Notes under the pieces: generated by a model
What the model was told of the DNA's origin: nothing
The model's input: only the letters and a program-made list of their open reading frames with translations
Databases searched by the model: none
Translations under genes and position numbers: made by a program
Shown here: piece after piece, positions 1 to 39,415 of the stretch
Numbering within the stretch: the first letter of the stretch is position 1
Layout of the letters: the number at the start of each line of letters is the position of its first letter
UHGV virus genome: UHGV-0176211
DNA length: 39,415 nucleotides
Reading direction: 5' to 3' (one strand)
Source: a virus

Positions 1-116
1 CTTCTGGAGTGAATCCAGATTAAACATCTCATTGCTGATGCTTGATATTGAGCATCTGGCGCGCGGTAAGGGGCTGCGTTGAGATAAGAGCCAGTCATTA
101 CAAATACCAGGATTTA

Positions 117-140
117 GCCTCGCATTTGCGGGGCTTTTTT
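117..140 (+). terminator. Rho-independent terminator-like hairpin
   Basis: Seen in sequence: GCCTCGC-ATTT-GCGGGGC stem-loop (one G-U pair) followed by TTTTTT. Confidence 0.5.
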
Positions 141-286
141 ACATCTGCAGTAAACCGCGCATCGCAGCGCGTAACAATCCCGAGTCTTTCAGAAAGCTGA
201 GCCTGAGAATTGCCGTATATGGTGGCGACCATCTCGGGGACGGCTTTTCTGTGCGAACAGGCTCATCTTTCTAAAAGGTAAACGCT

Positions 287-772
287 ATGAATAACTTTGT
301 TGAAATTACCTCAAGAATTGGTCGCATGTACCAAGATTTTCTTATAAGTGGAAAGGGGGCTGGCGACATCATAGAGGAAATTGACAAGCTAAGTGCAGAG
401 CTGAGAAGGAATGGGTGTGTTAATTCTATCTTTTTTGAAACTTTGCTAAAGCAAGGCTTCATGTTTGACATGATTAATTACAACAAAGTCGCACCCAGTG
501 CTTCGCAAAAATCATATGTGTACGTTCTGCATGCTGAAGATAGTGGGCTAACAAAAATAGGGTTTAGTCGCAGGGTTAATAAACGAATTTCAGAGATATC
601 TCGCATGAGTGGTGGGAAGCTAAATCTAATTGCAAAGATTCCTGCCGATAGAGAGCTTGAAACCAAATTGCACCAAAAATATTACAACTATAGGTCGCAC
701 GGGGAGTGGTTTAGCCTCAATCGTTGTCATTTGAAAGAGCTAAAAGAAATGCCTGGTAACGAACTGAAATAA
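287..772 (+). CDS. T5orf172 (GIY-YIG-like) domain protein
   Basis: 161-aa ORF; C-terminal half shows YVYVL..KIGFS..R..E..EWF spacing typical of T5orf172/GIY-YIG-like domains. Family recalled, not searched. Confidence 0.5.
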   Translation: MNNFVEITSRIGRMYQDFLISGKGAGDIIEEIDKLSAELRRNGCVNSIFFETLLKQGFMFDMINYNKVAPSASQKSYVYVLHAEDSGLTKIGFSRRVNKRISEISRMSGGKLNLIAKIPADRELETKLHQKYYNYRSHGEWFSLNRCHLKELKEMPGNELK

Positions 773-950
773 TCCCCGGACTCATCAATTAACAGCAGTA
801 CCACGAAGCAACCCAAGCCAGTAAGTGGGGAAATAACACTGGCAGCCACTGAAAGATGAACCTCCTGCCTTATGGCAAAAAAGATTCTTTGTGGTGGCGG
901 ACTGATGGAAAGACATCTTAATCAAGCAACCACTCCACAGGGTCATAATT

Positions 951-1307
951 ATGAACGACCAGCAAATCGAAAAAGAAATCGTTGAGAAAGGCAAAACGGC
1001 ACCGCGAGTTACGCCTCAATATATCGAAAGCATCATTCTTGAAGAGCATTTCTTTACTGCTTATGACGGCATTCGTGCTGCCAATATGGGCGTTGGCGAT
1101 TCATGGACAGCGCATAAATCTACAGACCTCCTGACTTTCTGCGTACTGGTGCTGAAGAATGGCTTCACCGTCACCGGAGAGAGTGCCTGTGCAAGCCCGG
1201 AAAACTTTGATGCAGAAATTGGGCGGAAGATTGCCCGGCAGAATGCTGTAAACAAAATCTGGATGCTTGAAGGTTACTTGCTGAAGCAGAAGTTAAGCGA
1301 ACAGTAG
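951..1307 (+). CDS. Phage protein, tentatively Gp49/Sf6-gp66-like family
   Basis: 118-aa ORF; sequence resembles small conserved prophage proteins found just upstream of terminase genes. Family name tentative. Confidence 0.4.
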   Translation: MNDQQIEKEIVEKGKTAPRVTPQYIESIILEEHFFTAYDGIRAANMGVGDSWTAHKSTDLLTFCVLVLKNGFTVTGESACASPENFDAEIGRKIARQNAVNKIWMLEGYLLKQKLSEQ

Positions 1308-1410
1308 TTATTACAAAAGCCATTCCCTACAGAGTGGCTTTGATAATGGCTTATACCCTACACGGGATAACTTAACTGATATCCCTTTTAACGGATAAAC
1401 GGAGCCAACA

Positions 1411-1653
1411 ATGGCAGAGATTATTCCCATGACTGAAGAACAGAAATTCCAGTTAGAGATTTACAAGCTGGTCATGAACCAGAACGCAGCCGCAGAAGAA
1501 GCATTTCAGTTCATTGGCACTGACGAGCTGAAGCTTGAGCTATTCAAAATTCACTTCCAGTCAGGCGGCGCTAATTCAGATATCACGACCCGCACTATCG
1601 AAGCGGTACGTAAATCGAAGGAAGCGTTAGACCTGTTCACTACCGGAGTATAA
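1411..1653 (+). CDS. Hypothetical small acidic protein
   Basis: 80-aa ORF, same strand and tight spacing with neighbours; no recognisable motif. Confidence 0.4.
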   Translation: MAEIIPMTEEQKFQLEIYKLVMNQNAAAEEAFQFIGTDELKLELFKIHFQSGGANSDITTRTIEAVRKSKEALDLFTTGV

Positions 1654-1656
1654 GAG

Positions 1657-1944
1657 ATGACTGAACAAGAAATGCCGAGATACCAGTGCCACAAAAAAGT
1701 TCGCGCCCTGAAGATTGACTCTATAGAACATAAGCCAACCCCAGATAAGTCTGGTAAGACTGGCTCTTCTAGTTATGGGGCAATTATTCATCCGGATGAT
1801 AAGAAATACGCAGCATTTGATGTTAGCGCGGAATATATCTGTAAGCACCGACCAATGTCTGGAGGCTATTACGTTGTCTATGAGGATGGATATGAATCAT
1901 ATTCTCCTGCTGAGGTATTTGAGTCTGGATATTCAAAATTATAG
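1657..1944 (+). CDS. Hypothetical protein
   Basis: 95-aa ORF starting 4 nt after the previous stop; no recognisable motif. Confidence 0.4.
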   Translation: MTEQEMPRYQCHKKVRALKIDSIEHKPTPDKSGKTGSSSYGAIIHPDDKKYAAFDVSAEYICKHRPMSGGYYVVYEDGYESYSPAEVFESGYSKL

Positions 1945-1953
1945 GAACCCTCT

Positions 1954-2133
1954 ATGACAAGCGTCGTTGATCTTGGTAAGGAGAAGAAATTCCCAATTAC
2001 TCAAGAGCTATACGAGCGGCTTGAAAGCGTCATCCATGATTACGATGGTGAAATCAGTTTATGCGAGGCGATTGGCGCACTCGAATTGCTGAAGCAGTCA
2101 CTGATTGAAGGCGCGAAAGAGTCCTCAACCTGA
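1954..2133 (+). CDS. Hypothetical small protein
   Basis: 59-codon ORF found by eye (ATG 1954, TGA 2131-2133), AGGA upstream; below the ORF-track size cutoff. Confidence 0.3.
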   Translation: MTSVVDLGKEKKFPITQELYERLESVIHDYDGEISLCEAIGALELLKQSLIEGAKESST

Positions 2134-2156
2134 AATGACAATTAAGTGAGATAAAT

Positions 2157-2579
2157 ATGGCGACTGAACCAAAAGCTGGTCGCCCCTCTGATTATATGCC
2201 GGAGGTGGCTGACGATATCTGCTCGTTGCTTTCTTCTGGCGAAAGTTTGCTGAAAGTATGTAAGCGTCCTGGTATGCCGGATAAGTCCACTGTTTTCCGC
2301 TGGTTGGCAAAGCATGAGGATTTCCGCGACAAGTACGCGAAGGCAACAGAGACTCGGGCCGACTCTATTTTCGAAGAGATATTCGAAATTGCTGACAATG
2401 CGATTCCAGATGCTGCTGAGGTGGCAAAGGCAAGACTTCGCGTTGATACCCGCAAATGGGCGCTGGCCCGAATGAATCCCCGTAAGTATGGCGACAAGGT
2501 AACTAATGAGCTTGTCGGCAAAGACGGCGGCGCAATTCAGATTGAAACATCACCGATGAGCACTCTATTCGGAAAATGA
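2157..2579 (+). CDS. Terminase small subunit (Sf6 gp1-like)
   Basis: 140 aa, N-terminal HTH-like segment (KSTVFRWLAKHEDFRDKY), sits directly upstream of and overlaps the large terminase; length matches Sf6 gp1 (recalled). Confidence 0.75.
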   Translation: MATEPKAGRPSDYMPEVADDICSLLSSGESLLKVCKRPGMPDKSTVFRWLAKHEDFRDKYAKATETRADSIFEEIFEIADNAIPDAAEVAKARLRVDTRKWALARMNPRKYGDKVTNELVGKDGGAIQIETSPMSTLFGK

Positions 2580-3991
2580 CCACGATTAATCCTATCTTTG
2601 AACCGTTCATTGAGGCGCATCGCTACAAGGTCGCCAAAGGCGGTCGAGGTAGCGGTAAGTCATGGGCAATTGCGAGGCTGCTTGTTGAGGCGGCGCGTCG
2701 GCAGCCTGTGCGTATTCTCTGCGCTCGTGAACTGCAAAACAGTATCAGCGATTCGGTAATCCGGTTGCTTGAAGATACCATCGAGCGTGAAGGATATTCG
2801 GCTGAGTTTGAAATTCAGCGTTCCATGATTCGTCATCTCGGAACGAATGCTGAATTCATGTTCTACGGCATCAAAAACAACCCGACGAAGATTAAATCGC
2901 TCGAAGGTATTGATATCTGCTGGGTGGAAGAAGCGGAAGCGGTAACGAAGGAATCATGGGATATCCTGATACCAACCATCCGCAAGCCGTTTTCAGAAAT
3001 ATGGGTGAGCTTTAACCCGAAGAACATCCTCGACGATACCTATCAGCGATTCGTCGTAAATCCTCCTGATGATATTTGCCTGCTGACGGTGAACTACACC
3101 GACAACCCGCACTTTCCTGAAGTTCTCCGTCTGGAGATGGAAGAGTGCAAACGCAGAAATCCGACACTGTATCGTCACATCTGGCTTGGTGAGCCGGTAA
3201 GCGCAAGTGATATGGCAATCATCAAACGTGAATGGCTTGAAGCTGCAACCGATGCGCACAAGAAACTCGGATGGAAAGCGAAAGGCGCTGTTGTTTCTGC
3301 ACATGACCCGTCAGATACAGGGCCAGATGCTAAAGGTTACGCATCGCGCCACGGTTCGGTAGTTAAGCGCATTGCCGAAGGTCTGCTGATGGACATCAAC
3401 GATGGTGCTGACTGGGCTACTTCGCTGGCGATTGAAGACGGCGCTGACCACTACCTGTGGGATGGTGATGGTGTTGGTGCCGGGCTACGCAGACAGACAA
3501 CGGAAGCGTTCTCCGGCAAGAAAATCACCGCCACGATGTTCAAGGGAAGTGAATCGCCATTCGATGAAGATGCGCCGTATCAGGCCGGAGCATGGGCCGA
3601 TGAAGTCGTACAGGGCGACAACGTTCGCACTATTGGCGATGTGTTCCGCAATAAGCGAGCGCAATTCTATTACGCGCTGGCTGACAGGCTGTATCTGACA
3701 TATCGGGCGGTTGTTCATGGTGAGTATGCAGACCCCGACGACATGCTGAGTTTCGACAAAGAAGCGATAGGCGAGAAGATGCTGGAGAAGCTGTTTGCAG
3801 AACTGACGCAGATTCAGCGCAAATTCAATAATAACGGGAAGCTGGAGCTAATGACTAAGGTCGAAATGAAGCAGAAGCTCGGTATTCCATCTCCTAACCT
3901 GGCTGATGCGCTGATGATGTGTATGCATTGCCCGGAGTCGGCTGCGCAACCCGACTATTCCAGTTACTCAATTCCTTGTGGTGTAGGTTGA
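2576..3991 (+). CDS. Terminase large subunit
   Basis: 471 aa; Walker A GGRGSGKS near N-terminus, C-terminal nuclease-like region; ATGA overlap with small subunit. Confidence 0.9.
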   Translation: MTTINPIFEPFIEAHRYKVAKGGRGSGKSWAIARLLVEAARRQPVRILCARELQNSISDSVIRLLEDTIEREGYSAEFEIQRSMIRHLGTNAEFMFYGIKNNPTKIKSLEGIDICWVEEAEAVTKESWDILIPTIRKPFSEIWVSFNPKNILDDTYQRFVVNPPDDICLLTVNYTDNPHFPEVLRLEMEECKRRNPTLYRHIWLGEPVSASDMAIIKREWLEAATDAHKKLGWKAKGAVVSAHDPSDTGPDAKGYASRHGSVVKRIAEGLLMDINDGADWATSLAIEDGADHYLWDGDGVGAGLRRQTTEAFSGKKITATMFKGSESPFDEDAPYQAGAWADEVVQGDNVRTIGDVFRNKRAQFYYALADRLYLTYRAVVHGEYADPDDMLSFDKEAIGEKMLEKLFAELTQIQRKFNNNGKLELMTKVEMKQKLGIPSPNLADALMMCMHCPESAAQPDYSSYSIPCGVG

Positions 3992-3992
3992 T

Positions 3993-6191
3993 ATGGCAGA
4001 AAAAAAGATGACTGACTGGCATCGCAAGGTGCTGTGCAACTTTGATAATGCCTGGTCAGCAACGCAGGATATGCGTGAGCAGATTATTGAGGCTCAACGT
4101 TTCGTCCGGGTATCCGGCGCACAGTGGGAAGGCAGCACAAACGCTGGTTACTCATTTGATGAAGGCAGGTTTGAGCATTACCCGCGCTTTGAACTGAATA
4201 AGATTGCCCGTGAATGTGATCGCATCATTGGCGAGTATCGACAGAATCGCATCAGCGTTAAATTCAGGCCGAAGGACGATAAGGCATCGGAAGCGTTAGC
4301 CGAAAAGATGAACGGCAAATTCCGCGCTGACTATCAGGAAACATCCGGTGGTGAAGCGTGTGATAACGCATTTGATGATGCTGTAACGGGCGGATTCGGT
4401 TGTTTCCGCATGTGTGCCGATTACGAAGATGAAATGGATCCGAGTAACGAGCAGCGACGCATCAGCCTTCTTCCTGTTTACGACCCAGCGACATGCGTCT
4501 TCTTCGATCAGGACAGCAAGCAATATGACCGCTCTGATGCTATGTGGGCTATGGAAATGTTCTCCATGACGCCTAAAGCGTTCGAAGCTGAATACCCTGA
4601 TTCCATCGCTGCAAGCCTTTCTCGTGATGACACTGGCACTCAATATGACTGGTCAACTCCTGATGCTATCTATGTTGGTCGCTACTATGAAGCCCGCATA
4701 GAGAAGGTGAAGCTCACGGCGTGGCGCAACCCTGTTAGCGGAGAAACGGCAATCTATGATGAAGAGCAAATCAAAGATATTGTCGACGAGCTAACCGATG
4801 GTGCATTCGAACTGATCGGTGAGCGAACGGTGAAGAAACGCCGCGTTTATTGCGGTCTTCTGTCTGGCGCTGAATGGCTGGAAGAACCGAAGCGCATTCC
4901 GGGCGAACATATTCCTCTCATCCCGGTATATGGGCGTCGTTCATTTGTTGATAATCAGGAGCGAATCGAAGGCCACGCAGCAAAAGCGATGGATGCACAG
5001 CGTCTTGAGAACCTGATGGTTTCCATGATTGCAGATAACGCTACTCAGGCTGGCGGTGATGGCATTCCTGTAGTTGATGTTGACATGATTCCTGGTCCTC
5101 TCGCCAATCATTGGGCGGAGCGCAACAAAAAGCGCCCGGCGTTCCTGCCGATGGTAAGTCTGAAAAACAAAAACGGAGATATTACTGCGCAGGCTCAGGT
5201 CAGCAGTTATACACCTCCGACACAAATGCCTCCAGCTCTTGCCGGGCTATTGCAGTACACCGGAACGGCTATTCAGCAAATTACAGGTGCGTCGCAGCTT
5301 GAGAACATGCCGAGCAACGTCGCCACCGATACCGTTGATAGCATCTTTAACCGGATGGACACGCAGTCCTATATCTACATGGACAACATGGCTAAATCCA
5401 TGCGTCGCGCTGGCGTTGTGTGGCTTTCTATGGCGCGTGAGGTCTATGGCAGTGATACGCCGATGCGTATCGTTAATGAGGACGGCAGCGATGACGTGGC
5501 GTTGATGACTGGTGAAGTGGTTGACCGTCAGACAGGGCAGGTTATCGCGCTTAATGACCTTTCGCAGGGCAACTATGAAGTGACTGTCGATGTCGGTCAG
5601 TCGTTCGCTACTCGCCGTGATGCAACGGTTAAGTCGTTACTTTCCATGCTGGCACTTATCCCACCAGAAACGCCGAAACACGACCTTGTATCGTCGATGA
5701 TCCTCGACAATATGGACGGCGAAGGGATGGACGACCTTAAAGAATACAACCGCAATCAGTTGCTTCTGTCTGGAGTTATCAAGCCGAGAACGCCAGAAGA
5801 ACAGCAGATGGTTGAGCAGGCGAAACAACAACAGGCCAGTCAGCCAGATCCGGCTATGGTTGCTGCGCAAGGTCAGCTTCTTGCTGGTCAGGCTGAATTG
5901 CAGAAAGCGCAGAACGAACAGGCAGCCATTCAGGTTAAAGCATTCCAGGCACAGACTGATGCTCAGGTTGCAGCGGCAAATGTTGTGAAAATACTCGCAT
6001 CTGCCGATAGTCAGCAGAAATCTGATATCCGCGAGGCTCTGAAACTGCTCGGACAGTTCCAGCAACAGCAAGGAGACAATGCCCGTGCTGATGCAGAGCT
6101 TGTCCTGAAAAGTCAGGCACAGGGTCATGCGCAGCGCATGGACATCAGCAGCATCCTGCAAAAATCAACTCAGCAACAACCACAGCAGTAA
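3993..6191 (+). CDS. Portal protein (P22 gp1-like)
   Basis: 732 aa, position after terminase, long Gln/Ala-rich helical C-terminus like the P22 portal barrel. Confidence 0.85.
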   Translation: MAEKKMTDWHRKVLCNFDNAWSATQDMREQIIEAQRFVRVSGAQWEGSTNAGYSFDEGRFEHYPRFELNKIARECDRIIGEYRQNRISVKFRPKDDKASEALAEKMNGKFRADYQETSGGEACDNAFDDAVTGGFGCFRMCADYEDEMDPSNEQRRISLLPVYDPATCVFFDQDSKQYDRSDAMWAMEMFSMTPKAFEAEYPDSIAASLSRDDTGTQYDWSTPDAIYVGRYYEARIEKVKLTAWRNPVSGETAIYDEEQIKDIVDELTDGAFELIGERTVKKRRVYCGLLSGAEWLEEPKRIPGEHIPLIPVYGRRSFVDNQERIEGHAAKAMDAQRLENLMVSMIADNATQAGGDGIPVVDVDMIPGPLANHWAERNKKRPAFLPMVSLKNKNGDITAQAQVSSYTPPTQMPPALAGLLQYTGTAIQQITGASQLENMPSNVATDTVDSIFNRMDTQSYIYMDNMAKSMRRAGVVWLSMAREVYGSDTPMRIVNEDGSDDVALMTGEVVDRQTGQVIALNDLSQGNYEVTVDVGQSFATRRDATVKSLLSMLALIPPETPKHDLVSSMILDNMDGEGMDDLKEYNRNQLLLSGVIKPRTPEEQQMVEQAKQQQASQPDPAMVAAQGQLLAGQAELQKAQNEQAAIQVKAFQAQTDAQVAAANVVKILASADSQQKSDIREALKLLGQFQQQQGDNARADAELVLKSQAQGHAQRMDISSILQKSTQQQPQQ

Positions 6192-6281
6192 TTAACCCAT
6201 AACGTGCAATGGCTGTCTTTATGAGGCCTGGCACCCTATTGCCTTCCGATGGGCTGAACATCGAGTAAACAGGGGTAACAA

Positions 6282-7175
6282 ATGGACCAGATGGCAGAAA
6301 ACACACCAGAAGTTGAAATCGAAACCGACGCGTCAGAGCAGATTCCTGATGATGTCGAACTGGCTGAAAAAGTCGAAACAGAAGATGGCAGTGAGTCCTC
6401 AGGCAATGATGCAGAGGAGGCTACTGAAACTGATGACGACGAATCAGAACAGGAATTCTACTTTGGTGACGAAAAGCTGGATTCGCCAACCAGCGAAGAT
6501 AGCGCAGAGCATGGACTGGTAAAACACCTGCGCAAGACGATTAAAGAGAAAGACCGTGAGCTGAAAGAGCTGATGCGTCAGTCTCAGAAACCCGTCGAGC
6601 AGCAGCCAGTAATCACTCAACCACCGCGAATGCCAAAACTGGATGATGAGGACATCGGTTTCGATGAAGAAATCTACCAGCAACGCATGGCTAAGTGGGC
6701 AGAGGATAACGGCAAGTACCAGCAACAGGAGATGGCTCGCAAGCAGAAGGAGCAGGAGCTTCAGGCTGCCTATCAAGAGCGATTATCCAAATATCAGCAA
6801 CGTGTTAAGGCTCTCAAAGTTCCTGGCTATCAGGAAGCTGAGCAGGCCGTACTCGAGGAAATCCCCATCGAGACACAAAACGCGATCCTGTTTGAGTCAG
6901 AGAAGCCGGAAATCGTTGTTCTGGCGCTTGGTCGCAACGCTGAACTGCGCAAGCAACTGGCAGAAGCTACCAACCCCGTAGCAATTGGTCGTCTGCTGGA
7001 ACGTATCGAATCGAAGGCCAGAATCATGCCAAAAGCAAAAACCACGGCAGCCACAACCCCGACAGTTAAGGGGAGCAACGGCGCAGTAATCAATAACCTC
7101 GACAAACTGAAAGCCAAGGCGCTGGAAACTGGCGACTGGACGCCGTATTTCGCCGCTAAAAAGGCAAAAAAATAA
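6282..7175 (+). CDS. Scaffolding protein
   Basis: 297 aa, very acidic N-terminus, coiled-coil-like middle, basic C-terminus; lies between portal and coat. Confidence 0.75.
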   Translation: MDQMAENTPEVEIETDASEQIPDDVELAEKVETEDGSESSGNDAEEATETDDDESEQEFYFGDEKLDSPTSEDSAEHGLVKHLRKTIKEKDRELKELMRQSQKPVEQQPVITQPPRMPKLDDEDIGFDEEIYQQRMAKWAEDNGKYQQQEMARKQKEQELQAAYQERLSKYQQRVKALKVPGYQEAEQAVLEEIPIETQNAILFESEKPEIVVLALGRNAELRKQLAEATNPVAIGRLLERIESKARIMPKAKTTAATTPTVKGSNGAVINNLDKLKAKALETGDWTPYFAAKKAKK

Positions 7176-7193
7176 CCTATCGGAGCATTAAGC

Positions 7194-8453
7194 ATGCCTA
7201 ACCAATTAGCAAAAGACCTTGAAATCATGTTCGAAAACTACGTTGAAGGCTTTGAGGCCGCCTGCGTAGTTTCCCGTAACGCTAAAAAATTCCGTCCCGG
7301 TGATACGGCAATGCAGCGAGCAGGTGATGTTCTGTATCGTCCGCAGCATTACCACATGAACATTGAGGAGGGCTTGGATCTCACCAACAAAACGCCAACA
7401 GCACTGGTTCAGCGCCTTGTTCCTTCTGTGTTCAAGGAGCCGAAAAACATTCTGTACACTCTGGATGCGCGTGAAATGCGTGACCCTGAGCATAAAACTG
7501 AAGCTGGTCGCGCCGCAGGTATGCGCCTTGCTGCACAGATTGACTCTGACCTGATTTCCATGGTCACGCAGCGTGCTACTAACGTGATCACAGTTCCTGA
7601 CTCAGCAGCTGGCTCACGGGGCCTTGCCTTGTGGAATGGTGCGGCAGATATTGATGCCACCATGACGGCGATTGGTGTACCTCAGGGTATCAACCGTCGC
7701 TCTTTCTGGAACCCATTCAACTACAAAGACCTTGCTGGCGAGCTTGGTCACCGTGCCTACGCTCAGGGCGCAACCCTGACAGCATACGAAAAAGCGCAGA
7801 TCCCTCCGGTTGCTTCCTTTGATAGCTACAAGACCGATATTTCCGGTCGATTACCGGCAGGAAGCACTGAAACCTTGAAAGTATCAAATCAACCTGAACA
7901 CAAGGTTGAAGCGAAAGATTCAAATGGCATGCCTGTTGATAACCGACAGGGGACCATTACGGTATCTGCTAAAGGCTTGCAGGTTGGCGATGCGTTTACC
8001 ATCGCAGGTGTGAATTCCGTACACCAGATCACCAAAGATACCACCGGGCAGCCGCAGGTATTCCGCGTTCTGGCAGTAGACACAACAGGAACCACCGTAA
8101 CAATCTCTCCAAAGATTCTCCCTGTTGGAAATGCCGATGTTGCGAGCCGTCCATATGCAAACGTCGATGCCAAGCCGGCAGAAACTGCAGCAATCACCAT
8201 TCTCAACAAGAACGCAGCACCTGCTAACCTGTTCTGGGCTGATGGTTCTGTTGAGCTGATGTACGGCAAACTGGCATTCCCGACAGGTCAGGGTCCACAG
8301 GTAATGACAGCAACCACCGAGCAGGGCGCTACGCTGATCATGTCTTATGCCTTCGACCACATCAAAGGCGTAACCACTGCTCGTTTCACCACTCTGTACG
8401 GTTGCTCTGTACTTGTTCCTGAATATACGGGCATCGTTATTGCCGGGCAGTAA
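7194..8453 (+). CDS. Major capsid (coat) protein
   Basis: 419 aa, position after scaffold; size and order match P22/Sf6 coat. Confidence 0.8.
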   Translation: MPNQLAKDLEIMFENYVEGFEAACVVSRNAKKFRPGDTAMQRAGDVLYRPQHYHMNIEEGLDLTNKTPTALVQRLVPSVFKEPKNILYTLDAREMRDPEHKTEAGRAAGMRLAAQIDSDLISMVTQRATNVITVPDSAAGSRGLALWNGAADIDATMTAIGVPQGINRRSFWNPFNYKDLAGELGHRAYAQGATLTAYEKAQIPPVASFDSYKTDISGRLPAGSTETLKVSNQPEHKVEAKDSNGMPVDNRQGTITVSAKGLQVGDAFTIAGVNSVHQITKDTTGQPQVFRVLAVDTTGTTVTISPKILPVGNADVASRPYANVDAKPAETAAITILNKNAAPANLFWADGSVELMYGKLAFPTGQGPQVMTATTEQGATLIMSYAFDHIKGVTTARFTTLYGCSVLVPEYTGIVIAGQ

Positions 8454-8494
8454 TTTTGGTGGGGCTTCGGCCCCATTTTTATTGGGAGAAGACA

Positions 8495-8683
8495 ATGGCA
8501 CGAACAATGCTCTATAAGCCTGGCAACATGATCACCTGTGGTCAGTTTGCTGTCGATTACATCATTGTTGATGACGAAGAAGTTAAATCTCACCTGAAAA
8601 AAGGTTGGGTAAAAACTCCTGAAGAAACCGCAACGAAGCAAAAAGTGGCTAAGGCGGAAGAAGATGGCAAAAACGAAGGGTGA
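8495..8683 (+). CDS. Hypothetical small protein
   Basis: 62-aa ORF from ATG 8495 with GGAGAA upstream (track ORF starts 8456); lies between coat and gp4-like gene. Confidence 0.35.
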   Translation: MARTMLYKPGNMITCGQFAVDYIIVDDEEVKSHLKKGWVKTPEETATKQKVAKAEEDGKNEG

Positions 8684-9125
8684 TCTCGTTCTTAAGGCTT
8701 TACGAAAAGCCGGGCTGTATTCCAATGCCACGTTGACAGATGCCGACCCTCAGGCAATTGAAGATGCCATTAATGACCTCGAAGACATGATGGCAGCATG
8801 GCAGGCGAAAGGTATCGAGCTTGGATATCAGTTTGCTGATACAGAAAACGGCATCATGCCGTTACCTGACGATGATTCAGGCATCCCAGCATGGGCAAAT
8901 GATGGCGTCGCTTTGAAACTCGCTGTGCAAGTGTGCATGGATAACGTCATTCAGCCGTCAGACGCTCTCCTTACCGCTGCTGACAGTGCATATCAGACAA
9001 TCTGTATCGCTTTAACCAAAATACCACCACTTGAGCGGCGAAATGACATGCCTCGCGGGGCGGGGTTAAAAAGCGCGTTTACGTGGAATCGGTTTTACAT
9101 CGAGAAAGATGATCCGAGTACGTGA
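8664..9125 (+). CDS. Tail accessory / head-completion protein (P22 gp4-like)
   Basis: 153 aa, position and size consistent with P22 gp4. Confidence 0.6.
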   Translation: MAKTKGDLVLKALRKAGLYSNATLTDADPQAIEDAINDLEDMMAAWQAKGIELGYQFADTENGIMPLPDDDSGIPAWANDGVALKLAVQVCMDNVIQPSDALLTAADSAYQTICIALTKIPPLERRNDMPRGAGLKSAFTWNRFYIEKDDPST

Positions 9126-9134
9126 GGTGAATAA

Positions 9135-10553
9135 ATGCCGATTCAGCAACTTCCGCTTATGAAAGGTGTCGGCAAAGATTTCAGAAACGCCGACTATATC
9201 GACTATCTGCCAGCGAATATGTTGGCTACACCCAAAGAAATACTCAACAGCAGCGGATATCTTCGCTCATTCCCGGGCATTGCCAAACGTTCTGATGTGA
9301 ATGGTGTATCGCGCGGTGTCGAGTACAACATGGCGCAGAATGCTGTTTATCGTGTGTGTGGTGGCAAGCTGTACAAAGGAGAAAGTGAAGTCGGTGACGT
9401 CGCCGGAAGTGGTCGTGTATCAATGGCGCATGGTCGGACATCTCAGGCTGTAGGCGTTAATGGTCAACTGGTCGAGTATCGCTATGATGGCACGGTTAAA
9501 ACCGTCTCAAACTGGCCTACATACAGCGGATTCACGCAGTATGAGTTAGGTTCTGTTCGTGACATTACGCGCTTACGTGGGCGTTATGCGTGGTCAAAAG
9601 ACGGCACTGATTCATGGTTTATCACTGACCTTGAAGACGAATCGCATCCTGACCGTTACAGCGCACAATATCGTGCCGAGTCTCAGCCGGACGGCATCAT
9701 CGGTATCGGGACATGGCGAGACTTCATCGTCTGCTTTGGTTCATCGACTATTGAATATTTCTCCCTGACGGGCGCAACCACCGTTGGTGCCGCTTTGTAT
9801 GTCGCACAGCCATCACTGATGGTGCAGAAAGGCATTGCCGGAACTTACTGCAAAACGCCGTTTGCTGATTCCTATGCGTTTATCAGCAATCCGGCAACAG
9901 GTGCTCCGTCTGTATACATCATCGGCTCCGGTCAGGTATCACCAATCGCCAGCGCGAGCATTGAGAAAATCCTTCGTTCCTACACTGCTGATGAACTGGC
10001 TGATGGTGTGATGGAATCGCTGCGATTTGATGCTCATGAGTTGCTGATTATCCATCTTCCGCGCCATGTCCTCGTATACGACGCATCTTCAAGCGCCAAT
10101 GGCCCACAATGGTGTGTGTTGAAAACAGGCCTGTATGACGATGTGTACCGCGCTATCGACTTCATTTATGAAGGCAATCAGATAACGTGCGGCGATAAGC
10201 TGGAATCGGTTACTGGCAAATTGCAGTTCGATACCAGCAGCCAGTATGGGCTACAGCAAGAACACCAGTTGTTTACACCACTCATCAAAGCGGATAACGG
10301 CAGATGTTTTGATCTGGAAGTTGAATCATCGACTGGTGTCGCTCAGTACGCTGACCGCCTGTTCATCTCTGCAACCGCTGACGGCATCAACTGGGGGCGT
10401 GAGCAGATGATTGAGCAGAATGAACCGTTCGTTTATGACAAACGTGTTTTGTGGAAGCGAGTCGGGCGCATCAGGAAAAACATTGGCTTCAAATTGCGCG
10501 TTATCACGAAGTCACCTGTAACTCTGTCAGGCTGCAAGATAAGGGTTGAGTAA
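9135..10553 (+). CDS. Tail accessory protein (P22 gp10-like)
   Basis: 472 aa, same length as P22 gp10, conserved position. Confidence 0.75.
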
Positions 10554-11254
10554 TGGCTGATTCGAATCTCAATGAGCCGGTAATCATTCAGGCTACACGG
10601 CTCGACACATCAATCCTTCCACGCAATATCTTCTCGCAGTCTTACCTGCTGTATGTCATTAATCAGGGGGCTGATGTCGGCGCAATTGCCAGCAAGGCCA
10701 ACGAGGCTGGTCGGGGCGCTTACGATGCTCAGGTGAAAAACGATAAACAGGACGTTGATCTGGCAGATCACGACGCAAGAATCACCGCAAACACAAAAGC
10801 GATAAATCTCCTTGAGGTCAGGTTAACAACCGCCGAAGGGAAGATAGTCGTACTGCGTAGCGATGTTGATTACTTGCTTGACGAGGTTATCGATATTCAG
10901 GCGCATCTGGTCACTGTTGACCAAAGACTGGATGGCGTAGAAAGTGATGTATCTGACATTAAGAGTGATTACGTATCGAAAACTGTAACCGAATCGCAGT
11001 CTCTTGCGTCACCGCTGGATGTAAAAACATCATATTCAGTTGATGGAATTCAGGTTGTTGGAGCAAGGCAGACCGGATGGACTGCGGCCACAGGTACGCC
11101 ACTTCTTGGCTCATTCGACGCAAACCAGTCATACACTGTCGGCACTACGTACACACAATCCGAAGTCGCGGATCTCGCTACAGGTTTGGAGGAGGCGCGG
11201 CAGCGTATTCTTGCGCTTGAAACAGCACTTAGATTGCATGGGCTTATTGACTGA
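10553..11254 (+). CDS. Tail needle protein (P22 gp26-like)
   Basis: 233 aa; N-terminus [28 protein letters not shown] and C-terminus LRLHGLID closely match my recollection of P22 gp26. Confidence 0.85.
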
Positions 11255-11709
11255 TGATTACATTCAAACCAACGCGAAACATCGACCTGATCGAAACAGT
11301 CGGGAATCACCCTGACATTATTGCCGGGAGCAACAACGGTGATGGATATGACTACAAACCTGAATGCCGTTACTTTGAGGTGAACGTGCACGGGCAGTTT
11401 GGCGGCATTGTTTACTATCAGGAGATTCAGCCGCTTACATTCGATTGCCACGCCATGTACCTGCCAGAGATTCGTGGCTTCAGCAAGGAAATCGGGCTGG
11501 CGTTCTGGCGATACATTCTGACTAACACCACCGTTCAGTGCGTCACATCGTTCGCTGCACGCAAATTCCGCCACGGGCAGATGTACTGCGCAATGATTGG
11601 CCTTAAGCGTGTAGGAACCATCAAGAAATACTTCAAAGGCGTGGATGACGTGACGTTTTACAGCGCCACACGCGAAGAACTAATCGACTTCCTGAATCAC
11701 GGGAGATAG
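11254..11709 (+). CDS. P22 gp14-like virion-associated protein
   Basis: 151 aa; assigned by position after the needle gene. Confidence 0.5.
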   Translation: MITFKPTRNIDLIETVGNHPDIIAGSNNGDGYDYKPECRYFEVNVHGQFGGIVYYQEIQPLTFDCHAMYLPEIRGFSKEIGLAFWRYILTNTTVQCVTSFAARKFRHGQMYCAMIGLKRVGTIKKYFKGVDDVTFYSATREELIDFLNHGR

Positions 11710-11711
11710 CC

Positions 11712-12407
11712 ATGTTATATGCATTTAAGCTGGGCAGAAAACTGCGCGTCGAGGAACCTTATTTCCCTGAAAAAGGCGGGAAAGGTGGTAGCTCTGATAA
11801 AAGCGCAAAGTATGCAGCAGAAGCTCAGAAGTATGCCGCAGACATGCAAAATCAGCAGTGGCAGACGATCATGAAAAACCTTGCTCCATTCACGCCACTC
11901 GCTAAGCAGTACGTATCACAATTGCAGAATCTTTCCTCTCTTCAGGGGCAAGGTCAGGCGCTTAACCAGTATTACAACTCTCAGCAGTATAAAGACCTTG
12001 CCGATCAGGCTCGCTATCAGAGTCTGGCGGCAGCGGAAGCAACAGGTGGATTAGGTTCCACTGCAACCGGTAATCAGTTAGCAACAATCGCGCCAACGCT
12101 TGGTCAGCAGTGGCTATCTGGTCAGATGAACAACTACAACAACCTGGCAAACATTGGTCTTGGCGCACTGCAAGGTCAGGCAAACGCCGGGCAGACATAT
12201 GCCAACAACATGAGTCAGATTTCGCAGCAAAGTGCGGCCCTTGCCGCTGCTAATGCCAATAAACCATCAGGTCTTCAGACAGCAATTAGCGGCGGAGCTT
12301 CAGGGGCTATGACTGGCGCTGCTCTTGGCTCTATTGTCCCCGGACTTGGCACTGGATTAGGTGCGGCAATTGGCGGCGGACTTGGCCTGCTTGGCTCGTT
12401 GTTTTAA
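11712..12407 (+). CDS. Ejection (internal virion) protein, gp7-like
   Basis: 231 aa with Gly-rich hydrophobic C-terminus; position. Confidence 0.55.
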   Translation: MLYAFKLGRKLRVEEPYFPEKGGKGGSSDKSAKYAAEAQKYAADMQNQQWQTIMKNLAPFTPLAKQYVSQLQNLSSLQGQGQALNQYYNSQQYKDLADQARYQSLAAAEATGGLGSTATGNQLATIAPTLGQQWLSGQMNNYNNLANIGLGALQGQANAGQTYANNMSQISQQSAALAAANANKPSGLQTAISGGASGAMTGAALGSIVPGLGTGLGAAIGGGLGLLGSLF

Positions 12408-12410
12408 GGG

Positions 12411-13754
12411 GTGATCATGGCTACTTGGCAACAGGGTATTAATTCTGGTGGTTTTCTGGGTGGAATCGGTACGCAAAACGAGAATGCGCCAAAGGCAGGC
12501 GACATTAACGCAACGCTTGGTCTGATCCGCGAAAACAATGAACTGACTCGCTCAGGTGCAAATAACGTTGGGCTGACTGCTTTGCAAGGCCTTTCAGGTA
12601 TTGCGGGGGTGTTTCAGCAGGAAAAGCAGGCTCAGCGGCAGAAAGAATTTCAGCAGGCATACGCTAATGCTTATGCGTCTGGTGATCGCGGTGCTTTGCG
12701 TCAGTTGGCTGCTCAATATCCAGAACAGATTGAATCCGTTCGTAAAGGCATGGGATTCATTGATGAAGACCAGCGTAATTCTATCGGCACCTTAGCGGCT
12801 GGCGCACGTCTTGCGTCATCTTCTCCAGAAGCAATGCAATCATGGCTGCAAAACAACGCCGGTGAGTTAGCTCGTGTTGGCGTTAATCCTCAGGACGTCG
12901 CTCAGATGTACCAACAGAACCCGCAGCAGTTCGGCGAATTTGTCGATCACCTGGGGATTAACAGTCTCGGCCCCGAAAAATACTTTGACCTACAGGATAA
13001 AATGCAGGGTCGCCAGGTGACAATGCGCGGTCAGGATCTGAACTCGCAAACCGCCGCCCGGAATCAGGCAATCACAATGCGCGGGCAAGATATTCAGGCG
13101 AATTTAGGTCAGCAGCGCATTAATCTGGACGCAGAAACAAACCGCATTAACAACGAAAATAAGCGCCTTGACCGGATGCTATTATCAGAAAATAACGACA
13201 TAAAGCGACAGGAAATACAGAGCCGCATAGCAGCCAACAACCAGAAGTTGCAGCAGAAGCAGCAAGAGCTAAATGATGGCTACAAAGACGGCATAAACAC
13301 CATCACAACCAGCATGTCCACTCTGAACGATGTCGTTAATTCTCCTGCACTTAAGAGCATTACAGGCTTACGTGGAGCAATCCCCAACGTTCCAGGCTCA
13401 CAAGCTGCAGACACTCAGGCGCGACTTGATACCTTTAAATCCCAAGCATTCCTGACAGCGGTTCAGGCCATGCGAGGCATGGGCGCACTTTCTGATGCCG
13501 AGGGCAAAAAGCTCGACCAGGCTGTTGGTTCGCTGCAGAACTCGCAGAGCGAGGAGTCCTTTCGTCGCAACGCTGGCGTCATCCTGAACACGCTCAACCA
13601 GAAGCGTAATGAGGCGGTTGGTCAGTACGTTCAGCAAAACGGTATCAAGCGAGTGGAAGCGCCTCAGGCTTCTATAGATTACCTGAAGCAGCACCCCGAG
13701 CTGTCAATCGACTTCATTAATCGCTACGGATATCTTCCATCTTTGGGGCAGTAA
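12411..13754 (+). CDS. Ejection protein, gp20-like
   Basis: 447 aa, Gln/Asn-rich coiled-coil-like; position. Confidence 0.55.
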   Translation: MIMATWQQGINSGGFLGGIGTQNENAPKAGDINATLGLIRENNELTRSGANNVGLTALQGLSGIAGVFQQEKQAQRQKEFQQAYANAYASGDRGALRQLAAQYPEQIESVRKGMGFIDEDQRNSIGTLAAGARLASSSPEAMQSWLQNNAGELARVGVNPQDVAQMYQQNPQQFGEFVDHLGINSLGPEKYFDLQDKMQGRQVTMRGQDLNSQTAARNQAITMRGQDIQANLGQQRINLDAETNRINNENKRLDRMLLSENNDIKRQEIQSRIAANNQKLQQKQQELNDGYKDGINTITTSMSTLNDVVNSPALKSITGLRGAIPNVPGSQAADTQARLDTFKSQAFLTAVQAMRGMGALSDAEGKKLDQAVGSLQNSQSEESFRRNAGVILNTLNQKRNEAVGQYVQQNGIKRVEAPQASIDYLKQHPELSIDFINRYGYLPSLGQ

Positions 13755-16148
13755 ATGGCTAATTACCGTGATTTGTTAGAGCAGGCTGGCGCACGTTACG
13801 GTGTGCCAGAAGGGTTGATGACTGCACTGGGTGCCAAGGAGTCTTCTTACAACCCTGCCGCAGTAAGCTCCGCCGGGGCTGTAGGATTGACTCAGGTCAT
13901 GCCTGGGACATGGCGTGATATGGGTTATACCGATGAGCAAATGCAAAACCCCGAATATCAGGCTGACGCTGGCGCGCGCTATCTGGCAAAGATGTACCAG
14001 CAGTTTGGTAATTGGCGTGACGCTCTTCAGGCTTATCACGACGGTCCAGGCAACGTCATGAAGGCAAAGCGTGGTGAATATACTCCGGGGCCTGAGGGCC
14101 GCGGTTACGTTGATGATCGCTTTGCTCAATGGACGGGTGACCCGGTGACAGACTCAACAGTCGAACAGCGCGCCACCTCTGCAAAGGTGCATCCTCAGCA
14201 AGACCCTAACAACCCGTTTGCACAACTGGAAGTACAGTCATCCGAACAAGTATCTGCATCAGGTGTGCAGTCAGACCCAAACAATCCATTTGCTCAGATT
14301 GAGCAGCAGGCAGCCAGTCAGCAGCCACCTCAACCCGTAAGTTCTGTCGCGCCGAAACCTGTTCAGCAACAAGACGGAATAATGTCTGACCTTGGTAATG
14401 GATTTGCTGAAACAGGGCGCGGCTTACTACAGGCAGGAATCAACGTAGCGAACATACCTGCTGAACTCACTGATGCTGTAGCAAGCGCGGCGGCTTGGGC
14501 TGGCGGTAAACTCGGCATTGGAGATGGTACATATCAACCAGCGCCACGAGTAACAACGCAGGGATTAGAGCAGGACTTTGGCCTTCAGCAAGGCGCGCTG
14601 ACTCCACAAACAACAGAGGGAAGGGTATTTGCTGAAGCATTGCCTTACCTCACTCCTGCTGGCGTTGAGAGAGTGGCGGTACAGGCACCAACACTTGCTG
14701 GTCGAATTGCTCAGGGGGCAACTCGCCTTCTAGCAGAAAACGCAGTTGGATCACTTGCTGCAAATAGTGCGAAAGATGATGCGGAAGCACTCGCTACCGA
14801 TTTAGGCGTTGGCGTGCTGGCTGGCGGTGCTATTAACGCTGCCGGGCGTGGATTAGGCGCTGCTTATCGTGGCGTTCGTGGTGCTATTGCACCAGAAGCG
14901 CAGCAAGCTATCAGATTTGCAGAGCGTGAAGGGGTGCCCCTGCACACCACAGACCTGTTACAGCCTACTTCCCGCGTCGGAAAAATGGCGCAAACGACAG
15001 CAGAAAATATCCCTCTTGCTGGCACAAGCAGAATGAGAGCAACGCAACAGGAAGCGAGAAGCCAGTTGGTGCAGAGATTTGCTGATAAATTCGGTGAGTA
15101 TGATCCAGCGGTTGTTATTGACAGCCTTAAAGCGAAAACATCAGGAATTCGTCGTGCTGCCGGTAATAGACTGGAGCAGGTTCAGAATGCTATGGCTGGA
15201 GTAAACATTCAGCCTGTGCGAGCAATTCAGCAGATTGATACAGAAATATCTAATCTGCAGAAGCTTGGTAAGGTCGCTGATAACGAGACGATTTCAAAAC
15301 TTCAGTCATATCGTGATGAGCTTGTTCGCAATGCTGGTCCTGATGGTCCGGTCAATCTGGATTTGAAGCAATTAAGCGATCTGCGCAGCCAGTTCAGAAT
15401 GGACGTGAAGGGTGAGCGACCAGTGTTACCAAACCGTTCCGATGCCGCCATTCAGCGCGTTTACAAGGCAATGACTGGCGATATCAATGGTGCCATTGGT
15501 CAGAATCTTGGCAACGATACTCTCCGTAAATACCAGCAGGCCAATGCCGTCTACGCTGACGAAGCGGCGAAACTAAAGAACACCAGGCTGAAGAATGTTC
15601 TCATGAAAGGCGATCTGACGCCGGAAGTTGTCAATAACATGCTATTCAGCAAGAACAAATCTGAAATTAAGGCGCTGTATAACTCAGTTGGTCGTGTTGG
15701 CAGGGCGCAAATGCGCAATGGCATCATTGGGAAGGCGATGGAGAAATCTGGTGGATCTCCTGATCAGTTCCTTCGGCAGCTTAACATCCTGCAAAACCAG
15801 ACTGGCATCACATTTAAAGGGCAGGAAGCTGCTTATCTGAAAGGATTGAAAAACTACCTGCAATCCACGCAGCAGGCTGCAAAAGCGGCAGTAACAACAC
15901 CAACAGGACAACAAACCATCCCGTTCATTATTTGGTATGGTACGGCAATGAATCAGTTGACAACTGGCGCAACAGTAAGCTACGGACTTCTCGCTCGCGC
16001 CTATGAGAGCGAGCCATTCAGAAATGCAATGCTACGAATGGCAAACACCCCACGCGGCTCAACAGCGTTTGAGAAAGCCATACAGCAGGCGCAAAAGGCC
16101 ATTAACGCCCTTACTCAGGGCGCCAAGTCTGATGCGTTGTCAGAATAG
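13755..16148 (+). CDS. Ejection protein, gp16-like, with N-terminal lytic transglycosylase domain
   Basis: 797 aa; N-terminal ~110 aa has SLT-like motifs (AKESSYNP, GLTQVMPGTW, AYHDGPG). Confidence 0.65.
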   Translation: MANYRDLLEQAGARYGVPEGLMTALGAKESSYNPAAVSSAGAVGLTQVMPGTWRDMGYTDEQMQNPEYQADAGARYLAKMYQQFGNWRDALQAYHDGPGNVMKAKRGEYTPGPEGRGYVDDRFAQWTGDPVTDSTVEQRATSAKVHPQQDPNNPFAQLEVQSSEQVSASGVQSDPNNPFAQIEQQAASQQPPQPVSSVAPKPVQQQDGIMSDLGNGFAETGRGLLQAGINVANIPAELTDAVASAAAWAGGKLGIGDGTYQPAPRVTTQGLEQDFGLQQGALTPQTTEGRVFAEALPYLTPAGVERVAVQAPTLAGRIAQGATRLLAENAVGSLAANSAKDDAEALATDLGVGVLAGGAINAAGRGLGAAYRGVRGAIAPEAQQAIRFAEREGVPLHTTDLLQPTSRVGKMAQTTAENIPLAGTSRMRATQQEARSQLVQRFADKFGEYDPAVVIDSLKAKTSGIRRAAGNRLEQVQNAMAGVNIQPVRAIQQIDTEISNLQKLGKVADNETISKLQSYRDELVRNAGPDGPVNLDLKQLSDLRSQFRMDVKGERPVLPNRSDAAIQRVYKAMTGDINGAIGQNLGNDTLRKYQQANAVYADEAAKLKNTRLKNVLMKGDLTPEVVNNMLFSKNKSEIKALYNSVGRVGRAQMRNGIIGKAMEKSGGSPDQFLRQLNILQNQTGITFKGQEAAYLKGLKNYLQSTQQAAKAAVTTPTGQQTIPFIIWYGTAMNQLTTGATVSYGLLARAYESEPFRNAMLRMANTPRGSTAFEKAIQQAQKAINALTQGAKSDALSE

Positions 16149-16237
16149 TTTTTCAAGCACAAGGAACGTGCAAAAGCCAAATATGTAGAACGCAAGATTC
16201 AGCATGTCTCTGTTCATAAATCCTCCACAACGGATTG

Positions 16238-16723
16238 TTATCTGATGTTACTGCTACTGTTGCATGTGACTGTATTTCCAAACCCTGAATTGCAGTTTGT
16301 ATAGGTGTCAACACGCGTTGGGTAAGGTTGAGTTATAACAGGCTGTCTGGCTTTTTGCTCGATCGCTTGCATTGTGTTTAAAGCCTGATAATTCAATAAA
16401 GCCTGCTGAAATGCCTGGCTTTGCGCTATTTGCTGGGCTTGTTCTTGGGCTTGCAATTGAACATAAAGATTCTGAAGCTCAAGTCTTGCCTGCGCGTTAC
16501 TTATCTTGCCTTCATCGACACCTTGCCCGAGCATCTTCGCAGCAAGGACATACAGTTTAGGTGTTGGTGCTGACGCCATGCGTGAGTCGCTCTTCACGCT
16601 GGCATCAAGGCAAGTGGCCATATCGCTAAGCTTTTGATAGCGTTGTTCGCAATTTGCCTGATAGTCACTTACTTTTGCACATCCAACCAGCAGAAACGGG
16701 ATAATTAACAGTGCCTTTTTCAT
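16238..16723 (-). CDS. Lipoprotein (candidate superinfection-exclusion / moron)
   Basis: Signal peptide MKKALLIIPFLLVGC with lipobox LVGC, Gln-rich coiled-coil body; start taken at internal Met (track ORF 16238..16741). Confidence 0.6.
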   Translation of the reverse strand: MKKALLIIPFLLVGCAKVSDYQANCEQRYQKLSDMATCLDASVKSDSRMASAPTPKLYVLAAKMLGQGVDEGKISNAQARLELQNLYVQLQAQEQAQQIAQSQAFQQALLNYQALNTMQAIEQKARQPVITQPYPTRVDTYTNCNSGFGNTVTCNSSSNIR

Positions 16724-16744
16724 ATTGGTAACCCTCATCATTTT

Positions 16745-17401
16745 TTAAGCTCTTGCAATCTTCTCAGCGCATTTACGCACAACTCGCGGTATCGTCTCTT
16801 TCAGCTCATCCCACGAGTTGACAAACTCCATATCAAGAGCCTGAACAAGAGACTTCTGTATCTCGCTGCGCAACTGGTTGGTTTTTGCATCCTGAGAATC
16901 CCAGGTATCAAACCCGGTAACTTCACGGATATCTATCGATTCCTTAACCACCTTTGCAACCTGAATGAAATGACCACTATGACCAATCCTACCTTCTGTA
17001 CGCTCAAGCATCCGACTAACTGCTGCGTTAAGCTCCACAAAACTTGCCGCACCAATGTTTCGCAACTCGACCTGTCTCTGGGTGATAAAACGATCAATGA
17101 CGAGAAAGTGGAAATAAGTGCTGTACTGCTCGGCGACATACACCGCCAGATGGAGACTTAGCCACGTTTTCCCATTCCTTCCTCTCGTTGTTTTTAACGG
17201 AATAATACCAGTCTCCTCTTCACAAACACGCATGAAGTCTTTGCAGTCATCCGTTTTCAGTATCTGAGCAAGATTTCTTGGTTGAAGACCGTTATCAAAT
17301 CTCCATCGGTTCATTTGAACGGTTAGTGTTGACGCATCGATATACTCATCTCTGGTGAACTCGACTTCACCGTATGGGAACTCTAAAGTCTGCACTTTCA
17401 T
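16745..17401 (-). CDS. KilA-N / BRO-N-like DNA-binding domain protein
   Basis: 218 aa; GKTWLSLHLAVYVAEQYSTYFHFLV resembles the KilA-N core; GGAGAA RBS; family tentative. Confidence 0.4.
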   Translation of the reverse strand: MKVQTLEFPYGEVEFTRDEYIDASTLTVQMNRWRFDNGLQPRNLAQILKTDDCKDFMRVCEEETGIIPLKTTRGRNGKTWLSLHLAVYVAEQYSTYFHFLVIDRFITQRQVELRNIGAASFVELNAAVSRMLERTEGRIGHSGHFIQVAKVVKESIDIREVTGFDTWDSQDAKTNQLRSEIQKSLVQALDMEFVNSWDELKETIPRVVRKCAEKIARA

Positions 17402-17432
17402 ATCTTTTTCTCCAATTAATTACCTCACTTAA

Positions 17433-17462
17433 ATTATATTCCTAATTTATTTGTTTATGCAA
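17433..17462 (-). promoter_or_regulatory. Sigma70-like promoter for the leftward lipoprotein operon
   Basis: On minus strand: TTGCAT, 18-nt spacer, TATAAT, about 30 nt upstream of the 16745..17401 gene start. Confidence 0.5.
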
Positions 17463-17556
17463 CCATTAATACACAAAATTAGAGCAAATTAGACTTTTTA
17501 GGTGTTTGTGTGTGAACAATCTCTGCCATGCCATCACTCCAAGTTAGTGCGCTGGC

Positions 17557-17589
17557 ATGATAGAATCACTCTACTATATTCTCAATAGG
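17557..17589. promoter_or_regulatory. Arc operator / Pant-like region
   Basis: ATGATAGAATCACTCTACTATATTCTCAATAGG differs by about one base from the P22 Arc operator as I recall it; lies ~40 nt upstream of arc. Confidence 0.6.
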
Positions 17590-17618
17590 TCCACTGTGGG
17601 CCGTGCTGTGAGGTGAAT

Positions 17619-17777
17619 ATGAAAGGAATGAGCAAGATGCCGCAGTTCAATTTGCGGTGGCCTAAAGAAGTGTTGGATTTGGTACGCAAGGTGGCGGAAG
17701 AGAATGGTCGATCTGTTAACTCTGAGATTTATCAGAGAGTAATTGCCAGTCTTAAGAAGGAAGGGCGCATTAGCTAG
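17619..17777 (+). CDS. arc: Arc repressor (ribbon-helix-helix)
   Basis: 52-aa ORF read by eye, MKGMSKMPQFNLRWPKEVLDLVRKVAEENGRSVNSEIYQRV..., near-identical to P22 Arc as recalled; below ORF-track cutoff. Confidence 0.85.
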   Translation: MKGMSKMPQFNLRWPKEVLDLVRKVAEENGRSVNSEIYQRVIASLKKEGRIS

Positions 17778-18024
17778 AATACCTCTTCCGGCAATAGAAG
17801 AGCATTACTACTCAGCAAGGGAGGTTGCAGAGAATCTTGGAGTAACAGCCAACAAGATTGGTCGCATTGCTAACGCAAACAACCTCAAAACTGAGCGGTA
17901 CGGGAAGTTCTTTCTGGATAAATCGTCGCACTCCAGCAAACAGGTAGAGGCGTTCCGTTACAATTCTGAAGGCGTTAAGGCACTACAACACCTGCTAAAT
18001 TTCACGGCGTTTCCTGTCGATTGA
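17743..18024 (+). CDS. Hypothetical HTH-like protein at the ant position (possible remnant)
   Basis: 93-aa ORF whose only ATG lies inside arc in another frame; contains AREVAENLGVTANKIGRIA HTH-like segment; far shorter than P22 Ant (~300 aa). Confidence 0.3.
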   Translation: MPVLRRKGALARIPLPAIEEHYYSAREVAENLGVTANKIGRIANANNLKTERYGKFFLDKSSHSSKQVEAFRYNSEGVKALQHLLNFTAFPVD

Positions 18025-18061
18025 CAGCATGATTGAATTGGTATACATAACAAACGTAACG

Positions 18062-18084
18062 ACCCAGCTTCGGCTGGGTTTTTT
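18062..18084 (+). terminator. Rho-independent terminator
   Basis: ACCCAGC-TTCG-GCTGGGT hairpin followed by TTTTT. Confidence 0.7.
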
Positions 18085-18152
18085 ATGCCAAAAACTCACC
18101 GTAGCCACTCCGTGGCGGTTCCTTGTATATGGAGCAAATTAAATGACAAACA

Positions 18153-18656
18153 TTACAGCCCCAACAGATGGTCAGCAACCATGTTTGCTGCCTTATAAGC
18201 TATAGCTGCCTCATCAATGGTGTTGAATCTCCCAAGAGTTATGTTTTTACCTGAGAGATGTATCTGAGCTTGCCATTGATTTCTGGCTTGACAGAAAGTT
18301 ACCCCCTTGATTCCAGTATTGCTATTTCGAGGTCCGACATTTAACGCATTTACGACCCTGCTAACATCTCTAAGGTTTGAGATTGCGTTATTTCTTCTGT
18401 TTCTATCAATGTGGTCAATCTCTTGTTTTGGCCATTCGCCATATACATACAGCCAGGCAAGTCTATGTGCAAAATATCTTACGCCATCAATACTAATTGC
18501 GTTATACCCACAAGGAGTGATTGTGCCAGCAGCTTTACCAACAGCGCCTCTGGCGCTTAATTTCTTTTTCCAGGTGAAAATTCCTGTTTCTTTATTGTAA
18601 TCTAGAACCTCCATAAGGCGCTCCCGAGTTACTACCTCGTGACGTCTCTTACTCAT
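18153..18656 (-). CDS. HNH endonuclease with AP2-like DNA-binding domain (homing-endonuclease-like)
   Basis: 167 aa; HNH motif [18 protein letters not shown] and AP2-like segment [37 protein letters not shown]. Confidence 0.8.
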
Positions 18657-18669
18657 TATTTTCTCCGGA

Positions 18670-21366
18670 ATGTTTATTATGCCAAATCAATCATACAACG
18701 TTGTCGTTTCACAACCAAGTAACTTATTTACTTTAGCTCGCTCGTTTAAAGCAAATGCCAATGGCAGAATTTATATCGGTAAAATTGACACTGACCCGGT
18801 AAATCCTGAAAACCGGATTCAGGTTTATGTTGAGAATGAAGACGGTTCTCACGTTCCTGTTTCGCAACCAATCATCATTAACGCTGCTGGTTACCCGGTA
18901 TATAACGGGCAAATAGCCAAGTTCGTAACTGTGCAAGGCCATTCTATGGCTGTTTATGATGCATATGGTGCTAAGCAGTTCTATTTTCCTAATGTGCTGA
19001 AGTATGACCCTGATCAGTCATTGAAATATGTAGAAGGGGCATTGCTTGTTACTGACTTAGGTAATGGGACGTTTAAGAATAGTAGCAAAGACGTTGCCAT
19101 TGGGGATAATCTAACAGGAACCAATTTTATTAGAATAAACGGCGGCGTCTATAAATGCACTCCAGTTGCAACTGGAATTGTTACTGAGATCAAAGATAGA
19201 TACATTATCGCAGGCGGGGTTAAAAGCTACCTGTCTCATATTTCCAGACATGTCAGTGGTACGCGTAGGCCGCTGAACTGGAAATTAGAATTCAGCATCA
19301 TAGACAATGAGATTACCGCAGATCTTAAAGGTCAGTATGGTTATACGACCATGGGATTTCAGGGGATTTACATAGACAGCAATGATGGAATGGTATACAT
19401 CGGCTGGCAGACGCTAAACCCCGCATCGGTATGGGTTACGGTGCATGACTGGGCAACAGGAGCATTGGTAACACGTCTTCATTTTCCGAATAACGTTGGT
19501 GCACCAGAAGGCATCCACGTTTACAGAAAAGCAGGGCAGCGCTATATTCTACTGCCGTACAGCCCATCCCGCACTATCAGAATTTACCCTATCGGAGACC
19601 CGCGCACGCTAGCTGATAAAACGCAGATCACAAACTTCACGGAATCACCCAAACTTGGAGTGCGATATCAGTTCAGTGGTTTTGGTAATACCCTGCTATA
19701 CGAAAACGCGGACATGGGTTGGCCGAAAATTTTTGATGTTGAGACAGGTGTATCCAATATCTTTAACACACTGGATATTAACAGCCTTATAGAAGGATCT
19801 TATAGTCCAATGGGGACTATTACGGTTGATGCAAATGTTGGAGGTCGCGGAGCCGGTAAACCAAAACGGCAGGGTGTCGCTCTTGGTTCTCAACGGATAT
19901 TTGCTGGTATTGGTGCATCTACCACGGCGGGATCTGGAAATACTTTCGCAGGGTTGCAGGGTTATATTGAGTACAGCCATTCTGGTTCAGAATTAGGTCA
20001 GTACCTGCTGTCACCTGCAGATTTCAAAACATACTGGGATAGTTATTCAGGGAAGAGTGTTTACTCCACTGAAAATGAGGGGGTGCAGTCTTGTGATATT
20101 TCTGGCTCTGAGGAATTGTATCTTCTACAGTCTATTCGCTATGGCAATGGGGGCGGATCAAATTATAGGACTTTAAACATCATTCGCGCTAACTGTCCAT
20201 CTAATGAACCTGGAACAGTAGACATGAGTCCGCTATCCAATGCCGCATCACAGTTATTTAACCCTCGCGGAAGGGTGATTAACGCTGGCCGTCACCCTGT
20301 AAACCCGGCTGATGGTATTGCGCTATTTACATCGGCACAAGCTATTTGTGACTATTTGCGGAATACAGATGCAGGTAGATATGTGACATATCTTGAACAG
20401 GATATGCCACTGTTTGAAGGTGGGCCATCTGCGCCAGGACAGATGACACTGCCAGCATACTGCATATTGCAGATCGACTTCATCAACGGCGATACCTGGG
20501 AAATTACAGTTAATGGAACCAACAGGGCTAATAATTATACAGGAAGGATTTCCAAAAACGGCGGGTACAACTCTTTTACTAAGGTGTCCTCCCGCAGCAT
20601 GTCGATTCTCGGATCCCCTGGTCTGGTTGATGTATCAATTCGCTCACCTAACTCACCAAATCTTCCAGAATTTGCTGGAGACTGGTCTACTGGTGTAAGT
20701 ATAGGAGAAGCAGGTGGGAAGACAAACTGGCAGCCAGAAGGAACAGGTAACGGAGCATTATGGGAGTCAGGATATGCAAAAAACCGTGTGTTGCAGATAT
20801 TCATGTCCACAACATCAAAACTGTTCTTCCGCTACGCAGGCGATGCTATTCGCGCAGGTAACACAGGCTGGGCTGAGGCATGGTCGTCGCTGAACACGAC
20901 CGTCGATTCAAGTGGTTTCATCAAAAAAGCCTCTCCGGTTGTGAAGATTTTCTCAGACGGTAGTAGTGAAACAAATCGCGAATCAGATGGGGTAACCGTC
21001 ACACGGCTGGCATTGGGTGAATATCTGATTGAGGGTTGCGTAGGTCTGAATGCAGATGCTTCATGGGGTGGGATTGATGGTGGATTTGAAATACCGCAGG
21101 ACCGAAACAAGCAGCCGCTCATCTGGCTGGATTATGTTGTTAACCAAGATGGATCTGTGTTGGTGAAAACGTTTCACCGCACTCATGATAACTCGCCCGT
21201 TTTTGCACGTAACGACATACCTGGTGTTTCGAACGGTGACCCGATCGACATTCCTGCTAATCAATTCGTTTCTGTGCGAGTACAGATGCCTGAGGATTCT
21301 GCATGGAATAAGCTTAAGGAACAACTAAATAAGGCTGAATTGATAGAAGATGATGTTGTGGAATAG
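18670..21366 (+). CDS. Tailspike protein (P22-type head-binding domain plus distinct receptor-binding domain)
   Basis: 898 aa; first ~115 aa ([38 protein letters not shown]...[13 protein letters not shown]...NVLKYDPDQ) match the P22 gp9 N-terminal domain as recalled; remainder not P22-like. True start may be ATG 18679. Confidence 0.85.
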
Positions 21367-21405
21367 GTCTGTGATATTGGCATAGGTATAAGTGTCCGCT
21401 ATTTG

Positions 21406-21426
21406 GGTGGCATTACGCCACCTTTT
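21406..21426 (+). terminator. Rho-independent terminator after tailspike
   Basis: GGTGGC-ATTAC-GCCACC hairpin followed by TTTT. Confidence 0.55.
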
Positions 21427-21428
21427 CA

Positions 21429-21776
21429 TCAATCCAGTCCGTCCGGCACTGCCTGTACCATCTGCGCCCTGACCCACGCCACCCGCGACGGGTTCATATG
21501 GCACATGTTGTTCCTTTTTTCTTCATGGTAATGCCCATTACTCTCGTTAAATGGCAACACCTCATACAGCCCGGCACTTCTGAAATCAGCGTGTAATTGT
21601 TCCAGTGCCGCTTCGCTGGAGGTACCGATTGATGTGAGATAATCGAAAAGATTGGCGCATAAACCATAATTTCGAGAAAACACCCCACCTGGTTTCGCCC
21701 CATTACTCAACCACAAATCATAAGCAATATAAAACCCGTAAAGCTGTTTTCTGATATTTTCTTTGGTTTCTTGCAT
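21429..21776 (-). CDS. Hypothetical protein (early-left operon)
   Basis: 115-aa ORF, last gene of the leftward block. Confidence 0.4.
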   Translation of the reverse strand: MQETKENIRKQLYGFYIAYDLWLSNGAKPGGVFSRNYGLCANLFDYLTSIGTSSEAALEQLHADFRSAGLYEVLPFNESNGHYHEEKRNNMCHMNPSRVAWVRAQMVQAVPDGLD

Positions 21777-21811
21777 TATTTATTACCGCCCTTTCGGGCG
21801 GCCTCCTGACA

Positions 21812-22024
21812 TTAATCGTTGTGATAACTCATAGCTTCATTTGCAGCATCAACTGGATCAACATCCCACCAGCAATAATTTGGGTCGGCTCCTTCAGGTG
21901 TCCACGGCTCTAATTCATTTTTTGCCGCATTCTCGTCGCCAGTAATTTTAAAAATCTGCTCAGAAAATTTCCTCACCCACTCGTTATATTTTTCCGCATT
22001 AATGGTTTTCTGTGTATTTAACAT
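21812..22024 (-). CDS. Hypothetical small protein
   Basis: 70-aa ORF in the leftward block. Confidence 0.35.
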   Translation of the reverse strand: MLNTQKTINAEKYNEWVRKFSEQIFKITGDENAAKNELEPWTPEGADPNYCWWDVDPVDAANEAMSYHND

Positions 22025-22074
22025 AGATATACCTCCGGTTAAGGATTAGATTTTATTTACAACACTAAATTTAA

Positions 22075-22665
22075 TTATTCAGGCGCGCGAATCTGTTCCG
22101 CATAATGCAACAATGCTTCTGTCACTTCCTTAAGCGTTACGGTATAGCCATCGTCCAGCCCGGCAGCCGTCGCGCCCTTAACGAACGCCGAGCAAAGGTC
22201 ATTAAGCGCCTGCGCCCGTACTTCAGCCAGGAAAGCATCGGTGGCTGGGTGCTCTGTCTGGCTATGCATTGCCCATTCAGATAAGTACTCGAAGCAACGG
22301 CGAAACTCCTGCCAATCACTGCACATGTTTAGGTTTCCGCCTTCACACTCGAACTGGTAATTCTCTAAACGGTCTGCAAACGCTCTGCCATTCTCGATGG
22401 CACCAAGTGGAGTATCAGATTTCAGCCCAGCATTCTCCGCCGCCGGCGCCGAAAACTTCTCGTGTGCCAACTTAACAGCCGCATCAGCCTGCTTAATTGA
22501 CTCAATCGCTTTCTGGTGGTCTTCGGATAGAGCTGAAATCTTGGCCTCCGCTTCAGCAAATTTACGCACCAGATATTCAGCGTTTGTTTCGTTAACCTTT
22601 AAATCTCGTGGGATGCATTTACCTTTCAGAAAACCATCCATCTCAATTAGTGTCATTTGTTTCAT
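22075..22665 (-). CDS. Hypothetical protein, possibly Ead/Ea22-like
   Basis: 196 aa, coiled-coil-like N-half; ATGA coupling with upstream gene; family guess weak. Confidence 0.35.
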
Positions 22666-22844
22666 TTTTTCCCACTCCGCAACATCGCATTCAGATATTT
22701 GTTGTCATTAACAGAACCGAAACTATTTCTTTTAAGCAATTCCTCTCTCGATGGCATTGGCTTTACGCGTTGGCGAATAATCATTTCTGCCGGAAGAATG
22801 CCGGGATTGTATGCAAGTCCTCTCATGGTAAATTCCTCAGTCAT
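22662..22844 (-). CDS. Hypothetical small protein
   Basis: Start chosen at internal Met (MTEEFTMRG...) overlapping the upstream stop; the track gives a longer 107-aa ORF. Confidence 0.3.
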
Positions 22845-23112
22845 TACTGATAGCGCCATAGCGTGAGCGGTAATTACGCAGGCGCGGGTCGATATATTCA
22901 GGCCACTGCATATCCTGTTTTCTTTGCAGTGGGTAAAAACTTGCTTGCCAGTTGTCGAGCCATATTTGCTTTGCGTACAGATCACTAAATCTTTTCGTCA
23001 TCCGTTCATCAGAACTACCAGCAATAAAAAAACCGCGCTCGATTTGATCACGGGCTTCTTTTAGAACCTGCTCTTTTGTTCGCGGTGGCGACGGAGGTTT
23101 TAAATAATCATT
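22837..23112 (-). CDS. Hypothetical protein
   Basis: 91 aa from MNDYLKPP...; start overlaps the upstream stop (ATGA). Confidence 0.35.
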
Positions 23113-23773
23113 CATCCTTACGCTCCATATTCTCCAGCAGAGTAGCAGCCTCTCGAGGAAGCTCGAGTGCAGGGTAAACAGCGCGCCACGCTTCGTAAGG
23201 GTAAGCATTTACACTGCCGTAGCGAGGACAGAAGACTCTTTTAACCTCCACGTTAGCCTCAACACACCAGCTCTTGAGTGGTCGCCACAGATTCTTGGCA
23301 TCAAGCCCAAAGTCTGGATTAGCCTTAACCACGCGCAGAACATCGTAATATCTCACAGTCTGTTGAAGAATCAGTTTCAGTCTTTCTTTCTCTTCCCAGA
23401 GGTCGGCGGCCAGTCGCAACGCCTCACCCATTGTTTGCGGTACAGGAAATGTCGACTTAGCCGCGCTTTGCCGCATTGTCTCCAGCTGGTCAATCAGCGA
23501 ACGACGGACAGCTTTTGACTCGCGAGCCGCCACTCTCATGGCTTGTTTGTAGCTCATGACAATAGTCACCTGATCCGCGCCACCTTTTGTCTTATCCATG
23601 GGGGTTACGAAAATTTCGTAAGCCTCCCCATCCAGCTCATCCTTAACCTTGGCAATAAAATCATTGTTGCGGACCGGTTTTTCTCCGCACAATCTCCGCG
23701 CCTCATTAACCATCTTCAATAGTGTTTGGCTATTGATGGTTTCGTCGTGCTGCGTAGTAATTAACTCATTCAT
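23108..23773 (-). CDS. Antirepressor-like protein (partial KilAC-type segment)
   Basis: 221 aa; PVPQTMGEALRLAADLWEEKERL resembles the KilAC junction segment seen in the 244-aa paralog. Confidence 0.4.
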   Translation of the reverse strand: MNELITTQHDETINSQTLLKMVNEARRLCGEKPVRNNDFIAKVKDELDGEAYEIFVTPMDKTKGGADQVTIVMSYKQAMRVAARESKAVRRSLIDQLETMRQSAAKSTFPVPQTMGEALRLAADLWEEKERLKLILQQTVRYYDVLRVVKANPDFGLDAKNLWRPLKSWCVEANVEVKRVFCPRYGSVNAYPYEAWRAVYPALELPREAATLLENMERKDE

Positions 23774-23829
23774 TTAACAATCATCTTTCATTAAAACCCC
23801 GACTTTGTAGCGGGGGTGTGACTTAACAT

Positions 23830-24345
23830 TTATAGCGCATAGACTCTGTGCTTCCCATATTGCAGCCCTACAGGACTAAACGGAATATCCATATCGAAAT
23901 AATCCGGCGGTGGATAATTTCCGTTATTGTTTTGCGGTTGCGCTTTCTGCTGCTGTGGCTTCTGTGATTGCCTGCTGGCTGCTTGTTGTTTGCTGCCGCC
24001 AATGCCGCCAAGCATTTGCATGGTTCCACCAACGCCCACGATGACTTCGGTAGTGAACCTATCCTGTCCGCTTTGATCCTGCCATTTTCTTGTCCTTAAT
24101 TTGCCTTCAAGATAAACCTCTGAGCCTTTTCGCAGATATTCGCTGGCAATTTCTACCAGTTTCCCGCTCATTACCACACGGTGCCACTCCGTCTGCTCCT
24201 TTTGCTCTCCAGTTTGCTTATCACGCCATTGTTCTGACGTAGCAACTATAAGGTTTGCAAATGCCGTTCCTGATGGTGAATAGCGCACCTCAGGATCTTG
24301 GCCTAATCTACCGATAATGATTACACGATTAACTCCACGTCCCAT
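23830..24345 (-). CDS. ssb: Single-stranded DNA-binding protein
   Basis: 171 aa, OB-fold N-terminus ([18 protein letters not shown]), Gln/Gly-rich tail ending DIPF. Confidence 0.9.
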
Positions 24346-25053
24346 TTATACCGCCTGTTTTAGTTCGTTAACTCTGATGTTCATTACCTGAACGCATTTA
24401 GCCTGCGCATCCTCATTGCCAGCCATTAATTGCCAGTCATGCTGATAACGTTCTATGAGTTTTTTCTTGTCAGTTTCTGTTGATGCATAATCGCTGAAGT
24501 CTTTCAGGATTTGTTCGCAGTCAACCGATGGAGATTTCTGGTTGGTATTTTCTGGTGATGATTTGTTACCTGATGCTGGGATTGCCCATCCCGGCAGCGA
24601 TGGAGGGAGCCAGTAAAATCCTGTTCCATCCTTCAGTTTTGCCCTGTGCCACCCCTGCTTTTTATCGAGAGATGTTTGTGCGAAACCTTCCTCAAGGTTA
24701 TACAGATACCGACCGATTCCCCACTGAACGGCAGCGCGCTTCATTGCACCGGAACGACCACCTTTGACGGCTTCTACCTGCGTGTTTTCAGCAGCATCCC
24801 ATTTGGTTACCCATTCGGAATCAATCTTTATCGATATGCCGCATTCAACGCCGCCGTTGTTGGGAATATCGCGGTATTCATTGCGCCATCCTGCTTTGCC
24901 ACAAACATCGTCAAGGCGTTTCATGATTGCCCGGTTCGTGACATAAGCCAGCACCATAGCCCACACCTTGCCATCGCGTGCTTTACCGCTTTGCTGTATT
25001 CGCCATTCGATATCTTCAGGGCAGAATGGCTCATCGAATTTATTCAAATCCAT
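24346..25053 (-). CDS. Single-strand annealing recombinase (Rad52/Erf-type SSAP)
   Basis: 235 aa; KGGRSGAMKRAAVQWGIGRYLY resembles the Rad52/22-family motif; immediately upstream of ssb. Confidence 0.6.
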   Translation of the reverse strand: MDLNKFDEPFCPEDIEWRIQQSGKARDGKVWAMVLAYVTNRAIMKRLDDVCGKAGWRNEYRDIPNNGGVECGISIKIDSEWVTKWDAAENTQVEAVKGGRSGAMKRAAVQWGIGRYLYNLEEGFAQTSLDKKQGWHRAKLKDGTGFYWLPPSLPGWAIPASGNKSSPENTNQKSPSVDCEQILKDFSDYASTETDKKKLIERYQHDWQLMAGNEDAQAKCVQVMNIRVNELKQAV

Positions 25054-25061
25054 AATTCACC

Positions 25062-25232
25062 TCAGAATGGACATGGCCCAAGGAAATAACGCTGATTTAA
25101 TACTTCAGTCTTTGCCGCATTTAAAAATACTCGAACACCTTCACGATCTCCCTTCTGGCGATACATTAACGCCTGCTGCGTGTACATGCGTCTCTGTAAC
25201 TTGCTCTCCTTCACTGTGGTTGCAAGTGACAT
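25062..25232 (-). CDS. Small ORF, possibly arf-like
   Basis: 56-aa ORF found by eye with GGAGAT RBS, immediately upstream of the SSAP gene (the position of arf in P22). Confidence 0.3.
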   Translation of the reverse strand: MSLATTVKESKLQRRMYTQQALMYRQKGDREGVRVFLNAAKTEVLNQRYFLGPCPF

Positions 25233-25294
25233 GAATATCTCCTTCGTTACCGATTAATTCTTTCATCTGACGAACGAATTCTTCGTCTGACCAG

Positions 25295-25580
25295 TTAAAT
25301 CAAACCCTCATCAGTCAGCTTGCCGACAATCCACATCTCCCCTTCGGCGTAGAACATCGCCTGAGAGCGGCCATTTTCTGTCTCCCGCATGATTCCGTAG
25401 CCCTTGTCGATAAACCATTGCTGGAAGGCACGACCTCGCTTAACAGACCGGTTGTACACGCCAAACTGCTCGAGCTGCTTGTTCAGCCACACGGCGGATT
25501 GCCCGAACTTCTGCGCCACCTGCGACGCGTTATAAAGATTGTTGCGCTCAACGATGCGATCGTAAACCTCGGCTTTCGGC
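25295..25580. repeat. Inverted-repeat copy 1 (antirepressor C-terminal segment)
   Basis: Reverse complement aligns with 37745..38031 at ~90% identity by eye. Confidence 0.6.
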
Positions 25581-25966
25581 GCTGCGATTGATAGTTTCTC
25601 CTGTGCGATCAGCTTTTGTTCATACTCATTAGCCCATGCTCTGGCAGCTTCCGCTGGGTTGGCGAAGTCCGGTAGCGCTGCTTTGCGCACCTGCTCTTCC
25701 AGTTCCTGCCAGCGATCGATAATCCTTGCACGAAGTTCGACACTGTAACCAGAAACCACCAGCAATGTGTCACGCTTAGTTAAAAGCCATTCTCTTTGCG
25801 ATTGGTTGTTATATCCCTTGTAACTTACTGATTTACTTGATTCACTCAAATTTGAGTGAATGAAATCAATATCTCTTAATACATTGTCATGCCGTTTGCC
25901 TGTCAGTTCCGCAATCTCACGGCTAGACATTGTTTTTACTTCTGCGGTACTTATTAAACTGTTCAT
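25295..25966 (-). CDS. Antirepressor (Rha-type N-domain plus KilAC-type C-domain)
   Basis: 223 aa; N-terminal MSSREIAELTGKRHDNVLRDI, C-terminal ~95 aa nearly identical to the C-terminus of the 37297..38031 product. Confidence 0.65.
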   Translation of the reverse strand: MNSLISTAEVKTMSSREIAELTGKRHDNVLRDIDFIHSNLSESSKSVSYKGYNNQSQREWLLTKRDTLLVVSGYSVELRARIIDRWQELEEQVRKAALPDFANPAEAARAWANEYEQKLIAQEKLSIAAPKAEVYDRIVERNNLYNASQVAQKFGQSAVWLNKQLEQFGVYNRSVKRGRAFQQWFIDKGYGIMRETENGRSQAMFYAEGEMWIVGKLTDEGLI

Positions 25967-26388
25967 GATTTCATCTCCTCTCTCGCCGTCTCGTCGCGCA
26001 GGGGTTTAACCAGCATCAAATAGCCGGATTCAGTGAATACCCTCAACCCTCTAGTGGGGATGTCAAAAAACGGGAAGGCCGTTTTTTTATCAAAATCAAT
26101 AACATAAGTATCCTCGCCATCAATAAAATAGCTTGAGTTTCTTGTGTAGCTGTCACGAATTGTAGTTAACGGAACGCCATGCACAACAGCCACCTGCTGA
26201 AATGTAACCACACGCTCACCATTAAACTCGCAAGCTATTAGTGGGATATCATTAATCATCACGCTGTTCATGATTTTCCATCCTATCGTTGATATATTCA
26301 AATCAGGTTCTTTATCGCCGCGATAAAAACAATTTAAGACTCGCATCCTATCCCGAGCTTTATCATCATCAAAAAATGTAAAACTCAT
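25963..26388 (-). CDS. ORF6N-type domain protein
   Basis: NDIPLIACEFNGERVVTFQQVAVVHGVPLTTIRDSYTRNSSYFIDGEDTYVIDF parallels the N-terminus of the 256-aa product at 35577..36347; start uncertain (26388, 26271 or GTG 26403). Confidence 0.5.
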   Translation of the reverse strand: MSFTFFDDDKARDRMRVLNCFYRGDKEPDLNISTIGWKIMNSVMINDIPLIACEFNGERVVTFQQVAVVHGVPLTTIRDSYTRNSSYFIDGEDTYVIDFDKKTAFPFFDIPTRGLRVFTESGYLMLVKPLRDETAREEMKS

Positions 26389-26537
26389 TTCCTGCGATAC
26401 CACGGAAGGTTGACAGCTGATTTCATCGCTTTATTTGCTTCAAGCCACATTTTTGAGTCACCAATAAATCTGGCTATTACTGCTTTGTTCTGTGCAGCAC
26501 GAAGCATCTGGTGATTGATGGCTATTTCATTGCGCAT
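26385..26537 (-). CDS. Small ORF (50 aa)
   Basis: Found by eye; its stop overlaps the ATG of the downstream ORF6N gene (ATGA). Confidence 0.25.
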   Translation of the reverse strand: MRNEIAINHQMLRAAQNKAVIARFIGDSKMWLEANKAMKSAVNLPWYRRK

Positions 26538-26719
26538 AATAAGACCTCAACTCTTTTCCATCCGTCACGTAATTTACGGGTGATTCGTTCAAGTAAAGAT
26601 TCGGAAGGGCAGCCAGCAACAGGCCACCCTGCAATGGCATATTGCATGGTGTGCTCCTTATTTATACATAACGAAAAACGCCTCGAGTGAAGCGTTATTG
26701 GTATGCGGTAACGCCGCGC

Positions 26720-27088
26720 TCAGGCGGCTTTGATAGTCATATCATCTGGATCAAATATTCCTGATGTATCGATATCGGTAATTCTTATTCCTTCGCTACC
26801 ATCCATTGGAGGCCATCCTTCCTGACCATTTCCATCATTCCAGTCGAACTCACACACAACACCATATGCATTTAAGTCGCTTGAAATTGCTATAAGCAGA
26901 GCATGTTGCGCCAGCATGATTAATACAGCATTTAATACAGAGCCGTGTTTATTGAGTCGGTATTCAGAGTCTGACCAGAAATTATTAATCTGGTAAAGTT
27001 TTTCCTCTGTCATTACGTCATGGTCGATTTCAATTTCTATTGATGCTTTCCAGTCGTAATCAATGATGTATTTTTTGATGTTTGACAT
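26720..27088 (-). CDS. Hypothetical protein with acidic C-terminus
   Basis: 122-aa ORF in the early-left operon; function unknown. Confidence 0.4.
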   Translation of the reverse strand: MSNIKKYIIDYDWKASIEIEIDHDVMTEEKLYQINNFWSDSEYRLNKHGSVLNAVLIMLAQHALLIAISSDLNAYGVVCEFDWNDGNGQEGWPPMDGSEGIRITDIDTSGIFDPDDMTIKAA

Positions 27089-27104
27089 CTATTCATATCC
27101 TCAC

Positions 27105-27134
27105 AGATAAAAAATCGCCCTCATACTGGAGGGC
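27105..27134 (-). terminator. Terminator-like hairpin within the leftward operon
   Basis: On minus strand GCCCUC-CAGUAU-GAGGGC followed by GAUUUUUU. Confidence 0.45.
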
Positions 27135-27262
27135 AAAGAAGATTTCCAACAATCAGAACAAGTCGGCTCCTGTTTAGTTACGAGCGACATTGCTCCGTGT
27201 ATTCACTCGTTGGAATGAATACACAGTGCTGTGTTTATTCTGTTATTTATGCCAAAATAATT

Positions 27263-27505
27263 TTAATCAGCAATAAAATCTTCTGGTAATTTATCAACCA
27301 CTTGATGGCTTATTATCAGCCATTTGCCATCCTTCGTCCCGTATGCATATTTCTGGCCTTTTATCATCATGTGTTCAGCTACTGCCTTAACTGCCTGTTC
27401 GGTTACATCTTCTTTCTTTCCTACCCACATTCCTTTTTCAGTGTTTAATGTTCCTTGAAAAATACGACCACTTAATGGGCTTACGCCCATAGTTTTTACT
27501 CTCAT
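27263..27505 (-). CDS. Hypothetical small protein
   Basis: 80-aa ORF. Confidence 0.4.
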   Translation of the reverse strand: MRVKTMGVSPLSGRIFQGTLNTEKGMWVGKKEDVTEQAVKAVAEHMMIKGQKYAYGTKDGKWLIISHQVVDKLPEDFIAD

Positions 27506-27569
27506 GTATCAGTCCTCAAACAAGTGGTTTGCTGCCAAAACAATGAACCATCCGGAAATTCCAGATAGT

Positions 27570-27797
27570 TCATAATTCACTCTTCAATACTTCCAACTTA
27601 CTAATCGCCGAAAGATATCCGCGCTGATAGGGCATCATCATTCCTTCGAGCTTGCCACTTCTTAACTCCTCCCTGAGCAATTGTATTGCTTGATCAATAA
27701 CCTCTGCCTTAGCGTCCTTTATGGCTTGCTTGCGGGGCTTTGCTTTCTGCTTTGGCAGATTTCTCAAGCATGATGGAATGTATGTCTGATTCATCAC
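27570..27797 (-). CDS. Hypothetical small basic protein
   Basis: 75-aa ORF immediately downstream of the N-like gene. Confidence 0.4.
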   Translation of the reverse strand: MMNQTYIPSCLRNLPKQKAKPRKQAIKDAKAEVIDQAIQLLREELRSGKLEGMMMPYQRGYLSAISKLEVLKSEL

Positions 27798-28070
27798 TTA
27801 CCTCGCTGTCAGTTGTTTTGATTTCCGGTAGCCTGCCGCGTAAAGAGCTACGTTTGGAAGACAAGTTGAACCTTCATATTTTCTGGTCAACGTTGTCAGA
27901 GTTATCACTTCTGCTCTCATTGCTGGTTTGCGCTTGCATTGCAAGACCACTCGTGAAGGGGTTGGCCTGTGTAGCTTGTCGGAGCTGATCGCCTCCTGAC
28001 TTTGCAGATTTGCACGACGAGCTCTACGGCGAGAAGCTGCGGTTCCTTTAAATTCTGTTTTTCTGGACAT
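27798..28070 (-). CDS. N-like transcription antiterminator
   Basis: Start at internal Met with GGAGG RBS; Arg-rich motif TAASRRRARRANLQ; C-terminus LPNVALYAAGYRKSKQLTAR resembles P22 gp24 as recalled. Confidence 0.6.
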   Translation of the reverse strand: MSRKTEFKGTAASRRRARRANLQSQEAISSDKLHRPTPSRVVLQCKRKPAMRAEVITLTTLTRKYEGSTCLPNVALYAAGYRKSKQLTAR

Positions 28071-28179
28071 AGATTCCTCCCGAATAAACTTTGGCGATGC
28101 AATCTCGAAGCCCCTCCTGAGACGGTTGCTTCGGCATTGCATCCCACAGCTTATGTGGTTGGGTGATCTGGCTTTTCAG

Positions 28180-28215
28180 CCACGTAGTCGAGTGTTCGAC
28201 GTTGTTTAAAGAGCC
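28180..28215 (-). promoter_or_regulatory. nutL-like site (boxA plus boxB hairpin)
   Basis: Minus-strand GGCTCTTTAAACAAC, then hairpin GTCGA-ACAC-TCGAC, then TACGT; nearly the same architecture recurs at 29152..29183. Confidence 0.55.
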
Positions 28216-28260
28216 TGCCAGTCTGTTCCGTTTGGCTTCCAGCTTCCTGCTGATGACTAA

Positions 28261-28289
28261 ATAATACGGGACGTAGTTGATTAAGTCAA
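28261..28289 (-). promoter_or_regulatory. PL-like promoter
   Basis: Minus strand TTGACT, 17-nt spacer, TATTAT, upstream of nutL and the N-like gene. Confidence 0.55.
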
Positions 28290-28430
28290 CACAAACACTC
28301 TAAATGTGGTTAGTTTTTTTATAACTCTATGTATTTTATTGATTTATATTTTGGGAAAGAAAGTTGGCGCCAAGTTTTCACCAAAAGTGGTGAAATCCCT
28401 AAACCCTGTAGCCCGTCAAGAAGCTGGCCC

Positions 28431-28692
28431 GTGGTGCAGGAGATTCACCAGGGTGGTGCAGGAGATTCACCAGGGTGGTGCAGGAGATTCACTAGGGTGG
28501 TGCAGGAGATTCACTAGGGGGTGGTGCAGGAGCTGCACCCAGAACCAGTCACTCTTTTGAACCAGTCAATGAACCTAAAAACATTATGTTCGAACATGTC
28601 CGAACAGAGTGTGAAAAAACTCCTGACCGTCACGAAGAAACCGACAAGGCATTCGAGGAAATATTCTGGTGTGCAGGCATGCGGAAAGCCGG
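28431..28692. repeat. Direct-repeat copy A of an origin segment (iterons plus AT-rich flank)
   Basis: Near-identical by eye to 29986..30225 inside the O-like gene, with one extra 22-bp unit. Confidence 0.8.
28434..28538. repeat. Iteron array A (four 22-bp units plus a palindromic fifth)
   Basis: GTGCAGGAGATTCAC core at 28434, 28456, 28478, 28500; palindromic GTGCAGGAGCTGCAC at 28524. Confidence 0.8.
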
Positions 28693-28716
28693 TCTCGGCA
28701 ACCATTAGTTACGTCA

Positions 28717-37296: not shown

Positions 37297-38031
37297 ATGT
37301 TGGAAGTTAAATACAGTTACACCAACAAGAGAGAGGAATGTATGAGCAGTTTAATTAACGCTGCAGAAGTGCAAACCATGTCCAGCCGTGAGATTGCGGA
37401 ACTGACAGGTAAACAGCATGGGCATGTGTGCAGAGATATAAGAGTTATGTTGTCAGAGTTAGGAATCTCTGAGCAATCCAAAATTGGATTTGTCGAGAGA
37501 ATTAATAACTTAGGGCATGCCGTCAAAGATAAAGTCTACTTGTTGAACAAGGAAGAATCTCTCTGCCTTGTAGCTGGGTACAGCGCTGCTCTGCGTATGA
37601 AAATAATTAATCGCTGGCAAGAGCTGGAAGAACAAGAAAGTAAACCGGCATTTCCTGTCCCCCAAACTTATCTTGAGGCGCTCAAGGCGCTGGTGGTAGC
37701 AGAGGAAGAGAAAGAGCGCCTTGCACTGGAGAACAAGGAAATGAGTCCTAAAGCCGAGGTTTACGACCGCATCGTTGAGCGCAACAATCTTTATAACGCG
37801 TCGCAGGTGGCGCAGAAGTTCGGGCAATCCGCCGTGTGGCTGAATAAACAGCTTGAGCAATTAGGGGTATACAATCGTTCAGTTAAGCGTGGGCGCGTCT
37901 TCCAGCAATGGTTTATCGACAAAGGCTACGGCATCATGCGCGAGACTAATAATGGACACTCTCAGGCGATGTTCTACGCCGAAGGGGAGATGTGGATTGT
38001 CGGCAAACTGACTGATGAGGGGTTGATATGA
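37297..38031 (+). CDS. Antirepressor (Rha-type N-domain plus KilAC-type C-domain)
   Basis: 244 aa (possibly starting at Met16, 37342); MSSREIAELTGKQHGHVCRDI; C-terminus near-identical to the 223-aa paralog. Confidence 0.65.
   Translation: MLEVKYSYTNKREECMSSLINAAEVQTMSSREIAELTGKQHGHVCRDIRVMLSELGISEQSKIGFVERINNLGHAVKDKVYLLNKEESLCLVAGYSAALRMKIINRWQELEEQESKPAFPVPQTYLEALKALVVAEEEKERLALENKEMSPKAEVYDRIVERNNLYNASQVAQKFGQSAVWLNKQLEQLGVYNRSVKRGRVFQQWFIDKGYGIMRETNNGHSQAMFYAEGEMWIVGKLTDEGLI
37745..38031. repeat. Inverted-repeat copy 2 (antirepressor C-terminal segment)
   Basis: Aligns with the reverse complement of 25295..25580. Confidence 0.6.
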
Positions 38032-38189
38032 GCAAGCGAAAGAAGAAAGCACCTGTGAGGACAGAGACTAAATTCACCAGATACATTCCACAGCAATTCC
38101 CAGACGCATTTAAACCATCAGAGATGTTGTCTGATGCTGAATGGTGGGGTGTCGCAAGAATCGTAATTCGCTTGAGAAGAATCGCTTAA
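38028..38189 (+). CDS. Hypothetical small basic protein
   Basis: 53-aa ORF read by eye; its ATG overlaps the upstream stop. Confidence 0.3.
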   Translation: MSKRKKKAPVRTETKFTRYIPQQFPDAFKPSEMLSDAEWWGVARIVIRLRRIA

Positions 38190-38198
38190 GATTCAAAA

Positions 38199-38705
38199 AT
38201 GATGGAGGCATATGGAATGAGCATAAGAGAACTAAACCTCACAAAAGATCAGCATGAGTGGCTGAATGGATGGCTTGAACTGTGGGGCGCATGGGTTTAT
38301 TCAGGTCGTCTGGAAAAGCGCATGAGCAGCGTAATAGCGAAGCTCATGGAGAGCGTAGAGCCGGGAAGGGTTATGACAAGGCCAATGTGTAATGATGATG
38401 ATGGAATGTTGATTTCTCAGGTCGTCGATTCCGTCATGTACATTGACAAGAAAGCCTTTGGCATCCTCCTCAGCTACTACGCTCATGGATCTTCCAAACA
38501 CGCCATTGCATCTTACTATCATCGCGTCGCAAGACCTCGCAAGATGTTATGCCGGGGCGGCGGGCGCATTCAAAAACCATCGCTCGCAACCTGTCGACGG
38601 GAAGTTGACGAAATCCTTAATGCCTCGTTGTTTATGATTTACCCGGTTCTGGATAGTGCGTTTAAAAACCGGAAACGTGTAGAGAAAATTAAACATGTAG
38701 CATAA
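38199..38705 (+). CDS. Late-gene antiterminator Q (phage 82/21 type)
   Basis: 168 aa; LELWGAWVYSG and RPMCNDDDGMLISQVVDSV resemble the Q-antiterminator family; lies just before the late promoter and lysis genes. Confidence 0.7.
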   Translation: MMEAYGMSIRELNLTKDQHEWLNGWLELWGAWVYSGRLEKRMSSVIAKLMESVEPGRVMTRPMCNDDDGMLISQVVDSVMYIDKKAFGILLSYYAHGSSKHAIASYYHRVARPRKMLCRGGGRIQKPSLATCRREVDEILNASLFMIYPVLDSAFKNRKRVEKIKHVA

Positions 38706-38711
38706 AACGTG

Positions 38712-38791
38712 TTGACATCATTGAGCAAATGAGCAACACTATTCGCATAAGCTGCCGTTAGTGACTCTTAAGTTGCAACGGTGGCTTTTTT
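38712..38791 (+). promoter_or_regulatory. Candidate late promoter (PR'-like) with downstream terminator-like hairpin
   Basis: TTGACA at 38712..38717, weak -10 candidates about 17-20 nt downstream, then imperfect hairpin GCCGTT...AACGGTGGC followed by TTTTTTT. Confidence 0.4.
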
Positions 38792-39095
38792 TATTTGGGT
38801 CAGTCGTATAAAGGTCATTACGGAAGGCTGTTAACCTTCTTAAACCAGCACCATAACTGAGCCGTAGCCACTGGCTATCCTGAATTCATCAGTGATAGTT
38901 ACGCTGCGGCCTTCTACACATGACCTTCGTGAACGCGGGGGGCATGAGGTTGCACTAACAACCTCCTGCCGTTTTGCCCGTGCATATCGGTCACGAACAA
39001 ATCTGATTACTAAACACAGTAGCCTGGATTTGTTCTATCAGCAATCGACCTTATTCCTAATTAAATAGAGCAAATCCTCTCAATGAGGGGGGGGT

Positions 39096-39299
39096 ATGTA
39101 CCGTATTGACAAAATCAGAGAATGGTTCAGTTACAGCTTCGGAGGGCTGACTGCGATGGGTGGCGTTTTCTCCCTGAATGACTGGGCTGTCATCATTGGT
39201 ATTCTTTGCACTGTTGGCACATTTGGCATCAACTGGTACTACAAGCGCAAAGAGCGCGAGGATAGATTGAATGGCAATGTCACCGACACTACGAAATAG
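39096..39299 (+). CDS. Holin (class II / pinholin-like)
   Basis: 67 aa with two hydrophobic segments and a charged C-terminus; overlaps the endolysin start as in phage 21. Confidence 0.7.
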
Positions 39300-39415
39300 C
39301 GTAATAGCGGCGATAAGTGGCGGGGCTATTGCTATAGCATCTGTGTTAATCACTGGACCGAGTGGTAACGATGGTCTGGAAGGTGTCAGCTACATACCAT
39401 ACAAAGATATTGTTG
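39271..39415 (+). CDS. SAR endolysin, N-terminal fragment (runs off window)
   Basis: [48 protein letters not shown] matches the signal-anchor-release N-terminus of phage 21 R as recalled. Confidence 0.75.

Follow-up and report, generated by a model that had tools for sequence, protein, structure and literature searches.

A variable lysis-to-terminase junction of a P22-like phage encodes an Acb4-family protein and a candidate second anti-signalling component

The stretch of DNA analysed here (the window) comprises 39,415 nucleotides of the virus genome UHGV-0176211, and near its left end five small rightward open reading frames are found between the end of the lysis cassette and the terminase genes. 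The question raised by this locus is whether these genes act against the immunity of the host, as was proposed in an earlier note made from the sequence alone, or whether they belong to the mobile or the ordinary late functions of the phage. The reading favoured here, with a probability of roughly 0.55, is that the junction is, at least in part, a small island directed against nucleotide-signalling immunity, in which ORF2 would be an Acb4 sponge and ORF4 a second component. The features of the junction are as follows:

116..141, + strand: intrinsic terminator closing the lysis cassette, a AGCCTCGC-ATTT-GCGGGGCT stem-loop followed by a T-run
287..772, + strand: ORF1, 161 aa, T5orf172/MUG113 (GIY-YIG superfamily)
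951..1307, + strand: ORF2, 118 aa, PF13876, the Acb4 family
1411..1653, + strand: ORF3, 80 aa, DUF2560 (P22 orf80, HK620 hkbM, Sf6 gp67)
1657..1944, + strand: ORF4, 95 aa, OB-fold protein of a large family that has no Pfam description
1954..2133, + strand: ORF5, 59 aa, homologous to orf59c of P22, hkbN of HK620, and gp68 of Sf6
2157..2579, + strand: small terminase subunit of the Sf6 type, the right-hand boundary, outside the block

All five reading frames lie on the + strand where the earlier note had placed them, and both of its boundaries are real. The terminator, previously given as 117..140, has an 8-bp stem with six G-C pairs at 116-135 in the terminator scan, ahead of the T-run, and the record of phage epsilon34 marks a Rho-independent terminator at the corresponding place. 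The product of 2157-2579 matches PF20901 (Sf6_terminase) with an E-value of 1.1e-44 and phrog_1482 at 3.8e-66, as expected of a small terminase. Each of the five ORFs matches a PHROG family (E 1e-41 to 1e-75), so that all belong to conserved families, and these matches, together with the purifying selection seen in comparisons with relatives, indicate that the ORFs are not the product of chance. The NCBIfam search recovered zero matches for all five, and the Rfam search of positions 1-2700 returned only RcsR1, below the threshold (E 0.95). The promoter scan of the same interval detected no sigma-70-like promoter on the + strand, so expression of the block would be late, and, to judge from P22-type biology, it may proceed by late-operon read-through of the terminator under the control of the phage late antiterminator. 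Late expression is unusual for anti-defence genes, though possible. The reading frames of ORF3, ORF4, and ORF5 are tightly packed and in the same frame, and are therefore probably translationally coupled.

The block fills the interval between lysis and terminase genes in a phage or prophage of the P22-like group (Lederbergvirus), and this junction is indeed variable. The best phage record covers no more than 54% of positions 1-2700 and, among 5,426 complete Escherichia coli genomes, 2,767 carry some part of this interval and seven cover at least 80% of it. The variability is concentrated in particular genes: ORF3 and ORF5 form the conserved part of the junction, being found in P22, HK620, and Sf6, and are not variable cargo, whereas the slot occupied by ORF1 is the most variable. 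In P22, the unannotated gap between orf25 and orf80 contains no remnant of Acb4 that could be detected by tblastn.

The clearest anti-defence gene of the block is ORF2, which encodes a predicted sponge of the Acb4 family. Its product matches the full length of the PF13876 (Phage_gp49_66) profile, at positions 1-82 of 82, with an E-value of 1.7e-34 and 118.6 bits against a cut-off of 27, which upholds the Gp49/66-like label given to it at the outset. The membership of ORF2 in the Acb4 family is already known, given that its sequence is identical to a UniProt entry, A0A0C5F232, listed by Chang et al. (Table S3), whose catalogue contains 1,331 Acb4 homologues, including Sf6 gp66 (Q716B1). The current identity of PF13876 as the Acb4 anti-CBASS family had been overlooked in the earlier note. 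Anti-CBASS 4 proteins are a family of cyclic-dinucleotide sponges, shown experimentally to inhibit defence, and all eight of the eight homologues tested bound 3'3'-cGAMP, the divergent ones included; the acb4 gene of N4 has also been reported to trigger the Panoptes system.

The comparison of ORF2 with the structure of SPO1 Acb4 (PDB 9e4w) produced a phmmer alignment of 43 residues with an E-value of 0.006. The contacts of SPO1 Acb4 with 3'3'-cGAMP are K36, F48, E49, V56, Y57, F62, N63, I66, T70, and K81. In this alignment, the aromatic and hydrophobic contacts F48, F62, and I66 are kept in ORF2 as F72, F86, and I90, five others, which touch base or phosphate, are replaced (E49 by T73, V56 by C80, Y57 by A81, N63 by D87, and T70 by I94), and K36 and K81 fall outside the aligned region. 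By analogy with the characterised members of the family, ORF2 would form a pinwheel-like tetramer, with pockets between its protomers, that sequesters the cyclic dinucleotides of CBASS, with 3'3'-cGAMP as the predicted ligand and possibly 3'3'-c-di-AMP, as in other homologues from phages of Gram-negative bacteria, and the CBASS effector would, in turn, never be activated. The proposal that the junction carries anti-defence cargo is supported in part, and mostly through ORF2, which is the exact sequence of a catalogued Acb4 protein, rather than through the genes to which the earlier note had pointed.

One of those genes, ORF4, matches no Pfam or NCBIfam family, and nevertheless belongs to a family that, grouped at 50% identity, comprises at least 5,055 clusters, most of its members being stand-alone proteins of 90-100 aa. 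The monomer prediction has an OB fold (pLDDT 80.5), 17 positions are invariant among 76 sequences of the family, and the comparison with phage Dewey yields a pN of 0.20 and a pS of 0.79. The net charge of the protein is about -1 and its pI is 6.4, values that are uninformative on local pockets. ORF4 is homologous to the OB domain (residues 10-89) of Dec, the capsid decoration protein of phage L. No profile or fold similarity was found between ORF4 and the known sponge folds, that is, Tad2 (PF11195), Sequestin (PF21825), Lockin, and Acb4. A divergent Tad2/DUF2829 protein had been considered on the basis of a C-terminal motif and a MazG-linked PHROG match, and was rejected, given that there is no Pfam match, the fold is OB, and the hhalign probability is 0.2%; the identification of ORF4 as a Lockin was likewise ruled out by profile comparison with hhalign.

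The evidence that connects ORF4 to immune evasion comes from the company that its module keeps in other phages. In relatives, the module is fused to members of five families, namely Sequestin, Acb4, Tad2, the Acb2/Tad1 hairpin, and Lockin. Among 90 longer members of the ORF4 family, the Pfam partners that recur are Sequestin (6), Acb4 (3), Tad2 (3), and the Acb2/Tad1 hairpin (2), and these fusions were upheld protein by protein. In one OB-Acb4 fusion (P0281), for example, the Acb4 half matches ORF2 of the window at 1.7e-36. In the supplementary tables published by Tal et al., a short form of the module, which matches the OB profile with an hhalign probability of 98.5%, stands ahead of both Sequestin and Lockin domains, and the motif SWSPK occurs 94 times in the Sequestin table. 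In the sibling phage Huey, this short form is fused to Tad2 and adjoins an Acb4 gene in the lysis-to-terminase junction itself. Upstream of the ORF4-family gene, Acb4 is found in 12 of 38 P22-like loci from IMG/VR, and Tad2 in one of the 38. At the divergent loci of the family, a sponge gene lies within 5 kb in six of approximately 32, including L068 with its consecutive Acb4, OB, and Tad2 genes, and none is recognisable in most.

At 95 aa, ORF4 fits the sponge trait described by Tal et al., that is, a short protein (less than approximately 100 aa) that is recurrently fused to known sponges. The traits listed by these authors also include assembly into homo-oligomers whose positively charged pockets lie between protomers. 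Sequestin itself was found by these authors as a fusion partner of Tad2 and Acb4, and was subsequently shown to be a 3'cADPR sponge. ORF4 may be regarded as the stand-alone copy of an OB module which other phages fuse N-terminally to sponge domains, and would represent a second anti-signalling component of the junction. Its most likely ligand would be a further small nucleotide signal, bound through an invariant surface rich in Lys, His, and Tyr; alternatively, it would bind a conserved signalling protein of the host. From these sequence associations, we infer an anti-signalling role, possibly that of a sponge. A domain that fuses so promiscuously could, instead of being a binder, serve for oligomerisation, stabilisation, or targeting. 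The literature on OB-fold sponges or anti-defence proteins yielded nothing relevant in a search that covered subscription journals thinly.

A broader proposal, put forward tentatively and at somewhat less than even odds, is that the OB module constitutes a new and widespread immune-evasion family (5,000 or more clusters at 50% identity), which would sequester a nucleotide signal or block a signalling component, and would be deployed either alone or fused to Sequestin, Lockin, Tad2, Acb4, or Acb2/Tad1, forming multi-specific inhibitors. Dec, in this case, would have been exapted from the module in the same genomic slot. Among the three small proteins that the earlier note had considered candidates for anti-defence functions, the suggestion gained support for ORF4 alone, and by association, through its fusions to five sponge families and its sponge neighbours, and the results for ORF3 and ORF5 point neither way.

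An alternative account of the mosaicism of the junction centres on ORF1. The initial T5orf172/GIY-YIG-like assignment of this protein stands, based on its matches to PF13455 (MUG113; E 4.2e-13, 50.1 bits, cut-off 22.3) and PF10544 (T5orf172; E 1.1e-9, 39.2 bits, cut-off 20). The domain occupies residues 77-154, following an N-terminal region of approximately 70 aa that has no domain assignment, and includes the GIY-YIG-like motif elements Y77-x-Y79, I91-G92, R95/R100, E140, and N145. The best PHROG match is phrog_4284 (2.6e-75). The PDB search gave nothing but a summed match between one helical hairpin and designed PPR repeats; the sum is an artefact and was rejected as noise, with the single stretches having E-values of approximately 300. 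The ORF1 product would be a T5orf172/GIY-YIG-like protein that acts on DNA and occupies a slot in which genes are swapped.

One possibility is that ORF1 is a selfish homing endonuclease of the GIY-YIG type, which drives the mosaicism of the junction and has no function directed at the host, with the neighbouring genes being carried as passengers of homing. The domain itself belongs to the appropriate superfamily, the weaker PHROG matches are to families labelled "endonuclease" and "homing endonuclease", and HNH endonucleases are encoded at this position in Dewey and the 611R6-type phages. Phages of Salmonella and of E. coli also share an ORF1 gene with approximately 99% identity (epsilon34 gp68, for example, is 99% identical to ORF1), while the flanking regions differ. 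This slot also houses proteins that are not nucleases, however, including the regulators Rha (in P22 and Bas106) and KilA-N (HK620), and the fusion of the OB-like module with Tad2 in Huey. A target site or duplicated flank was looked for in the repeat scan, which recovered only short matches consistent with chance, and no such site or flank was found. We know of no demonstration of nuclease activity in T5orf172 domains of the ORF1 type. Homing as an explanation of the mosaicism of the block is considered rather unlikely, and the anti-signalling reading is retained for ORF2 and ORF4.

The remaining two genes, ORF3 and ORF5, encode small acidic proteins, predicted to form four helices in ORF3 and probably a helical hairpin in ORF5. 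The earlier note had seen no recognisable motif in any of the three small proteins, which fails in the case of ORF3, given its match to the full DUF2560 profile (PF10834, positions 1-72 of 72; 147.7 bits, E 1.1e-43). ORF5 corresponds to phrog_3546 (4e-41); its family has 65 clusters, all enterobacterial, and its homologues are found in 45 phage records, including P22; the PDB search of ORF5 found nothing. Both genes are under purifying selection, with dN/dS values against P22 and HK620 of 0.04-0.09 for ORF3 and 0.22-0.37 for ORF5. Neither has a Pfam match to Sequestin (PF21825), and the hhalign probabilities are 0.2% for ORF3 and 0.5% for ORF5, which rules out the idea that either protein is a cryptic Sequestin. 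The Pfam, PADLOC, and hhalign comparisons, the last of these with Sequestin, provide no sign for or against an anti-defence role, and the best guess is that both are accessory or host-takeover factors that bind proteins.

A reading that is unlikely, in our assessment, is that the genes other than Acb4 are ordinary conserved members of the late operon with housekeeping functions in lysis or packaging, in which DUF2560 and orf59c, for example, would assist the terminase or the procapsid, and the OB protein would be a general tag for solubility or oligomerisation. The position of DUF2560 and orf59c directly upstream of the small terminase gene in P22, HK620, Sf6, and the window, whatever the type of terminase, favours this view, as do their strong purifying selection, their restriction to the enterobacteria, as expected of lineage-specific core-like genes, and the lack of any link to anti-defence families in the searches described above. 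However, the plaque-forming phage Bas106, which carries ORF4 and ORF5, retains only 32 aa of DUF2560, and epsilon34, NM-3, and Dewey have no orf59c, which indicates that neither gene is essential. A mere tag, in addition, rarely exists mostly as a stand-alone protein of 90-100 aa, and the invariant Lys/His/Tyr motif of the OB family is kept.

The relationship with Dec raises the alternative that ORF4 is a decoration or cementing protein which stabilises the mature capsid, either alone or together with ORF5, with the sponge fusions being secondary. The only structurally characterised homologue of ORF4 is a capsid protein, and in epsilon34 and phage L, dec occupies nearly the genomic slot of ORF4. 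In GP4, a phage of Ralstonia, in Morganella prophages, and in the window, the ORF4-family gene is located among late or morphogenetic genes, which, like the capsid role of Dec, weighs against the anti-signalling reading. ORF5 would add the oligomerisation domain, as in the in-frame ORF4-ORF5 fusions of 158 aa found in a few near-identical relatives (P0001-P0004 and P0006); the stop codon of ORF4 (TAG, 1942-1944) lies in the reading frame of ORF5, and the corresponding triplet is GAG in the locus L009.

The molecular details argue against this role. The last residue of ORF4 (95) aligns with approximately residue 91 of Dec, so that the protein ends where the OB domain of Dec ends, and the trimerising C-terminal beta-helix spike (Dec residues 78-134) is absent; what follows is orf59c, a helical protein with no relationship to it. 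The capsid contacts of site 1 in Dec, K30 and Y49, which are the most important for binding, correspond to the acidic residues E24 and D55 in the ORF4 alignment, which mimic the mutants K30D and Y49E, known to bind the capsid poorly. The invariant motif of the family (C-H-K, K-H-x-P, and the Tyr/Ser-rich core YYVVYxDGYxSxSP) is largely replaced in Dec, and the strong conservation of the 17 invariant positions in phages with unrelated capsids is a poor fit to capsid surfaces that diverge. The cryo-EM structure of the GP4 capsid at 3.7 A contains only the major capsid protein gp2 and the cement protein gp1; gp05, the OB homologue encoded by this phage, is not among its components. P22, in turn, has orf59c and no OB gene, and the recurrent fusion partners of the module are all cytoplasmic sponges. 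The remote-homology check of the small ORFs, which had been suggested at the start, led for ORF4 to a structural phage protein, the kind of outcome by which the earlier note would have considered its idea refuted, yet both the spike and the contact residues are lacking. A capsid function for ORF4 is considered highly doubtful, and the protein would instead share its ancestry with the OB domain of Dec, its capsid-binding apparatus not having been kept.

The idea that these genes are prophage morons that guard the lysogen through defence or superinfection exclusion, as is often the case in the hot spots of temperate phages, is hardly credible, given that its one positive sign is the weak PADLOC match (E 4e-4) between ORF1 and the candidate system PDC-S57, and that ORF2-ORF5 have no PADLOC match, the genes form part of the late operon, downstream of the terminator and with no + strand sigma-70-like promoter detected in 1-2700, and the family of ORF2 has been shown experimentally to inhibit defence.

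The phage sponges for the signals of CBASS, Thoeris, and related systems have come, so far, from limited phage screens or from fusion searches based on Pfam, and the ORF4 module already sits, without comment, in the published tables of Sequestin and Lockin homologues. If ORF4 is indeed an inhibitor, a large family would join the counter-defence repertoire, and part of the architecture of many multi-domain sponges would be explained. The P22 group of model phages (Bas106, Dewey, and Huey, all of the BASEL collection, together with many prophages of E. coli and Salmonella) would also offer a tractable anti-signalling locus. For practical annotation, the "Gp49 family protein" genes of enterobacterial prophages should be taken for Acb4, and Huey's pair of "anti-CRISPR" calls for Acb4 and Tad2-type genes. 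Dec is a well-studied decoration protein, used in nanotechnology as well, and the link with ORF4 provides its so-called novel OB fold with many relatives and a plausible evolutionary origin.

The elements of the junction resemble a number of known systems. Like the Acb4 of the Bacillus phage SPO1, the family's founding member, ORF2 is small and has a full-length PF13876 domain, although the similarity between the two is distant, ORF2 has an N-terminal extension of approximately 19 aa, and its ligand range is predicted. Sf6 gp66, a positional orthologue of ORF2, gives its name to the Pfam family (N4 Gp49 / Sf6 gene 66). The ORF4 family, like Sequestin, is short, restricted to phages, mostly stand-alone, and a recurrent partner of known sponges, and its partners span five families, Sequestin itself included. 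The two differ in that ORF4 has a beta-rich OB fold and Sequestin forms a dimer of alpha-helical hairpins (hhalign probability below 1%), and in that the ORF4 family, unlike Sequestin, has no Pfam model, which makes it invisible to a fusion screen based on Pfam. The OB domain is shared with Dec (phage L, and also epsilon34 and ST64T; PDB 6e3c), but the ORF4 family is approximately three orders of magnitude larger and is found in phages with unrelated capsids.

The closest parallel to the locus as a whole is the anti-signalling hot spot of the N4-like phages (Migulavirinae), which contains Acb4-Sequestin, Bes1, Bes2, Tad2, and Tad3 (bioRxiv 10.64898/2026.06.04.730250). Both loci are compact, variable, and flanked by conserved genes, and in both, the relatives mix genes of the Acb4, Tad2, and Sequestin types with small genes of unknown function. 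The junction described here differs in belonging to a lineage of P22-like temperate podoviruses and in its position, given that it separates the lysis from the terminase genes of the late operon and the locus of the Migulavirinae is found in the replication region.

The window genome is P22-like (Lederbergvirus; Sf6/HK620/CUS-3 type), and is approximately 94% identical to the closest phage records across 40–60% of its first 25 kb. The block at 287–2133 contains five ORFs, all on the + strand, between a terminator and an Sf6-type small terminase, as the earlier note had correctly placed them:

116–135, terminator stem (eight pairs, including six G-C) with a T-run behind it; marks the end of the lysis cassette, and the epsilon34 record carries the same annotation
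287–772, + strand, ORF1, with a T5orf172/MUG113 domain
951–1307, + strand, ORF2, PF13876 (Acb4)
1411–1653, + strand, ORF3, DUF2560
1657–1944, + strand, ORF4, OB-module protein
1954–2133, + strand, ORF5, orf59c homologue
2157–2579, Sf6-type small terminase (PF20901, E 1e-44), the right-hand boundary of the block

Judged from their sequences, the five ORFs are genuine genes, each matching a PHROG family (E 1e-41 to 1e-75). ORF3, ORF4, and ORF5 follow one another in a single reading frame (1411–2133), one and then three codons apart, and comparisons with relatives show purifying selection on all three (dN/dS of 0.04–0.09 in ORF3 and 0.22–0.37 in ORF5; pN 0.20 and pS 0.79 in ORF4, against one relative). 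A promoter scan of the + strand found no sigma-70-like site. By analogy with the late operons of P22-type phages, transcription of the block would be late, through antiterminated read-through of the terminator.

The gene content of this junction differs among the genomes compared.

Gene order from the lysis end in related genomes
P22: rha, orf25, orf80 (DUF2560), orf59c
HK620: KilA-N (hkbK), hkbL, hkbM (DUF2560), hkbN (orf59c)
epsilon34: T5orf172, Acb4 gene remnant, DUF2560, gp70, Dec
Huey: 166-aa protein, Acb4-like gene, DUF2560
Bas106: Rha, 32-aa DUF2560 remnant, OB, orf59c
Dewey: HNH, regulator, DUF2560, OB
E. coli Nord122 prophage: five genes ordered as in the window; the Acb4 allele differs (75% identity)

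DUF2560 and orf59c are the conserved elements of the junction, and the surrounding genes are variable. Its description in the earlier note as a hot spot is justified, given that coverage of window 1–2700 by any single phage record does not exceed 54%, and that at least 80% of this region is present in only 7 of 5,426 complete E. coli genomes, with some part of it in 2,767. In Morganella prophages (L005–L007), which are of a type unrelated to that of the window and carry an HNH gene and a small terminase of PF05119 (Terminase_4), an ORF4 homologue (5001–5291 of L005) directly follows the lysis genes and precedes the terminase, and its position is thus conserved beyond the P22-like phages. In Dewey (L016), the place of the small terminase is taken by a 162-aa gene at 2800–3288, labeled “peptidase HslV family protein”; this label is probably a mis-annotation, given that the gene is exactly as long as the gp3-type small terminase of L009, another of the loci compared.

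The assignment of ORF2 to Acb4, one of the phage sponges that soak up immune nucleotide signals, is solid at the sequence level, and was already known. The PF13876 family, which is the Acb4 family of Chang et al. (bioRxiv 10.1101/2024.12.30.630793), spans the full length of ORF2 (E 1.7e-34), which also matches the solved SPO1 protein (9e4w, E 0.006), and is identical in sequence to A0A0C5F232 of Table S3 in that study, where Sf6 gp66 is likewise found. In the same study, all eight of the Acb4 homologues tested bound 3'3'-cGAMP, and those from Gram-negative phages also bound 3'3'-c-di-AMP. The N4 acb4 has been reported as a trigger of the Panoptes counter-system. The ligand contacts are partly conserved in ORF2, where F72, F86, and I90 are kept and E49, V56, Y57, N63, and T70 of SPO1 are replaced, so its ligand range is a prediction. 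The epsilon34 record (L003) marks a remnant at 2372–2455 resembling the N-terminus of ST64T orf118, the 118-aa Acb4 type that is intact in the window; the Acb4 gene has thus been lost from epsilon34. The anti-defence proposal that the earlier note made for ORF3–ORF5 survives in spirit, but bears mostly on other genes than those it stressed.

ORF1, which is approximately 99% identical to epsilon34 gp68, has GIY-YIG-like motif elements in its T5orf172/MUG113 domain. It may act as a nuclease, as a selfish homing element, or as a DNA-binding regulator in the manner of the Rha and KilA-N proteins, which replace ORF1 in other genomes. The likeness of its residues 17–57 (window 335–460) to one repeat unit of designed pentatricopeptide proteins is probably noise, the E-value of 1.6e-5 simply summing eight weak repeat matches.

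ORF3 is an acidic, predicted four-helix protein, for which a fold search gave no informative match. In Bas106 (L015), DUF2560 is cut to its C-terminal 32 residues (2399–2494), abutting the Rha gene, and is thus dispensable for plaque formation in this phage. ORF5, also acidic, is homologous to P22 orf59c, HK620 hkbN, and Sf6 gp68. Its distribution, over 45 phage records and 65 clusters, is entirely enterobacterial, and takes in P22 and HK620, where ORF4 is absent; structure and family searches found no match beyond its own family.

Searches of Pfam and NCBIfam gave no match to ORF4. A word-indexed search recovered 432 relatives, and a full profile search with the ORF4 family reached 5,055 cluster representatives (50% identity) at E ≤ 1e-3 (3,163 at E ≤ 1e-10), with at least 385 copies in IMG/VR. 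In its AF2 model (pLDDT 80.5), ORF4 has an OB fold, a small beta-barrel to which two short helices are added. Profile comparisons confirm homology with Dec, the protein that decorates the capsid of phage L (hhalign probability 84.5%, or 93.3%, P 2.6e-7, using a 252-sequence profile). In epsilon34, the Dec gene (3155–3559) is found two genes downstream of DUF2560 (2520–2762), close to the slot of ORF4, and this position, together with the homology, suggests that Dec derived in place from an ORF4-type gene, or the reverse.

ORF4 itself is probably not a decoration protein, because it ends where the OB domain of Dec ends, the trimeric spike being absent, and because residues K30 and Y49 of Dec, whose mutants K30D and Y49E bind the capsid poorly (PMC6449081), align with E24 and D55. 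Much of the invariant motif of the family (C-H-K, K-H-x-P, YYVVYxDGYxSxSP) is also lost in Dec, with GGY and AFExxY common to both, and in Ralstonia phage GP4, a carrier of the ORF4 homologue gp05 (L012 3501–3776), the 3.7 Å capsid consists of gp2 and gp1 only, with gp05 not seen. The gp05 gene has the portal/gp06 genes on one side and the major head protein on the other, and adjoins a CsrA-like regulator gene. A giant protein of 4,188 aa (P0278) matches OB profile positions 66–90 (the GGYYVVYxDGYxSYSP hairpin) 28 times, and is, on this pattern, a repeat protein built from that motif.

In five near-identical proteins of 158 aa (P0001–P0004 and P0006), the two ORFs are fused in frame as ORF4-EESS-ORF5. 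The junction codons are TTA GAG GAA TCC in L009 (4001–4477) and TTA TAG GAA CCC in the window, so one base change (TAG to GAG), at the stop in window 1942–1944, suffices to fuse them. The split form is far commoner (275 member sequences versus one per fused cluster), and the fusion suggests only weakly that the two proteins can act jointly.

In a survey of 90 ORF4-family members no shorter than 130 aa, the Pfam partners that recurred were Sequestin PF21825 (6), Acb4 (3), Tad2 PF11195 (3), and the Acb2/Tad1 hairpin PF24729 (2), and the only further repeated partner was DUF551 (2). Individual proteins confirmed OB-Sequestin (P0042, 1.7e-16), OB-Tad2 (P0301, P0308, and P0347, ~1e-21), and OB-Acb2/Tad1 (P0356, 8e-11), while P0281 is OB-Acb4, its Acb4 half matching ORF2 at 1.7e-36. 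Homology to the OB profile extends to a shorter form of the module (hhalign probability 98.5%, P 2e-15), which makes up the N-terminus of the Huey 166-aa protein (L002 1664–2164), with Tad2 at the C-terminus (PF11195, 1.7e-24). Huey also encodes a protein of the Acb4 family (76% identity to ORF2) at 2399–2779; the “anti-CRISPR protein” labels of both are probably an annotation artefact. The short module is N-terminal to Sequestin and Lockin domains in many homologues of Tables S1 and S4 of Tal et al. (bioRxiv 10.1101/2025.07.12.664507), with 94 occurrences of the “SWSPK” motif in the Sequestin Table S1; the module is absent from the text of that study, whose fusion screen was limited to Pfam families. 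No sequence relationship was found between the module and Lockin, Acb4, Tad2, or Sequestin (probability <1% each).

A neighbourhood survey of IMG/VR with crude, home-made HMMs found Acb4 upstream in 12 of 38 P22-like loci and Tad2 upstream in one of the 38, and a sponge gene within 5 kb in six of approximately 32 divergent loci. In one of these six, the metagenomic viral contig L068, the Acb4, OB, and Tad2 coding regions are consecutive (2986–4159). The OB and Tad2 regions of this contig share a frame, 9 nt apart, and may be fused. As a yardstick for these frequencies, Sequestin occurs in 639 of approximately 25,000 phage genomes according to Tal et al.

The module may possibly have a role in oligomerisation or targeting, or bind a host protein. 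Its association with the sponges points to ORF4 as a candidate anti-signalling protein, most simply a binder of another nucleotide signal, a role that is directly testable, and this result appears to be new within the literature searched. Recurrent fusion to known sponges is the logic behind the validated discovery of Sequestin, and it is by this same logic that an anti-signalling role is proposed for ORF4.

Follow-up and report, generated by a model that had tools for sequence, protein, structure and literature searches.

In phage P22 (NC_002371), sieA, orf59a and mnt occupy the part of the immI region that extends from gene 16 to arc. The interval of the present virus genome raises the question of what stands in the place of these genes, where it came from and in which phase of the phage life cycle it would be expressed. 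A first-pass annotation of the whole stretch of DNA that was analysed (39,415 nucleotides, here called the window) had rightly drawn the comparison with sieA and mnt of P22, to which orf59a can be added, and had described the interval as a lysogen-expressed moron of two leftward genes. By sequence comparison, the interval is instead a recombinant joint of two origins, in which genes from different phages were brought together as a predicted chimeric bicistron. We put the probability of the full view, i.e., a recombinant joint with a lytic-cycle bicistron encoding a putative DNA-binding factor and an envelope lipoprotein, at roughly 0.6.

Genes of the interval

Two minus-strand genes, one for a 218-aa protein and one for a lipoprotein, were present in the ORF list of the window (Table 1). 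The ATG of the 218-aa ORF is preceded by GGAG at a distance of 8 nt. The lipoprotein ORF was listed mechanically as 16238-16741; the start of the protein is MKK in 88 homologues, which places initiation at the ATG at 16723, with GAGGG 8 nt upstream. This leaves a gap of 21 nt between the two genes, in which the terminator scan of the window found no terminator-like site. Co-transcription is suggested by both observations, and the two genes are predicted to form, probably, one leftward bicistron. The scan also found no terminator in the window after the lipoprotein gene, nor one after the 218-aa gene. The two ORFs of the leftward unit described earlier are confirmed, but they were not imported as one; the two genes differ in origin.

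Differences of both genes from their relatives were mostly synonymous. The pN/pS ratio was 0.10-0.13 for the lipoprotein gene and 0.03-0.12 for the 218-aa gene, whose synonymous sites are near saturation in comparison with relatives. Both leftward genes are real and conserved, and these ratios indicate that both are under purifying selection. On their right, arc is followed by a 3′ remnant of ant that has no ATG start and covers only the final ~72 codons when compared with an Ant-type protein (241 aa) from phage JEP4. In the same region, the tailspike gene is preceded by an insertion, a free-standing gene for an HNH endonuclease.

Table 1. Positions in the window of genes, control sites and junctions in and around the gene 16-arc interval
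Feature	Position	Strand	Description
Lipoprotein gene	16238..16723	-	161 aa; PHROG 6067, E=7e-106
218-aa gene	16745..17401	-	KilA-N/APSES domain and helical C-terminal domain; PHROG 6095
Left junction	16746..16766		Last codons of the 218-aa gene
Jerseyvirus-type cassette	16767..17531		218-aa gene with 130 bp of upstream DNA; nucleotide identity ~87% (92% over the 130 bp, phi135)
Candidate promoter of the cassette	17433..17462	-	TTGCAT (17462-17457), 18-nt spacer, TATAAT (17438-17433); sigma-70-like
Right recombination junction	17519..17531		13-bp stretch ATCTCTGCCATGC
Pmnt homologue	17557..17585	-	TTGAGA-17-TATCAT, 10/12 matches; points into the cassette
Arc operator	17557-17577	+	1 mismatch to P22 Oarc
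Decayed Mnt operator	17581-17603	+	GGTCCACTGTGGGCC vs GGTCCACGGTGGACC
arc	17613..17777	+	Intact, 54 aa; Pfam Arc, E=3e-28
ant 3′ remnant	17743..18024	+	PHROG 1726, profile positions 181-259 of 264

Mosaic origin and junctions

Up to position 16745, and again at 17519-17774, the window is 91-92% identical to P22-like prophages of E. coli. The Jerseyvirus-type cassette lies between these segments. On its left, the homology to the P22-like prophages stops 22 bp upstream of the lipoprotein ATG, and both the native promoter region of the lipoprotein gene and the bidirectional terminator of the Jerseyvirus copy are absent at this junction. On its right, the stretch ATCTCTGCCATGC occurs both in the intergenic region of Jerseyvirus and at the start of mnt, within its first codons. 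The remainder of mnt is absent, and a residual ORF of 16 codons is left at 17479-17529 on the minus strand.

The relatives on both sides show the likely parental arrangements. In the E. coli prophages and in phage Gally, the lipoprotein gene is separated from arc by small ORFs, mnt among them; there, the lipoprotein gene is equipped with promoter-like sites of its own, and mnt is succeeded by a terminator. In phage phi135, the KilA-N gene is located antisense between the portal and head-morphogenesis genes, in a locus that includes a bidirectional terminator as well as a promoter annotation. Other siphophage lineages also carry it alone and antisense, at a different place.

Close homologues of the KilA-N gene (68-94% protein identity) were detected only on genomes or contigs of 40-50 kb, and all identified carriers were virulent Jerseyvirus-type phages. 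The gene was present in at least 187 records of Guernseyvirinae-type phages, nearly all of Jerseyvirus type, and a scan of 185,579 species genomes returned one hit, on a Jerseyvirus-like contig. No P22-like record with this gene was found among GenBank phages and complete E. coli genomes. The same two-gene arrangement was not detected in GenBank phages, complete E. coli genomes, the 185,579 species genomes or IMG/VR, and the junction sequence occurred in a single metagenome contig, which represents the same phage. The arrangement was thus found only in this phage.

By sequence comparison, a cassette of ~765 bp, consisting of a candidate sigma-70-type promoter and the gene for the KilA-N and helical domains, derives from a virulent siphophage of Jerseyvirus type, a group of Salmonella phages unrelated to the P22-like phage, and recombined at the 13-bp microhomology that covers the first mnt codons. 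The event removed mnt, the adjacent small ORFs, the mnt terminator and the promoter region of the lipoprotein gene, and did not bring in the Jerseyvirus terminator. The description of the interval as a single two-gene moron did not survive this comparison: the genes are of different origins, and the recombination that brought them together took out mnt along with the upstream region of the lipoprotein gene. As regards the features that mark a moron, the flanking genes (gene 16 and the tailspike gene) are adjacent to each other in Huey and BTP1; no terminator belonging to the cassette was found in the window, whereas the Jerseyvirus copy has one; and the promoter is a candidate below the threshold of the scan, at a position kept in the donor phages.

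Promoters and operators

The promoter of the cassette had been called strong and near-consensus. Its -10 hexamer is indeed perfect, and its position is kept: each of the Jerseyvirus groups in the comparison has a promoter-like hexamer pair equally far from the ATG, and the annotation of phage phi135 includes a promoter here. However, its -35 hexamer matches at only 3/6 positions, its spacer is long, and the consensus scan did not list it. The palindrome TAAATTAGGAATATAATTTA (17430-17449), which occurs once in the genome, overlaps this -10 hexamer, and a palindrome over the -10 is present in every Jerseyvirus group compared. Autoregulation by the KilA-N protein was considered and was not supported, because the type of palindrome does not track the type of N-terminal domain; for example, loci L014 and L018 have identical N-terminal halves and different palindromes.

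A homologue of Pmnt, missed in the first-pass annotation, is a second leftward candidate promoter, and its -10 lies inside the Arc operator. In Pant, overlapping the operators (17557..17603), the -35 has changed from TTGACA to CTGGCA. The bicistron would be read from both the cassette promoter and the remnant of Pmnt, the latter of which Arc would shut off, by analogy with P22. Alternatively, a promoter within the 218-aa gene may drive the lipoprotein gene.

The 218-aa KilA-N protein

The Pfam KilA-N model (PF04383) matched residues 16-104 of the 218-aa protein at 16.8 bits (E=0.006), below the cut-off of 23.8. Among the 50 homologues recovered with a profile of the family, 32 matched KilA-N, with a best E-value of 7e-18, so that the KilA-N-like core reported earlier is supported at the level of the family. 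Residues 1 to ~105 have the three-dimensional fold of the APSES/KilA-N domain, and residues ~110 to 218 form a helical, very conserved C-terminal domain. This C-terminal domain belongs to no Pfam family and is described in no library, and profile searches against PDB gave weak matches to Mbp1 in the N-terminal part only. Between Jerseyvirus groups, the N-terminal halves are 57-60% identical, compared to 85-95% for the C-terminal halves. The protein would bind DNA via its variable N-terminal domain, and the invariant C-terminal domain would engage a conserved partner or oligomerise. The protein would act as an early regulator or as a factor in competition between phages.

The full-length match to PHROG 6095 (E=1e-122) carries the label "amidase". 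We rejected this label, as Pfam and NCBIfam revealed no amidase or peptidoglycan-hydrolase domain in the protein; the sole trace of an amidase was a non-significant match to autolysin E over 58 residues (E=0.74). Distant members of the family carry N-terminal nuclease domains (GIY-YIG, T5orf172 or MUG113). The 218-aa protein itself has no nuclease domain, nor do its conserved residues look like a catalytic site. The distant homologues are solo genes in varied contexts, some of them beside HNH or transposase genes, on contigs that are mostly short.

An abortive-infection factor had been suggested. [quoted passage not shown] 2021, PMC8585504). The suggestion found no support in homology, and membership in the BstA family was rejected: the PADLOC model of BstA (PDLC02356), which hits BstA of BTP1 at 1.9e-124 as a control, was silent, hhalign of the family profile with BstA gave a probability of 0.06% and BLASTP returned nothing. 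PADLOC as a whole gave no hit at E<=1 for the 218-aa protein or the lipoprotein. Neither protein has a characterised homologue or was placed in a well-characterised structural family, and we found nothing in the literature on either family.

The lipoprotein

The signal peptide of the 161-aa protein (MKK-ALLIIPFLLV-G-C) is composed of a basic n-region, a hydrophobic h-region and the lipobox LVGC, and there are no hydrophobic helices beyond it. The lipobox region reads MKKALLIIPFLLVG followed by C-AK, and Cys15, Ala16 and Lys17 are invariant in 29 homologues. The earlier identification of a lipobox lipoprotein is therefore well founded. In E. coli, the residue after the lipobox Cys (position +2) sets membrane sorting, and a residue other than Asp implies the outer membrane. 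The invariant residue at +2 is Ala rather than Asp, and the lipoprotein is thus predicted to be sorted, probably, to the outer membrane. The AF2 model of the protein is of low confidence (pLDDT 60.5) and depicts the mature part as a helical bundle, a Gln-rich helix and a Cys-bridged C-terminal hairpin; four further Cys residues are conserved among the homologues. A Foldseek search against PDB gave nothing with E<0.89, a sequence search against PDB gave only non-significant matches, and no credible Pfam or NCBIfam family was found.

Homologues of the lipoprotein formed 88 clusters in Enterobacterales. Prophages from E. coli, Salmonella, Serratia, Yersinia, Morganella and Proteus carry it as an antisense gene flanked by the gene-16 homologue and the tailspike gene, and in the Yersinia and Morganella prophages it is the sole gene between the two. 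Judged by this distribution, P22-like phages carry the lipoprotein gene as part of their backbone cargo, at the position that sieA has in P22. In temperate relatives, it is self-contained and antisense and has its own candidate promoters. Its place and its self-contained character make the superinfection-exclusion role proposed earlier a fair guess. Anchored in the outer membrane and facing the periplasm, the lipoprotein would alter the envelope against phages that arrive later, most plausibly by interfering with DNA delivery mediated by ejection proteins or with an outer-membrane receptor.

Lysogeny genes and timing

No integrase gene was found in the 39,415-nt window. The metagenome contig of the same phage, ERZ1034882 NODE-154, is 40,813 bp long, and the ~1.4 kb beyond the window is where gene order places the lysis cassette. 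There is also no cI/c2 gene in the window, and a second copy of the ori iterons stands in its place. In addition, the cII-like and ant genes are truncated. By gene content, the phage is a P22-like, ex-temperate phage that has lost its lysogeny genes. Expression in a lysogen, as assumed in the first-pass annotation, does not fit these observations, which suggest that the unit would act during lytic infection. We infer such lytic-cycle timing for the bicistron, as for the KilA-N gene in its virulent donors.

Alternative explanations

Several other explanations were weighed against the recombinant joint. One is that the two genes do form a single moron expressed from a prophage, with the lipoprotein in the role of superinfection exclusion and the KilA-N protein in that of a regulator or abortive-infection factor in the lysogen. 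It is favoured by the match in position to sieA and mnt of P22, by the occurrence of the lipoprotein gene in many integrated P22-like prophages with promoter-like sites of its own, and by the precedent of BstA as a KilA-N-containing defence protein of a P22-like prophage. However, a lysogenic setting is at odds with the missing integrase and cI/c2 and the truncated cII-like and ant genes, the two genes differ in origin, every carrier of a close KilA-N relative that could be identified is virulent, and neither BstA nor any PADLOC model is matched. We regard this explanation as unlikely. The opposite extreme, that the region is decaying immI debris in which neither gene is functional, draws on the loss of mnt, the truncation of ant, the mutations in the Mnt operator and the Pant -35, and the loss of lysogeny genes elsewhere in the genome. 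It appears very unlikely, given that neither ORF is shortened and each has a good ribosome-binding site, that their differences from relatives are mostly synonymous and that arc is intact.

Other explanations concern the cassette. It could be a portable competition module similar to BstA, whose protein binds and blocks replicating foreign phage DNA and whose upstream element acts in cis as self-immunity. Such a module would explain why the gene travelled together with 130 bp of upstream sequence that is 92% identical to that of phi135, and a two-domain plan like that of BstA (KilA-N and a C-terminal effector domain), the variable DNA-binding half next to an invariant effector half, the palindrome over the -10 in every Jerseyvirus group compared and the constant occurrence as a lone antisense insert would all be in line with it. 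On the other hand, homology to BstA is not detectable, a promoter is needed for expression anyway, so that its co-transfer requires no special explanation, and the type of palindrome does not follow the N-terminal type; we consider this reading improbable. It is quite unlikely that the cassette is a selfish mobile gene, a relative of homing endonucleases without the nuclease, which spreads by recombination during co-infection with little benefit for the phage. The nuclease domains of distant members, the solo homologues with their diverse neighbourhoods (HNH or transposase genes in some cases), the different places occupied in different siphophage lineages and the free-standing HNH gene inserted nearby are consistent with this idea. 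Yet the protein has no nuclease domain and no conserved residues resembling a catalytic site, the gene is present in at least 187 Guernseyvirinae-type records, and the very strong purifying selection (pN/pS ~0.03-0.1) argues for a function that is useful to the phage. A more speculative and unlikely possibility is that the gene for the KilA-N and C-terminal domains and the palindrome make up a transferable warfare module of virulent phages, analogous to BstA and its aba element but independent of them, and that together with the lipoprotein gene they constitute a combined anti-competitor operon timed by Arc. If so, the protein would act on competitors in the same cell by binding and disabling their DNA, and the cis element would protect the carrier.

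Implications

The interval offers a clean, base-resolved view of an exchange between unrelated phage groups that share enterobacterial hosts, the virulent Jerseyvirus-type siphophages and the P22-like podophages. A microhomology of 13 bp sufficed to put a foreign cassette of promoter and gene in the place of a repressor gene, and to rewire the neighbouring gene. Given that the carrier has lost its lysogeny genes, accessory genes in the immI region should not be assumed to be expressed from a prophage. Two uncharacterised families are also flagged, a lipoprotein at the sieA position in at least six genera and a KilA-N protein whose annotation as an "amidase" has been wrongly propagated, and both proteins are cheaply testable candidates for exclusion or competition factors.

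Comparison with known systems

The interval resembles immI of P22 in its location between gene 16 and the tailspike gene, its divergent Pmnt and Pant, the leftward accessory gene after gene 16, its intact arc and an Arc operator that is one base off. In contrast to P22, an unrelated lipoprotein gene takes the place of sieA and a foreign KilA-N cassette that of mnt and orf59a, only the 3′ end of ant is left, mutations affect the Mnt operator and the -35 of Pant, and an HNH gene precedes the tailspike gene.

SieA of P22 is a superinfection-exclusion protein of the inner membrane, polytopic and with an FxRYPxEAxxFNK motif, which keeps P22-like phages from injecting their DNA and whose targets are the ejection proteins (Leavitt et al. 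2024, PMC10883804). In position and orientation, the lipoprotein gene agrees with sieA: it runs against the late operon, between homologues of genes 16 and 9, and across genera it is tightly linked to the genes of the ejection proteins that SieA targets. In the loci examined, sieA and the lipoprotein gene replace each other, and a tblastn search with P22 SieA found nothing in the window or in loci bearing the lipoprotein gene. Unlike SieA, the product is a secreted lipobox lipoprotein, probably of the outer membrane, with no sequence similarity to it.

Llp of T5 and Cor of phi80 and N15 are outer-membrane lipoproteins that serve as exclusion factors of other phages. They are small lipobox proteins expressed independently of the late operon. 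The resemblance of the present lipoprotein to them is one of kind only, and no relationship in sequence or fold was detected. Cor is named in the reference list of PMC10883804.

The 218-aa protein shares with BstA its carriage by a P22-like phage. It differs in length (218 vs 307 aa) and in setting: BstA, with an aba element at the start of its gene, is encoded downstream of the cI repressor in a prophage, whereas the 218-aa gene is located in immI of a phage without cI and has its relatives in virulent phages. The closest known counterparts, such as phi135_56 and SEP1_gp04, come from Jerseyvirus and other phages of Guernseyvirinae type; they are 68-94% identical to it and share its promoter region. 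Unlike these copies, the gene described here resides in immI of a P22-like podophage, differs in its last few codons and has a lipoprotein gene downstream where they have a terminator.

Mosaic structure of the interval between gene 16 and arc

The window is a P22-like (Lederbergvirus-type) genome, with structural genes ~94% identical to those of E. coli/Shigella phages such as Huey, Sf101 and CUS-3. The first-pass annotation placed two leftward ORFs between the gene-16 homologue and arc, and coordinates, ribosome-binding sites and homologue starts confirmed that both are real. For the lipoprotein, MKK was the N-terminus in 88/88 homologue clusters. The gap between the genes is 21 nt, and a scan of the window showed no terminator-like site between or after them. 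The adjacent ejection-protein (gene-16) homologue is longer than P22 gp16, which has 609 codons by annotated coordinates.

Coordinates of the interval and of other features of the window
Feature	Position	Strand	Remarks
Gene-16 homologue	13755-16148	+	797 aa; N-terminal SLT lytic-transglycosylase domain, E=2.8e-25
Lipoprotein ORF	16238-16741 (mechanical call)	-	MKK start at ATG 16723, 161 aa; GAGGG 8 nt upstream
218-aa ORF	16745-17401	-	GGAG 8 nt 5' of ATG
Left junction	last codons of 218-aa gene		backbone homology stops 22 bp 5' of lipoprotein ATG
Candidate cassette promoter	-35 TTGCAT 17462-17457; 18 nt; -10 TATAAT 17438-17433	-	-10 perfect, -35 weak
Right junction	17519-17531		13 bp ATCTCTGCCATGC, common to Jerseyvirus intergenic region and first mnt codons
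P22 Pmnt homologue	17585-17557	-	10/12 matches; upstream of cassette promoter; -10 within Arc operator
arc	17613-17777	+	Pfam Arc, E=3e-28
ant 3' remnant	17743-18024	+	Ant-type antirepressor; 93 codons, no ATG; overlaps arc end
HNH_3 + AP2 endonuclease gene	18153-18656	-	free-standing
Ant/Bro-N-type paralogues	23108-23773; 25295-25966; 35577-36347; 37297-38031		PHROG 63 and 1726
ORF6N gene	25963-26403
N-like gene	27798-28142
Repeat pairs (region 28142-29723)	28409-28692 and 29963-30225; 29408-29607 and 29697-29896
cro-like gene	28925-29140
Primase/helicase-type gene	30601-33507	+	968 aa
PAPS-reductase-like gene	34116-34988	+	nin region; PHROG 33262/424

The pair had looked like a single two-gene moron. 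This view was not sustained, because the KilA-N cassette matches Jerseyvirus-type genomes and the lipoprotein gene matches the P22-like prophage backbone; judged by sequence comparison, the two genes differ in origin. The backbone (window up to 16745, and 17519-17774) is 91-92% identical to E. coli P22-like prophages, and the cassette (16767-17531, the 218-aa gene with 130 bp upstream) is ~87% identical, 92% in its upstream part, to Jerseyvirus-type virulent Salmonella siphophages. In the Jerseyvirus-type siphophage phi135, the portal and head-morphogenesis genes flank the KilA-N gene, which is antisense and has both an annotated promoter and a bidirectional terminator; other lineages also carry it as a lone antisense gene, sometimes at another site. 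Close homologues of the gene (68-94%) were confined to 40-50 kb contigs, all of those identified being Jerseyvirus-type genomes, and none was found in the P22-like records searched. A scan of 185,579 species genomes gave one match, a Jerseyvirus-like contig. This 19-kb scaffold of a Bacteroidota assembly (NZ_JACVEL010000022.1, Taishania pollutisoli scaffold22) carries an 87% identical gene with the Salmonella-Jerseyvirus promoter region and is probably phage contamination rather than a real host association. The recombinant arrangement (KilA-N cassette plus lipoprotein) was found in the window phage alone.

At the right junction, only ATGGCAGAGAT remains of mnt, and it opens a 16-codon residual ORF. 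Relatives have 100-135 bp with promoter-like sites ahead of the lipoprotein gene and a terminator 3' of mnt; P22 sieA likewise carries its own annotated promoter. Recombination would have removed mnt, the adjacent small ORFs, the mnt terminator and the promoter region of the lipoprotein gene, and would have brought in no Jerseyvirus terminator, so that the two genes would now form a single transcription unit.

Both genes are intact and under purifying selection (pN/pS 0.03-0.12 for the KilA-N gene and 0.10-0.13 for the lipoprotein gene). Compared with phi135 (L003 3326-3976), pS is 0.29 in the first 100 codons of the KilA-N gene (window 16745-17401) and its promoter region and 0.79, near saturation, in codons 101-210, and this contrast indicates that the gene is itself mosaic relative to phi135; the proteins are ~90-97% identical throughout.

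Downstream, the HNH_3 + AP2 gene is an insertion that separates the ant terminator (18061-18080) from the tailspike start (18670); in relatives, only ~30 bp lie there. E. coli phage Kapi1 carries the same insertion (93% identical).

Promoters and control elements

The candidate cassette promoter was not listed by a consensus promoter scan; a -35/-10 pair equally far from the ATG is retained in three sequence-divergent Jerseyvirus groups. Among Jerseyvirus-type genomes (L011-L015 and L018-L021), three promoter versions occupy the same position, 30-60 nt 5' of the KilA-N gene, each with a near-perfect palindrome over the -10 (ATTCTACAT..ATGTAGAAT, or ATGGTATAT..ATATACCAT). Through the palindrome, both strands carry -10-like hexamers, a possible sign of back-to-back divergent promoters or of an operator. 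Autoregulation by the KilA-N protein is unsupported because palindrome type does not track N-terminal domain type.

By analogy with P22, Arc should repress the Pmnt homologue. Within 17552-17603, base differences from P22 and the E. coli prophages are concentrated in three control elements: the Pant -35 (TTGACA to CTGGCA), the Mnt operator (two half-site changes, breaking its symmetry) and the Arc operator (one base). These changes are compatible with selection having relaxed once mnt and ant were lost. In P22, a weaker Pant raises Pmnt activity.

The KilA-N protein and the lipoprotein

The proposed KilA-N-like core of the 218-aa protein was supported: the protein itself scored 16.8 bits against Pfam KilA-N, below the 23.8-bit threshold, yet 32 of 50 family representatives scanned matched this domain (best E=7e-18). 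In a few of the 50, GIY-YIG, T5orf172 or MUG113 domains were N-terminal. A close-family profile search detected ~140 cluster representatives at E<=1e-3, mostly of 200-230 aa and matching over their full length. The C-terminal half is 85-95% identical between Jerseyvirus groups, and identity of the N-terminal half falls to 57-60%. No Pfam family was found for the C-terminal domain, whose conserved positions (R114, N125, W167, R178) give no hint of a catalytic site. On a 7.1-kb metagenomic contig (L027, JGI 3300039261), a distant KilA-N/C-domain homologue adjoins an HNH gene and a second KilA-N paralogue lies 1 kb downstream, hinting that the family multiplies within genomes.

Two other identities were rejected. 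The "amidase" label (PHROG 6095, GenBank) has as its sole trace a non-significant autolysin E match (E=0.74). As for BstA, the abortive-infection protein of the P22-like prophage BTP1, the PADLOC model was silent on the 218-aa protein (it matched BstA of BTP1 at 1.9e-124), and hhalign gave 0.06% probability.

The N-terminus of the lipoprotein combines a basic n-region with a hydrophobic core and the lipobox LVG|C; Cys15, Ala16, Lys17 and four further cysteines are invariant among 29 homologues. Under the E. coli +2 rule, Ala at +2 implies outer-membrane sorting. Its family, PHROG 6067, is a database entry without assigned function, found in E. coli, Citrobacter, Serratia, Klebsiella aerogenes, Yersinia, Pectobacterium, Morganella and Providencia and carried by phages Gally, 720R6, VSe13 and Brookers. 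Searches gave neither a Pfam family nor any match by PDB sequence or by fold, and the predicted model was of low confidence. At every inspected locus, the gene is antisense, immediately 3' of the P22_gp16 homologue and ahead of the tailspike gene; in prophages of Yersinia ruckeri and Morganella, no other gene lies between the two. In P22, this slot is occupied by sieA, and each locus examined had one of SieA and the lipoprotein, not both. Sequence comparison showed no relationship between the two proteins.

Loss of lysogeny genes

The expectation of expression in a lysogen does not fit this genome, which has no integrase or cI/c2 and truncated cII-like and ant genes. Neither in 21366-22100 nor elsewhere in the window was an integrase or excisionase gene present; no integrase-sized ORF was found, and tblastn with the BTP1, Huey and Sf101 integrases gave no match. 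Early-left (ea-type) genes come right after the tailspike gene. Between the N-like and cro-like genes, no repressor gene was found, and the replication-origin iterons (repeats of GGTGCAGGAGATTCAC with 22-nt spacing) occur there a second time: 28473-28692 is 98% identical to 30006-30225, 220 nt matching the origin inside the O-like gene. That gene has its N-terminal part duplicated as well (83%). The cII-like ORF is shortened to 41 codons, and the ant remnant has 92-95% nucleotide identity to the final part of the JEP4 "KilA protein" gene and to its phiKp_30 homologue. The genome has the look of a formerly temperate phage turned obligately lytic, with two origins.

With the lysogeny genes missing, the KilA-N/lipoprotein unit would have to act in lytic infection, as does the KilA-N gene in the virulent Jerseyvirus donors. 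A metagenome contig (L041; ERZ1034882 NODE-154, 40,813 bp, coverage ~296) is 99.98% identical to window 12665-22035 (2 mismatches/9371 nt) and is the same phage. It is ~1.4 kb longer than the window, the extra sequence should be the lysis cassette by gene order, and the non-temperate reading covers the window sequence.

The Ant/Bro-N-type "anti-repressor" paralogues, four besides the ant remnant, and an ORF6N gene are also present, the paralogues being spread over the early-left and nin regions though the phage has no repressor. The primase/helicase-type replication protein stands in place of the P22-type helicase, and a PAPS-reductase-like gene was also detected.

Proposed role and comparison with known systems

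We propose that both genes would be co-transcribed from two tandem promoters, one Arc-controlled. The KilA-N protein would bind DNA via its variable domain and act or oligomerize via its invariant domain, possibly as an early regulator or competition factor. The lipoprotein may be an outer-membrane, periplasm-facing factor that alters the envelope against incoming phages; given its constant linkage to ejection-protein genes, interference with the ejection-protein channel would be the most attractive target.

P22-like phages are well known for variable cargo between gene 16 and the tailspike gene. In MG40, 156 bp take the place of immI (PMC7484078), and sieA is carried by only a third of P22-like phages (PMC10883804). 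Both protein families described here were already known as uncharacterized database entries; what is new is the cargo at this interval and the cross-family recombinant, found in the window phage alone.

Follow-up and report, generated by a model that had tools for sequence, protein, structure and literature searches.

The stretch of DNA analysed here (39,415 nt; hereafter the window) derives from metagenome assembly ERZ1034773, NODE_91, and is P22-like (Lederbergvirus-type). The interval between its last ejection-protein gene and its tailspike gene, where P22 has its immunity I region (immI), carries arc and the Arc operator, homologues of the divergent promoters Pant and Pmnt, a relic of the Mnt operator, a 93-codon open reading frame (ORF93) and a homologue of the P22 ant terminator (Table 1). 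In P22 and epsilon34 the region is arranged as mnt - Pmnt/Pant/Oarc/Omnt - arc - sar - ant - t_ant. The window resembles these phages in the place of the locus in the genome and in the control region, arc and the ant terminator, which share 91–93% DNA identity with theirs, but it is without mnt, sar and ant, its Pant −35 and the right half of its Omnt are mutated, and the 3′ end of arc is altered. The alignment to P22 immI proposed in a first-pass annotation of the sequence was obtained by BLAST against phage records, in which P22-like DNA at 17519-17774 was 91% identical to P22 and 93% identical to epsilon34.

Table 1. Features of the locus between the ejection-protein and tailspike genes. 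Coordinates are those of the window.
Feature	Coordinates	Strand	Remarks
Last ejection-protein gene	13755-16148		Left flank of the locus
218-aa gene	16745..17401	-	In the place of mnt; cassette common to virulent Jerseyvirus siphophages
Upstream region of the 218-aa gene	17402..17531	-	Jerseyvirus-derived; promoter annotated in phi135
mnt start codon	17527..17529	-	Sole surviving part of mnt, from alignments; opens a 16-codon junk frame
Pant homologue	17552..17580	+	CTGGCA-17-TATATT (P22, TTGACA-17-TATATT); 9/12 match
Arc operator (Oarc)	17557..17577	+	ATGATAGAATCACTCTACTAT; 20/21 as in P22; both TAGA/TCTA boxes kept; sole change G to T at position 10
Pmnt homologue	17557..17585	-	TTGAGA-17-TATCAT; hexamers as in P22; aimed at the 218-aa gene
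Mnt operator (Omnt) relic	17587..17603	+	AGGTCCACTGTGGGCCG (P22, AGGTCCACGGTGGACCT); 14/17; right half-site altered at two positions
arc	17619..17777	+	52 aa; apparently intact; Pfam, tblastn and three-way alignment
ORF93	17743-18024	+	93 codons; only + strand ORF of at least 30 aa downstream of arc
3′ fragment of phrog_1726 anti-repressor gene	17778..18000	+	Codons 164 to ~237 of 242; winged-HTH C-terminal domain; bulk of ORF93
Filler	18001..18046	+	46 nt; last 8 codons and stop of ORF93, replacing the family's conserved ...HGADVA end
P22 ant terminator homologue	18047..18108	+	92% identity to P22; hairpin 18061-18080 with 8-bp stem (5 GC pairs), then a T run
HNH-AP2 homing-endonuclease gene	18153..18656	-	After codon 6 of the tailspike gene; neighbour, outside immI; one end of the 689-bp deletion in sister contigs
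Tailspike gene	18670-21366		Right flank of the locus

The remainder of the genome was searched for the genes with which immI is associated in P22. No homologue of mnt, ant, sieA, c2 or int of P22 was detected by tblastn in the whole window, and neither a cI repressor gene nor an integrase was found in the genome. After the tailspike gene there is no integrase-sized ORF, all the ORFs in 21367-29722 being of 235 aa or less. The gap between an N-like gene (27798-28142) and a cro-like gene (28925-29140) contains no gene and holds a further copy of the iteron block of the replication origin, and cII is cut down to its first ~43 codons. Since cI and int are missing, this gap is devoid of a gene and cII is reduced, the phage would be unable to lysogenise, as judged from its gene content. 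In a genome with neither cI nor integrase, an antirepressor and the maintenance repressor Mnt would be without a target, which provides a simple reason for their loss.

Replacement of mnt and the state of the control region

The absence of an mnt-like gene, also claimed in the first-pass annotation, was confirmed by tblastn searches of the window that used the Mnt of P22 and four more Mnt-like RHH proteins as queries, all of which matched arc alone. Window positions 16767-17531, which take in the 218-aa gene and 130 nt upstream of it, show 85–87% DNA identity to Jerseyvirus. The counterpart of the 218-aa gene in phi135 stands alone, is read leftward and has a promoter and a terminator annotated for it. 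The P22 homology begins at 17519 and the Jersey homology stops at 17531, the zone common to both being ATCT(C/A)T(A)GCCATGC (17519-17531). Because the two homologies overlap in this zone, the crossover used a microhomology of ~13 nt. The 218-aa protein matches phrog_6095 with E=1e-122. Its resemblance to Pfam KilA-N is weak (E=0.0064, below the cut-off), an NCBIfam scan gave no match, and the PHROG label 'amidase' attached to the gene is doubtful.

A sister metagenomic lineage, represented by contigs L019 and L023, has the identical 218-aa protein and the same junction at the mnt stub. Unlike the window, it has a TTGACA Pant, an Oarc identical to that of P22, a symmetric Omnt and an Arc ending in ...RIGA, as well as both sar and an ant gene whose 243-aa product includes the P22_AR_N domain. 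Compared at the sequence level, these contigs represent the region of the window before, or without, the loss of ant. As they combine the replaced mnt with a canonical remainder, the replacement of mnt came first or is separable from the other changes.

Both promoter-like sites are present in the control region, with Oarc overlapping the two of them, and the −35 of Pant is degraded to CTGGCA, two bases off TTGACA. The operator was found only once in the window, with 0.00 Oarc-like sites expected by chance; a second Arc target elsewhere in the genome was thus ruled out. The interval from Pmnt to the 218-aa gene showed no terminator-like site. The sequence adjacent to Oarc had been described in the first-pass annotation as an Mnt operator with broken symmetry, and this is what the alignment gives: the right half-site reads GTGGGCCG instead of GTGGACCT. 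The resemblance is due to descent and not to coincidence, since the site lies in the homologous position.

To place these changes among natural variants, 106 IMG/VR loci gathered by an anchor inside the arc coding sequence, which leaves the operator region unconstrained, were compared with the window. At the Pant −35, 106/106 of them have T at position 1 and 105/106 have A at position 4. At position 10 of Oarc, 93 loci have G and 13 have C, and T occurs in none. The base altered in the Omnt right half is A in 92 loci, with T in 13 others and G in the remaining 1. An earlier IMG/VR pattern search had returned 98 loci, 93 of which have the right half-site GTGGACC, although most operator positions were forced to match by construction in that search. 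The control region of the window differs from the consensus at 12 positions, against at most 5 in each of 93 homologous IMG/VR loci, and the −35 variant of the window had 0 matches in the IMG/VR scan. Two scans of GTDB genomes with the control-region pattern also gave 0 matches; the canonical P22 version likewise gave 0, and these scans are uninformative. Judged by consensus rules and by this conservation, Pant is probably weakened in the window. The divergent control region could be an allele imported by recombination rather than one that decayed in place.

The arc gene itself appears sound. Its product scores 97.9 bits against Pfam PF03869 (cut-off 20.4) and, over 52 aa, has 90.4% identity to the Arc of P22; the first-pass description of Arc and its operator as nearly identical to those of P22 thus holds. 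Residues 1-15, which from the Arc-operator structure we take to be the N-terminal arm and the DNA-reading β-strand, are the same as in P22 Arc. The divergence is clustered in the last 12 codons (M42I, E43A, F45L, G52S and loss of A53). The identical Arc protein is encoded on 18 contigs. The contigs of the lineage do not differ from one another across arc and offer no variation in which selection on it would show; Arc itself could be a remnant too. From the P22 organisation and the orientation of the gene, arc presumably belongs also to the late operon.

The reading frame downstream of arc

The first-pass annotation had reported that no Ant-sized gene follows arc and that the only ORF there is one of 93 aa with no ATG outside arc, and both points were reproduced. 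No match to P22 Ant or to the Ant of L019 was obtained by tblastn in the window, and neither P22_AR_N nor P22_AR_C was detected by Pfam. For sar, no Rfam match was seen at E<=1 in 16000-19000, the RF00262 controls scoring 97.8 bits in P22 and 62 bits in L019. The strong terminator reported downstream is also present, and by alignment it is the ant terminator of P22. Among the IMG/VR loci with enough downstream DNA, every one has an Ant homologue. An arc without ant is thus unusual; partial immI regions are not.

DNA homology assigns most of ORF93 to the anti-repressor family phrog_1726. JEP4, phiKp_30 and an Escherichia coli AR_0058 prophage have ~242-aa genes whose 3′ ends share 92–95% DNA identity with the sequence from 17778, one base past the arc stop codon, to about 18000; the match starts at codon 164 and is in the frame of ORF93. 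These relatives are annotated as a 'KilA protein' (JEP4 gp17, 241 aa), a hypothetical protein (phiKp_30 gp080) and WP_021575671 (AR_0058, 242 aa). In tblastn, residues 13-85 of ORF93 align with 164-236 of the AR_0058 protein at 92% identity. Against the phrog_1726 'anti-repressor' profile, ORF93 covers positions 181-259 of 264 only (E=1.1e-37), whereas the full AR_0058 protein covers 1-264. As only the C-terminal positions of the profile match, ORF93 is a gene fragment and not a complete conserved gene. Compared with the members of the family it is without the N-terminal ~163 residues, has its last 8 residues replaced and has no start codon of its own. Residues 13-85 of ORF93 are also 76% identical to a Bro-N-type anti-repressor (261 aa) of Klebsiella phage ST512-KPC3phi13.1. 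Since the C-terminal module is joined there to a Bro-N-type N-terminus, it behaves as a shuffled domain.

A search of the 93-aa product against Ant N-terminal families, suggested in the first-pass annotation, was negative: no P22_AR_N, Bro-N, KilA-N or ANT/KilAC domain was above the cut-off in Pfam or NCBIfam, the homology being to the C-terminal domain of a different antirepressor family. The same annotation had called the ORF an HTH protein, which is reasonable at the level of the predicted fold. In the AF2 model (29 sequences, pLDDT 81) a helix-turn-helix is followed by a β-hairpin wing and a last helix. The PDB entries that resemble it most are DNA-binding domains of RacA and of the MerR family, at TM values of 0.53-0.72 and weak E-values (0.01 or worse).

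The origin of the fragment was followed further. A split gene, with the N-terminal part supplied by a phrog_1726 N-terminal domain encoded at 23108-23773, was rejected, as that gene is intact and has its own C-terminal domain. A search for a parent carrying both the arc 3′ variant of the window and a full-length downstream gene returned the same lineage only; the fragment may have been formed either by a deletion within a complete gene or directly by illegitimate recombination. For the filler, no match was found in any collection searched, and a dedicated scan gave 0 matches; in a search of E. coli genomes with the filler region the match began only at 18043 and corresponded to the ant terminator. 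A search for proteins homologous to ORF93 returned only entries of 51-162 aa, many of them partial. Because the ~242-aa relatives, found by DNA search, were absent from these entries, the length distribution was left out as evidence for stand-alone genes.

The signals for translation of ORF93 are poor. Its sole in-frame ATG, GTG or TTG is a TTG at 17743, which lies inside arc, right after a TAA and 3 nt past a GAGAG, a poor spacing. A good Shine-Dalgarno sequence, AAGGGAGG, is present at 17819-17826 with no in-frame start behind it. ORF93 was called as a gene by the gene caller in 0 of the 16 loci fetched for the lineage, and look-up of the exact protein found none on record. From these sequence features ORF93 is probably not translated, or not to a useful extent.

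Natural variants of the lineage bear on the same point. Contigs L011, L015 and L016 have a 689-bp deletion (window 17857-18545) bounded by CCAACA(A/G), with arc and the control region identical to those of the window. It leaves 38 codons of ORF93, destroys the predicted fold, and takes with it the terminator and most of the HNH gene. Another contig, L013, is like the window but without the HNH gene. As the three contigs delete it, the ORF93 segment is dispensable in nature. The window-specific changes in ORF93, read from the alignment, are ~5 nonsynonymous to 4 synonymous, with no sign of purifying selection.

Probable decay of the immI region and the alternatives

These results suggest, with a probability of about 0.8, that the region is a P22-like immI (the 'ant moron') in an advanced state of decay. 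Three rearrangements are evident from the alignments. In one of them, mnt was swapped for the self-contained Jerseyvirus-type 218-aa cassette through the short stretch shared by the two phage groups. In another, the segment with sar and ant, which ran from the arc 3′ end up to the ant terminator, was exchanged for 223 nt of a phrog_1726 3′ end and 46 nt of unknown origin, by which a new stop codon of arc was made. The third consists of point changes in the control region, from TTGACA to CTGGCA in the Pant −35, from G to T at position 10 of Oarc, and in the right half of Omnt. In the lineage of the window, the replacement of mnt was followed by the loss of sar and ant and by the operator and promoter changes. 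ORF93 would then be a pseudogene fragment, in keeping with the decaying remnant that had been offered as one of two options in the first-pass annotation.

In the decayed region the weakened Pant and read-through from the late operon would still supply Arc, and Arc would still bind Oarc. It would then autoregulate, with Pant transcripts stopping at the retained ant terminator. Arc could also shut the overlapping Pmnt, as in P22, whose transcripts would cross the 16-codon junk frame into the 218-aa gene. Autoregulation by Arc is probably retained, and repression of the leftward promoter may be. The first-pass statement that Arc represses a promoter with little to control is only half right, since Pant itself has lost its consensus −35 and Oarc also overlaps an intact Pmnt aimed at the 218-aa gene. 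By gene content the antirepressor function appears to be lost, which fits a genome with neither cI nor integrase.

The other option of the first-pass annotation, that ORF93 is a new cargo, would make it a stand-alone winged-HTH protein whose translation would begin at the 17743 TTG or be coupled to that of arc. Its role would be that of a small regulator, or of a decoy of the parent anti-repressor. The frame is open across all 74 homologous codons at 92% protein identity to its relatives, the break falls near a domain boundary and the domain is predicted to fold alone. Moreover, C-terminal-only ORFs of the same family occur elsewhere: P0002 (87 aa), in 37 blocks of the assembly collection at the same ant-moron position of another P22-like lineage, and P0011 and P0024 (75 aa each). 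However, the P0002 ORF is also without a Shine-Dalgarno sequence and adjoins unrelated, antisense-looking sequence, so that it looks like another remnant. ORF93 itself has no ATG or GTG, an ill-spaced TTG and a strong Shine-Dalgarno sequence leading to no start; it was never called as a gene, its conserved family end has been swapped for unrelated residues, three natural variants drop all of it past codon 38, and its window-specific substitutions are nearly balanced. A cargo function is therefore quite improbable. Still less credible is that the junctions are assembly chimeras. The window is from a metagenome assembly and the region is a patchwork from different phage groups, but the arrangement from ejection gene to tailspike was assembled independently from different samples and with different assemblers (ERZ19661745, ERZ19634781, ERZ1034882, and Logan SRR7658635 and SRR7658606), and its variants differ by clean, microhomology-bounded indels. 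Misassembly was rejected on the basis of these independent assemblies.

A further possibility, unlikely as it stands, is that the arc-only module is a rewired switch. The down-changes in the Pant −35 would take over Mnt's job of freeing Pmnt, and Arc would become the single autoregulated repressor of the leftward 218-aa gene and of a 167-aa (lipoprotein-like) gene; Arc might in addition modulate the read-through of late transcripts into the tailspike gene. If true, a two-repressor circuit would have been cut to one repressor in a phage no longer lysogenising. The hexamers of Pmnt are untouched while the Pant −35 has two changes, the path from Pmnt to the 218-aa gene is clear of terminator-like sites, and Oarc keeps both TAGA boxes, its sole change making the half-sites more alike (TAGAAT/TAGAGT). 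Arc is also identical on the 18 contigs while its downstream neighbour erodes. In P22, Arc represses both Pant and Pmnt, according to PMC2724298, which cites Smith & Sauer 1996. On the other hand, the 218-aa cassette came with the DNA upstream of it, for which a promoter is annotated in phi135, and need not depend on Pmnt; in the L019 sister this cassette occurs together with a strong, canonical Pant; and the contigs are too alike to show selection on such a switch. A rewired switch is moreover compatible with a dead ORF93, and would thus modify the explanation by decay rather than replace it.

Decay of immI has precedents. In Villafane et al. (2008, PMC2629481), where the locus is named the 'ant moron', ten types are counted in sixteen P22-like genomes. 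These authors list a degraded ant in HK620 and Scho1, a degraded arc in Scho1, mnt only in ST64T and ST104, and complete absence of the region in Sf6, and suggest that remnants of this kind are immI regions for which the phage has no further use; the phage L paper (PMC8022706) argues likewise for L, which has mnt only. Villafane et al. also suggest that Arc and Mnt may influence read-through to the tailspike gene, and propose a role of the ant moron in setting tailspike levels, which would suit the rewired switch. The window shares with the degraded ant morons the hypervariable locus, the partial loss and the foreign insertions. It differs from them in that the combination of an intact arc, a non-P22 anti-repressor fragment and a Jerseyvirus cassette is not among the ten types, as listed in the text of that paper. 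The region is one more type of a known immI decay, and no new mechanism is required.

The stepwise dismantling of immI is well resolved in this lineage, in which both junctions are mapped and an ancestor-like sister as well as further-deleted descendants are available. For annotators, an Arc gene at immI need not mean that there is an antirepressor circuit; ORF93 is to be treated as a gene fragment, and the 'amidase' label of the neighbouring gene with caution. The natural series from L019 through the window to L011 is possible material for study of the role of Arc without Ant and Mnt.

Early region and lysogeny genes

In the region 28143-29700, the gap separating the N-like gene (27798-28142) from the cro-like gene (28925-29140) lacks a cI-type repressor gene and carries a duplicate of the replication-origin iteron block (28409-28692, 98% identical to 30006-30225). 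cII is shortened to about 43 codons, the O gene has a partial duplicate at 29434-29688, and no integrase-sized ORF follows the tailspike gene in the window. Taken together, these features make the genome look lysis-only.

The 218-aa gene and its neighbour

Over 16745-17531, which takes in the 218-aa gene together with the DNA upstream of it, the sequence is 85-87% identical to a lone gene in virulent Jerseyvirus siphophages, where the counterpart is flanked by the portal and head-morphogenesis genes. The region is a horizontal transfer between a podovirus and siphoviruses. The labels of the 218-aa gene conflict: PHROG gives 'amidase', whereas GenBank gives both 'amidase' and 'DNA-binding domain protein', and in Pfam the protein has only a sub-threshold KilA-N match. 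P22 carries sieA at the position held here by a lipoprotein-like protein, which is common to several different ant morons (the window, locus L151 of another P22-like lineage, and E. coli EC06).

Features of the window and of locus L151
Feature	Sequence	Coordinates	Strand	Remark
Lipoprotein-like protein (phrog_6067)	window	16238-16741		167 aa (161 aa as called)
HNH-AP2 homing-endonuclease gene	window	18153-18656	-	interrupts tailspike gene after codon 6 (region 18144-18679)
Ant/Rha-like gene	window	23108-23773		
Ant/Rha-like gene	window	25295-25966		
Ant/Rha-like gene	window	37297-38031		
P0002, C-terminal-only ORF	L151 (also L152-L154)	2501-2764		87 aa; anti-repressor family of ORF93; separate P22-like ant moron

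Anti-repressor fragments and further Ant/Rha-like genes

The assembly collection lists P0002 in 37 blocks; the ORF adjoins an Mnt-like gene. It is independent of ORF93, the fragment in the window, and the two break points are within a few codons of each other. A recombination hot spot or a retained function may lie behind this repeated truncation at one domain boundary. Three more Ant/Rha-like genes are found in the window; that at 23108-23773 joins the N-terminal domain of phrog_1726, the same family as the C-terminal fragment downstream of arc, to a different C-terminal domain.

Tailspike interruption and deletion endpoints

The HNH-AP2 insertion left the original tailspike start ATGACAAACATTACAGCC (MTNITA) orphaned, and the new start lies past the inserted gene at 18670/18679. 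The sister contig L013 carries the HNH-free allele, with uninterrupted MTNITANVIVSMPSQ... The motif CCAACA(A/G) is found at both ends of the 689-bp deletion in three other sister contigs, L011, L015 and L016 (window 17849-17856 and 18538-18545), and the HNH insertion point (18161) coincides exactly with the same hexamer.

Follow-up and report, generated by a model that had tools for sequence, protein, structure and literature searches.

The DNA analysed here is a stretch of 39,415 nucleotides (UHGV virus genome UHGV-0176211), referred to as the window throughout. It represents a P22-like (Lederbergvirus-type) genome, whose virion genes are ~94% identical to those of CUS-3, Kapi1, Sf101 and Huey. 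In P22-like phages, the tailspike locus is a textbook example of how host range is determined by the exchange of modules. In the window, the tailspike gene (positions 18,679–21,366, plus strand) encodes a Head_binding N-terminus and a Phage_tail_C_2 C-terminus, and a gene for a 167-aa endonuclease of the HNH_3 plus AP2 type is found next to it on the minus strand (18,153–18,656; ATG at 18,656, stop codon TAA at 18,155–18,153). Further to the left, the plus strand carries arc (17,613–17,777) and a 93-aa ORF resembling an antirepressor remnant (17,743–18,024), which overlaps the 3' end of arc and corresponds to the last ~80 residues of P22-type Ant (positions 181–259 of 264 in phrog_1726); relatives have an Ant of 290–310 aa here. 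Where P22 has mnt, the window contains two other ORFs on the minus strand (16,238–17,401). One of them, of 218 aa, matches phrog_6095, labelled ‘amidase’, and weakly KilA-N, and the other, of 167 aa, has a lipoprotein signal (…LLVGC) and matches phrog_6067. Both are candidate morons, which might be driven from divergent promoter-like sites at 17,552–17,585.

A preliminary description of the window had noted an HNH_3 plus AP2-like protein of 167 aa on the strand opposite to the tailspike gene, and such a protein is indeed encoded. Pfam HNH_3 (PF13392) covers residues 61–104 with 59.7 bits as compared to a cut-off of 24.8 (E=2.2e-16), and the PHROG family phrog_99 ‘HNH endonuclease’ matches the ORF with E=1.3e-62. 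The match of Pfam AP2 (PF00847) to residues 114–157 scores 25.9 bits (E=1.3e-5), which is below the cut-off of 33.3; AP2 is weak or faint in the precomputed Pfam matches of homologues as well. A protein search returned 484 homologues at E<=1e-10. The protein is under purifying selection, with a dN/dS of 0.17 relative to the Kapi1 copy and of 0.086 relative to the Salmonella copy, beyond which synonymous sites are saturated. Because of these ratios and the number of homologues, the ORF does not represent a chance reading frame.

An AlphaFold2 model computed from an alignment of 61 homologues reached a pLDDT of 88.5. In this model, the HNH domain consists of strands 79–82 and 95–98 followed by helix 100–105, that is a beta-beta-alpha-metal fold, and the closest fold in the PDB is that of the homing endonuclease I-HmuI of phage SPO1 (1u3e; Foldseek E=3.8e-4, 96 aligned columns). 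The AP2 part comprises strands 119–122, 127–134 and 137–144 and helix 147–166. Its 42–45 C-terminal residues superpose on the plant AP2 domains of TEM1 (7et4/7et5) and AtERF1 (1gcc) with an rmsd of 1.4 A and 31–40% identity, and the model thus displays the three-stranded sheet on a C-terminal helix, superposable on solved structures, that characterizes the AP2 fold. A sequence search of the PDB matched I-HmuI as the sole nuclease (E=0.037). The general-base histidine and the metal-ligand Asp/Asn residues of I-HmuI are reportedly D74, H75, N87 and N96. In the alignment with 1u3e, residues D74, H75, N83, N87 and N96 of I-HmuI coincide with D81, H82, N90, N94 and N103 of the window protein; the 61 homologues show no variation at D81, N90 and N94 and a conservation of at least 90% at H82 and N103. 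As judged from these positions, the active site of the protein is intact. Boxes HRLAWL and WP and the motif DH...NN...NL...N, as reported for phage HNN-AP2 endonucleases (PMC2248197), are likewise present in the protein. Its architecture, which had been considered typical of free-standing homing endonucleases, is borne out by the domains, the I-HmuI-like fold and the AP2 superposition.

Residues 1–14 of the protein show conservation throughout the clade, and several relatives have I or L in place of Met at residue 15, so that 18,656 is the true start of the gene. The shorter start used in RefSeq, at Met15 (window position 18,614), was ruled out since this position is I or L in the copies of a metagenomic locus (L010), Citrobacter and Mixta. 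Thus, RefSeq probably calls the E. coli copies 14 codons too short; the Met15 start is used in three RefSeq E. coli prophage loci (L005, L006 and L007).

A promoter for the HNH gene can be proposed on the minus strand at 18,690–18,718, composed of a candidate −35 hexamer TTGGTT (18,718–18,713), a 17-nt spacer and a candidate −10 hexamer TATGAT (18,695–18,690), which ends 33 nt upstream of the HNH ATG. A −10-like hexamer is present 31–40 nt upstream of this ATG in all lineages, within the first tailspike codons, and reads TATGAT in the window and TATAAT in most HNH-plus loci; in two of the loci (L045 and L046) the promoter match is 11/12. This candidate is confounded by coding sequence because alleles lacking the HNH gene also read TATAAT at this place, and the hexamer may be a by-product of the ATT ATA codons. 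Another promoter-like hit (18,685 to 18,658) was dismissed, as its transcript would start past the conserved ATG and such hits are just as numerous as expected by chance. Likewise, a plus-strand terminator-like hairpin at 18,543–18,557 was treated as a chance occurrence, its stem having a mismatch in Kapi1.

We aligned the window with Kapi1, which carries the HNH gene, and with N7 and epsilon34, which do not. The tailspike genes of N7 and epsilon34 start with ATGACAGACATTACAGCC/AATGTG, and the start region of HNH-minus tailspike genes reads GGAGCAAATTAA-ATG ACA GAC ATT ACA GCC AAT GTG; junctions without the HNH gene, such as those of N7 or HK620, contain GGAGCAAATTAAATGACAGACATTACAGCCAATGTGATCGTATCG. 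The window has retained GGAGCAAATTAA-ATG ACA AAC ATT ACA GCC at 18,131–18,160, that is an orphan of the ancestral tailspike start with ribosome-binding site GGAG (18,131–18,134) and six codons (18,143–18,160; MTNITA) on the plus strand. To the right, homology of the window picks up with AAC GTT GTC GTT TCA (NVVVS), and in an empty-site allele (L004) with AAT GTT GTT GTT TCA, corresponding to window position 18,697 onward. As compared to empty sites, a cassette of 536 bp (18,161–18,696) hence separates codon 6 of the ancestral tailspike ORF from codon 7, and the alignment indicates that no target bases were lost. The cassette provides the coding sequence of the HNH gene, a spacer of 22 nt that separates the two divergent starts (18,657–18,678) and is conserved in the Kapi1 and E. 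coli copies, as well as a new ATG for the tailspike and six new codons. On the opposite strand, the orphan codons supply the last two codons and the stop codon of the HNH gene. On its left the cassette is flanked by the leader between the ant terminator and the tailspike gene (18,047–18,142, plus strand; terminator hairpin at 18,061–18,080 followed by a T run), which is common to HNH-minus phages and 96–97% identical among HNH-minus E. coli loci, and on its right by the coding sequence of the head-binding domain (18,697–19,017, plus strand). We read these flanks as the left and right homology arms, respectively.

The tailspike re-initiates from the start codon supplied by the insert, its new N-terminus being encoded by ATG CCA AAT CAA TCA TAC (MPNQSY) at 18,679. 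The distance of ~13–22 bp given previously between the HNH and tailspike starts is correct: 13 nt separate the HNH ATG from an additional in-frame ATG at 18,670 and 22 nt from ATG 18,679, which is the start conserved in relatives. The HNH gene had also been described as abutting the tailspike start; this holds for the closely spaced divergent start codons, but the gene actually resides within the ancestral tailspike ORF, after its sixth codon. The spacer contains a good Shine-Dalgarno sequence for the HNH gene (GGAG at 18,666–18,663 on the minus strand, spacing of 6 nt) and on its plus strand a weak GGA ahead of the tailspike ATG. The Shine-Dalgarno sequence of the orphan is strong as compared to the weak one at the restarted tailspike gene, and orphan ribosome-binding site and ATG still open a 20-codon ORF (18,143–18,205, plus strand), which is located on the strand of the late transcript and antisense to the 3' end of the HNH gene. 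Such an orphan start can mislead the calling of tailspike starts.

A search with Rfam for an intron or structured RNA gave no match at E<=1 between 17,300 and 19,300, and such elements around the HNH gene, including a group I intron, were therefore discarded. The gene is part of neither an intron nor an intein: it lies on the strand opposite to the tailspike gene, the latter has its own restart codon, and the Rfam search remained blank. We also discarded an assignment to the terminase-associated HNH proteins of the HK97 gp74 type, which are encoded beside terminase and portal genes of cos-type phages, as the gene is located between the immI region and the tailspike gene and HNH_3 is the only HNH family matched.

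The conserved junction was present in 84 of 5,426 complete E. coli genomes, and an HNH gene occupied it in 15 of these 84, the remaining 69 being empty. In the HNH-minus E. coli genomes, homology to the window ends at 18,148–18,160. Similarly, only two of 45 Head_binding loci in species-representative genomes have an HNH gene upstream (43 are empty), and Kapi1 is the only HNH-plus phage among 82 matching phage records. P22, HK620, Sf6, CUS-3, N7 and epsilon34 lack the gene. The statement that P22 has nothing at this place proved right: P22 and most other relatives match the window only up to 18,160 and are therefore without the gene. Thus, comparison of the junction across relatives reveals presence/absence polymorphism, and universal conservation at this position, which the preliminary description had taken to speak against its proposal, is therefore not observed. 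No HNH-minus phage sharing the receptor-binding domain of the window was found in the phage collection.

The closest homologues of the window protein whose context we read occur in Salmonella (82% identity), a metagenomic lineage (79%), Citrobacter (79%), Mixta (77%) and Serratia marcescens (67%). All homologues of at least 67% identity whose context we read are encoded divergently against the Head_binding tailspike gene of a P22-like prophage, while the receptor-binding domains differ among these loci. The same arrangement was found in 30 further IMG/VR loci with at least 74% identity. A homologue with 47% identity sits in the nin region instead. Except for one locus whose left end is deleted (L006), the HNH-plus loci carry the orphan GGAG-N7-ATG plus one to seven codons at the HNH stop, and their tailspike genes restart 13–35 nt beyond the HNH ATG. 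The restarted N-terminus resembles a second copy of the usual N-terminus in Salmonella, Citrobacter, Mixta and Serratia (MSDSIIPNVV, MTDNIIPNVV), and reads MP(N/E)Q(S/L)YNVV in the window and Kapi1 as well as in several further loci. This HNH lineage therewith appears to occupy specifically the tailspike 5' end in P22-like phages. Intact genes were found in 45 of 47 copies. The two degenerate ones are that of L006, in which the deletion replaced the last ~15 residues and removed the orphan, and that of L049, which has a frameshift after approximately residue 118.

The closest relatives of the window gene are Kapi1_066 of Escherichia phage vB_EcoP_Kapi1 (MT813197) and the RefSeq E. coli prophage genes for an ‘HNH endonuclease signature motif containing protein’. 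They are orthologues with 94–95% nucleotide and amino acid identity and agree with the window in insertion site, spacer and restarted tailspike. The window copy represents a distinct sub-lineage, ~95% identical to the other copies, which share 99.6% identity among themselves, and its orphan is the most complete, with all six ancestral codons. In Kapi1 and the RefSeq prophages, the gene is already labelled ‘HNH endonuclease’. No paper mentioning both ‘Kapi1’ and ‘HNH’ was retrieved and the papers on Kapi1 are silent on the gene; those on P22-like phages that name homing endonucleases concern other sites, namely gene 31 of epsilon34 and a position between terminase and portal in SEN22. In the searchable literature we found no discussion of the site specificity, the orphan start or the second lineage described below.

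A second HNH_3/AP2-like gene, only 35% identical to that of the window, occurs in an E. coli locus (L054:883–1422, minus strand). Its stop codon is positioned on the same orphan nucleotide (…ATGTCAGATA/TCACCTAC…), and its last two codons and the stop codon are common to the Kapi1-type cassette. Genes of this type are found in at least 15 complete E. coli genomes, again beside tailspike genes. Two lineages at a single nucleotide argue for targeting of the site; this could reflect independent targeting by each of them or replacement of the ORF in place. Among HNH-minus tailspikes (L004:3097 onward and L103–L106) there are two N-terminal alleles, MTDITAN and MTDSINAN, the latter being identical to the restarted N-terminus of the L054-type cassette. 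MTDSINAN could be a scar left when the orphan and restart repeats recombined and the HNH gene was lost, or else the source allele of the cassette. In HNH-minus loci, codons 2–7 form the least conserved part of the head-binding sequence (82%).

The 24 HNH copies of the E. coli type have a mean nucleotide identity of 99.55% (minimum 98.6%), as compared to 93.3% in the adjoining 339 nt of the tailspike gene and 76% in the left 100 nt. To the right, identity among HNH-plus loci amounts to 98.8, 100, 97.2, 95.3, 93.1, 89.4, 93.3 and 86.4% in successive blocks of 40 nt and collapses at ~19,017, where the head-binding domain gives way to the receptor-binding domain. No such gradient was seen in a control consisting of ten HNH-minus E. 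coli loci, whose least conserved segment (82%) is found at +10 to +49, around the insertion point. An element more uniform than its flanks, with identity decaying with distance, would be the signature of co-conversion, and ordinary recombination may produce it too. Between 18,727/18,757 and 19,018 the window is 90.8% identical to HK620, 92.0% to CUS-3 and 92.7% to 720R6, all of them HNH-minus phages; downstream of the restart it is thus about as similar to HNH-minus phages as the distal head-binding sequence is to HNH-plus loci (86–94% per 40-nt block). The first 30 nt of HNH-minus tailspike genes are the best-conserved block across genera, with a value of 0.80 as compared to 0.67–0.78 elsewhere. 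This slight excess is not a strong argument for targeting, as far as nucleotide conservation of the presumed target is concerned.

The idea that the nuclease might bias inheritance of the linked tailspike allele was, in this form, not supported by these data. A single cluster of near-identical HNH genes, comprising 26 loci, is combined with at least 18 clusters of receptor-binding domains and nine clusters of left flanks, and therefore gives no sign of dragging along one receptor allele; moreover, the tract of high identity ends within the head-binding domain, ~100–300 nt from the gene. What appears to travel with the HNH gene is the first 100–300 nt of the head-binding domain rather than the receptor-binding part, although the receptor-binding domain may be co-transferred in a single cross.

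Taken together, we consider it probable that a free-standing homing endonuclease of the HNH_3 (‘HNN’) plus AP2 class is encoded here. HNH/HNN-AP2 proteins are an accepted class of homing endonucleases according to Magnani 2004, as cited in PMC10448857, and free-standing members are known from the Xanthomonas phages Xp10, OP1 and Xop411 (PMC2248197) and as the IPA-HNH genes of ICP1 (PMC10448857). With these phage proteins the window protein shares the two-domain layout, the boxes (HRLAWL, WP, DH..N..NN, NLR), the free-standing state and a patchy distribution. However, the Xanthomonas phage genes were reported at variable positions and without conserved flanks (PMC2248197), whereas the window lineage has one fixed insertion point, inside coding sequence, in at least five genera. 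With I-HmuI, to which it is ~25% identical, the protein has in common the DH...NN...N...N active-site pattern and an N-terminal beta-sheet followed by the beta-beta-alpha-metal motif. Unlike I-HmuI, whose gene resides in a group I intron and whose C-terminal domain is of the helix-turn-helix type, the window protein is free-standing, is encoded on the strand opposite to its target gene and ends in AP2. A further parallel is provided by Aeromonas phage Aeh1, in which insertion of mobE splits nrdA (PMC3045599; reviewed in PMC2988022): here too, a free-standing HNH gene is located inside a protein-coding gene in the absence of an intron or intein, and the interrupted gene stays functional. In Aeh1, both halves of nrdA are translated and reassemble; in contrast, only six codons are cut off from the window tailspike gene, the rest of which re-initiates with a new or duplicated N-terminus, and the endonuclease is encoded on the opposite strand.

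Homing may proceed as follows in a cell that contains an HNH-plus phage or prophage together with an HNH-minus P22-like genome. The conserved uninterrupted sequence GGAG-N7-ATG-NCN-GAY-ATT-ACN-GCN/AAT-GTN-GTN (the slash marks the boundary between codons 6 and 7) would be bound by the AP2 domain along with the N-terminal beta-sheet of the I-HmuI-like module, and a nick or cut would be introduced close by through the HNH active site. Repair by recombination on the HNH-plus template, using the ant-terminator leader and the head-binding-domain sequence as arms, would then copy in the cassette together with roughly 100–300 nt of head-binding sequence. Since the cassette splits the presumed target in two, carriers would be immune. 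Cleavage, target specificity, expression and super-Mendelian inheritance are elements of this model that we infer. A nick as the initiating event is plausible because I-HmuI, the closest structural relative, and T4 MobE (PMC2790892) are nicking enzymes, as is the related HNH homing endonuclease I-PfoP3I (PMC3428280). Cleavage, nicking or gene-conversion experiments on this protein or members of its clade were not found in the searchable literature. The HNH copies look as if they had spread recently, which would fit homing. Several observations are less readily accommodated. That is, the gradient could also arise if ordinary homologous recombination eroded the flanks of a recently shared segment. 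Simple break repair does not explain the duplicated start, i.e. orphan plus restart, and the gene is antisense to late transcription. Finally, the clade has held its position up to synonymous saturation between genera, which is longer than a simple cycle of invasion, decay and loss predicts.

Such long persistence could mean that the gene is kept because it is beneficial to the phage. For instance, a former homing endonuclease may have been retained for competition or exclusion, in that it cuts incoming HNH-minus phages of the P22-like group at the 5' end of their tailspike gene, with homing as a by-product. Strong purifying selection (dN/dS of 0.09–0.17), conservation of the position in five genera with saturated synonymous sites and the intactness of 45 out of 47 copies would all agree with such a role, as would the placement of the gene in a region rich in immI/moron genes and opposite to the late operon, like many genes expressed in lysogens. 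However, the site is empty in most relatives, arguing that any benefit is not general, and PADLOC yielded nothing but its generic homing endonuclease model (‘HEase’, E=4e-7), while NCBIfam returned nothing, for which reason we also rejected the gene as component of a defence system. Although exclusion and homing are inseparable from sequence data since both need the same cleavage step, we regard a primary role in exclusion as unlikely.

Alternatively, the gene could be a passenger without nuclease role, inserted once long ago, inherited with the head-binding 5' end and moved from phage to phage solely by ordinary homologous recombination within a mosaic hotspot. In fact, the ant-to-tailspike junction, at which the CUS-3 record annotates a ‘boundary sequence’, and the boundary between head-binding and receptor-binding domains are recombination boundaries even in HNH-minus loci, and identity collapses at ~+330 nt in HNH-plus and HNH-minus sets alike. 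Yet a functionless gene should gather disabling mutations, whereas this gene has invariant catalytic residues and a dN/dS far below 1. Moreover, neither flank comes close to the uniformity of the HNH copies, the HNH-minus controls show no gradient, and a second HNH lineage is found at the same nucleotide, all of which makes passive inheritance improbable. We attach still less weight, so little as to regard it as very improbable, to a role in tailspike expression, in which AP2 would bind the shared 22-nt control region, or a divergent antisense transcript would modulate translation, the HNH domain being vestigial. The HNH and tailspike start codons are indeed only 22 nt apart, the Shine-Dalgarno sequence at the restart is weaker than that of the orphan, and an HNH mRNA initiated from the conserved −10-like element in the first tailspike codons would overlap the tailspike ribosome-binding region in antisense. 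However, this hexamer also occurs in HNH-minus alleles and may only reflect codon content, most P22-like phages make their tailspike without an HNH gene, and every residue aligned with the catalytic and metal-binding positions of I-HmuI is conserved. Given the conserved active site and the gradient specific to HNH-plus loci, both the passenger and the regulator are poor fits.

Assuming a homing endonuclease, the element itself is an ordinary HNH-AP2 gene; it is the location that is unusually precise and recurrent. In phages of E. coli, Salmonella, Citrobacter, Mixta and Serratia, a selfish site-specific nuclease lineage would sit exactly at the left edge of the host-range module, and its location inside the tailspike ORF would be tolerated by re-initiation. 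The HNH gene is thereby a concrete candidate for a source of break-induced recombination at the tailspike module boundary, for which Kapi1 offers a ready experimental system. More tentatively, and with considerable doubt, one might propose that the tailspike 5' end is a dedicated homing site, recurrently invaded by at least two HNH-AP2 lineages across Enterobacterales, where breaks help to create the left boundary of the host-range module and explain the unusual variability of codons 2–7 in HNH-minus loci as well as MTDSINAN as a scar of gain and loss. If true, a selfish nuclease would contribute to the shuffling of host-range modules in P22-like phages.

Follow-up and report, generated by a model that had tools for sequence, protein, structure and literature searches.

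The tailspike gene of a P22-like phage raised the question of how much of its product still belongs to the P22 tailspike, what the remainder of the protein is and what that remainder may recognise on the host surface. The analysed window is the whole 39,415-nucleotide stretch of UHGV virus genome UHGV-0176211. The phage is a podovirus of the P22-like (Lederbergvirus-type) kind and the tailspike is its receptor-binding tail protein. The structural genes follow the P22-like order (terminase, portal, scaffold, coat, gp4-, gp10- and gp26-like genes, then the ejection proteins), and this structural backbone is 94-95% identical to those of Sf101, CUS-3, HK620-type phages and Kapi1. The tailspike gene lies at the gene-9 position, downstream of the ejection-protein genes and of a degraded immI region. 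The immI remnant carries an HNH insertion.

In our main reading, to which we assign a probability of about 0.7, the protein is an assembly of four exchangeable modules: a P22-type anchor, a neck, a propeller-tower body that replaces the beta-helix, and a PF25670 cap. The gene and its parts are as follows:

18670..21366 (+): whole tailspike/receptor-binding protein gene, an uninterrupted ORF of 898 codons plus stop
18679..19020 (+): module 1, head-binding domain of P22 type (PF09008) for attachment to the virion, residues 4-117
19021..19302 (+): module 2, neck/linker, residues 118-211, common only to the close body family
19303..20199 (+): module 3a, short helix and predicted five-bladed beta-propeller "platform", residues ~212-510
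19501..19698 (+): imported patch within the predicted propeller, residues 278-343, dS 0.43 and omega 0.14 against the TO6 copy
20200..20892 (+): module 3b, "tower" region predicted to be all-beta, residues ~511-741, with the invariant D518
20893..21294 (+): module 4, distal cap formed by the widely shuffled PF25670 domain ("phage tail protein C-terminal domain"), residues 742-875
21295..21366 (+): acidic C-terminal tail with a predicted helix, residues 876-898, and stop codon

In the ORF list, the 898 amino acids are encoded at exactly these gene coordinates, in one unbroken frame. The true start is probably the ATG at 18679 (M4), giving 895 amino acids, because the close homologues are all 895 amino acids long and start there, and a GGA lies ~9 nucleotides upstream.

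The anchor was delimited by three kinds of search. Pfam placed PF09008 (Head_binding) at residues 4-116 (E = 2.4e-62). In the PDB sequence search, residues 9-117 matched P22 gp9 (2xc1, E = 1e-43) and Sf6 gp14 (7sg7, E = 4e-58), in both cases in that N-terminal region only. When full-length subjects were compared directly (BLASTP, E ≤ 10), residues 4-122 were 90% identical to HK620 gp9, 88% to Sf6 gp14 and 84% to the CUS-3 endosialidase, and nothing beyond these residues scored better than E ~1 against the three proteins. The conserved junction motif KYDPDQS (residues 111-117, nucleotides 19000-19020) closes module 1. An earlier sequence-only reading had restricted the P22 likeness to the first ~115 residues and had described the protein as ~230 residues longer than the P22 tailspike: both statements were confirmed, with PF09008 and the BLASTP and PDB similarity confined to residues 4 to ~120, and with a length excess of 231 amino acids (898 against 667, the P22 gp9 chain length given by the PDB search). 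Full-length collinearity with a characterised tailspike was not seen in the PDB, in direct BLASTP comparisons or in 50,697 deposited phage genomes, none of which reached 80% coverage of the gene in DNA or of its product in protein comparisons. The protein matched phrog_20129 (PHROG, function unknown) and a 90%-identity cluster of ~182 sequences over its full length, so that this type of protein is present in the databases, though uncharacterised; NCBIfam gave no match.

The remainder of the protein was followed onto other anchors in a homologue survey that covered 5.8 billion proteins. Residues ~120-898 recurred at 65-75% amino acid identity behind PF18668 (TSP1/gp66-type), PF26208 and PF12571 (tail-collar fibre) anchors, and the similarity to homologues on other anchors began at residues ~121-125. 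A further N-terminus on this body, which carries no annotation, is the epsilon15-type tailspike anchor of strain XJ55 (71% identity to epsilon15; 87-89% to epsilon15-like phages of E. coli), located in an epsilon15-like prophage; the XJ55 protein is 93% identical to ours over residues 121-895 and its DNA is 97-100% identical from about nucleotide 19200 to just short of the stop codon. A body of 69% identity with a PF18668 anchor is found at the edge of a Kluyvera intermedia prophage, where its gene lies directly downstream of that for a GpJ-like tip protein. The reciprocal arrangement, PF09008 and PF25670 with a different middle, was found in homologue P0008.

Nucleotide divergence from the TO6 prophage copy separated the two parts of the gene: dS was 0.31 in the head-binding domain and ~0.02 in most of the body. 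Because the anchor and the body have separate histories by this measure, recombination at the conserved junction after KYDPDQ, from which the gene arose, is demonstrated by the sequence comparison, and not merely inferred. A second exchange is apparent inside the predicted propeller, where the segment 19501..19698 is 87-88% identical in nucleotides to all three close copies, with flanks at 97-100%; its dS and omega values indicate import from a diverged allele. At the sequence level it is shown that this body is exchanged among tail types that are unrelated to one another. The domain swap proposed earlier, in which the virion attachment module is kept and the receptor-binding body is exchanged, is borne out by the occurrence of the body on other anchors and by the dS contrast, and we regard the mosaic, as read from these comparisons, as real, well supported and confirmed.

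The body family is rare. Of 5,426 complete E. coli genomes, 14 contain it: 11 carry copies with the P22-type anchor (96.6-97.2% nucleotide identity), annotated merely as "phage head-binding domain-containing protein", and three carry the body on the epsilon15-type N-terminus at ~97% nucleotide identity. No more than six copies were present in IMG/VR (2.9 million viral contigs); the anchor is of P22 type in four of them and of epsilon15 type in the other two. This rarity, the location of most copies in prophages and the degraded upstream immI region with its HNH insertion would suit a decaying, non-functional prophage remnant or a functionless chance chimera. We consider that explanation highly improbable: the ORF of 895-898 codons is unbroken in this genome and in every copy that was examined, the cluster has ~182 members, the gene is under purifying selection (omega, dN/dS, against the TO6 copy 0.33 over the whole gene and 0.14 in the diverged patch), it encodes the sole tailspike of an otherwise complete P22-type structural module, and it is carried by a circular, apparently replicating 39.9-kb phage genome. 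A phage-plasmid lifestyle was considered for the 39.9-kb "plasmid" relatives and rejected; they encode int and xis, and their cI is frameshifted.

The sequence-only reading had treated the ~780 residues behind the anchor as one unrelated body. They indeed show no sequence similarity to the bodies of the P22, Sf6, HK620 and CUS-3 proteins; they do not form a single unit, as the last ~160 residues correspond to PF25670 (Phage_tail_C_2; residues 742-875, E = 1.9e-59, 199.9 bits against a gathering cut-off of 27). Between PF09008 and PF25670, Pfam gave no match even at E ≤ 1. Residues 118-741 alone matched seven clusters in a word-indexed database, a third word-indexed profile search yielded no additional homologues, and an exhaustive HMMER scan for the core returned 12 hits among 1.84 billion representative proteins, four of them below 1e-30. 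The distant relatives (21-33% identity) match only residues ~217-741, and end at the equivalent of W734 or run into a Peptidase_S74 intramolecular chaperone in place of PF25670. Thirteen of 13 aligned cores share W255, E280-G281, Y306, K399, Q401, G415, P449, E468-N469-E470, D518 and G632; of these, module 3a carries W255, E280-G281, Y306, K399, Q401, P449 and E468-N469-E470. The profile of the core alignment found nothing significant among PDB sequences (best match, a WD-repeat blade, E = 0.023), and self-BLAST detected no internal repeats in the protein; the propeller blades and tower subdomains are thus undetectable by sequence.

The fold was predicted with AF2. A full-length model (nine sequences, pLDDT 49.7) was unusable and was replaced by a cropped core model with a more diverse alignment; this remains a monomer model from an alignment of only 13 sequences, with a pTM of 0.58. 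The earlier reading had implied a beta-helix with catalytic residues. The core is instead predicted as a five-bladed beta-propeller and a tower, followed by a separate C-terminal module, and no beta-helix Pfam family was matched in the body. In the core model, the invariant residues lie on the strands with which the successive blades are predicted to begin, and the tower contains two predicted beta-rich segments at lower confidence than the propeller (module 3b mostly at pLDDT 70-88, with disordered loops). The neck had an AF2 pLDDT below 50, and a helix was predicted with low confidence at model residues 875-885 (ORF residues 878-888).

In Foldseek, the alignments with the receptor-binding proteins (RBPs) of phi11, P68 and 80alpha spanned the entire 532-residue core (567-601 columns), and the predicted platform and tower agree in size with those of P68 (~285 and 220 amino acids here, ~295 and 200 there). 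The phi11 Gp45 and P68 gp17 proteins are trimers made of a stem, a five-bladed-propeller platform and an all-beta tower (PMC4901313; PMC6795507). For their receptor, GlcNAc on wall teichoic acid, a binding site inside the propeller cavity or next to it has been proposed (PMC4901313; PMC6795507). Sequence homology to phi11 Gp45 was not significant (hhalign E = 0.62, probability 0.08%); the sole hhalign segment, at that E-value, aligns the near-invariant Q231 with Gln165 of phi11, a residue that lines the modelled GlcNAc cavity (PMC4901313). As neither phi11 Gp45 nor any PDB chain showed significant sequence homology, common descent is unproven: the core is predicted from its model to fold and work like a platform-tower RBP of the phi11/P68 type, and membership of that group by descent is not claimed.

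On this basis, the four modules could act as follows. As in P22 and Sf6, the head-binding domain would attach the trimers to the tail hub, given the very strong homology, and the neck would lead into a body standing in for the canonical right-handed beta-helix. If the predicted fold is right, the trimer axis may be surrounded by a platform of three five-bladed beta-propellers, and the all-beta tower would come next. In primary adsorption, the central pocket of each propeller would most probably bind, and possibly cleave, a cell-surface saccharide; its putative lining comprises the polar and acidic residues that are invariant in the family, Q231, D236, E280, K399, Q401, E468, E470 and D518, placed there from the strand order only. 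PF25670 would cap the distal end as a lectin-like or trimer-stabilising domain.

The cap itself is widely distributed. Residues 729-875 matched residues 636-785 of SU10 gp12, its C-terminus, in the PDB sequence search; a solved PF25670 structure was sought through that entry (7z47) and rejected, the model of SU10 gp12 being built for residues 1-90 only. In 326 phage records, tail fibre or spike proteins matched PF25670-like sequence; among them are those of T1 and Kuravirus, the side fibres of lambdoid phages, lateral fibres of T5-like phages and an Acinetobacter depolymerase spike. This distribution bears on an alternative assignment of roles, in which PF25670 would be the true receptor-binding tip and the propeller-tower core mainly a spacer or a secondary, reversible site. 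The domain stands at the extreme C-terminus in both inspected records (the T1 tail fibre and the depolymerase spike of Acinetobacter phage Brutus), it shows no nonsynonymous and two synonymous differences from the TO6 copy, and a lectin/GOLD-like beta-sandwich head ends some siphovirus lateral fibres (PMC12143355), all of which speak for such a tip. However, the distant core homologues P0121, P0123 and P0124 stop at "TGWKKY" and are entirely devoid of PF25670, and others have the Peptidase_S74 chaperone at that place, so that the core can function without the domain. Its identity of 58-71% across phages of very different hosts and receptors suits a generic structural or folding role better, and the SU10 long-fibre protein that terminates in it is the proximal rather than the distal one. 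We consider a PF25670 tip unlikely. The domain is generic in its distribution, is missing from the distant core homologues and takes the place that S74 chaperones occupy; these features would point to a structural, folding-related or accessory lectin role rather than to a specificity determinant.

With the core as the candidate receptor-binding part, the nature of the receptor was addressed through the O-types of the carriers. In one alternative, the body would be a classical enzymatic tailspike, an endoglycosidase that recognises and cleaves a single O-antigen type as in P22, Sf6 and HK620, with another fold. Among five lysogens with bodies at least 96.7% identical, TO6 is O16, WP7-S17-ESBL-01 is O25, XJ55 (epsilon15-type anchor) is O88, and MS14384 and SCU-109 share an unnamed rfbBDAC-wzx-glf O-antigen cluster; a single O-serogroup common to the lysogens was rejected on this count of four clusters in five strains, which may be confounded by O-locus switching after lysogeny. 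The earlier proposal that the swap changes O-antigen specificity, and single-serotype specificity in general, are thus left without support by these strains. All four O-antigen clusters encode rfbB, rfbA and rfbC, which would be a possible lead. The one-serotype enzyme is further opposed by the Pfam search, in which no glycoside-hydrolase family appeared even at E ≤ 1, and by the closest structural relatives, phi11 and P68, which are binders with no enzymatic activity demonstrated (PMC4901313; PMC6795507). The five-bladed propeller glycosidases GH43, GH32 and GH62 gave no family HMM match, and their conserved Asp/Asp/Glu catalytic residues were not found. In addition, unlike in HK620 and Sf6, no O-antigen-modification gene lies beside the tailspike in this genome or in the TO6 prophage. 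Since O-loci can switch after lysogeny, the lysogen data only weaken the one-serotype enzyme, which we hold to be rather doubtful.

A more far-reaching interpretation is that the body may have branched off, in enterobacterial phages, from the RBPs with which Gram-positive phages bind teichoic acid; instead of a serotype-specific O-antigen it would recognise a cross-serogroup saccharide and thereby give a portable, broad-range adsorption module. Candidates for such a saccharide would be a 6-deoxy-L-hexose-containing motif, the LPS core or ECA, and the users of the module would be P22-like, epsilon15-like, siphoviral and tail-collar-type phages. We regard this interpretation as speculative and improbable. 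In Klebsiella phages and prophages, n-bladed propeller domains are common (18% of predicted domains), functionally unclear and linked to a broader host range (PMC12491483).

The new element in these results is the kind of body that was swapped in. Its sequence family is very rare, with a predicted platform-tower architecture and a PF25670 cap, and it occurs nearly identical on two unrelated podovirus anchors and in more distant copies on anchors of the siphovirus and tail-collar types. Since mosaic tailspikes with the P22 head-binding domain are textbook knowledge, the mosaic principle itself is not new. To our knowledge, platform-tower receptor binders have so far been solved only for Staphylococcus and Bacillus-type phages. 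If the predictions are true, the protein would be a compact natural case of plug-and-play host-range modules crossing tail architectures and a candidate glycan binder for E. coli that is not a beta-helix and possibly has a broad range, and the boundary between KYDPDQ and the neck would offer a defined junction for engineering P22-like phages or tailspike-based reagents.

Compared with known systems, the protein shares with P22 gp9, Sf6 gp14 and HK620 gp9 the PF09008 anchor, the gene position and the junction after KYDPDQ, and presumably the same trimeric attachment to the hub. It differs from them in a body that is not predicted to be a right-handed parallel beta-helix and bears no similarity past residue ~122, in being ~230 amino acids longer than P22 gp9 and in its extra PF25670 C-terminal domain. 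CUS-3 provides the precedent for a P22-type head-binding domain with a non-beta-helix, propeller-containing body, and the C-terminal Peptidase_S74 typical of the CUS-3 and K1F endosialidases likewise ends distant homologues of the present core. The similarity to CUS-3 is nevertheless confined to the anchor, with none past residue 122; PF13884 is not present here, and PF25670 stands in place of S74. Endosialidases use a six-bladed sialidase propeller, whereas the best matches of the present core model are five-bladed propellers.

The five-bladed platform of phi11 Gp45, 80alpha RBP and P68 gp17 is also predicted here. Their all-beta tower, C-terminal to the platform, has two similar subdomains; the corresponding region here was modelled with lower confidence. 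In phi11 and P68, the platform follows a triple coiled-coil stem with bound iron, in place of which the present protein has PF09008 and a beta-rich neck, and the PF25670 cap is extra relative to phi11, 80alpha and P68. Wall teichoic acid is excluded as the ligand here by the Gram-negative host, and the phi11 cavity is lined by Gln, Thr and Met whereas the present family has invariant acidic residues. The Klebsiella propeller domains, which were defined by ESMFold/Foldseek screening, and not through a family containing the present protein, and are likened to it by description, are enterobacterial like this body, and the heterogeneous O-types of its carriers parallel their broader host range (PMC12491483). 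Finally, SU10 gp12, the T1 fibre and the lambdoid Stf proteins (mEp234/HK446/phi80) are homologous over the C-terminal ~135-160 residues (58-71% identity); in these fibres, PF25670 is preceded by fibrous shafts, and here by the predicted propeller-tower body.

Within the tailspike gene, one short segment is diverged from all close copies (the near-identical tailspike genes found elsewhere, mostly in prophages):

19501-19698, tailspike residues 278-343: gene-conversion tract in the predicted propeller blades

The segment shares 87-88% nucleotide identity with all close copies, its flanks being 97-100% identical, and its dS is 0.43 with an omega of 0.14. From nucleotide identity and dS, the patch is a tract of gene conversion within the predicted propeller blades, with a diverged allele as the donor. 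Among the strains carrying the tailspike body, the rfbB/A/C genes for dTDP-6-deoxy-L-hexose synthesis were present in all four distinct O-antigen clusters (O16, O25, O88 and an unnamed one; loci L007, L008, L012, L013 and L019), and a rhamnose- or 6-deoxytalose-containing motif may be a candidate common ligand of the body.

Upstream of the tailspike, the following features were annotated:

16745-17401, minus strand: ORF lying within the immI-equivalent region of the podovirus genome, with a hit to PHROG 6095 ('amidase', lysis category)
17743-18024, plus strand: truncated antirepressor remnant (93 aa), 5' of the terminator
18061-18080: tANT-like terminator, between the antirepressor remnant and the next gene
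18153-18656, minus strand: free-standing homing-endonuclease-like gene (HNH_3 + AP2), 13 nt from the tailspike start

The homing-endonuclease-like gene is placed between the terminator and gene 9, at the position occupied by arc in relatives, and might promote recombination at this hot junction. The PHROG 6095 ORF is 87% identical (nucleotides) to Salmonella Jersey-like siphovirus genes and appears to be a moron gained by horizontal transfer.

A putative intein was noted in the primase/helicase:

30601-33507, plus strand: Toprim primase/helicase (968 aa) with Hint and LAGLIDADG domains

Residues 1-372 and 360-626 of a 626-aa orthologue from a relative align separately, flanking an insertion of ~330 aa; this split alignment suggests an intein that carries a homing endonuclease.

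No integrase-sized ORF was found in 21400-28200 (the minus-strand early-left region) or across the whole window, and the integrases and excisionase of two relatives had no tblastn match in the window. Relatives carry int directly 3' of the tailspike. An inability to integrate, or a virulent lifestyle, is possible for this P22-like genome. The same tailspike is encoded by NZ_CP146561.1 (L001/L027) and NZ_CP146567.1. Both records come from E. coli of hospital wastewater and are labelled as circular 'plasmids' of 39.9 kb, but they are complete P22-like phage genomes. Since int and xis are present yet cI is frameshifted, they probably represent phage that is excised or replicating lytically, and not plasmids.

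A more distant homologue was located in Kluyvera intermedia:

NZ_JAKCNS010000011.1 (L020), 5596-8349: tailspike homologue (917 aa) with a PF18668 anchor and a core (the body between head-binding domain and PF25670) 69% identical to that of the window

Its gene lies at a prophage edge adjoining lepA, directly 3' of the gene for a 1025-aa GpJ-like tip protein, the same locus at which small siphoviruses carry their tailspikes.

Follow-up and report, generated by a model that had tools for sequence, protein, structure and literature searches.

The 39,415-nt genome of virus UHGV-0176211 (hereafter the window, meaning the whole stretch of DNA that was analyzed) carries two directly repeated copies of a lambda-style iteron origin. 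One lies inside its O-like initiator gene and the other lies 1,533 bp upstream, at the position where a related prophage has its cI repressor gene. On balance, we consider the upstream segment to be a genuine, inherited, non-coding ectopic origin that is primarily a tolerated rearrangement scar and not a selected feature. The segment is thus a lambda-style origin duplicated ectopically at the place once taken by cI in a P22-like phage that used to be temperate. Our full-text searches turned up no description of a natural second origin copy in lambdoid phages.

Two directly repeated copies of an iteron origin

A repeat search of the window recovered a direct repeat of 220 nt with 98% identity and a spacing of 1,533 bp (28473-28692 vs 30006-30225). 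Self-blastn gave a match of 96.7% over 243 nt (28451-28692 vs 29984-30225; E = 4e-115). In the global alignment, 194 bp were 100% identical between the copies (repeat R; 28499-28692 and 30032-30225, both + strand), and all mismatches fell within the iteron arrays. The upstream copy of R runs from the last iteron through the palindromic unit and the AT-rich tract into O codons that extend to residue 167. The first-pass annotation had described a partial second copy of the iteron origin in direct repeat and proposed a pairwise alignment as the check; the repeat search, self-blastn, and alignment all confirm that this copy exists.

Searches with the iteron core GGTGCAGGAGATTCACC, allowing up to three mismatches, gave nine matches across the 39.4 kb of the window, where chance predicts 0.03. 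All nine were in two clusters, five at 28433-28539 and four at 29987-30072. The upstream array consists of four tandem 22-bp iterons (28431-28518, + strand) with the core GGTGCAGGAGATTCAC(C/T), located by repeat and core searches at 28433, 28455, 28477, and 28499. It ends in a palindromic terminal variant (28521-28539, + strand) with the unit GGTGCAGGAGCTGCACC at 28523. The resident array (29985-30072, + strand) has three iterons, with cores at 29987, 30010, and 30032, and a palindromic unit at 30056 that is identical to the upstream one. Every iteron unit has dyad symmetry with the arms GGTGCAG/CTGCACC, and the final unit of either array is the better palindrome, GGTGCAG-GAG-CTGCACC. Directly 3' of each array is an AT-rich tract with a GC content of 0.34-0.36 (28550-28624 and 30075-30149), which in the upstream copy forms a candidate DNA-unwinding element (28540-28625, + strand). 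A 12-bp palindrome, ATGTTCGAACAT, follows both arrays, and the upstream one is an inverted repeat at 28586-28597. The four upstream iterons against three in the O-like gene, the palindromic unit, and the AT-rich flank had been described on first reading, and each was seen again in the core search and GC scan.

We compared both copies with three features of lambda-type origins. Tandem dyad repeats about two helical turns apart, of which at least two to four are expected, were present in both (4+1 units upstream and 3+1 in the resident copy), as was an AT-rich unwinding tract directly 3' of the iterons. Location inside the initiator coding sequence held for the resident copy (29985-30225 within O, 29723-30493) but not for the upstream copy.

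Genome context and replacement of cI

The window is a P22-like genome in which terminase, portal, scaffold, coat, and injection proteins and the tailspike are encoded rightward in P22 order. The early-left genes Erf, SSB, Abc2, Kil, cIII, and N run leftward from 28142. Rightward from 28925 are a cro-like gene, a cut cII, a partial initiator gene that we call O', a complete O-like initiator, and an intein-bearing Toprim primase-helicase. No integrase was found in the 39.4-kb window, nor any integrase-sized ORF between the tailspike (end 21366) and the first leftward gene, and the gap of ~0.7-1.4 kb between the contig ends is occupied in a sister contig by endolysin and spanin genes. An HNH endonuclease gene (18153-18656, minus strand) is immediately upstream of the tailspike gene.

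The cI-bearing comparison came from prophage L001 of E. coli HCP6S3_I2, which aligns with the window at 27514-28362 on the N/PL side (96%) and at 28923-29408 across cro and the start of cII (91.6%). Between these blocks L001 has 820 bp with a LexA-family cI gene and OR, whereas the window has an unrelated 560 bp (28363-28922). This replacement contains an orphan sequence, four to five intact iterons, the palindromic unit, the AT-rich tract, 57 O codons, a spacer, and a PR-like region. The upstream copy had been placed where cI would be, and that placement holds, as the flanks match the cI-bearing prophage on both sides.

To the left of the replacement, the N-like antiterminator gene (27798-28070, - strand; phrog_271; PF25694 N_peptide; 96% to the L001 N region) is the first of the leftward early operon, and the N protein is ubiquitous. 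A PL-like promoter, TTGACT-17-TATTAT (28261-28289, - strand; 10/12 matches in the promoter scan), points leftward, away from the origin copy. On the right, the PR-like region upstream of cro (28824-28924, + strand) has TTGCAT, a 20-nt gap, and TATAAT, and is partially similar to PR of L001 and of the Klebsiella phage phiKp_30. The sole promoter-scan match in this region was a PRM-like, leftward one on the minus strand (28918-28891). The cro-like HTH gene that follows (28925-29140, + strand; PF01381) encodes 71 aa and is 91.6% identical to L001 cro.

Next to cro, cII (29281-29406, + strand) is truncated to 41 codons and matches the phrog_191 profile, which has 106 positions, over positions 1-37. 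The similarity to L001 stops at 29408, and the junction 29408/29409 joins the cut cII to the leader of O'. A P22-type structural module in a genome with neither integrase nor cI classifies the window as an ex-temperate P22-like phage. The truncated cII and the missing cI and integrase together point to loss of lysogeny. With no integrase in the 39.4-kb window, cII truncated, and cI lost, the phage is probably an obligately lytic descendant of a temperate P22-like phage. Ant/KilAC-type anti-repressor genes are kept in the window (23108-23773, 25295-25966, 25963-26403, and 35577-36347) without any repressor gene.

The O-like initiator and iteron specificity

The resident origin is contained in a complete O-like replication initiator gene (29723-30493, + strand) encoding 256 aa. 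The protein matched PHROG families annotated as "replication initiation O-like" (phrog_270 and phrog_33384), and the Pfam scan gave HTH_36 (52.6 bits) and a sub-threshold match to DnaD_N. There was no match at E ≤ 0.01 to the lambda O family of Pfam (Phage_rep_O, PF04492). The presumed partner of O is a Toprim primase-helicase gene with an intein (30601-33507, + strand; Toprim_2, Hint, LAGLIDADG_3, AAA_25). Its product is 968 aa, with the Hint and LAGLIDADG matches at about residues 379-631; the L001 homolog is 626 aa and has no intein, and the intein-bearing form is common to phiKp_30 and several metagenome contigs.

Adjoining the full O gene on its upstream side, O' (29434-29688, + strand) is an 84-aa ORF with only the N-terminal winged-helix domain of an O-like initiator (PF13730), and it ends where the iterons would begin. 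It represents a third N-terminal type, with a protein cluster seen only in this lineage, and could bind iterons without recruiting a helicase. In the window, a 22-nt patch of O' (29556-29577) has been converted to O sequence; the patch is absent from sister contigs. As judged from this comparison, the patch shows that gene conversion acts among the O'/O repeats, and such conversion can explain the 194-bp identity of the origin copies.

Relatives with the O N-terminal helix VSRSTVKSHIRALEEMG have iterons of the form GGGGCAGGAGCTGCCC, while the lineage O with helix ISKRSVINHIEALCEAG pairs with GGTGCAGGAGATTCACC iterons. Both arrays in the window are of the GGTGCAGGAGATTCACC type, which was found in this lineage only, beside its distinctive O N-terminal helix. 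Iteron type and helix change together relative to the relatives, and this covariation shows both arrays to be of the type that goes with the resident O gene. The upstream copy shares its iteron cores, its two origin-proximal units, and its AT-rich tract letter for letter with the resident origin, so we strongly infer that the O protein should bind it and build a second O-some there.

Composite structure of the upstream element

The upstream segment had been described as a direct repeat of part of the O-like gene. This description is accurate for the origin and O part, but it fails at 28693, where the copy is fused to a 130-bp spacer, and it omits a left flank that looks like decayed iterons. 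Homology to the upstream copy ends exactly at 28692 in 83 of 83 related loci, and the O gene reads on in those relatives. The copy carries 57 O codons, up to O residue 167, and ~360 bp of the O C-terminal part is deleted between these codons and the spacer. The order in the element is therefore origin, O codons to residue 167, the ~360-bp deletion, spacer, and a diverged PR region.

The spacer (28694-28823; 28693-28823, + strand, in our feature annotation) resembles the O-primase intergenic spacer of a few relatives, with 80% identity to the prophage L003 of E. coli FDAARGOS_943 (3083-3211) and 76% to phiKp_30, and was also found in L031 and L035. It is absent from the O-primase junction of the window itself. 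The spacer contains an 18-bp palindrome, ATGGCGTTTAAACGCCAT (28717-28734), that is perfectly conserved among spacers, and a linker, GTCAGAATGCGATTCAGGAGG (28801-28821). Its right half, including the linker GTCAGAATGCGATT(C/A)AGGAGG, occurs again in the window upstream of ninB, where the second linker is at 33672-33692. These sequences form a recurrent intergenic cassette (window 28717-28734, 28742-28823, and 33612-33700) with the blocks CTGTAGxGAGATAAAC and GTCAGAATGCGATTxAGGAGGTTT. In some relatives it precedes the primase gene, and in the window it precedes ninB; the 18-bp palindrome belongs to its O-primase version. The cassette may be a module-boundary or translation-start element.

At the left junction, a 68-bp orphan (28363-28430) had no homolog in phage, E. 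coli genome, IMG/VR, or GTDB representative collections and was found only in lineage contigs. It contains three phased degenerate iteron-like units, at 28366, 28389, and 28414, which match the iteron at 10, 12, and 11 of 17 positions and are in phase with the array. The phased-triple score of the orphan was reached at 1 of 38,889 background positions in this post hoc test. By these matches and their phasing, the orphan looks like decayed iterons.

The upstream copy had been called non-coding, and the evidence agrees: gene calls differ between lineage members, one of which has a frameshift, and the copy is without a conserved ORF, start codon, or N-terminal domain. A hidden gene was excluded on the same grounds, that is, the lack of a conserved ORF and the frameshifted member. 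A search for structured RNA in the element found no Rfam match at E ≤ 1, and the fold z-score was -1.5. Three other sources of the segment were rejected. A plain intragenomic copy of 29986-30225 is excluded by the spacer into which the upstream copy runs, which the window's own O-primase junction is missing. Import from a foreign phage of other origin specificity is excluded by the lineage-specific type of the iterons. An engineered construct, suspected from the PmeI-containing palindrome, is excluded by conservation of that palindrome in natural prophage spacers.

Recurrence across metagenome assemblies

The window is the ENA short-read metagenome contig ERZ1034773 NODE_91, and several related contigs break inside the iterons, both of which would be compatible with an assembly artefact or a chimera of two co-occurring phages. 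We consider this explanation extremely unlikely. The same arrangement was found in 11 metagenome assemblies, which belong to four accession series and were made with at least two assemblers (SPAdes-style and MEGAHIT k119). The assemblies with shared junctions are ERZ1034763, ERZ1034773, ERZ1034882, ERZ1034973, ERZ19634781, ERZ19661745, ERZ27289042, ERZ27289064, ERZ27289119, ERZ28620656, and ERZ28624392. Three further contigs contain the two copies together with both junctions, namely ERZ19634781 k119_151426 (a 40,877-bp MEGAHIT loop), ERZ1034973 NODE_1092, and ERZ1034763 NODE_473. Both ends of the 40,813-bp contig ERZ1034882 NODE_154 are inside the upstream array, as is the start of ERZ28620656 scaffold_1906, and five short contigs of other assemblies correspond to the unit between the two repeats. 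The unique sequences at the junctions were reproduced base for base across assemblies, whereas an artefact would be expected to give irreproducible junctions and indistinguishable copies.

The copies could also be told apart by their own mutations. The lineage genomes are 99.4-99.8% identical with a few mosaic indels, and ten contigs carry the resident array without any variation. The upstream array came in three forms. In the window and L093 it has four units whose spacers are mixed, in L086 four units of a uniform 22 bp, and in L088 five of 23 bp that resemble the resident array. At least four perfect iteron cores were present in all four complete upstream arrays. In L086, the upstream copy has lost one A from the A6 run in the AT-rich tract and the resident copy is intact. 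Such copy-specific mutations mean that the two copies are separate loci. The spacers CACCAGGGTGGTG and CACCACCCTGGTG (window 28446-28458 vs 30023-30035) differ by an inverted 3-nt hairpin loop, a pattern that template switching at a quasi-palindrome would leave. An assembly artefact had been named as the finding that would overturn the duplication; the 11 assemblies, the copy-specific array structure, and the one-copy indel instead leave it standing.

Distribution among relatives

Among 80 IMG/VR relatives of O, 73 had exactly one iteron cluster, seven had no detectable tandem, and none had a second cluster. The comparison with relatives that the first reading had suggested was run in this way, and it confines the second cluster to this lineage. 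Iteron number varied from 2 to 10 among relatives. Neither the 50,697 phage records nor the complete E. coli genomes gave a match that covered at least 80% of the queried region. One apparent second case of two clusters, L034, was excluded because an IS110-family insertion splits its iteron array. The element (L034 3550-5005), with a 398-aa transposase, lies inside the palindromic last iteron of O and splits origin and initiator.

The closest sequenced phage is phiKp_30 (LC768498.2). Like the window, it is P22-like, has an intein-bearing primase-helicase and the same cro family, and has no intact cI and no annotated integrase. In contrast to the window, phiKp_30 lost cI by a different deletion that left a ~38-codon cI N-terminal remnant, and no origin copy, upstream of cro; we read this remnant from the sequence in the 1040-1150 region. 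Its single iteron cluster is also of different specificity, GGGGCAGGAGCTGCCC. Because the GenBank record opens and closes within O, that gene is annotated in part and the iterons are split (1-73; 33620-33740), the two ends together giving ~10 units.

Origin and possible roles of the upstream copy

O' ends where the iterons would begin and the upstream copy starts at an iteron, which is consistent with deletions that came after the PR-to-spacer block had been duplicated in tandem. In the mechanism we propose, duplication or illegitimate recombination within the immunity-replication region would have produced the upstream copy. The observed order would result if this block were duplicated in tandem and everything from cI through the N-terminus of the first O were then deleted, and the same event would have taken the cI repressor and operators from the temperate P22-like ancestor. 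Recombination with the resident copy probably keeps the upstream copy similar. Any effect would be that of a second O-binding site, through either occasional firing or mild soaking up of O.

We favor a scar because of the passenger gene fragments, the single shallow lineage, the drifting repeat number, and the degenerate lysogeny features nearby; the degenerate neighbors of the copy are the 41-codon cII and the O' fragment, with no integrase. A variable upstream array beside a fixed resident array is also as expected under relaxed constraint. Against a scar, at least four perfect cores are kept despite evidently frequent slippage, when a costly sink should shrink, and a seemingly decayed left edge next to perfect inner units suggests homogenization or selection. 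The lineage genomes differ by 0.2-0.6%, which is too little for conservation to separate neutrality from selection.

The retention of at least four perfect units despite slippage keeps alive the reading that the upstream copy is an auxiliary functional origin, which would fire O-dependently and speed early replication in a phage beyond repressor control. We regard this as unlikely, though it is the leading alternative to a scar. It has all cis elements of the resident origin, with four to five perfect iterons and the palindromic unit followed by the AT-rich tract and its 12-bp palindrome, and at least four intact units occur in all complete lineage members. The site lies in the interval separating PL from PR; these promoters are divergent, and negative supercoiling between them would make the AT-rich tract easier to open. 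The lambda minimum is two iterons plus an AT-rich tract (PMC7466680). However, the copy is restricted to one closely related lineage and is missing as a second cluster from all 80 relatives, the extra O codons and spacer look like passengers, and in one member the A-run within the AT-rich tract contains an indel. The lambda origin needs nearby transcription, and the promoter scan gave no rightward promoter reading through the upstream copy. Distinctly less probable is a regulatory iteron cluster that would act by titrating O, by looping or handcuffing with the resident origin 1.5 kb away, or through an O-some just upstream of PL that modulates the early promoters. Such a role would suit cognate iterons that are not part of the initiator gene and that form a direct repeat with the origin at a distance of 1,533 bp, with the array start ~80 bp upstream of the PL -35 hexamer, and O-binding DNA in trans does inhibit lambda (PMC4488673, PMC3349717). 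Yet negative copy control is without obvious benefit to a lytic phage, the unwinding element is kept, unlike in classical control loci, and the variable unit number and spacing (22 vs 23 bp) contrast with a precisely phased architecture.

It is very unlikely that the repeats matter mainly as a recombination substrate, with a crossover between the 194-bp repeats freeing a 1,533-bp circle that persists as a lambda-dv-like or defective-interfering mini-replicon. The predicted circle would contain an origin, PR, cro, O', and O residues 1-167. The perfect 194-bp direct repeat and the gene conversion between neighboring repeats visible at the O'/O patch are consistent with this idea, as are two k119 contigs (L096 and L097) of 1,652 bp that self-close with a 119-nt overlap (1,533 + 119). 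But the same sample, ERZ27289064, also gave a contig of 39,173 bp whose first base lies 119 nt ahead of the end of R. The 1,652-bp loops are therefore the ordinary de Bruijn graph outcome for a two-copy repeat, and the reciprocal deletion genome, without cro and the O N-terminus, would be non-viable. A broader version has two initiator-dependent origins 1.5 kb apart bracketing an early promoter, cro, and the initiator DNA-binding domain, with the ectopic one selected after repressor loss and a 1.5-kb minicircle that could be shed. We give this combination a slender chance; if it were true, the shed minicircle would be a built-in lambda-dv-like or interfering replicon.

The lineage is a natural, recurrently sampled case of a temperate P22-like phage probably turning lytic, with the repressor swapped for a piece of its own replication module. 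It also offers a natural test of an old question in lambda biology, namely the effect of an extra cognate origin placed in cis on a phage and not on a plasmid decoy. Should the copy fire or regulate, the number of origins would be a trait that can evolve in lambdoid phages; an inert copy would gauge how much initiator-binding DNA such a phage tolerates. The paired arrays, one frozen in a gene and one free to vary, are a natural system for iteron slippage, template switching, and gene conversion.

Comparison with known systems

In lambda, two iterons and the AT-rich tract suffice for O-dependent unwinding and in vitro replication, according to PMC7466680, which cites Dodson 1986 and Wickner & McKenney 1987. 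The lambda and Stx origins resemble those of the window in having tandem symmetric initiator-binding repeats about two helical turns apart, followed by an AT-rich tract and palindrome, in the position of the resident copy within the linker-coding part of the initiator gene, and in an iteron number that varies (four in lambda vs six in Stx; 2-10 in the relatives here) (PMC7466680). They differ in that the window initiator is of the HTH_36/DnaD_N type, its partner is a Toprim primase-helicase and not P/DnaB, and a second, non-coding copy exists outside the initiator gene. Lambda is arrested by ectopic ori-lambda or O-binding DNA supplied in trans (PMC4488673), and a similar inhibition required both iterons ITN3-4 and transcription of oop (PMC3349717). 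The plasmid ori-lambda decoys of those studies (PMC4488673; PMC3349717) share with the upstream copy the presence of extra cognate iteron DNA outside the phage origin that is able to bind O, which here is predicted. Those decoys are multicopy, act in trans, and are inhibitory, whereas the window has one extra copy in cis that is evidently compatible with propagation.

Two clusters of the same initiator-binding repeats kilobases apart on one replicon are also known from P1 incA, R6K alpha/beta/gamma, RK2, and P4 ori/crr. The R6K iterons are 22 bp, and P4 needs its second repeat cluster in cis. Classical iteron control loci are without an unwinding element. The window resembles copy-control loci in having a cognate iteron cluster outside the origin proper, 1,533 bp upstream and in direct orientation. 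It departs from them in its AT-rich tract and palindrome, which are identical to those of the resident origin. In a bipartite origin of the P4 ori/crr type, both repeat clusters are needed in cis and are bound by the primase-helicase itself; the window has two clusters and encodes a separate winged-helix initiator. Unlike the plasmid control loci and P4, the extra cluster of the window is a recent duplicate with an unwinding tract and gene fragments, carried by one lineage only.

Follow-up and report, generated by a model that had tools for sequence, protein, structure and literature searches.

A 281-nt inverted repeat in a P22-like phage genome most probably represents a shared ANT/KilAC coding cassette of two accessory regulator genes

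Results

Early region of the phage genome

The window analyzed here is the whole stretch of DNA termed UHGV-0176211, which is 39,415 nt in length and is a contig of a short-read SPAdes metagenome assembly (ENA ERZ1034773 NODE_91). It represents a P22-like (Lederbergvirus-like) phage. The structural genes are those for a Sf6-type small terminase, terminase, P22 portal, coat, gp4, gp10, gp7, gp20, gp16 and tailspike, and the early region has a lambdoid layout. The phage has no integrase, and no gene of the size of cI is present as a target for an antirepressor.

In the leftward direction, a PL-like promoter (positions 28261–28289, minus strand, TTGACT-17-TATTAT) is found upstream of N (27798–28070, minus strand). 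N is followed by cIII with its Rfam thermoregulator, kil, an ORF6N gene, a gene termed here L-ant, orf56 (25062–25232, minus strand), which is a distal gene of the leftward operon, and the genes for a Rad52/Erf-type single-strand annealing protein (24346–25053, minus strand), SSB and an Abc2-like anti-RecBCD protein. The annealing protein is the phage's own recombination function and matches Rad52_Rad22 (PF04098, 1.5e-25) and PHROG 1097 'Erf-like'.

The rightward early operon starts with a cro-like HTH gene (28925–29140, plus strand). A promoter scan detected no canonical PR; by synteny, PR is probably located just upstream of this gene. The genes that follow are O-like genes, a primase-helicase gene, ninB, a PAPS-reductase-like gene, a Roi-like gene (35577–36347, plus strand), ybcO, rusA, ninH, a gene termed here R-ant, orf53 (38028–38189, plus strand), the distal antiterminator gene Q (38199–38705, plus strand) and the lysis genes. 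The Roi-like gene consists of ORF6N and a second ANT cassette, which is unrelated at the DNA level to the one described below. In all, five genes of this window are members of the KilA-N/Bro-N/Rha/ANT/ORF6N/T5orf172 network.

The inverted repeat

A repeat search of the whole window shows an inverted pair, with a left arm at positions 25299–25579 (minus strand) and a right arm at positions 37747–38027 (plus strand). The arms are 281 nt in length, 91% complementary, and are separated by 12,167 nt, in agreement with an earlier note on this DNA that had described an inverted repeat of ~285 bp with a separation of ~12 kb. When compared in coding register, with the stop codons included, the arms are 285 nt and have 28 mismatches (90.2% identity). 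There are 2 mismatches in the first ~98 nt of the alignment, thus the ~90% identity and the nearly identical first ~100 bp that had been reported are also found here. The longest exact runs between the arms are 77, 48 and 24 nt. The MAFFT pairwise alignment shows a sharp onset of homology at ...CC(T/G)AAAGCCGAGG and an end at the stop codon. The two arms bracket PL, PR, N, cro, the origin, the replication genes and the nin genes.

The left arm of a sibling contig, when compared with the right arm of the window by blastn, gives an E value of 4e-107. A chance origin of the repeat is ruled out by an E value of this size between the arms (about 1e-107).

Three weaker inverted matches, which are absent from the earlier note, join the same two neighbourhoods. 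These are I2 (positions 25984–26229 and 35619–35864, 246 nt, 72%), I3 (25869–25977 and 37331–37439, 109 nt, 80%) and I4 (25609–25675 and 35928–35994, 67 nt, 87%). The Roi-like gene is the source-type of I2 (ORF6N) and I4 (linker LPDF.NPAEAARAWANEYEQK).

The two genes that carry the arms

R-ant (37342–38031, plus strand) is located between ninH and orf53-Q and encodes a protein of 229 aa in public assemblies; a longer open reading frame of 244 aa starts at position 37297. L-ant (25295–25966, minus strand) encodes 223 aa. Both proteins consist of a Rha-N head, a linker and an ANT/KilAC tail. The ANT/KilAC domain (PF03374) spans residues 123–218 of the 223 residues of L-ant and residues 145–239 of the 244-aa R-ant frame, with scores of 38.9 and 40.5 bits, respectively (curated cut-off 25.3). 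The pRha domain (PF09669) scores 64.7 and 56.6 bits in the two proteins (cut-off 29.9). Both match PHROG 63 'anti-repressor Ant'. The earlier assignment of the right arm to the 3' end of an antirepressor gene is supported by the Rha-N and ANT domains and the PHROG match. By both domain scores, L-ant and R-ant belong to the class of Rha-N + ANT/KilAC regulators, where 'antirepressor' is only an annotation.

The arms start where the ANT domain starts (...PKAEVYDRIV...), in frame in both genes, and end with the stop codons. Each arm comprises the last 94 codons of its gene, with the stop codon at positions 38029–38031 in R-ant and at 25295–25297 in L-ant. The start of orf53 overlaps the R-ant stop codon in an ATGA. 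The two proteins are 66% identical overall; there is only about 50% identity in the N-terminal parts, compared to 4 differing residues in the ANT parts.

The 96 aligned codons, which include the boundary codon and the stop codon, display 23 synonymous and 5 non-synonymous differences. This pattern shows that both copies are under selection at the protein level, and maintenance at the protein level implies that the repeat is a shared domain and not a non-coding element. An RNA element in the arms was considered and rejected: a scan of the whole window with Rfam at gathering thresholds detected the cIII thermoregulator only and gave no match within either arm. A cis-acting RNA or DNA element in general is unsupported, both by the Rfam scan and by distant homologues, in which the two parts of the arm diverge equally (see below). 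Antisense pairing of the two transcripts is also rejected, because the cassette is present as the same sense strand in both mRNAs.

A search for full-length homologues reveals a large Rha-N + ANT family in Jersey-like Salmonella phages and in Klebsiella phages, with identities of 76% or less and with no chimeras among the homologues found. In IMG/VR the best relatives have 74–75% protein identity and siblings of the phage are absent. The R-ant region has no match in E. coli complete genomes, and a PDB sequence search with R-ant gave no match at E ≤ 1. In species-representative genomes a degenerate DNA pattern of the arm gave 0 matches. A protein-guided scan of the same genomes gave one match of 88%, which is located on a 13-kb scaffold from a nominal Taishania assembly; other matches are 53–60% and are from Acinetobacter and Psychrobacter. 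This allele of the cassette is rare in species-representative genomes. A search with the 94-aa arm peptide returned 4 proteins only and missed the window's own clusters, and is uninformative.

The left copy is part of a two-gene insertion

L-ant and an ORF6N-only gene (positions 25963–26403) form a two-gene cassette of 1,079 nt (25298–26376, minus strand) between kil and orf56-erf. L136, an E. coli prophage, is 97.2% identical to the window up to position 25297 and 99.2% identical from position 26377, thus positions 25298–26376 represent an exact insertion of two genes. The left edge of this insertion is the L-ant stop codon, which is also the outer edge of the left arm. The left module is missing from about 1,000 E. 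coli prophages in which the kil-orf56-Rad52 backbone is present. In phages HK75 and mEpX2, kil is directly followed by an orf56 homologue and erf, and the two-gene cassette is missing.

L-ant itself is of mosaic composition. A nin-region gene of Klebsiella phage phiKp_30 matches its Rha-N head and linker with 94% identity, and the match stops 24 nt into the arm; the head and linker of this type are followed by the ANT cassette. The linker (LPDFANPAEAARAWANEYEQK) is also used by the Roi-like gene of the window and by a Bro-N-ANT gene in sibling phage L122.

Alternative heads are found in the right slot

The slot of R-ant is empty in HK75 and mEpX2, where ninH is directly followed by Q. Both L-ant and R-ant are accessory genes. 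Sibling phages L119/L120 and L122 are near-identical to the window around the ninH-Q slot and have a truncated Rha-N remnant of 92 or 133 aa, which ends with ...EEEKERLALVIVG and a stop. The remnant is followed by Bro-N and AntA-ANT genes in L119 and by a Bro-N-ANT gene in L122, and then by the same orf53-Q. At the DNA level the ANT tail of the AntA fusion in L119 is 95.4% identical to the right arm of the window, and that of the Bro-N fusion in L122 is 97.5% identical. AntA (PF08346) and Bro-N (PF02498) are therefore alternative heads on the same tail.

The linker and the mosaic joint are at positions 37704–37746 (plus strand), directly upstream of the right arm. The window tracks the truncated Rha-N genes of L119 and L122 up to position 37729 and homology returns at position 37747, which places the head-tail joint 17 nt upstream of the arm. 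Identity to L122 is 99% up to position 37729 and 92.6–97.5% from position 37747, and between these points there are 468 nt in L122 vs 17 nt in the window. A 26-nt motif (window positions 37704–37729) is present twice in L119, where it brackets 1,485 nt that are missing from the window. As judged from these alignments, the inner edge of the arm probably represents a recombination joint at the domain linker, and the outer edge is a gene boundary. A conserved segment abuts a module that differs between near-identical genomes, as is characteristic of homology 'shoulders' at mosaic junctions. The joints probably resulted from homologous or homeologous recombination, with the Rad52-like annealing protein of the phage as the probable agent. 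The direction of the shuffling events could have been either insertion or deletion.

The arrangement in independent samples

The window is from a short-read SPAdes metagenome assembly, and a joining of reads from two phages, with the two copies not present in one genome, was considered. The repeat does perturb assembly, e.g., the sibling contig ERZ1034973 NODE_1092 ends within an exact run of the left arm. But the same arrangement is present in a ~40.9-kb contig assembled with MEGAHIT at k119 (ERZ19634781), where both genes are found about 11.9 kb apart, and since k = 119 is larger than the longest exact run, the MEGAHIT contigs are not collapsed at the repeat. The left gene is in the same context in ERZ28621959 scaffold_174 and ERZ1034882 NODE_154 (~40.8–41.0 kb), and the longest contig with the right protein is 40,955 nt. 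The arrangement recurs across independent samples and different assemblers, and an artefact of assembly is highly improbable.

Identity between the arms is patchy

The mismatches are not evenly distributed along the arms: there is 1 in nt 3–97, 22 are in nt 98–211 and 4 are in the remainder. Of the 28 codons that differ, 21 are located in codons 33–71 (Fisher p = 2e-5), and the longest run of identity extends over 25 codons (permutation p = 0.001). Both parts of the arm diverge alike in a set of 35 more distant homologues (0.23 vs 0.25 per site), which shows that the near-identical tract is not due to constraint at the nucleotide level. The patchy identity is thus a recombination footprint. 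In the left copy, the first ~95 nt separated from the right-hand allele far more recently than the middle part did.

A tract of this type may result from concerted evolution, in which gene conversion between the two copies within the lineage made the first ~95 nt near-identical. The 1 mismatch in the first 95 nt vs 22 in the following 114 nt is consistent with conversion, as is the absence of this contrast from the distant homologues. In siblings L107 and L108, the sole diagnostic site of the first part is in the right-arm state, such that the first 95 nt of the arms are identical. In addition, R-ant and L-ant of the window have in common a GAG (Glu) at a codon that is GAT (Asp) in L119 and L122. 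However, the right-type alleles of L122 and L119 are also near-identical to the left copy in the first part, and one recombination between phages that built L-ant from an L122-like linker plus cassette explains the tract equally well. The divergent middle part displays no conversion tracts in any sibling. Since L122 and L119 are equally close to the left copy in the tract, these sites accommodate conversion and an assembly of L-ant alike. The alternative to conversion is an independent acquisition of both cassettes from the same allele pool. Gene conversion within the lineage is a possibility that we regard as somewhat doubtful. If the copies still exchange sequence, which the near-identical first 95 nt may reflect, the repeat would have a dynamic side.

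Inversion between the arms

Recombination between the arms would have, as a formal product, an inversion of ~12.2 kb (positions 25580–37746) that contains the immunity-position, replication and nin genes. The earlier note had proposed that recombination between the arms would invert the replication/nin segment and reverse the early operon relative to its promoters. The arms are adequate for recombination, as their exact runs (77 and 48 nt) are longer than the ~30-bp minimal homology quoted in PMC2327257, and the inversion stands as the formal product. The proposed reversal of the operon does not stand, since the PL-like promoter, N and the cro-like gene (and hence PR) are within the segment and each promoter would keep its proximal operon. 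Inversion would swap the distal parts of the operons only, i.e., orf53-Q and the late genes would be joined to PL, and orf56-erf-ssb-abc2 to PR. As predicted from the two sequences, the hybrid genes would be in frame, would differ from the parents by 5 residues at most and would keep the ATGA overlap with orf53.

Rates of a comparable inversion are available from phage lambda. With inverted repeats of ~800 bp that flank pL and are identical or 4% diverged, inversion occurs at 3e-4 per generation with RecABCD; with repeats at 22% divergence, the rate is 3e-6 with RecABCD and 1e-4 with Red (PMC2327257). Host mismatch repair has little effect on the pL inversion (PMC2327257; see also PMC3945230). 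For 281 bp with 10% divergence, an extrapolation would give at most about 1e-5 to 1e-4 inversions per generation. Inversion at a low frequency is thus physically plausible for the two arms, but is without a demonstrated role.

It could be proposed that the arms exist, or are kept, as a recombination switch that flips the early control region between two isomers, with Q and the late genes expressed from PL or PR. The isomers would then alter the timing of lysis as a type of bet-hedging. The two exact runs that exceed the minimal homology are in keeping with a switch, as are the presence of a Rad52/Erf-type annealing protein and an anti-RecBCD gene in the phage, and the inversion of lambda with diverged repeats around pL at rates of 1e-4 (Red) to 3e-6 (RecABCD). 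With in-frame hybrids and the preserved ATGA overlap, the inverted isomer appears viable on paper.

The distribution of alleles, however, makes a switch very unlikely. Exact-protein look-ups are blind to chimeras, and cluster membership and typing of the diagnostic sites in sibling arms were used instead. A chimera would be ~98% identical to a parent and should fall in the 90% cluster of that parent, yet the 90% clusters of L-ant and R-ant, drawn from about 15 billion proteins, contain no chimeric protein. No chimeric arm is present among the sibling arms that encode the same proteins (4 left, 9 right). At the 28 diagnostic sites in sibling arms, all states are parental apart from a single synonymous site of the left arm in two siblings. 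The parental type is also found in all sibling contigs across an arm, ERZ1034882 NODE_154 included. The synonymous differences in the middle of the arm accumulate freely, each arm is independently explained as a piece of an accessory-gene insertion, and similar cassettes are found in other phages as tandem direct copies.

A related proposal is that exchange by erf/Rad52 continually yields a minority isomer, in which Q and the late genes are expressed from PL and the recombination genes from PR. In such an isomer Q would be ~2.5 kb downstream of PL instead of ~9 kb from PR, and a recombination-driven timing polymorphism would be present in a repressor-less P22-like phage. We consider this improbable to a similar degree. 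No recombinant molecules were found in the assemblies or protein clusters, which are consensus data where the expected frequency of 1e-4 or less would be invisible at 72-fold coverage of the contig.

The inverted geometry alone speaks for a programmed, site-specific type of inversion (Hin/Gin/Cin or shufflon), with the ends of the repeat as crossover sites. Pfam matches of genes checked across most of the window and in the siblings include no serine or tyrosine recombinase domain. The arms consist of 281 nt of coding sequence with scattered synonymous differences, unlike short conserved crossover sites, and the second orientation is unseen in sibling contigs that span an arm, although these are consensus assemblies and are insensitive to rare isomers. 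A programmed inversion is extremely unlikely.

Discussion

The repeat is very probably a case of coding paralogy, where one ANT/KilAC cassette is shared by two accessory regulators in divergent early operons, is kept similar by selection and is subject to domain shuffling, with no demonstrated inversion switch. The operons of L-ant and R-ant are divergently transcribed, and the shared tail therefore appears as an inverted repeat. In this view, the leftward early operon would have gained one Rha-N + ANT/KilAC gene, and the nin region of the rightward operon another. Selection on the protein keeps the 94-codon cassette similar, and the cassette serves as a unit of recombinational domain shuffling in which heads (Rha, AntA, Bro-N) are exchanged. 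The repeat is most economically read as a shared domain of two paralogues and not as a recombination device. These genomes directly show the anatomy of the repeat, the pattern of selection on it, its mosaic joints, the boundaries of the insertion and the constancy of the arrangement from sample to sample.

Domain shuffling in the KilA-N/Bro-N/Rha/ANT/ORF6N/T5orf172 group was reportedly described from protein architectures by Iyer, Koonin and Aravind in Genome Biology in 2002. As in that network, DNA-binding heads are combined here with a few C-terminal modules. The difference is that the joints are seen at the nucleotide level in near-identical siblings, with a joint of 17–26 nt and an insertion edge at a stop codon.

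A similar modular organization is found in AriS-like proteins, which have a conserved ANT/KilAC tail and alternating AntA/AntB, Bro-N or pRha heads (Azulay et al. 2022, PMC9043618). In AriS of Listeria phage phi10403S the KilAC domain inhibits the SOS response (PMC9043618). The regulators described here resemble the AriS-like proteins in that PF03374 is C-terminal and the same three head types are found on the cassette in the window and its siblings. AriS is from temperate phages of Firmicutes and has shown SOS inhibition; the resemblance of the window proteins to it is one of shared Pfam domains. Unlike in the AriS phages, the same tail is present twice, in opposite operons, and in a phage without cI or integrase.

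The location of R-ant is comparable to that of Roi of HK022 and of Roi and Ant of 933W and other Stx2 phages (names as annotated in the matched records), which are in the nin niche from ninF/ninB to Q and have a C-terminal ANT domain. Stx2-phage regions with Roi among their listed features align over the gene at positions 35577–36347, in matches that average ~96% identity. In contrast to the nin-region Roi and Ant genes, the genes of the repeat carry Rha-N as the head, and their ANT allele is a different one (about 25% nt identity in a comparison anchored at the stop codon). R-ant fills a ninH/Q slot that is empty in both HK75 and mEpX2.

Inverted homeologous repeats that bracket an early promoter are known from lambda constructs, where inverted IS10 or diverged oxa genes flank pL (the Kleckner/Ennis system). 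Such repeats recombine by Red/Rad52-like or RecABCD pathways to give inversion and hybrid genes (Martinsohn, Radman and Petit 2008, PMC2327257). The lambda repeats are engineered, are ~800 bp and bracket pL-N only, and their inversions were selected and measured. The repeat in the window is natural, is 281 bp and brackets both early promoters with the replication and nin genes, and no inversion was observed. The moderately diverged ANT cassette also resembles the 'shoulders' of mosaic junctions (Martinsohn 2008, PMC2327257; De Paepe et al. 2014, PMC3945230) in that it flanks swapped modules and the phage encodes a Rad52-like recombinase. It differs from the usual 'shoulders' in that it is duplicated in one genome and inverted.

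Conclusion

The feature is another instance of a well-known kind, i.e., paralogous ANT/KilAC regulators that arise from modular shuffling, and the repeat itself raises no new question. It does provide a worked example, at nucleotide resolution, of how a single ANT/KilAC tail recurs in a fixed slot behind Rha, AntA or Bro-N heads. Siblings from several metagenomes also show the two-gene cassette placed precisely between kil and erf. Domain repeats within one genome can break short-read contigs and can pass for structural elements. The two proteins may act on one partner through the common ANT domain, with the different heads binding to different DNA. If the tails do share a target, e.g., RecA/SOS as in Listeria AriS, their expression from both early operons would be notable in a phage without cI and integrase.

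Antirepressor-type genes and the inverted repeat

This one genome of approximately 39 kb contains five members of the Bro/Rha/ANT/ORF6N/T5orf172 shuffling network, at 287–772 (+), 25963–26403 (-), 25295–25966 (-), 35577–36347 (+) and 37342–38031 (+). The position downstream of the lysis cassette encodes a T5orf172/MUG113 protein in the window, whereas two related metagenome phage contigs (L110 and L119) have a Rha + ORF11CD3 protein there. Multiple copies of the ANT tail are common, since tandem copies are found in other phages: IMG/VR loci L008, L015, L081 and L085 carry two to three same-strand Rha-N + ANT genes spaced about 1.1–1.5 kb apart. Direct repeats, rather than inverted ones, are thus the usual arrangement.

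The gene at 37342–38031 lies between ninH and orf53-Q. Its equivalents are found in siblings L119/L120 (10001–12052) and L122 (2398–3538), where a truncated Rha-N remnant of 92 or 133 aa ends in LALVIVG* and is followed by Bro-N and/or AntA genes joined to the same ANT tail. Comparison of these siblings with the window captures a head swap at a fixed slot, with a joint of 17–26 nt.

The left arm of the inverted repeat (25299–25579) contains an exact-repeat run, and the 16.7-kb SPAdes contig of sibling L137 (ERZ1034973 NODE_1092) stops within it; positions 1–58 of L137 correspond to 25522–25579 of the window. The repeat therefore fragments short-read assemblies. In the L137 sample the tract has the right-arm state at its single diagnostic site.

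Putative homing elements

The primase/helicase (968 aa, 30601–33507, + strand) has Toprim and AAA_25 domains. Hint and LAGLIDADG homing-endonuclease domains sit mid-protein, at about residues 379–631, which indicates an intein within the replicative enzyme. The size of 968 aa is kept in most siblings; in L115 the gene is split, giving products of 811 aa and 160 aa. An HNH endonuclease gene (18153–18656, - strand; HNH_3, with a faint AP2 match) is directly upstream of the tailspike gene (18670–21366) and divergently oriented. The gene probably encodes a homing endonuclease of the free-standing kind.

Immunity position and origin segment

The O-like initiator gene (29723–30493) has its 5' end duplicated in tandem, at 83%, in an HTH_36 gene of 84 aa (29434–29688); the duplicated pair is 29408–29607 and 29697–29896. 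The cIII thermoregulator at 26602–26660 (-) (Rfam Lambda_thermo, 88.5 bits) is intact despite the phage having no recognizable cI or integrase.

No cI-sized ORF is present at the immunity position (28290–28900), between the PL-like promoter and the cro-like gene. Five 22-bp iterons (28409–28540) are found where cI is expected, and this region also has a second copy of the O-like gene's iteron-carrying stretch (compared at 29963–30225), with 220–243 nt that are 97–98% identical. The same arrangement, with a variable number of iterons, recurs in sibling contigs from other samples, which shows that the layout is real. There is also no integrase gene between the tailspike gene and the Rad52/Erf-type gene (24346–25053). 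Taken together, these features suggest a P22-like phage that naturally lacks a repressor, does not integrate and carries its origin segment in duplicate.
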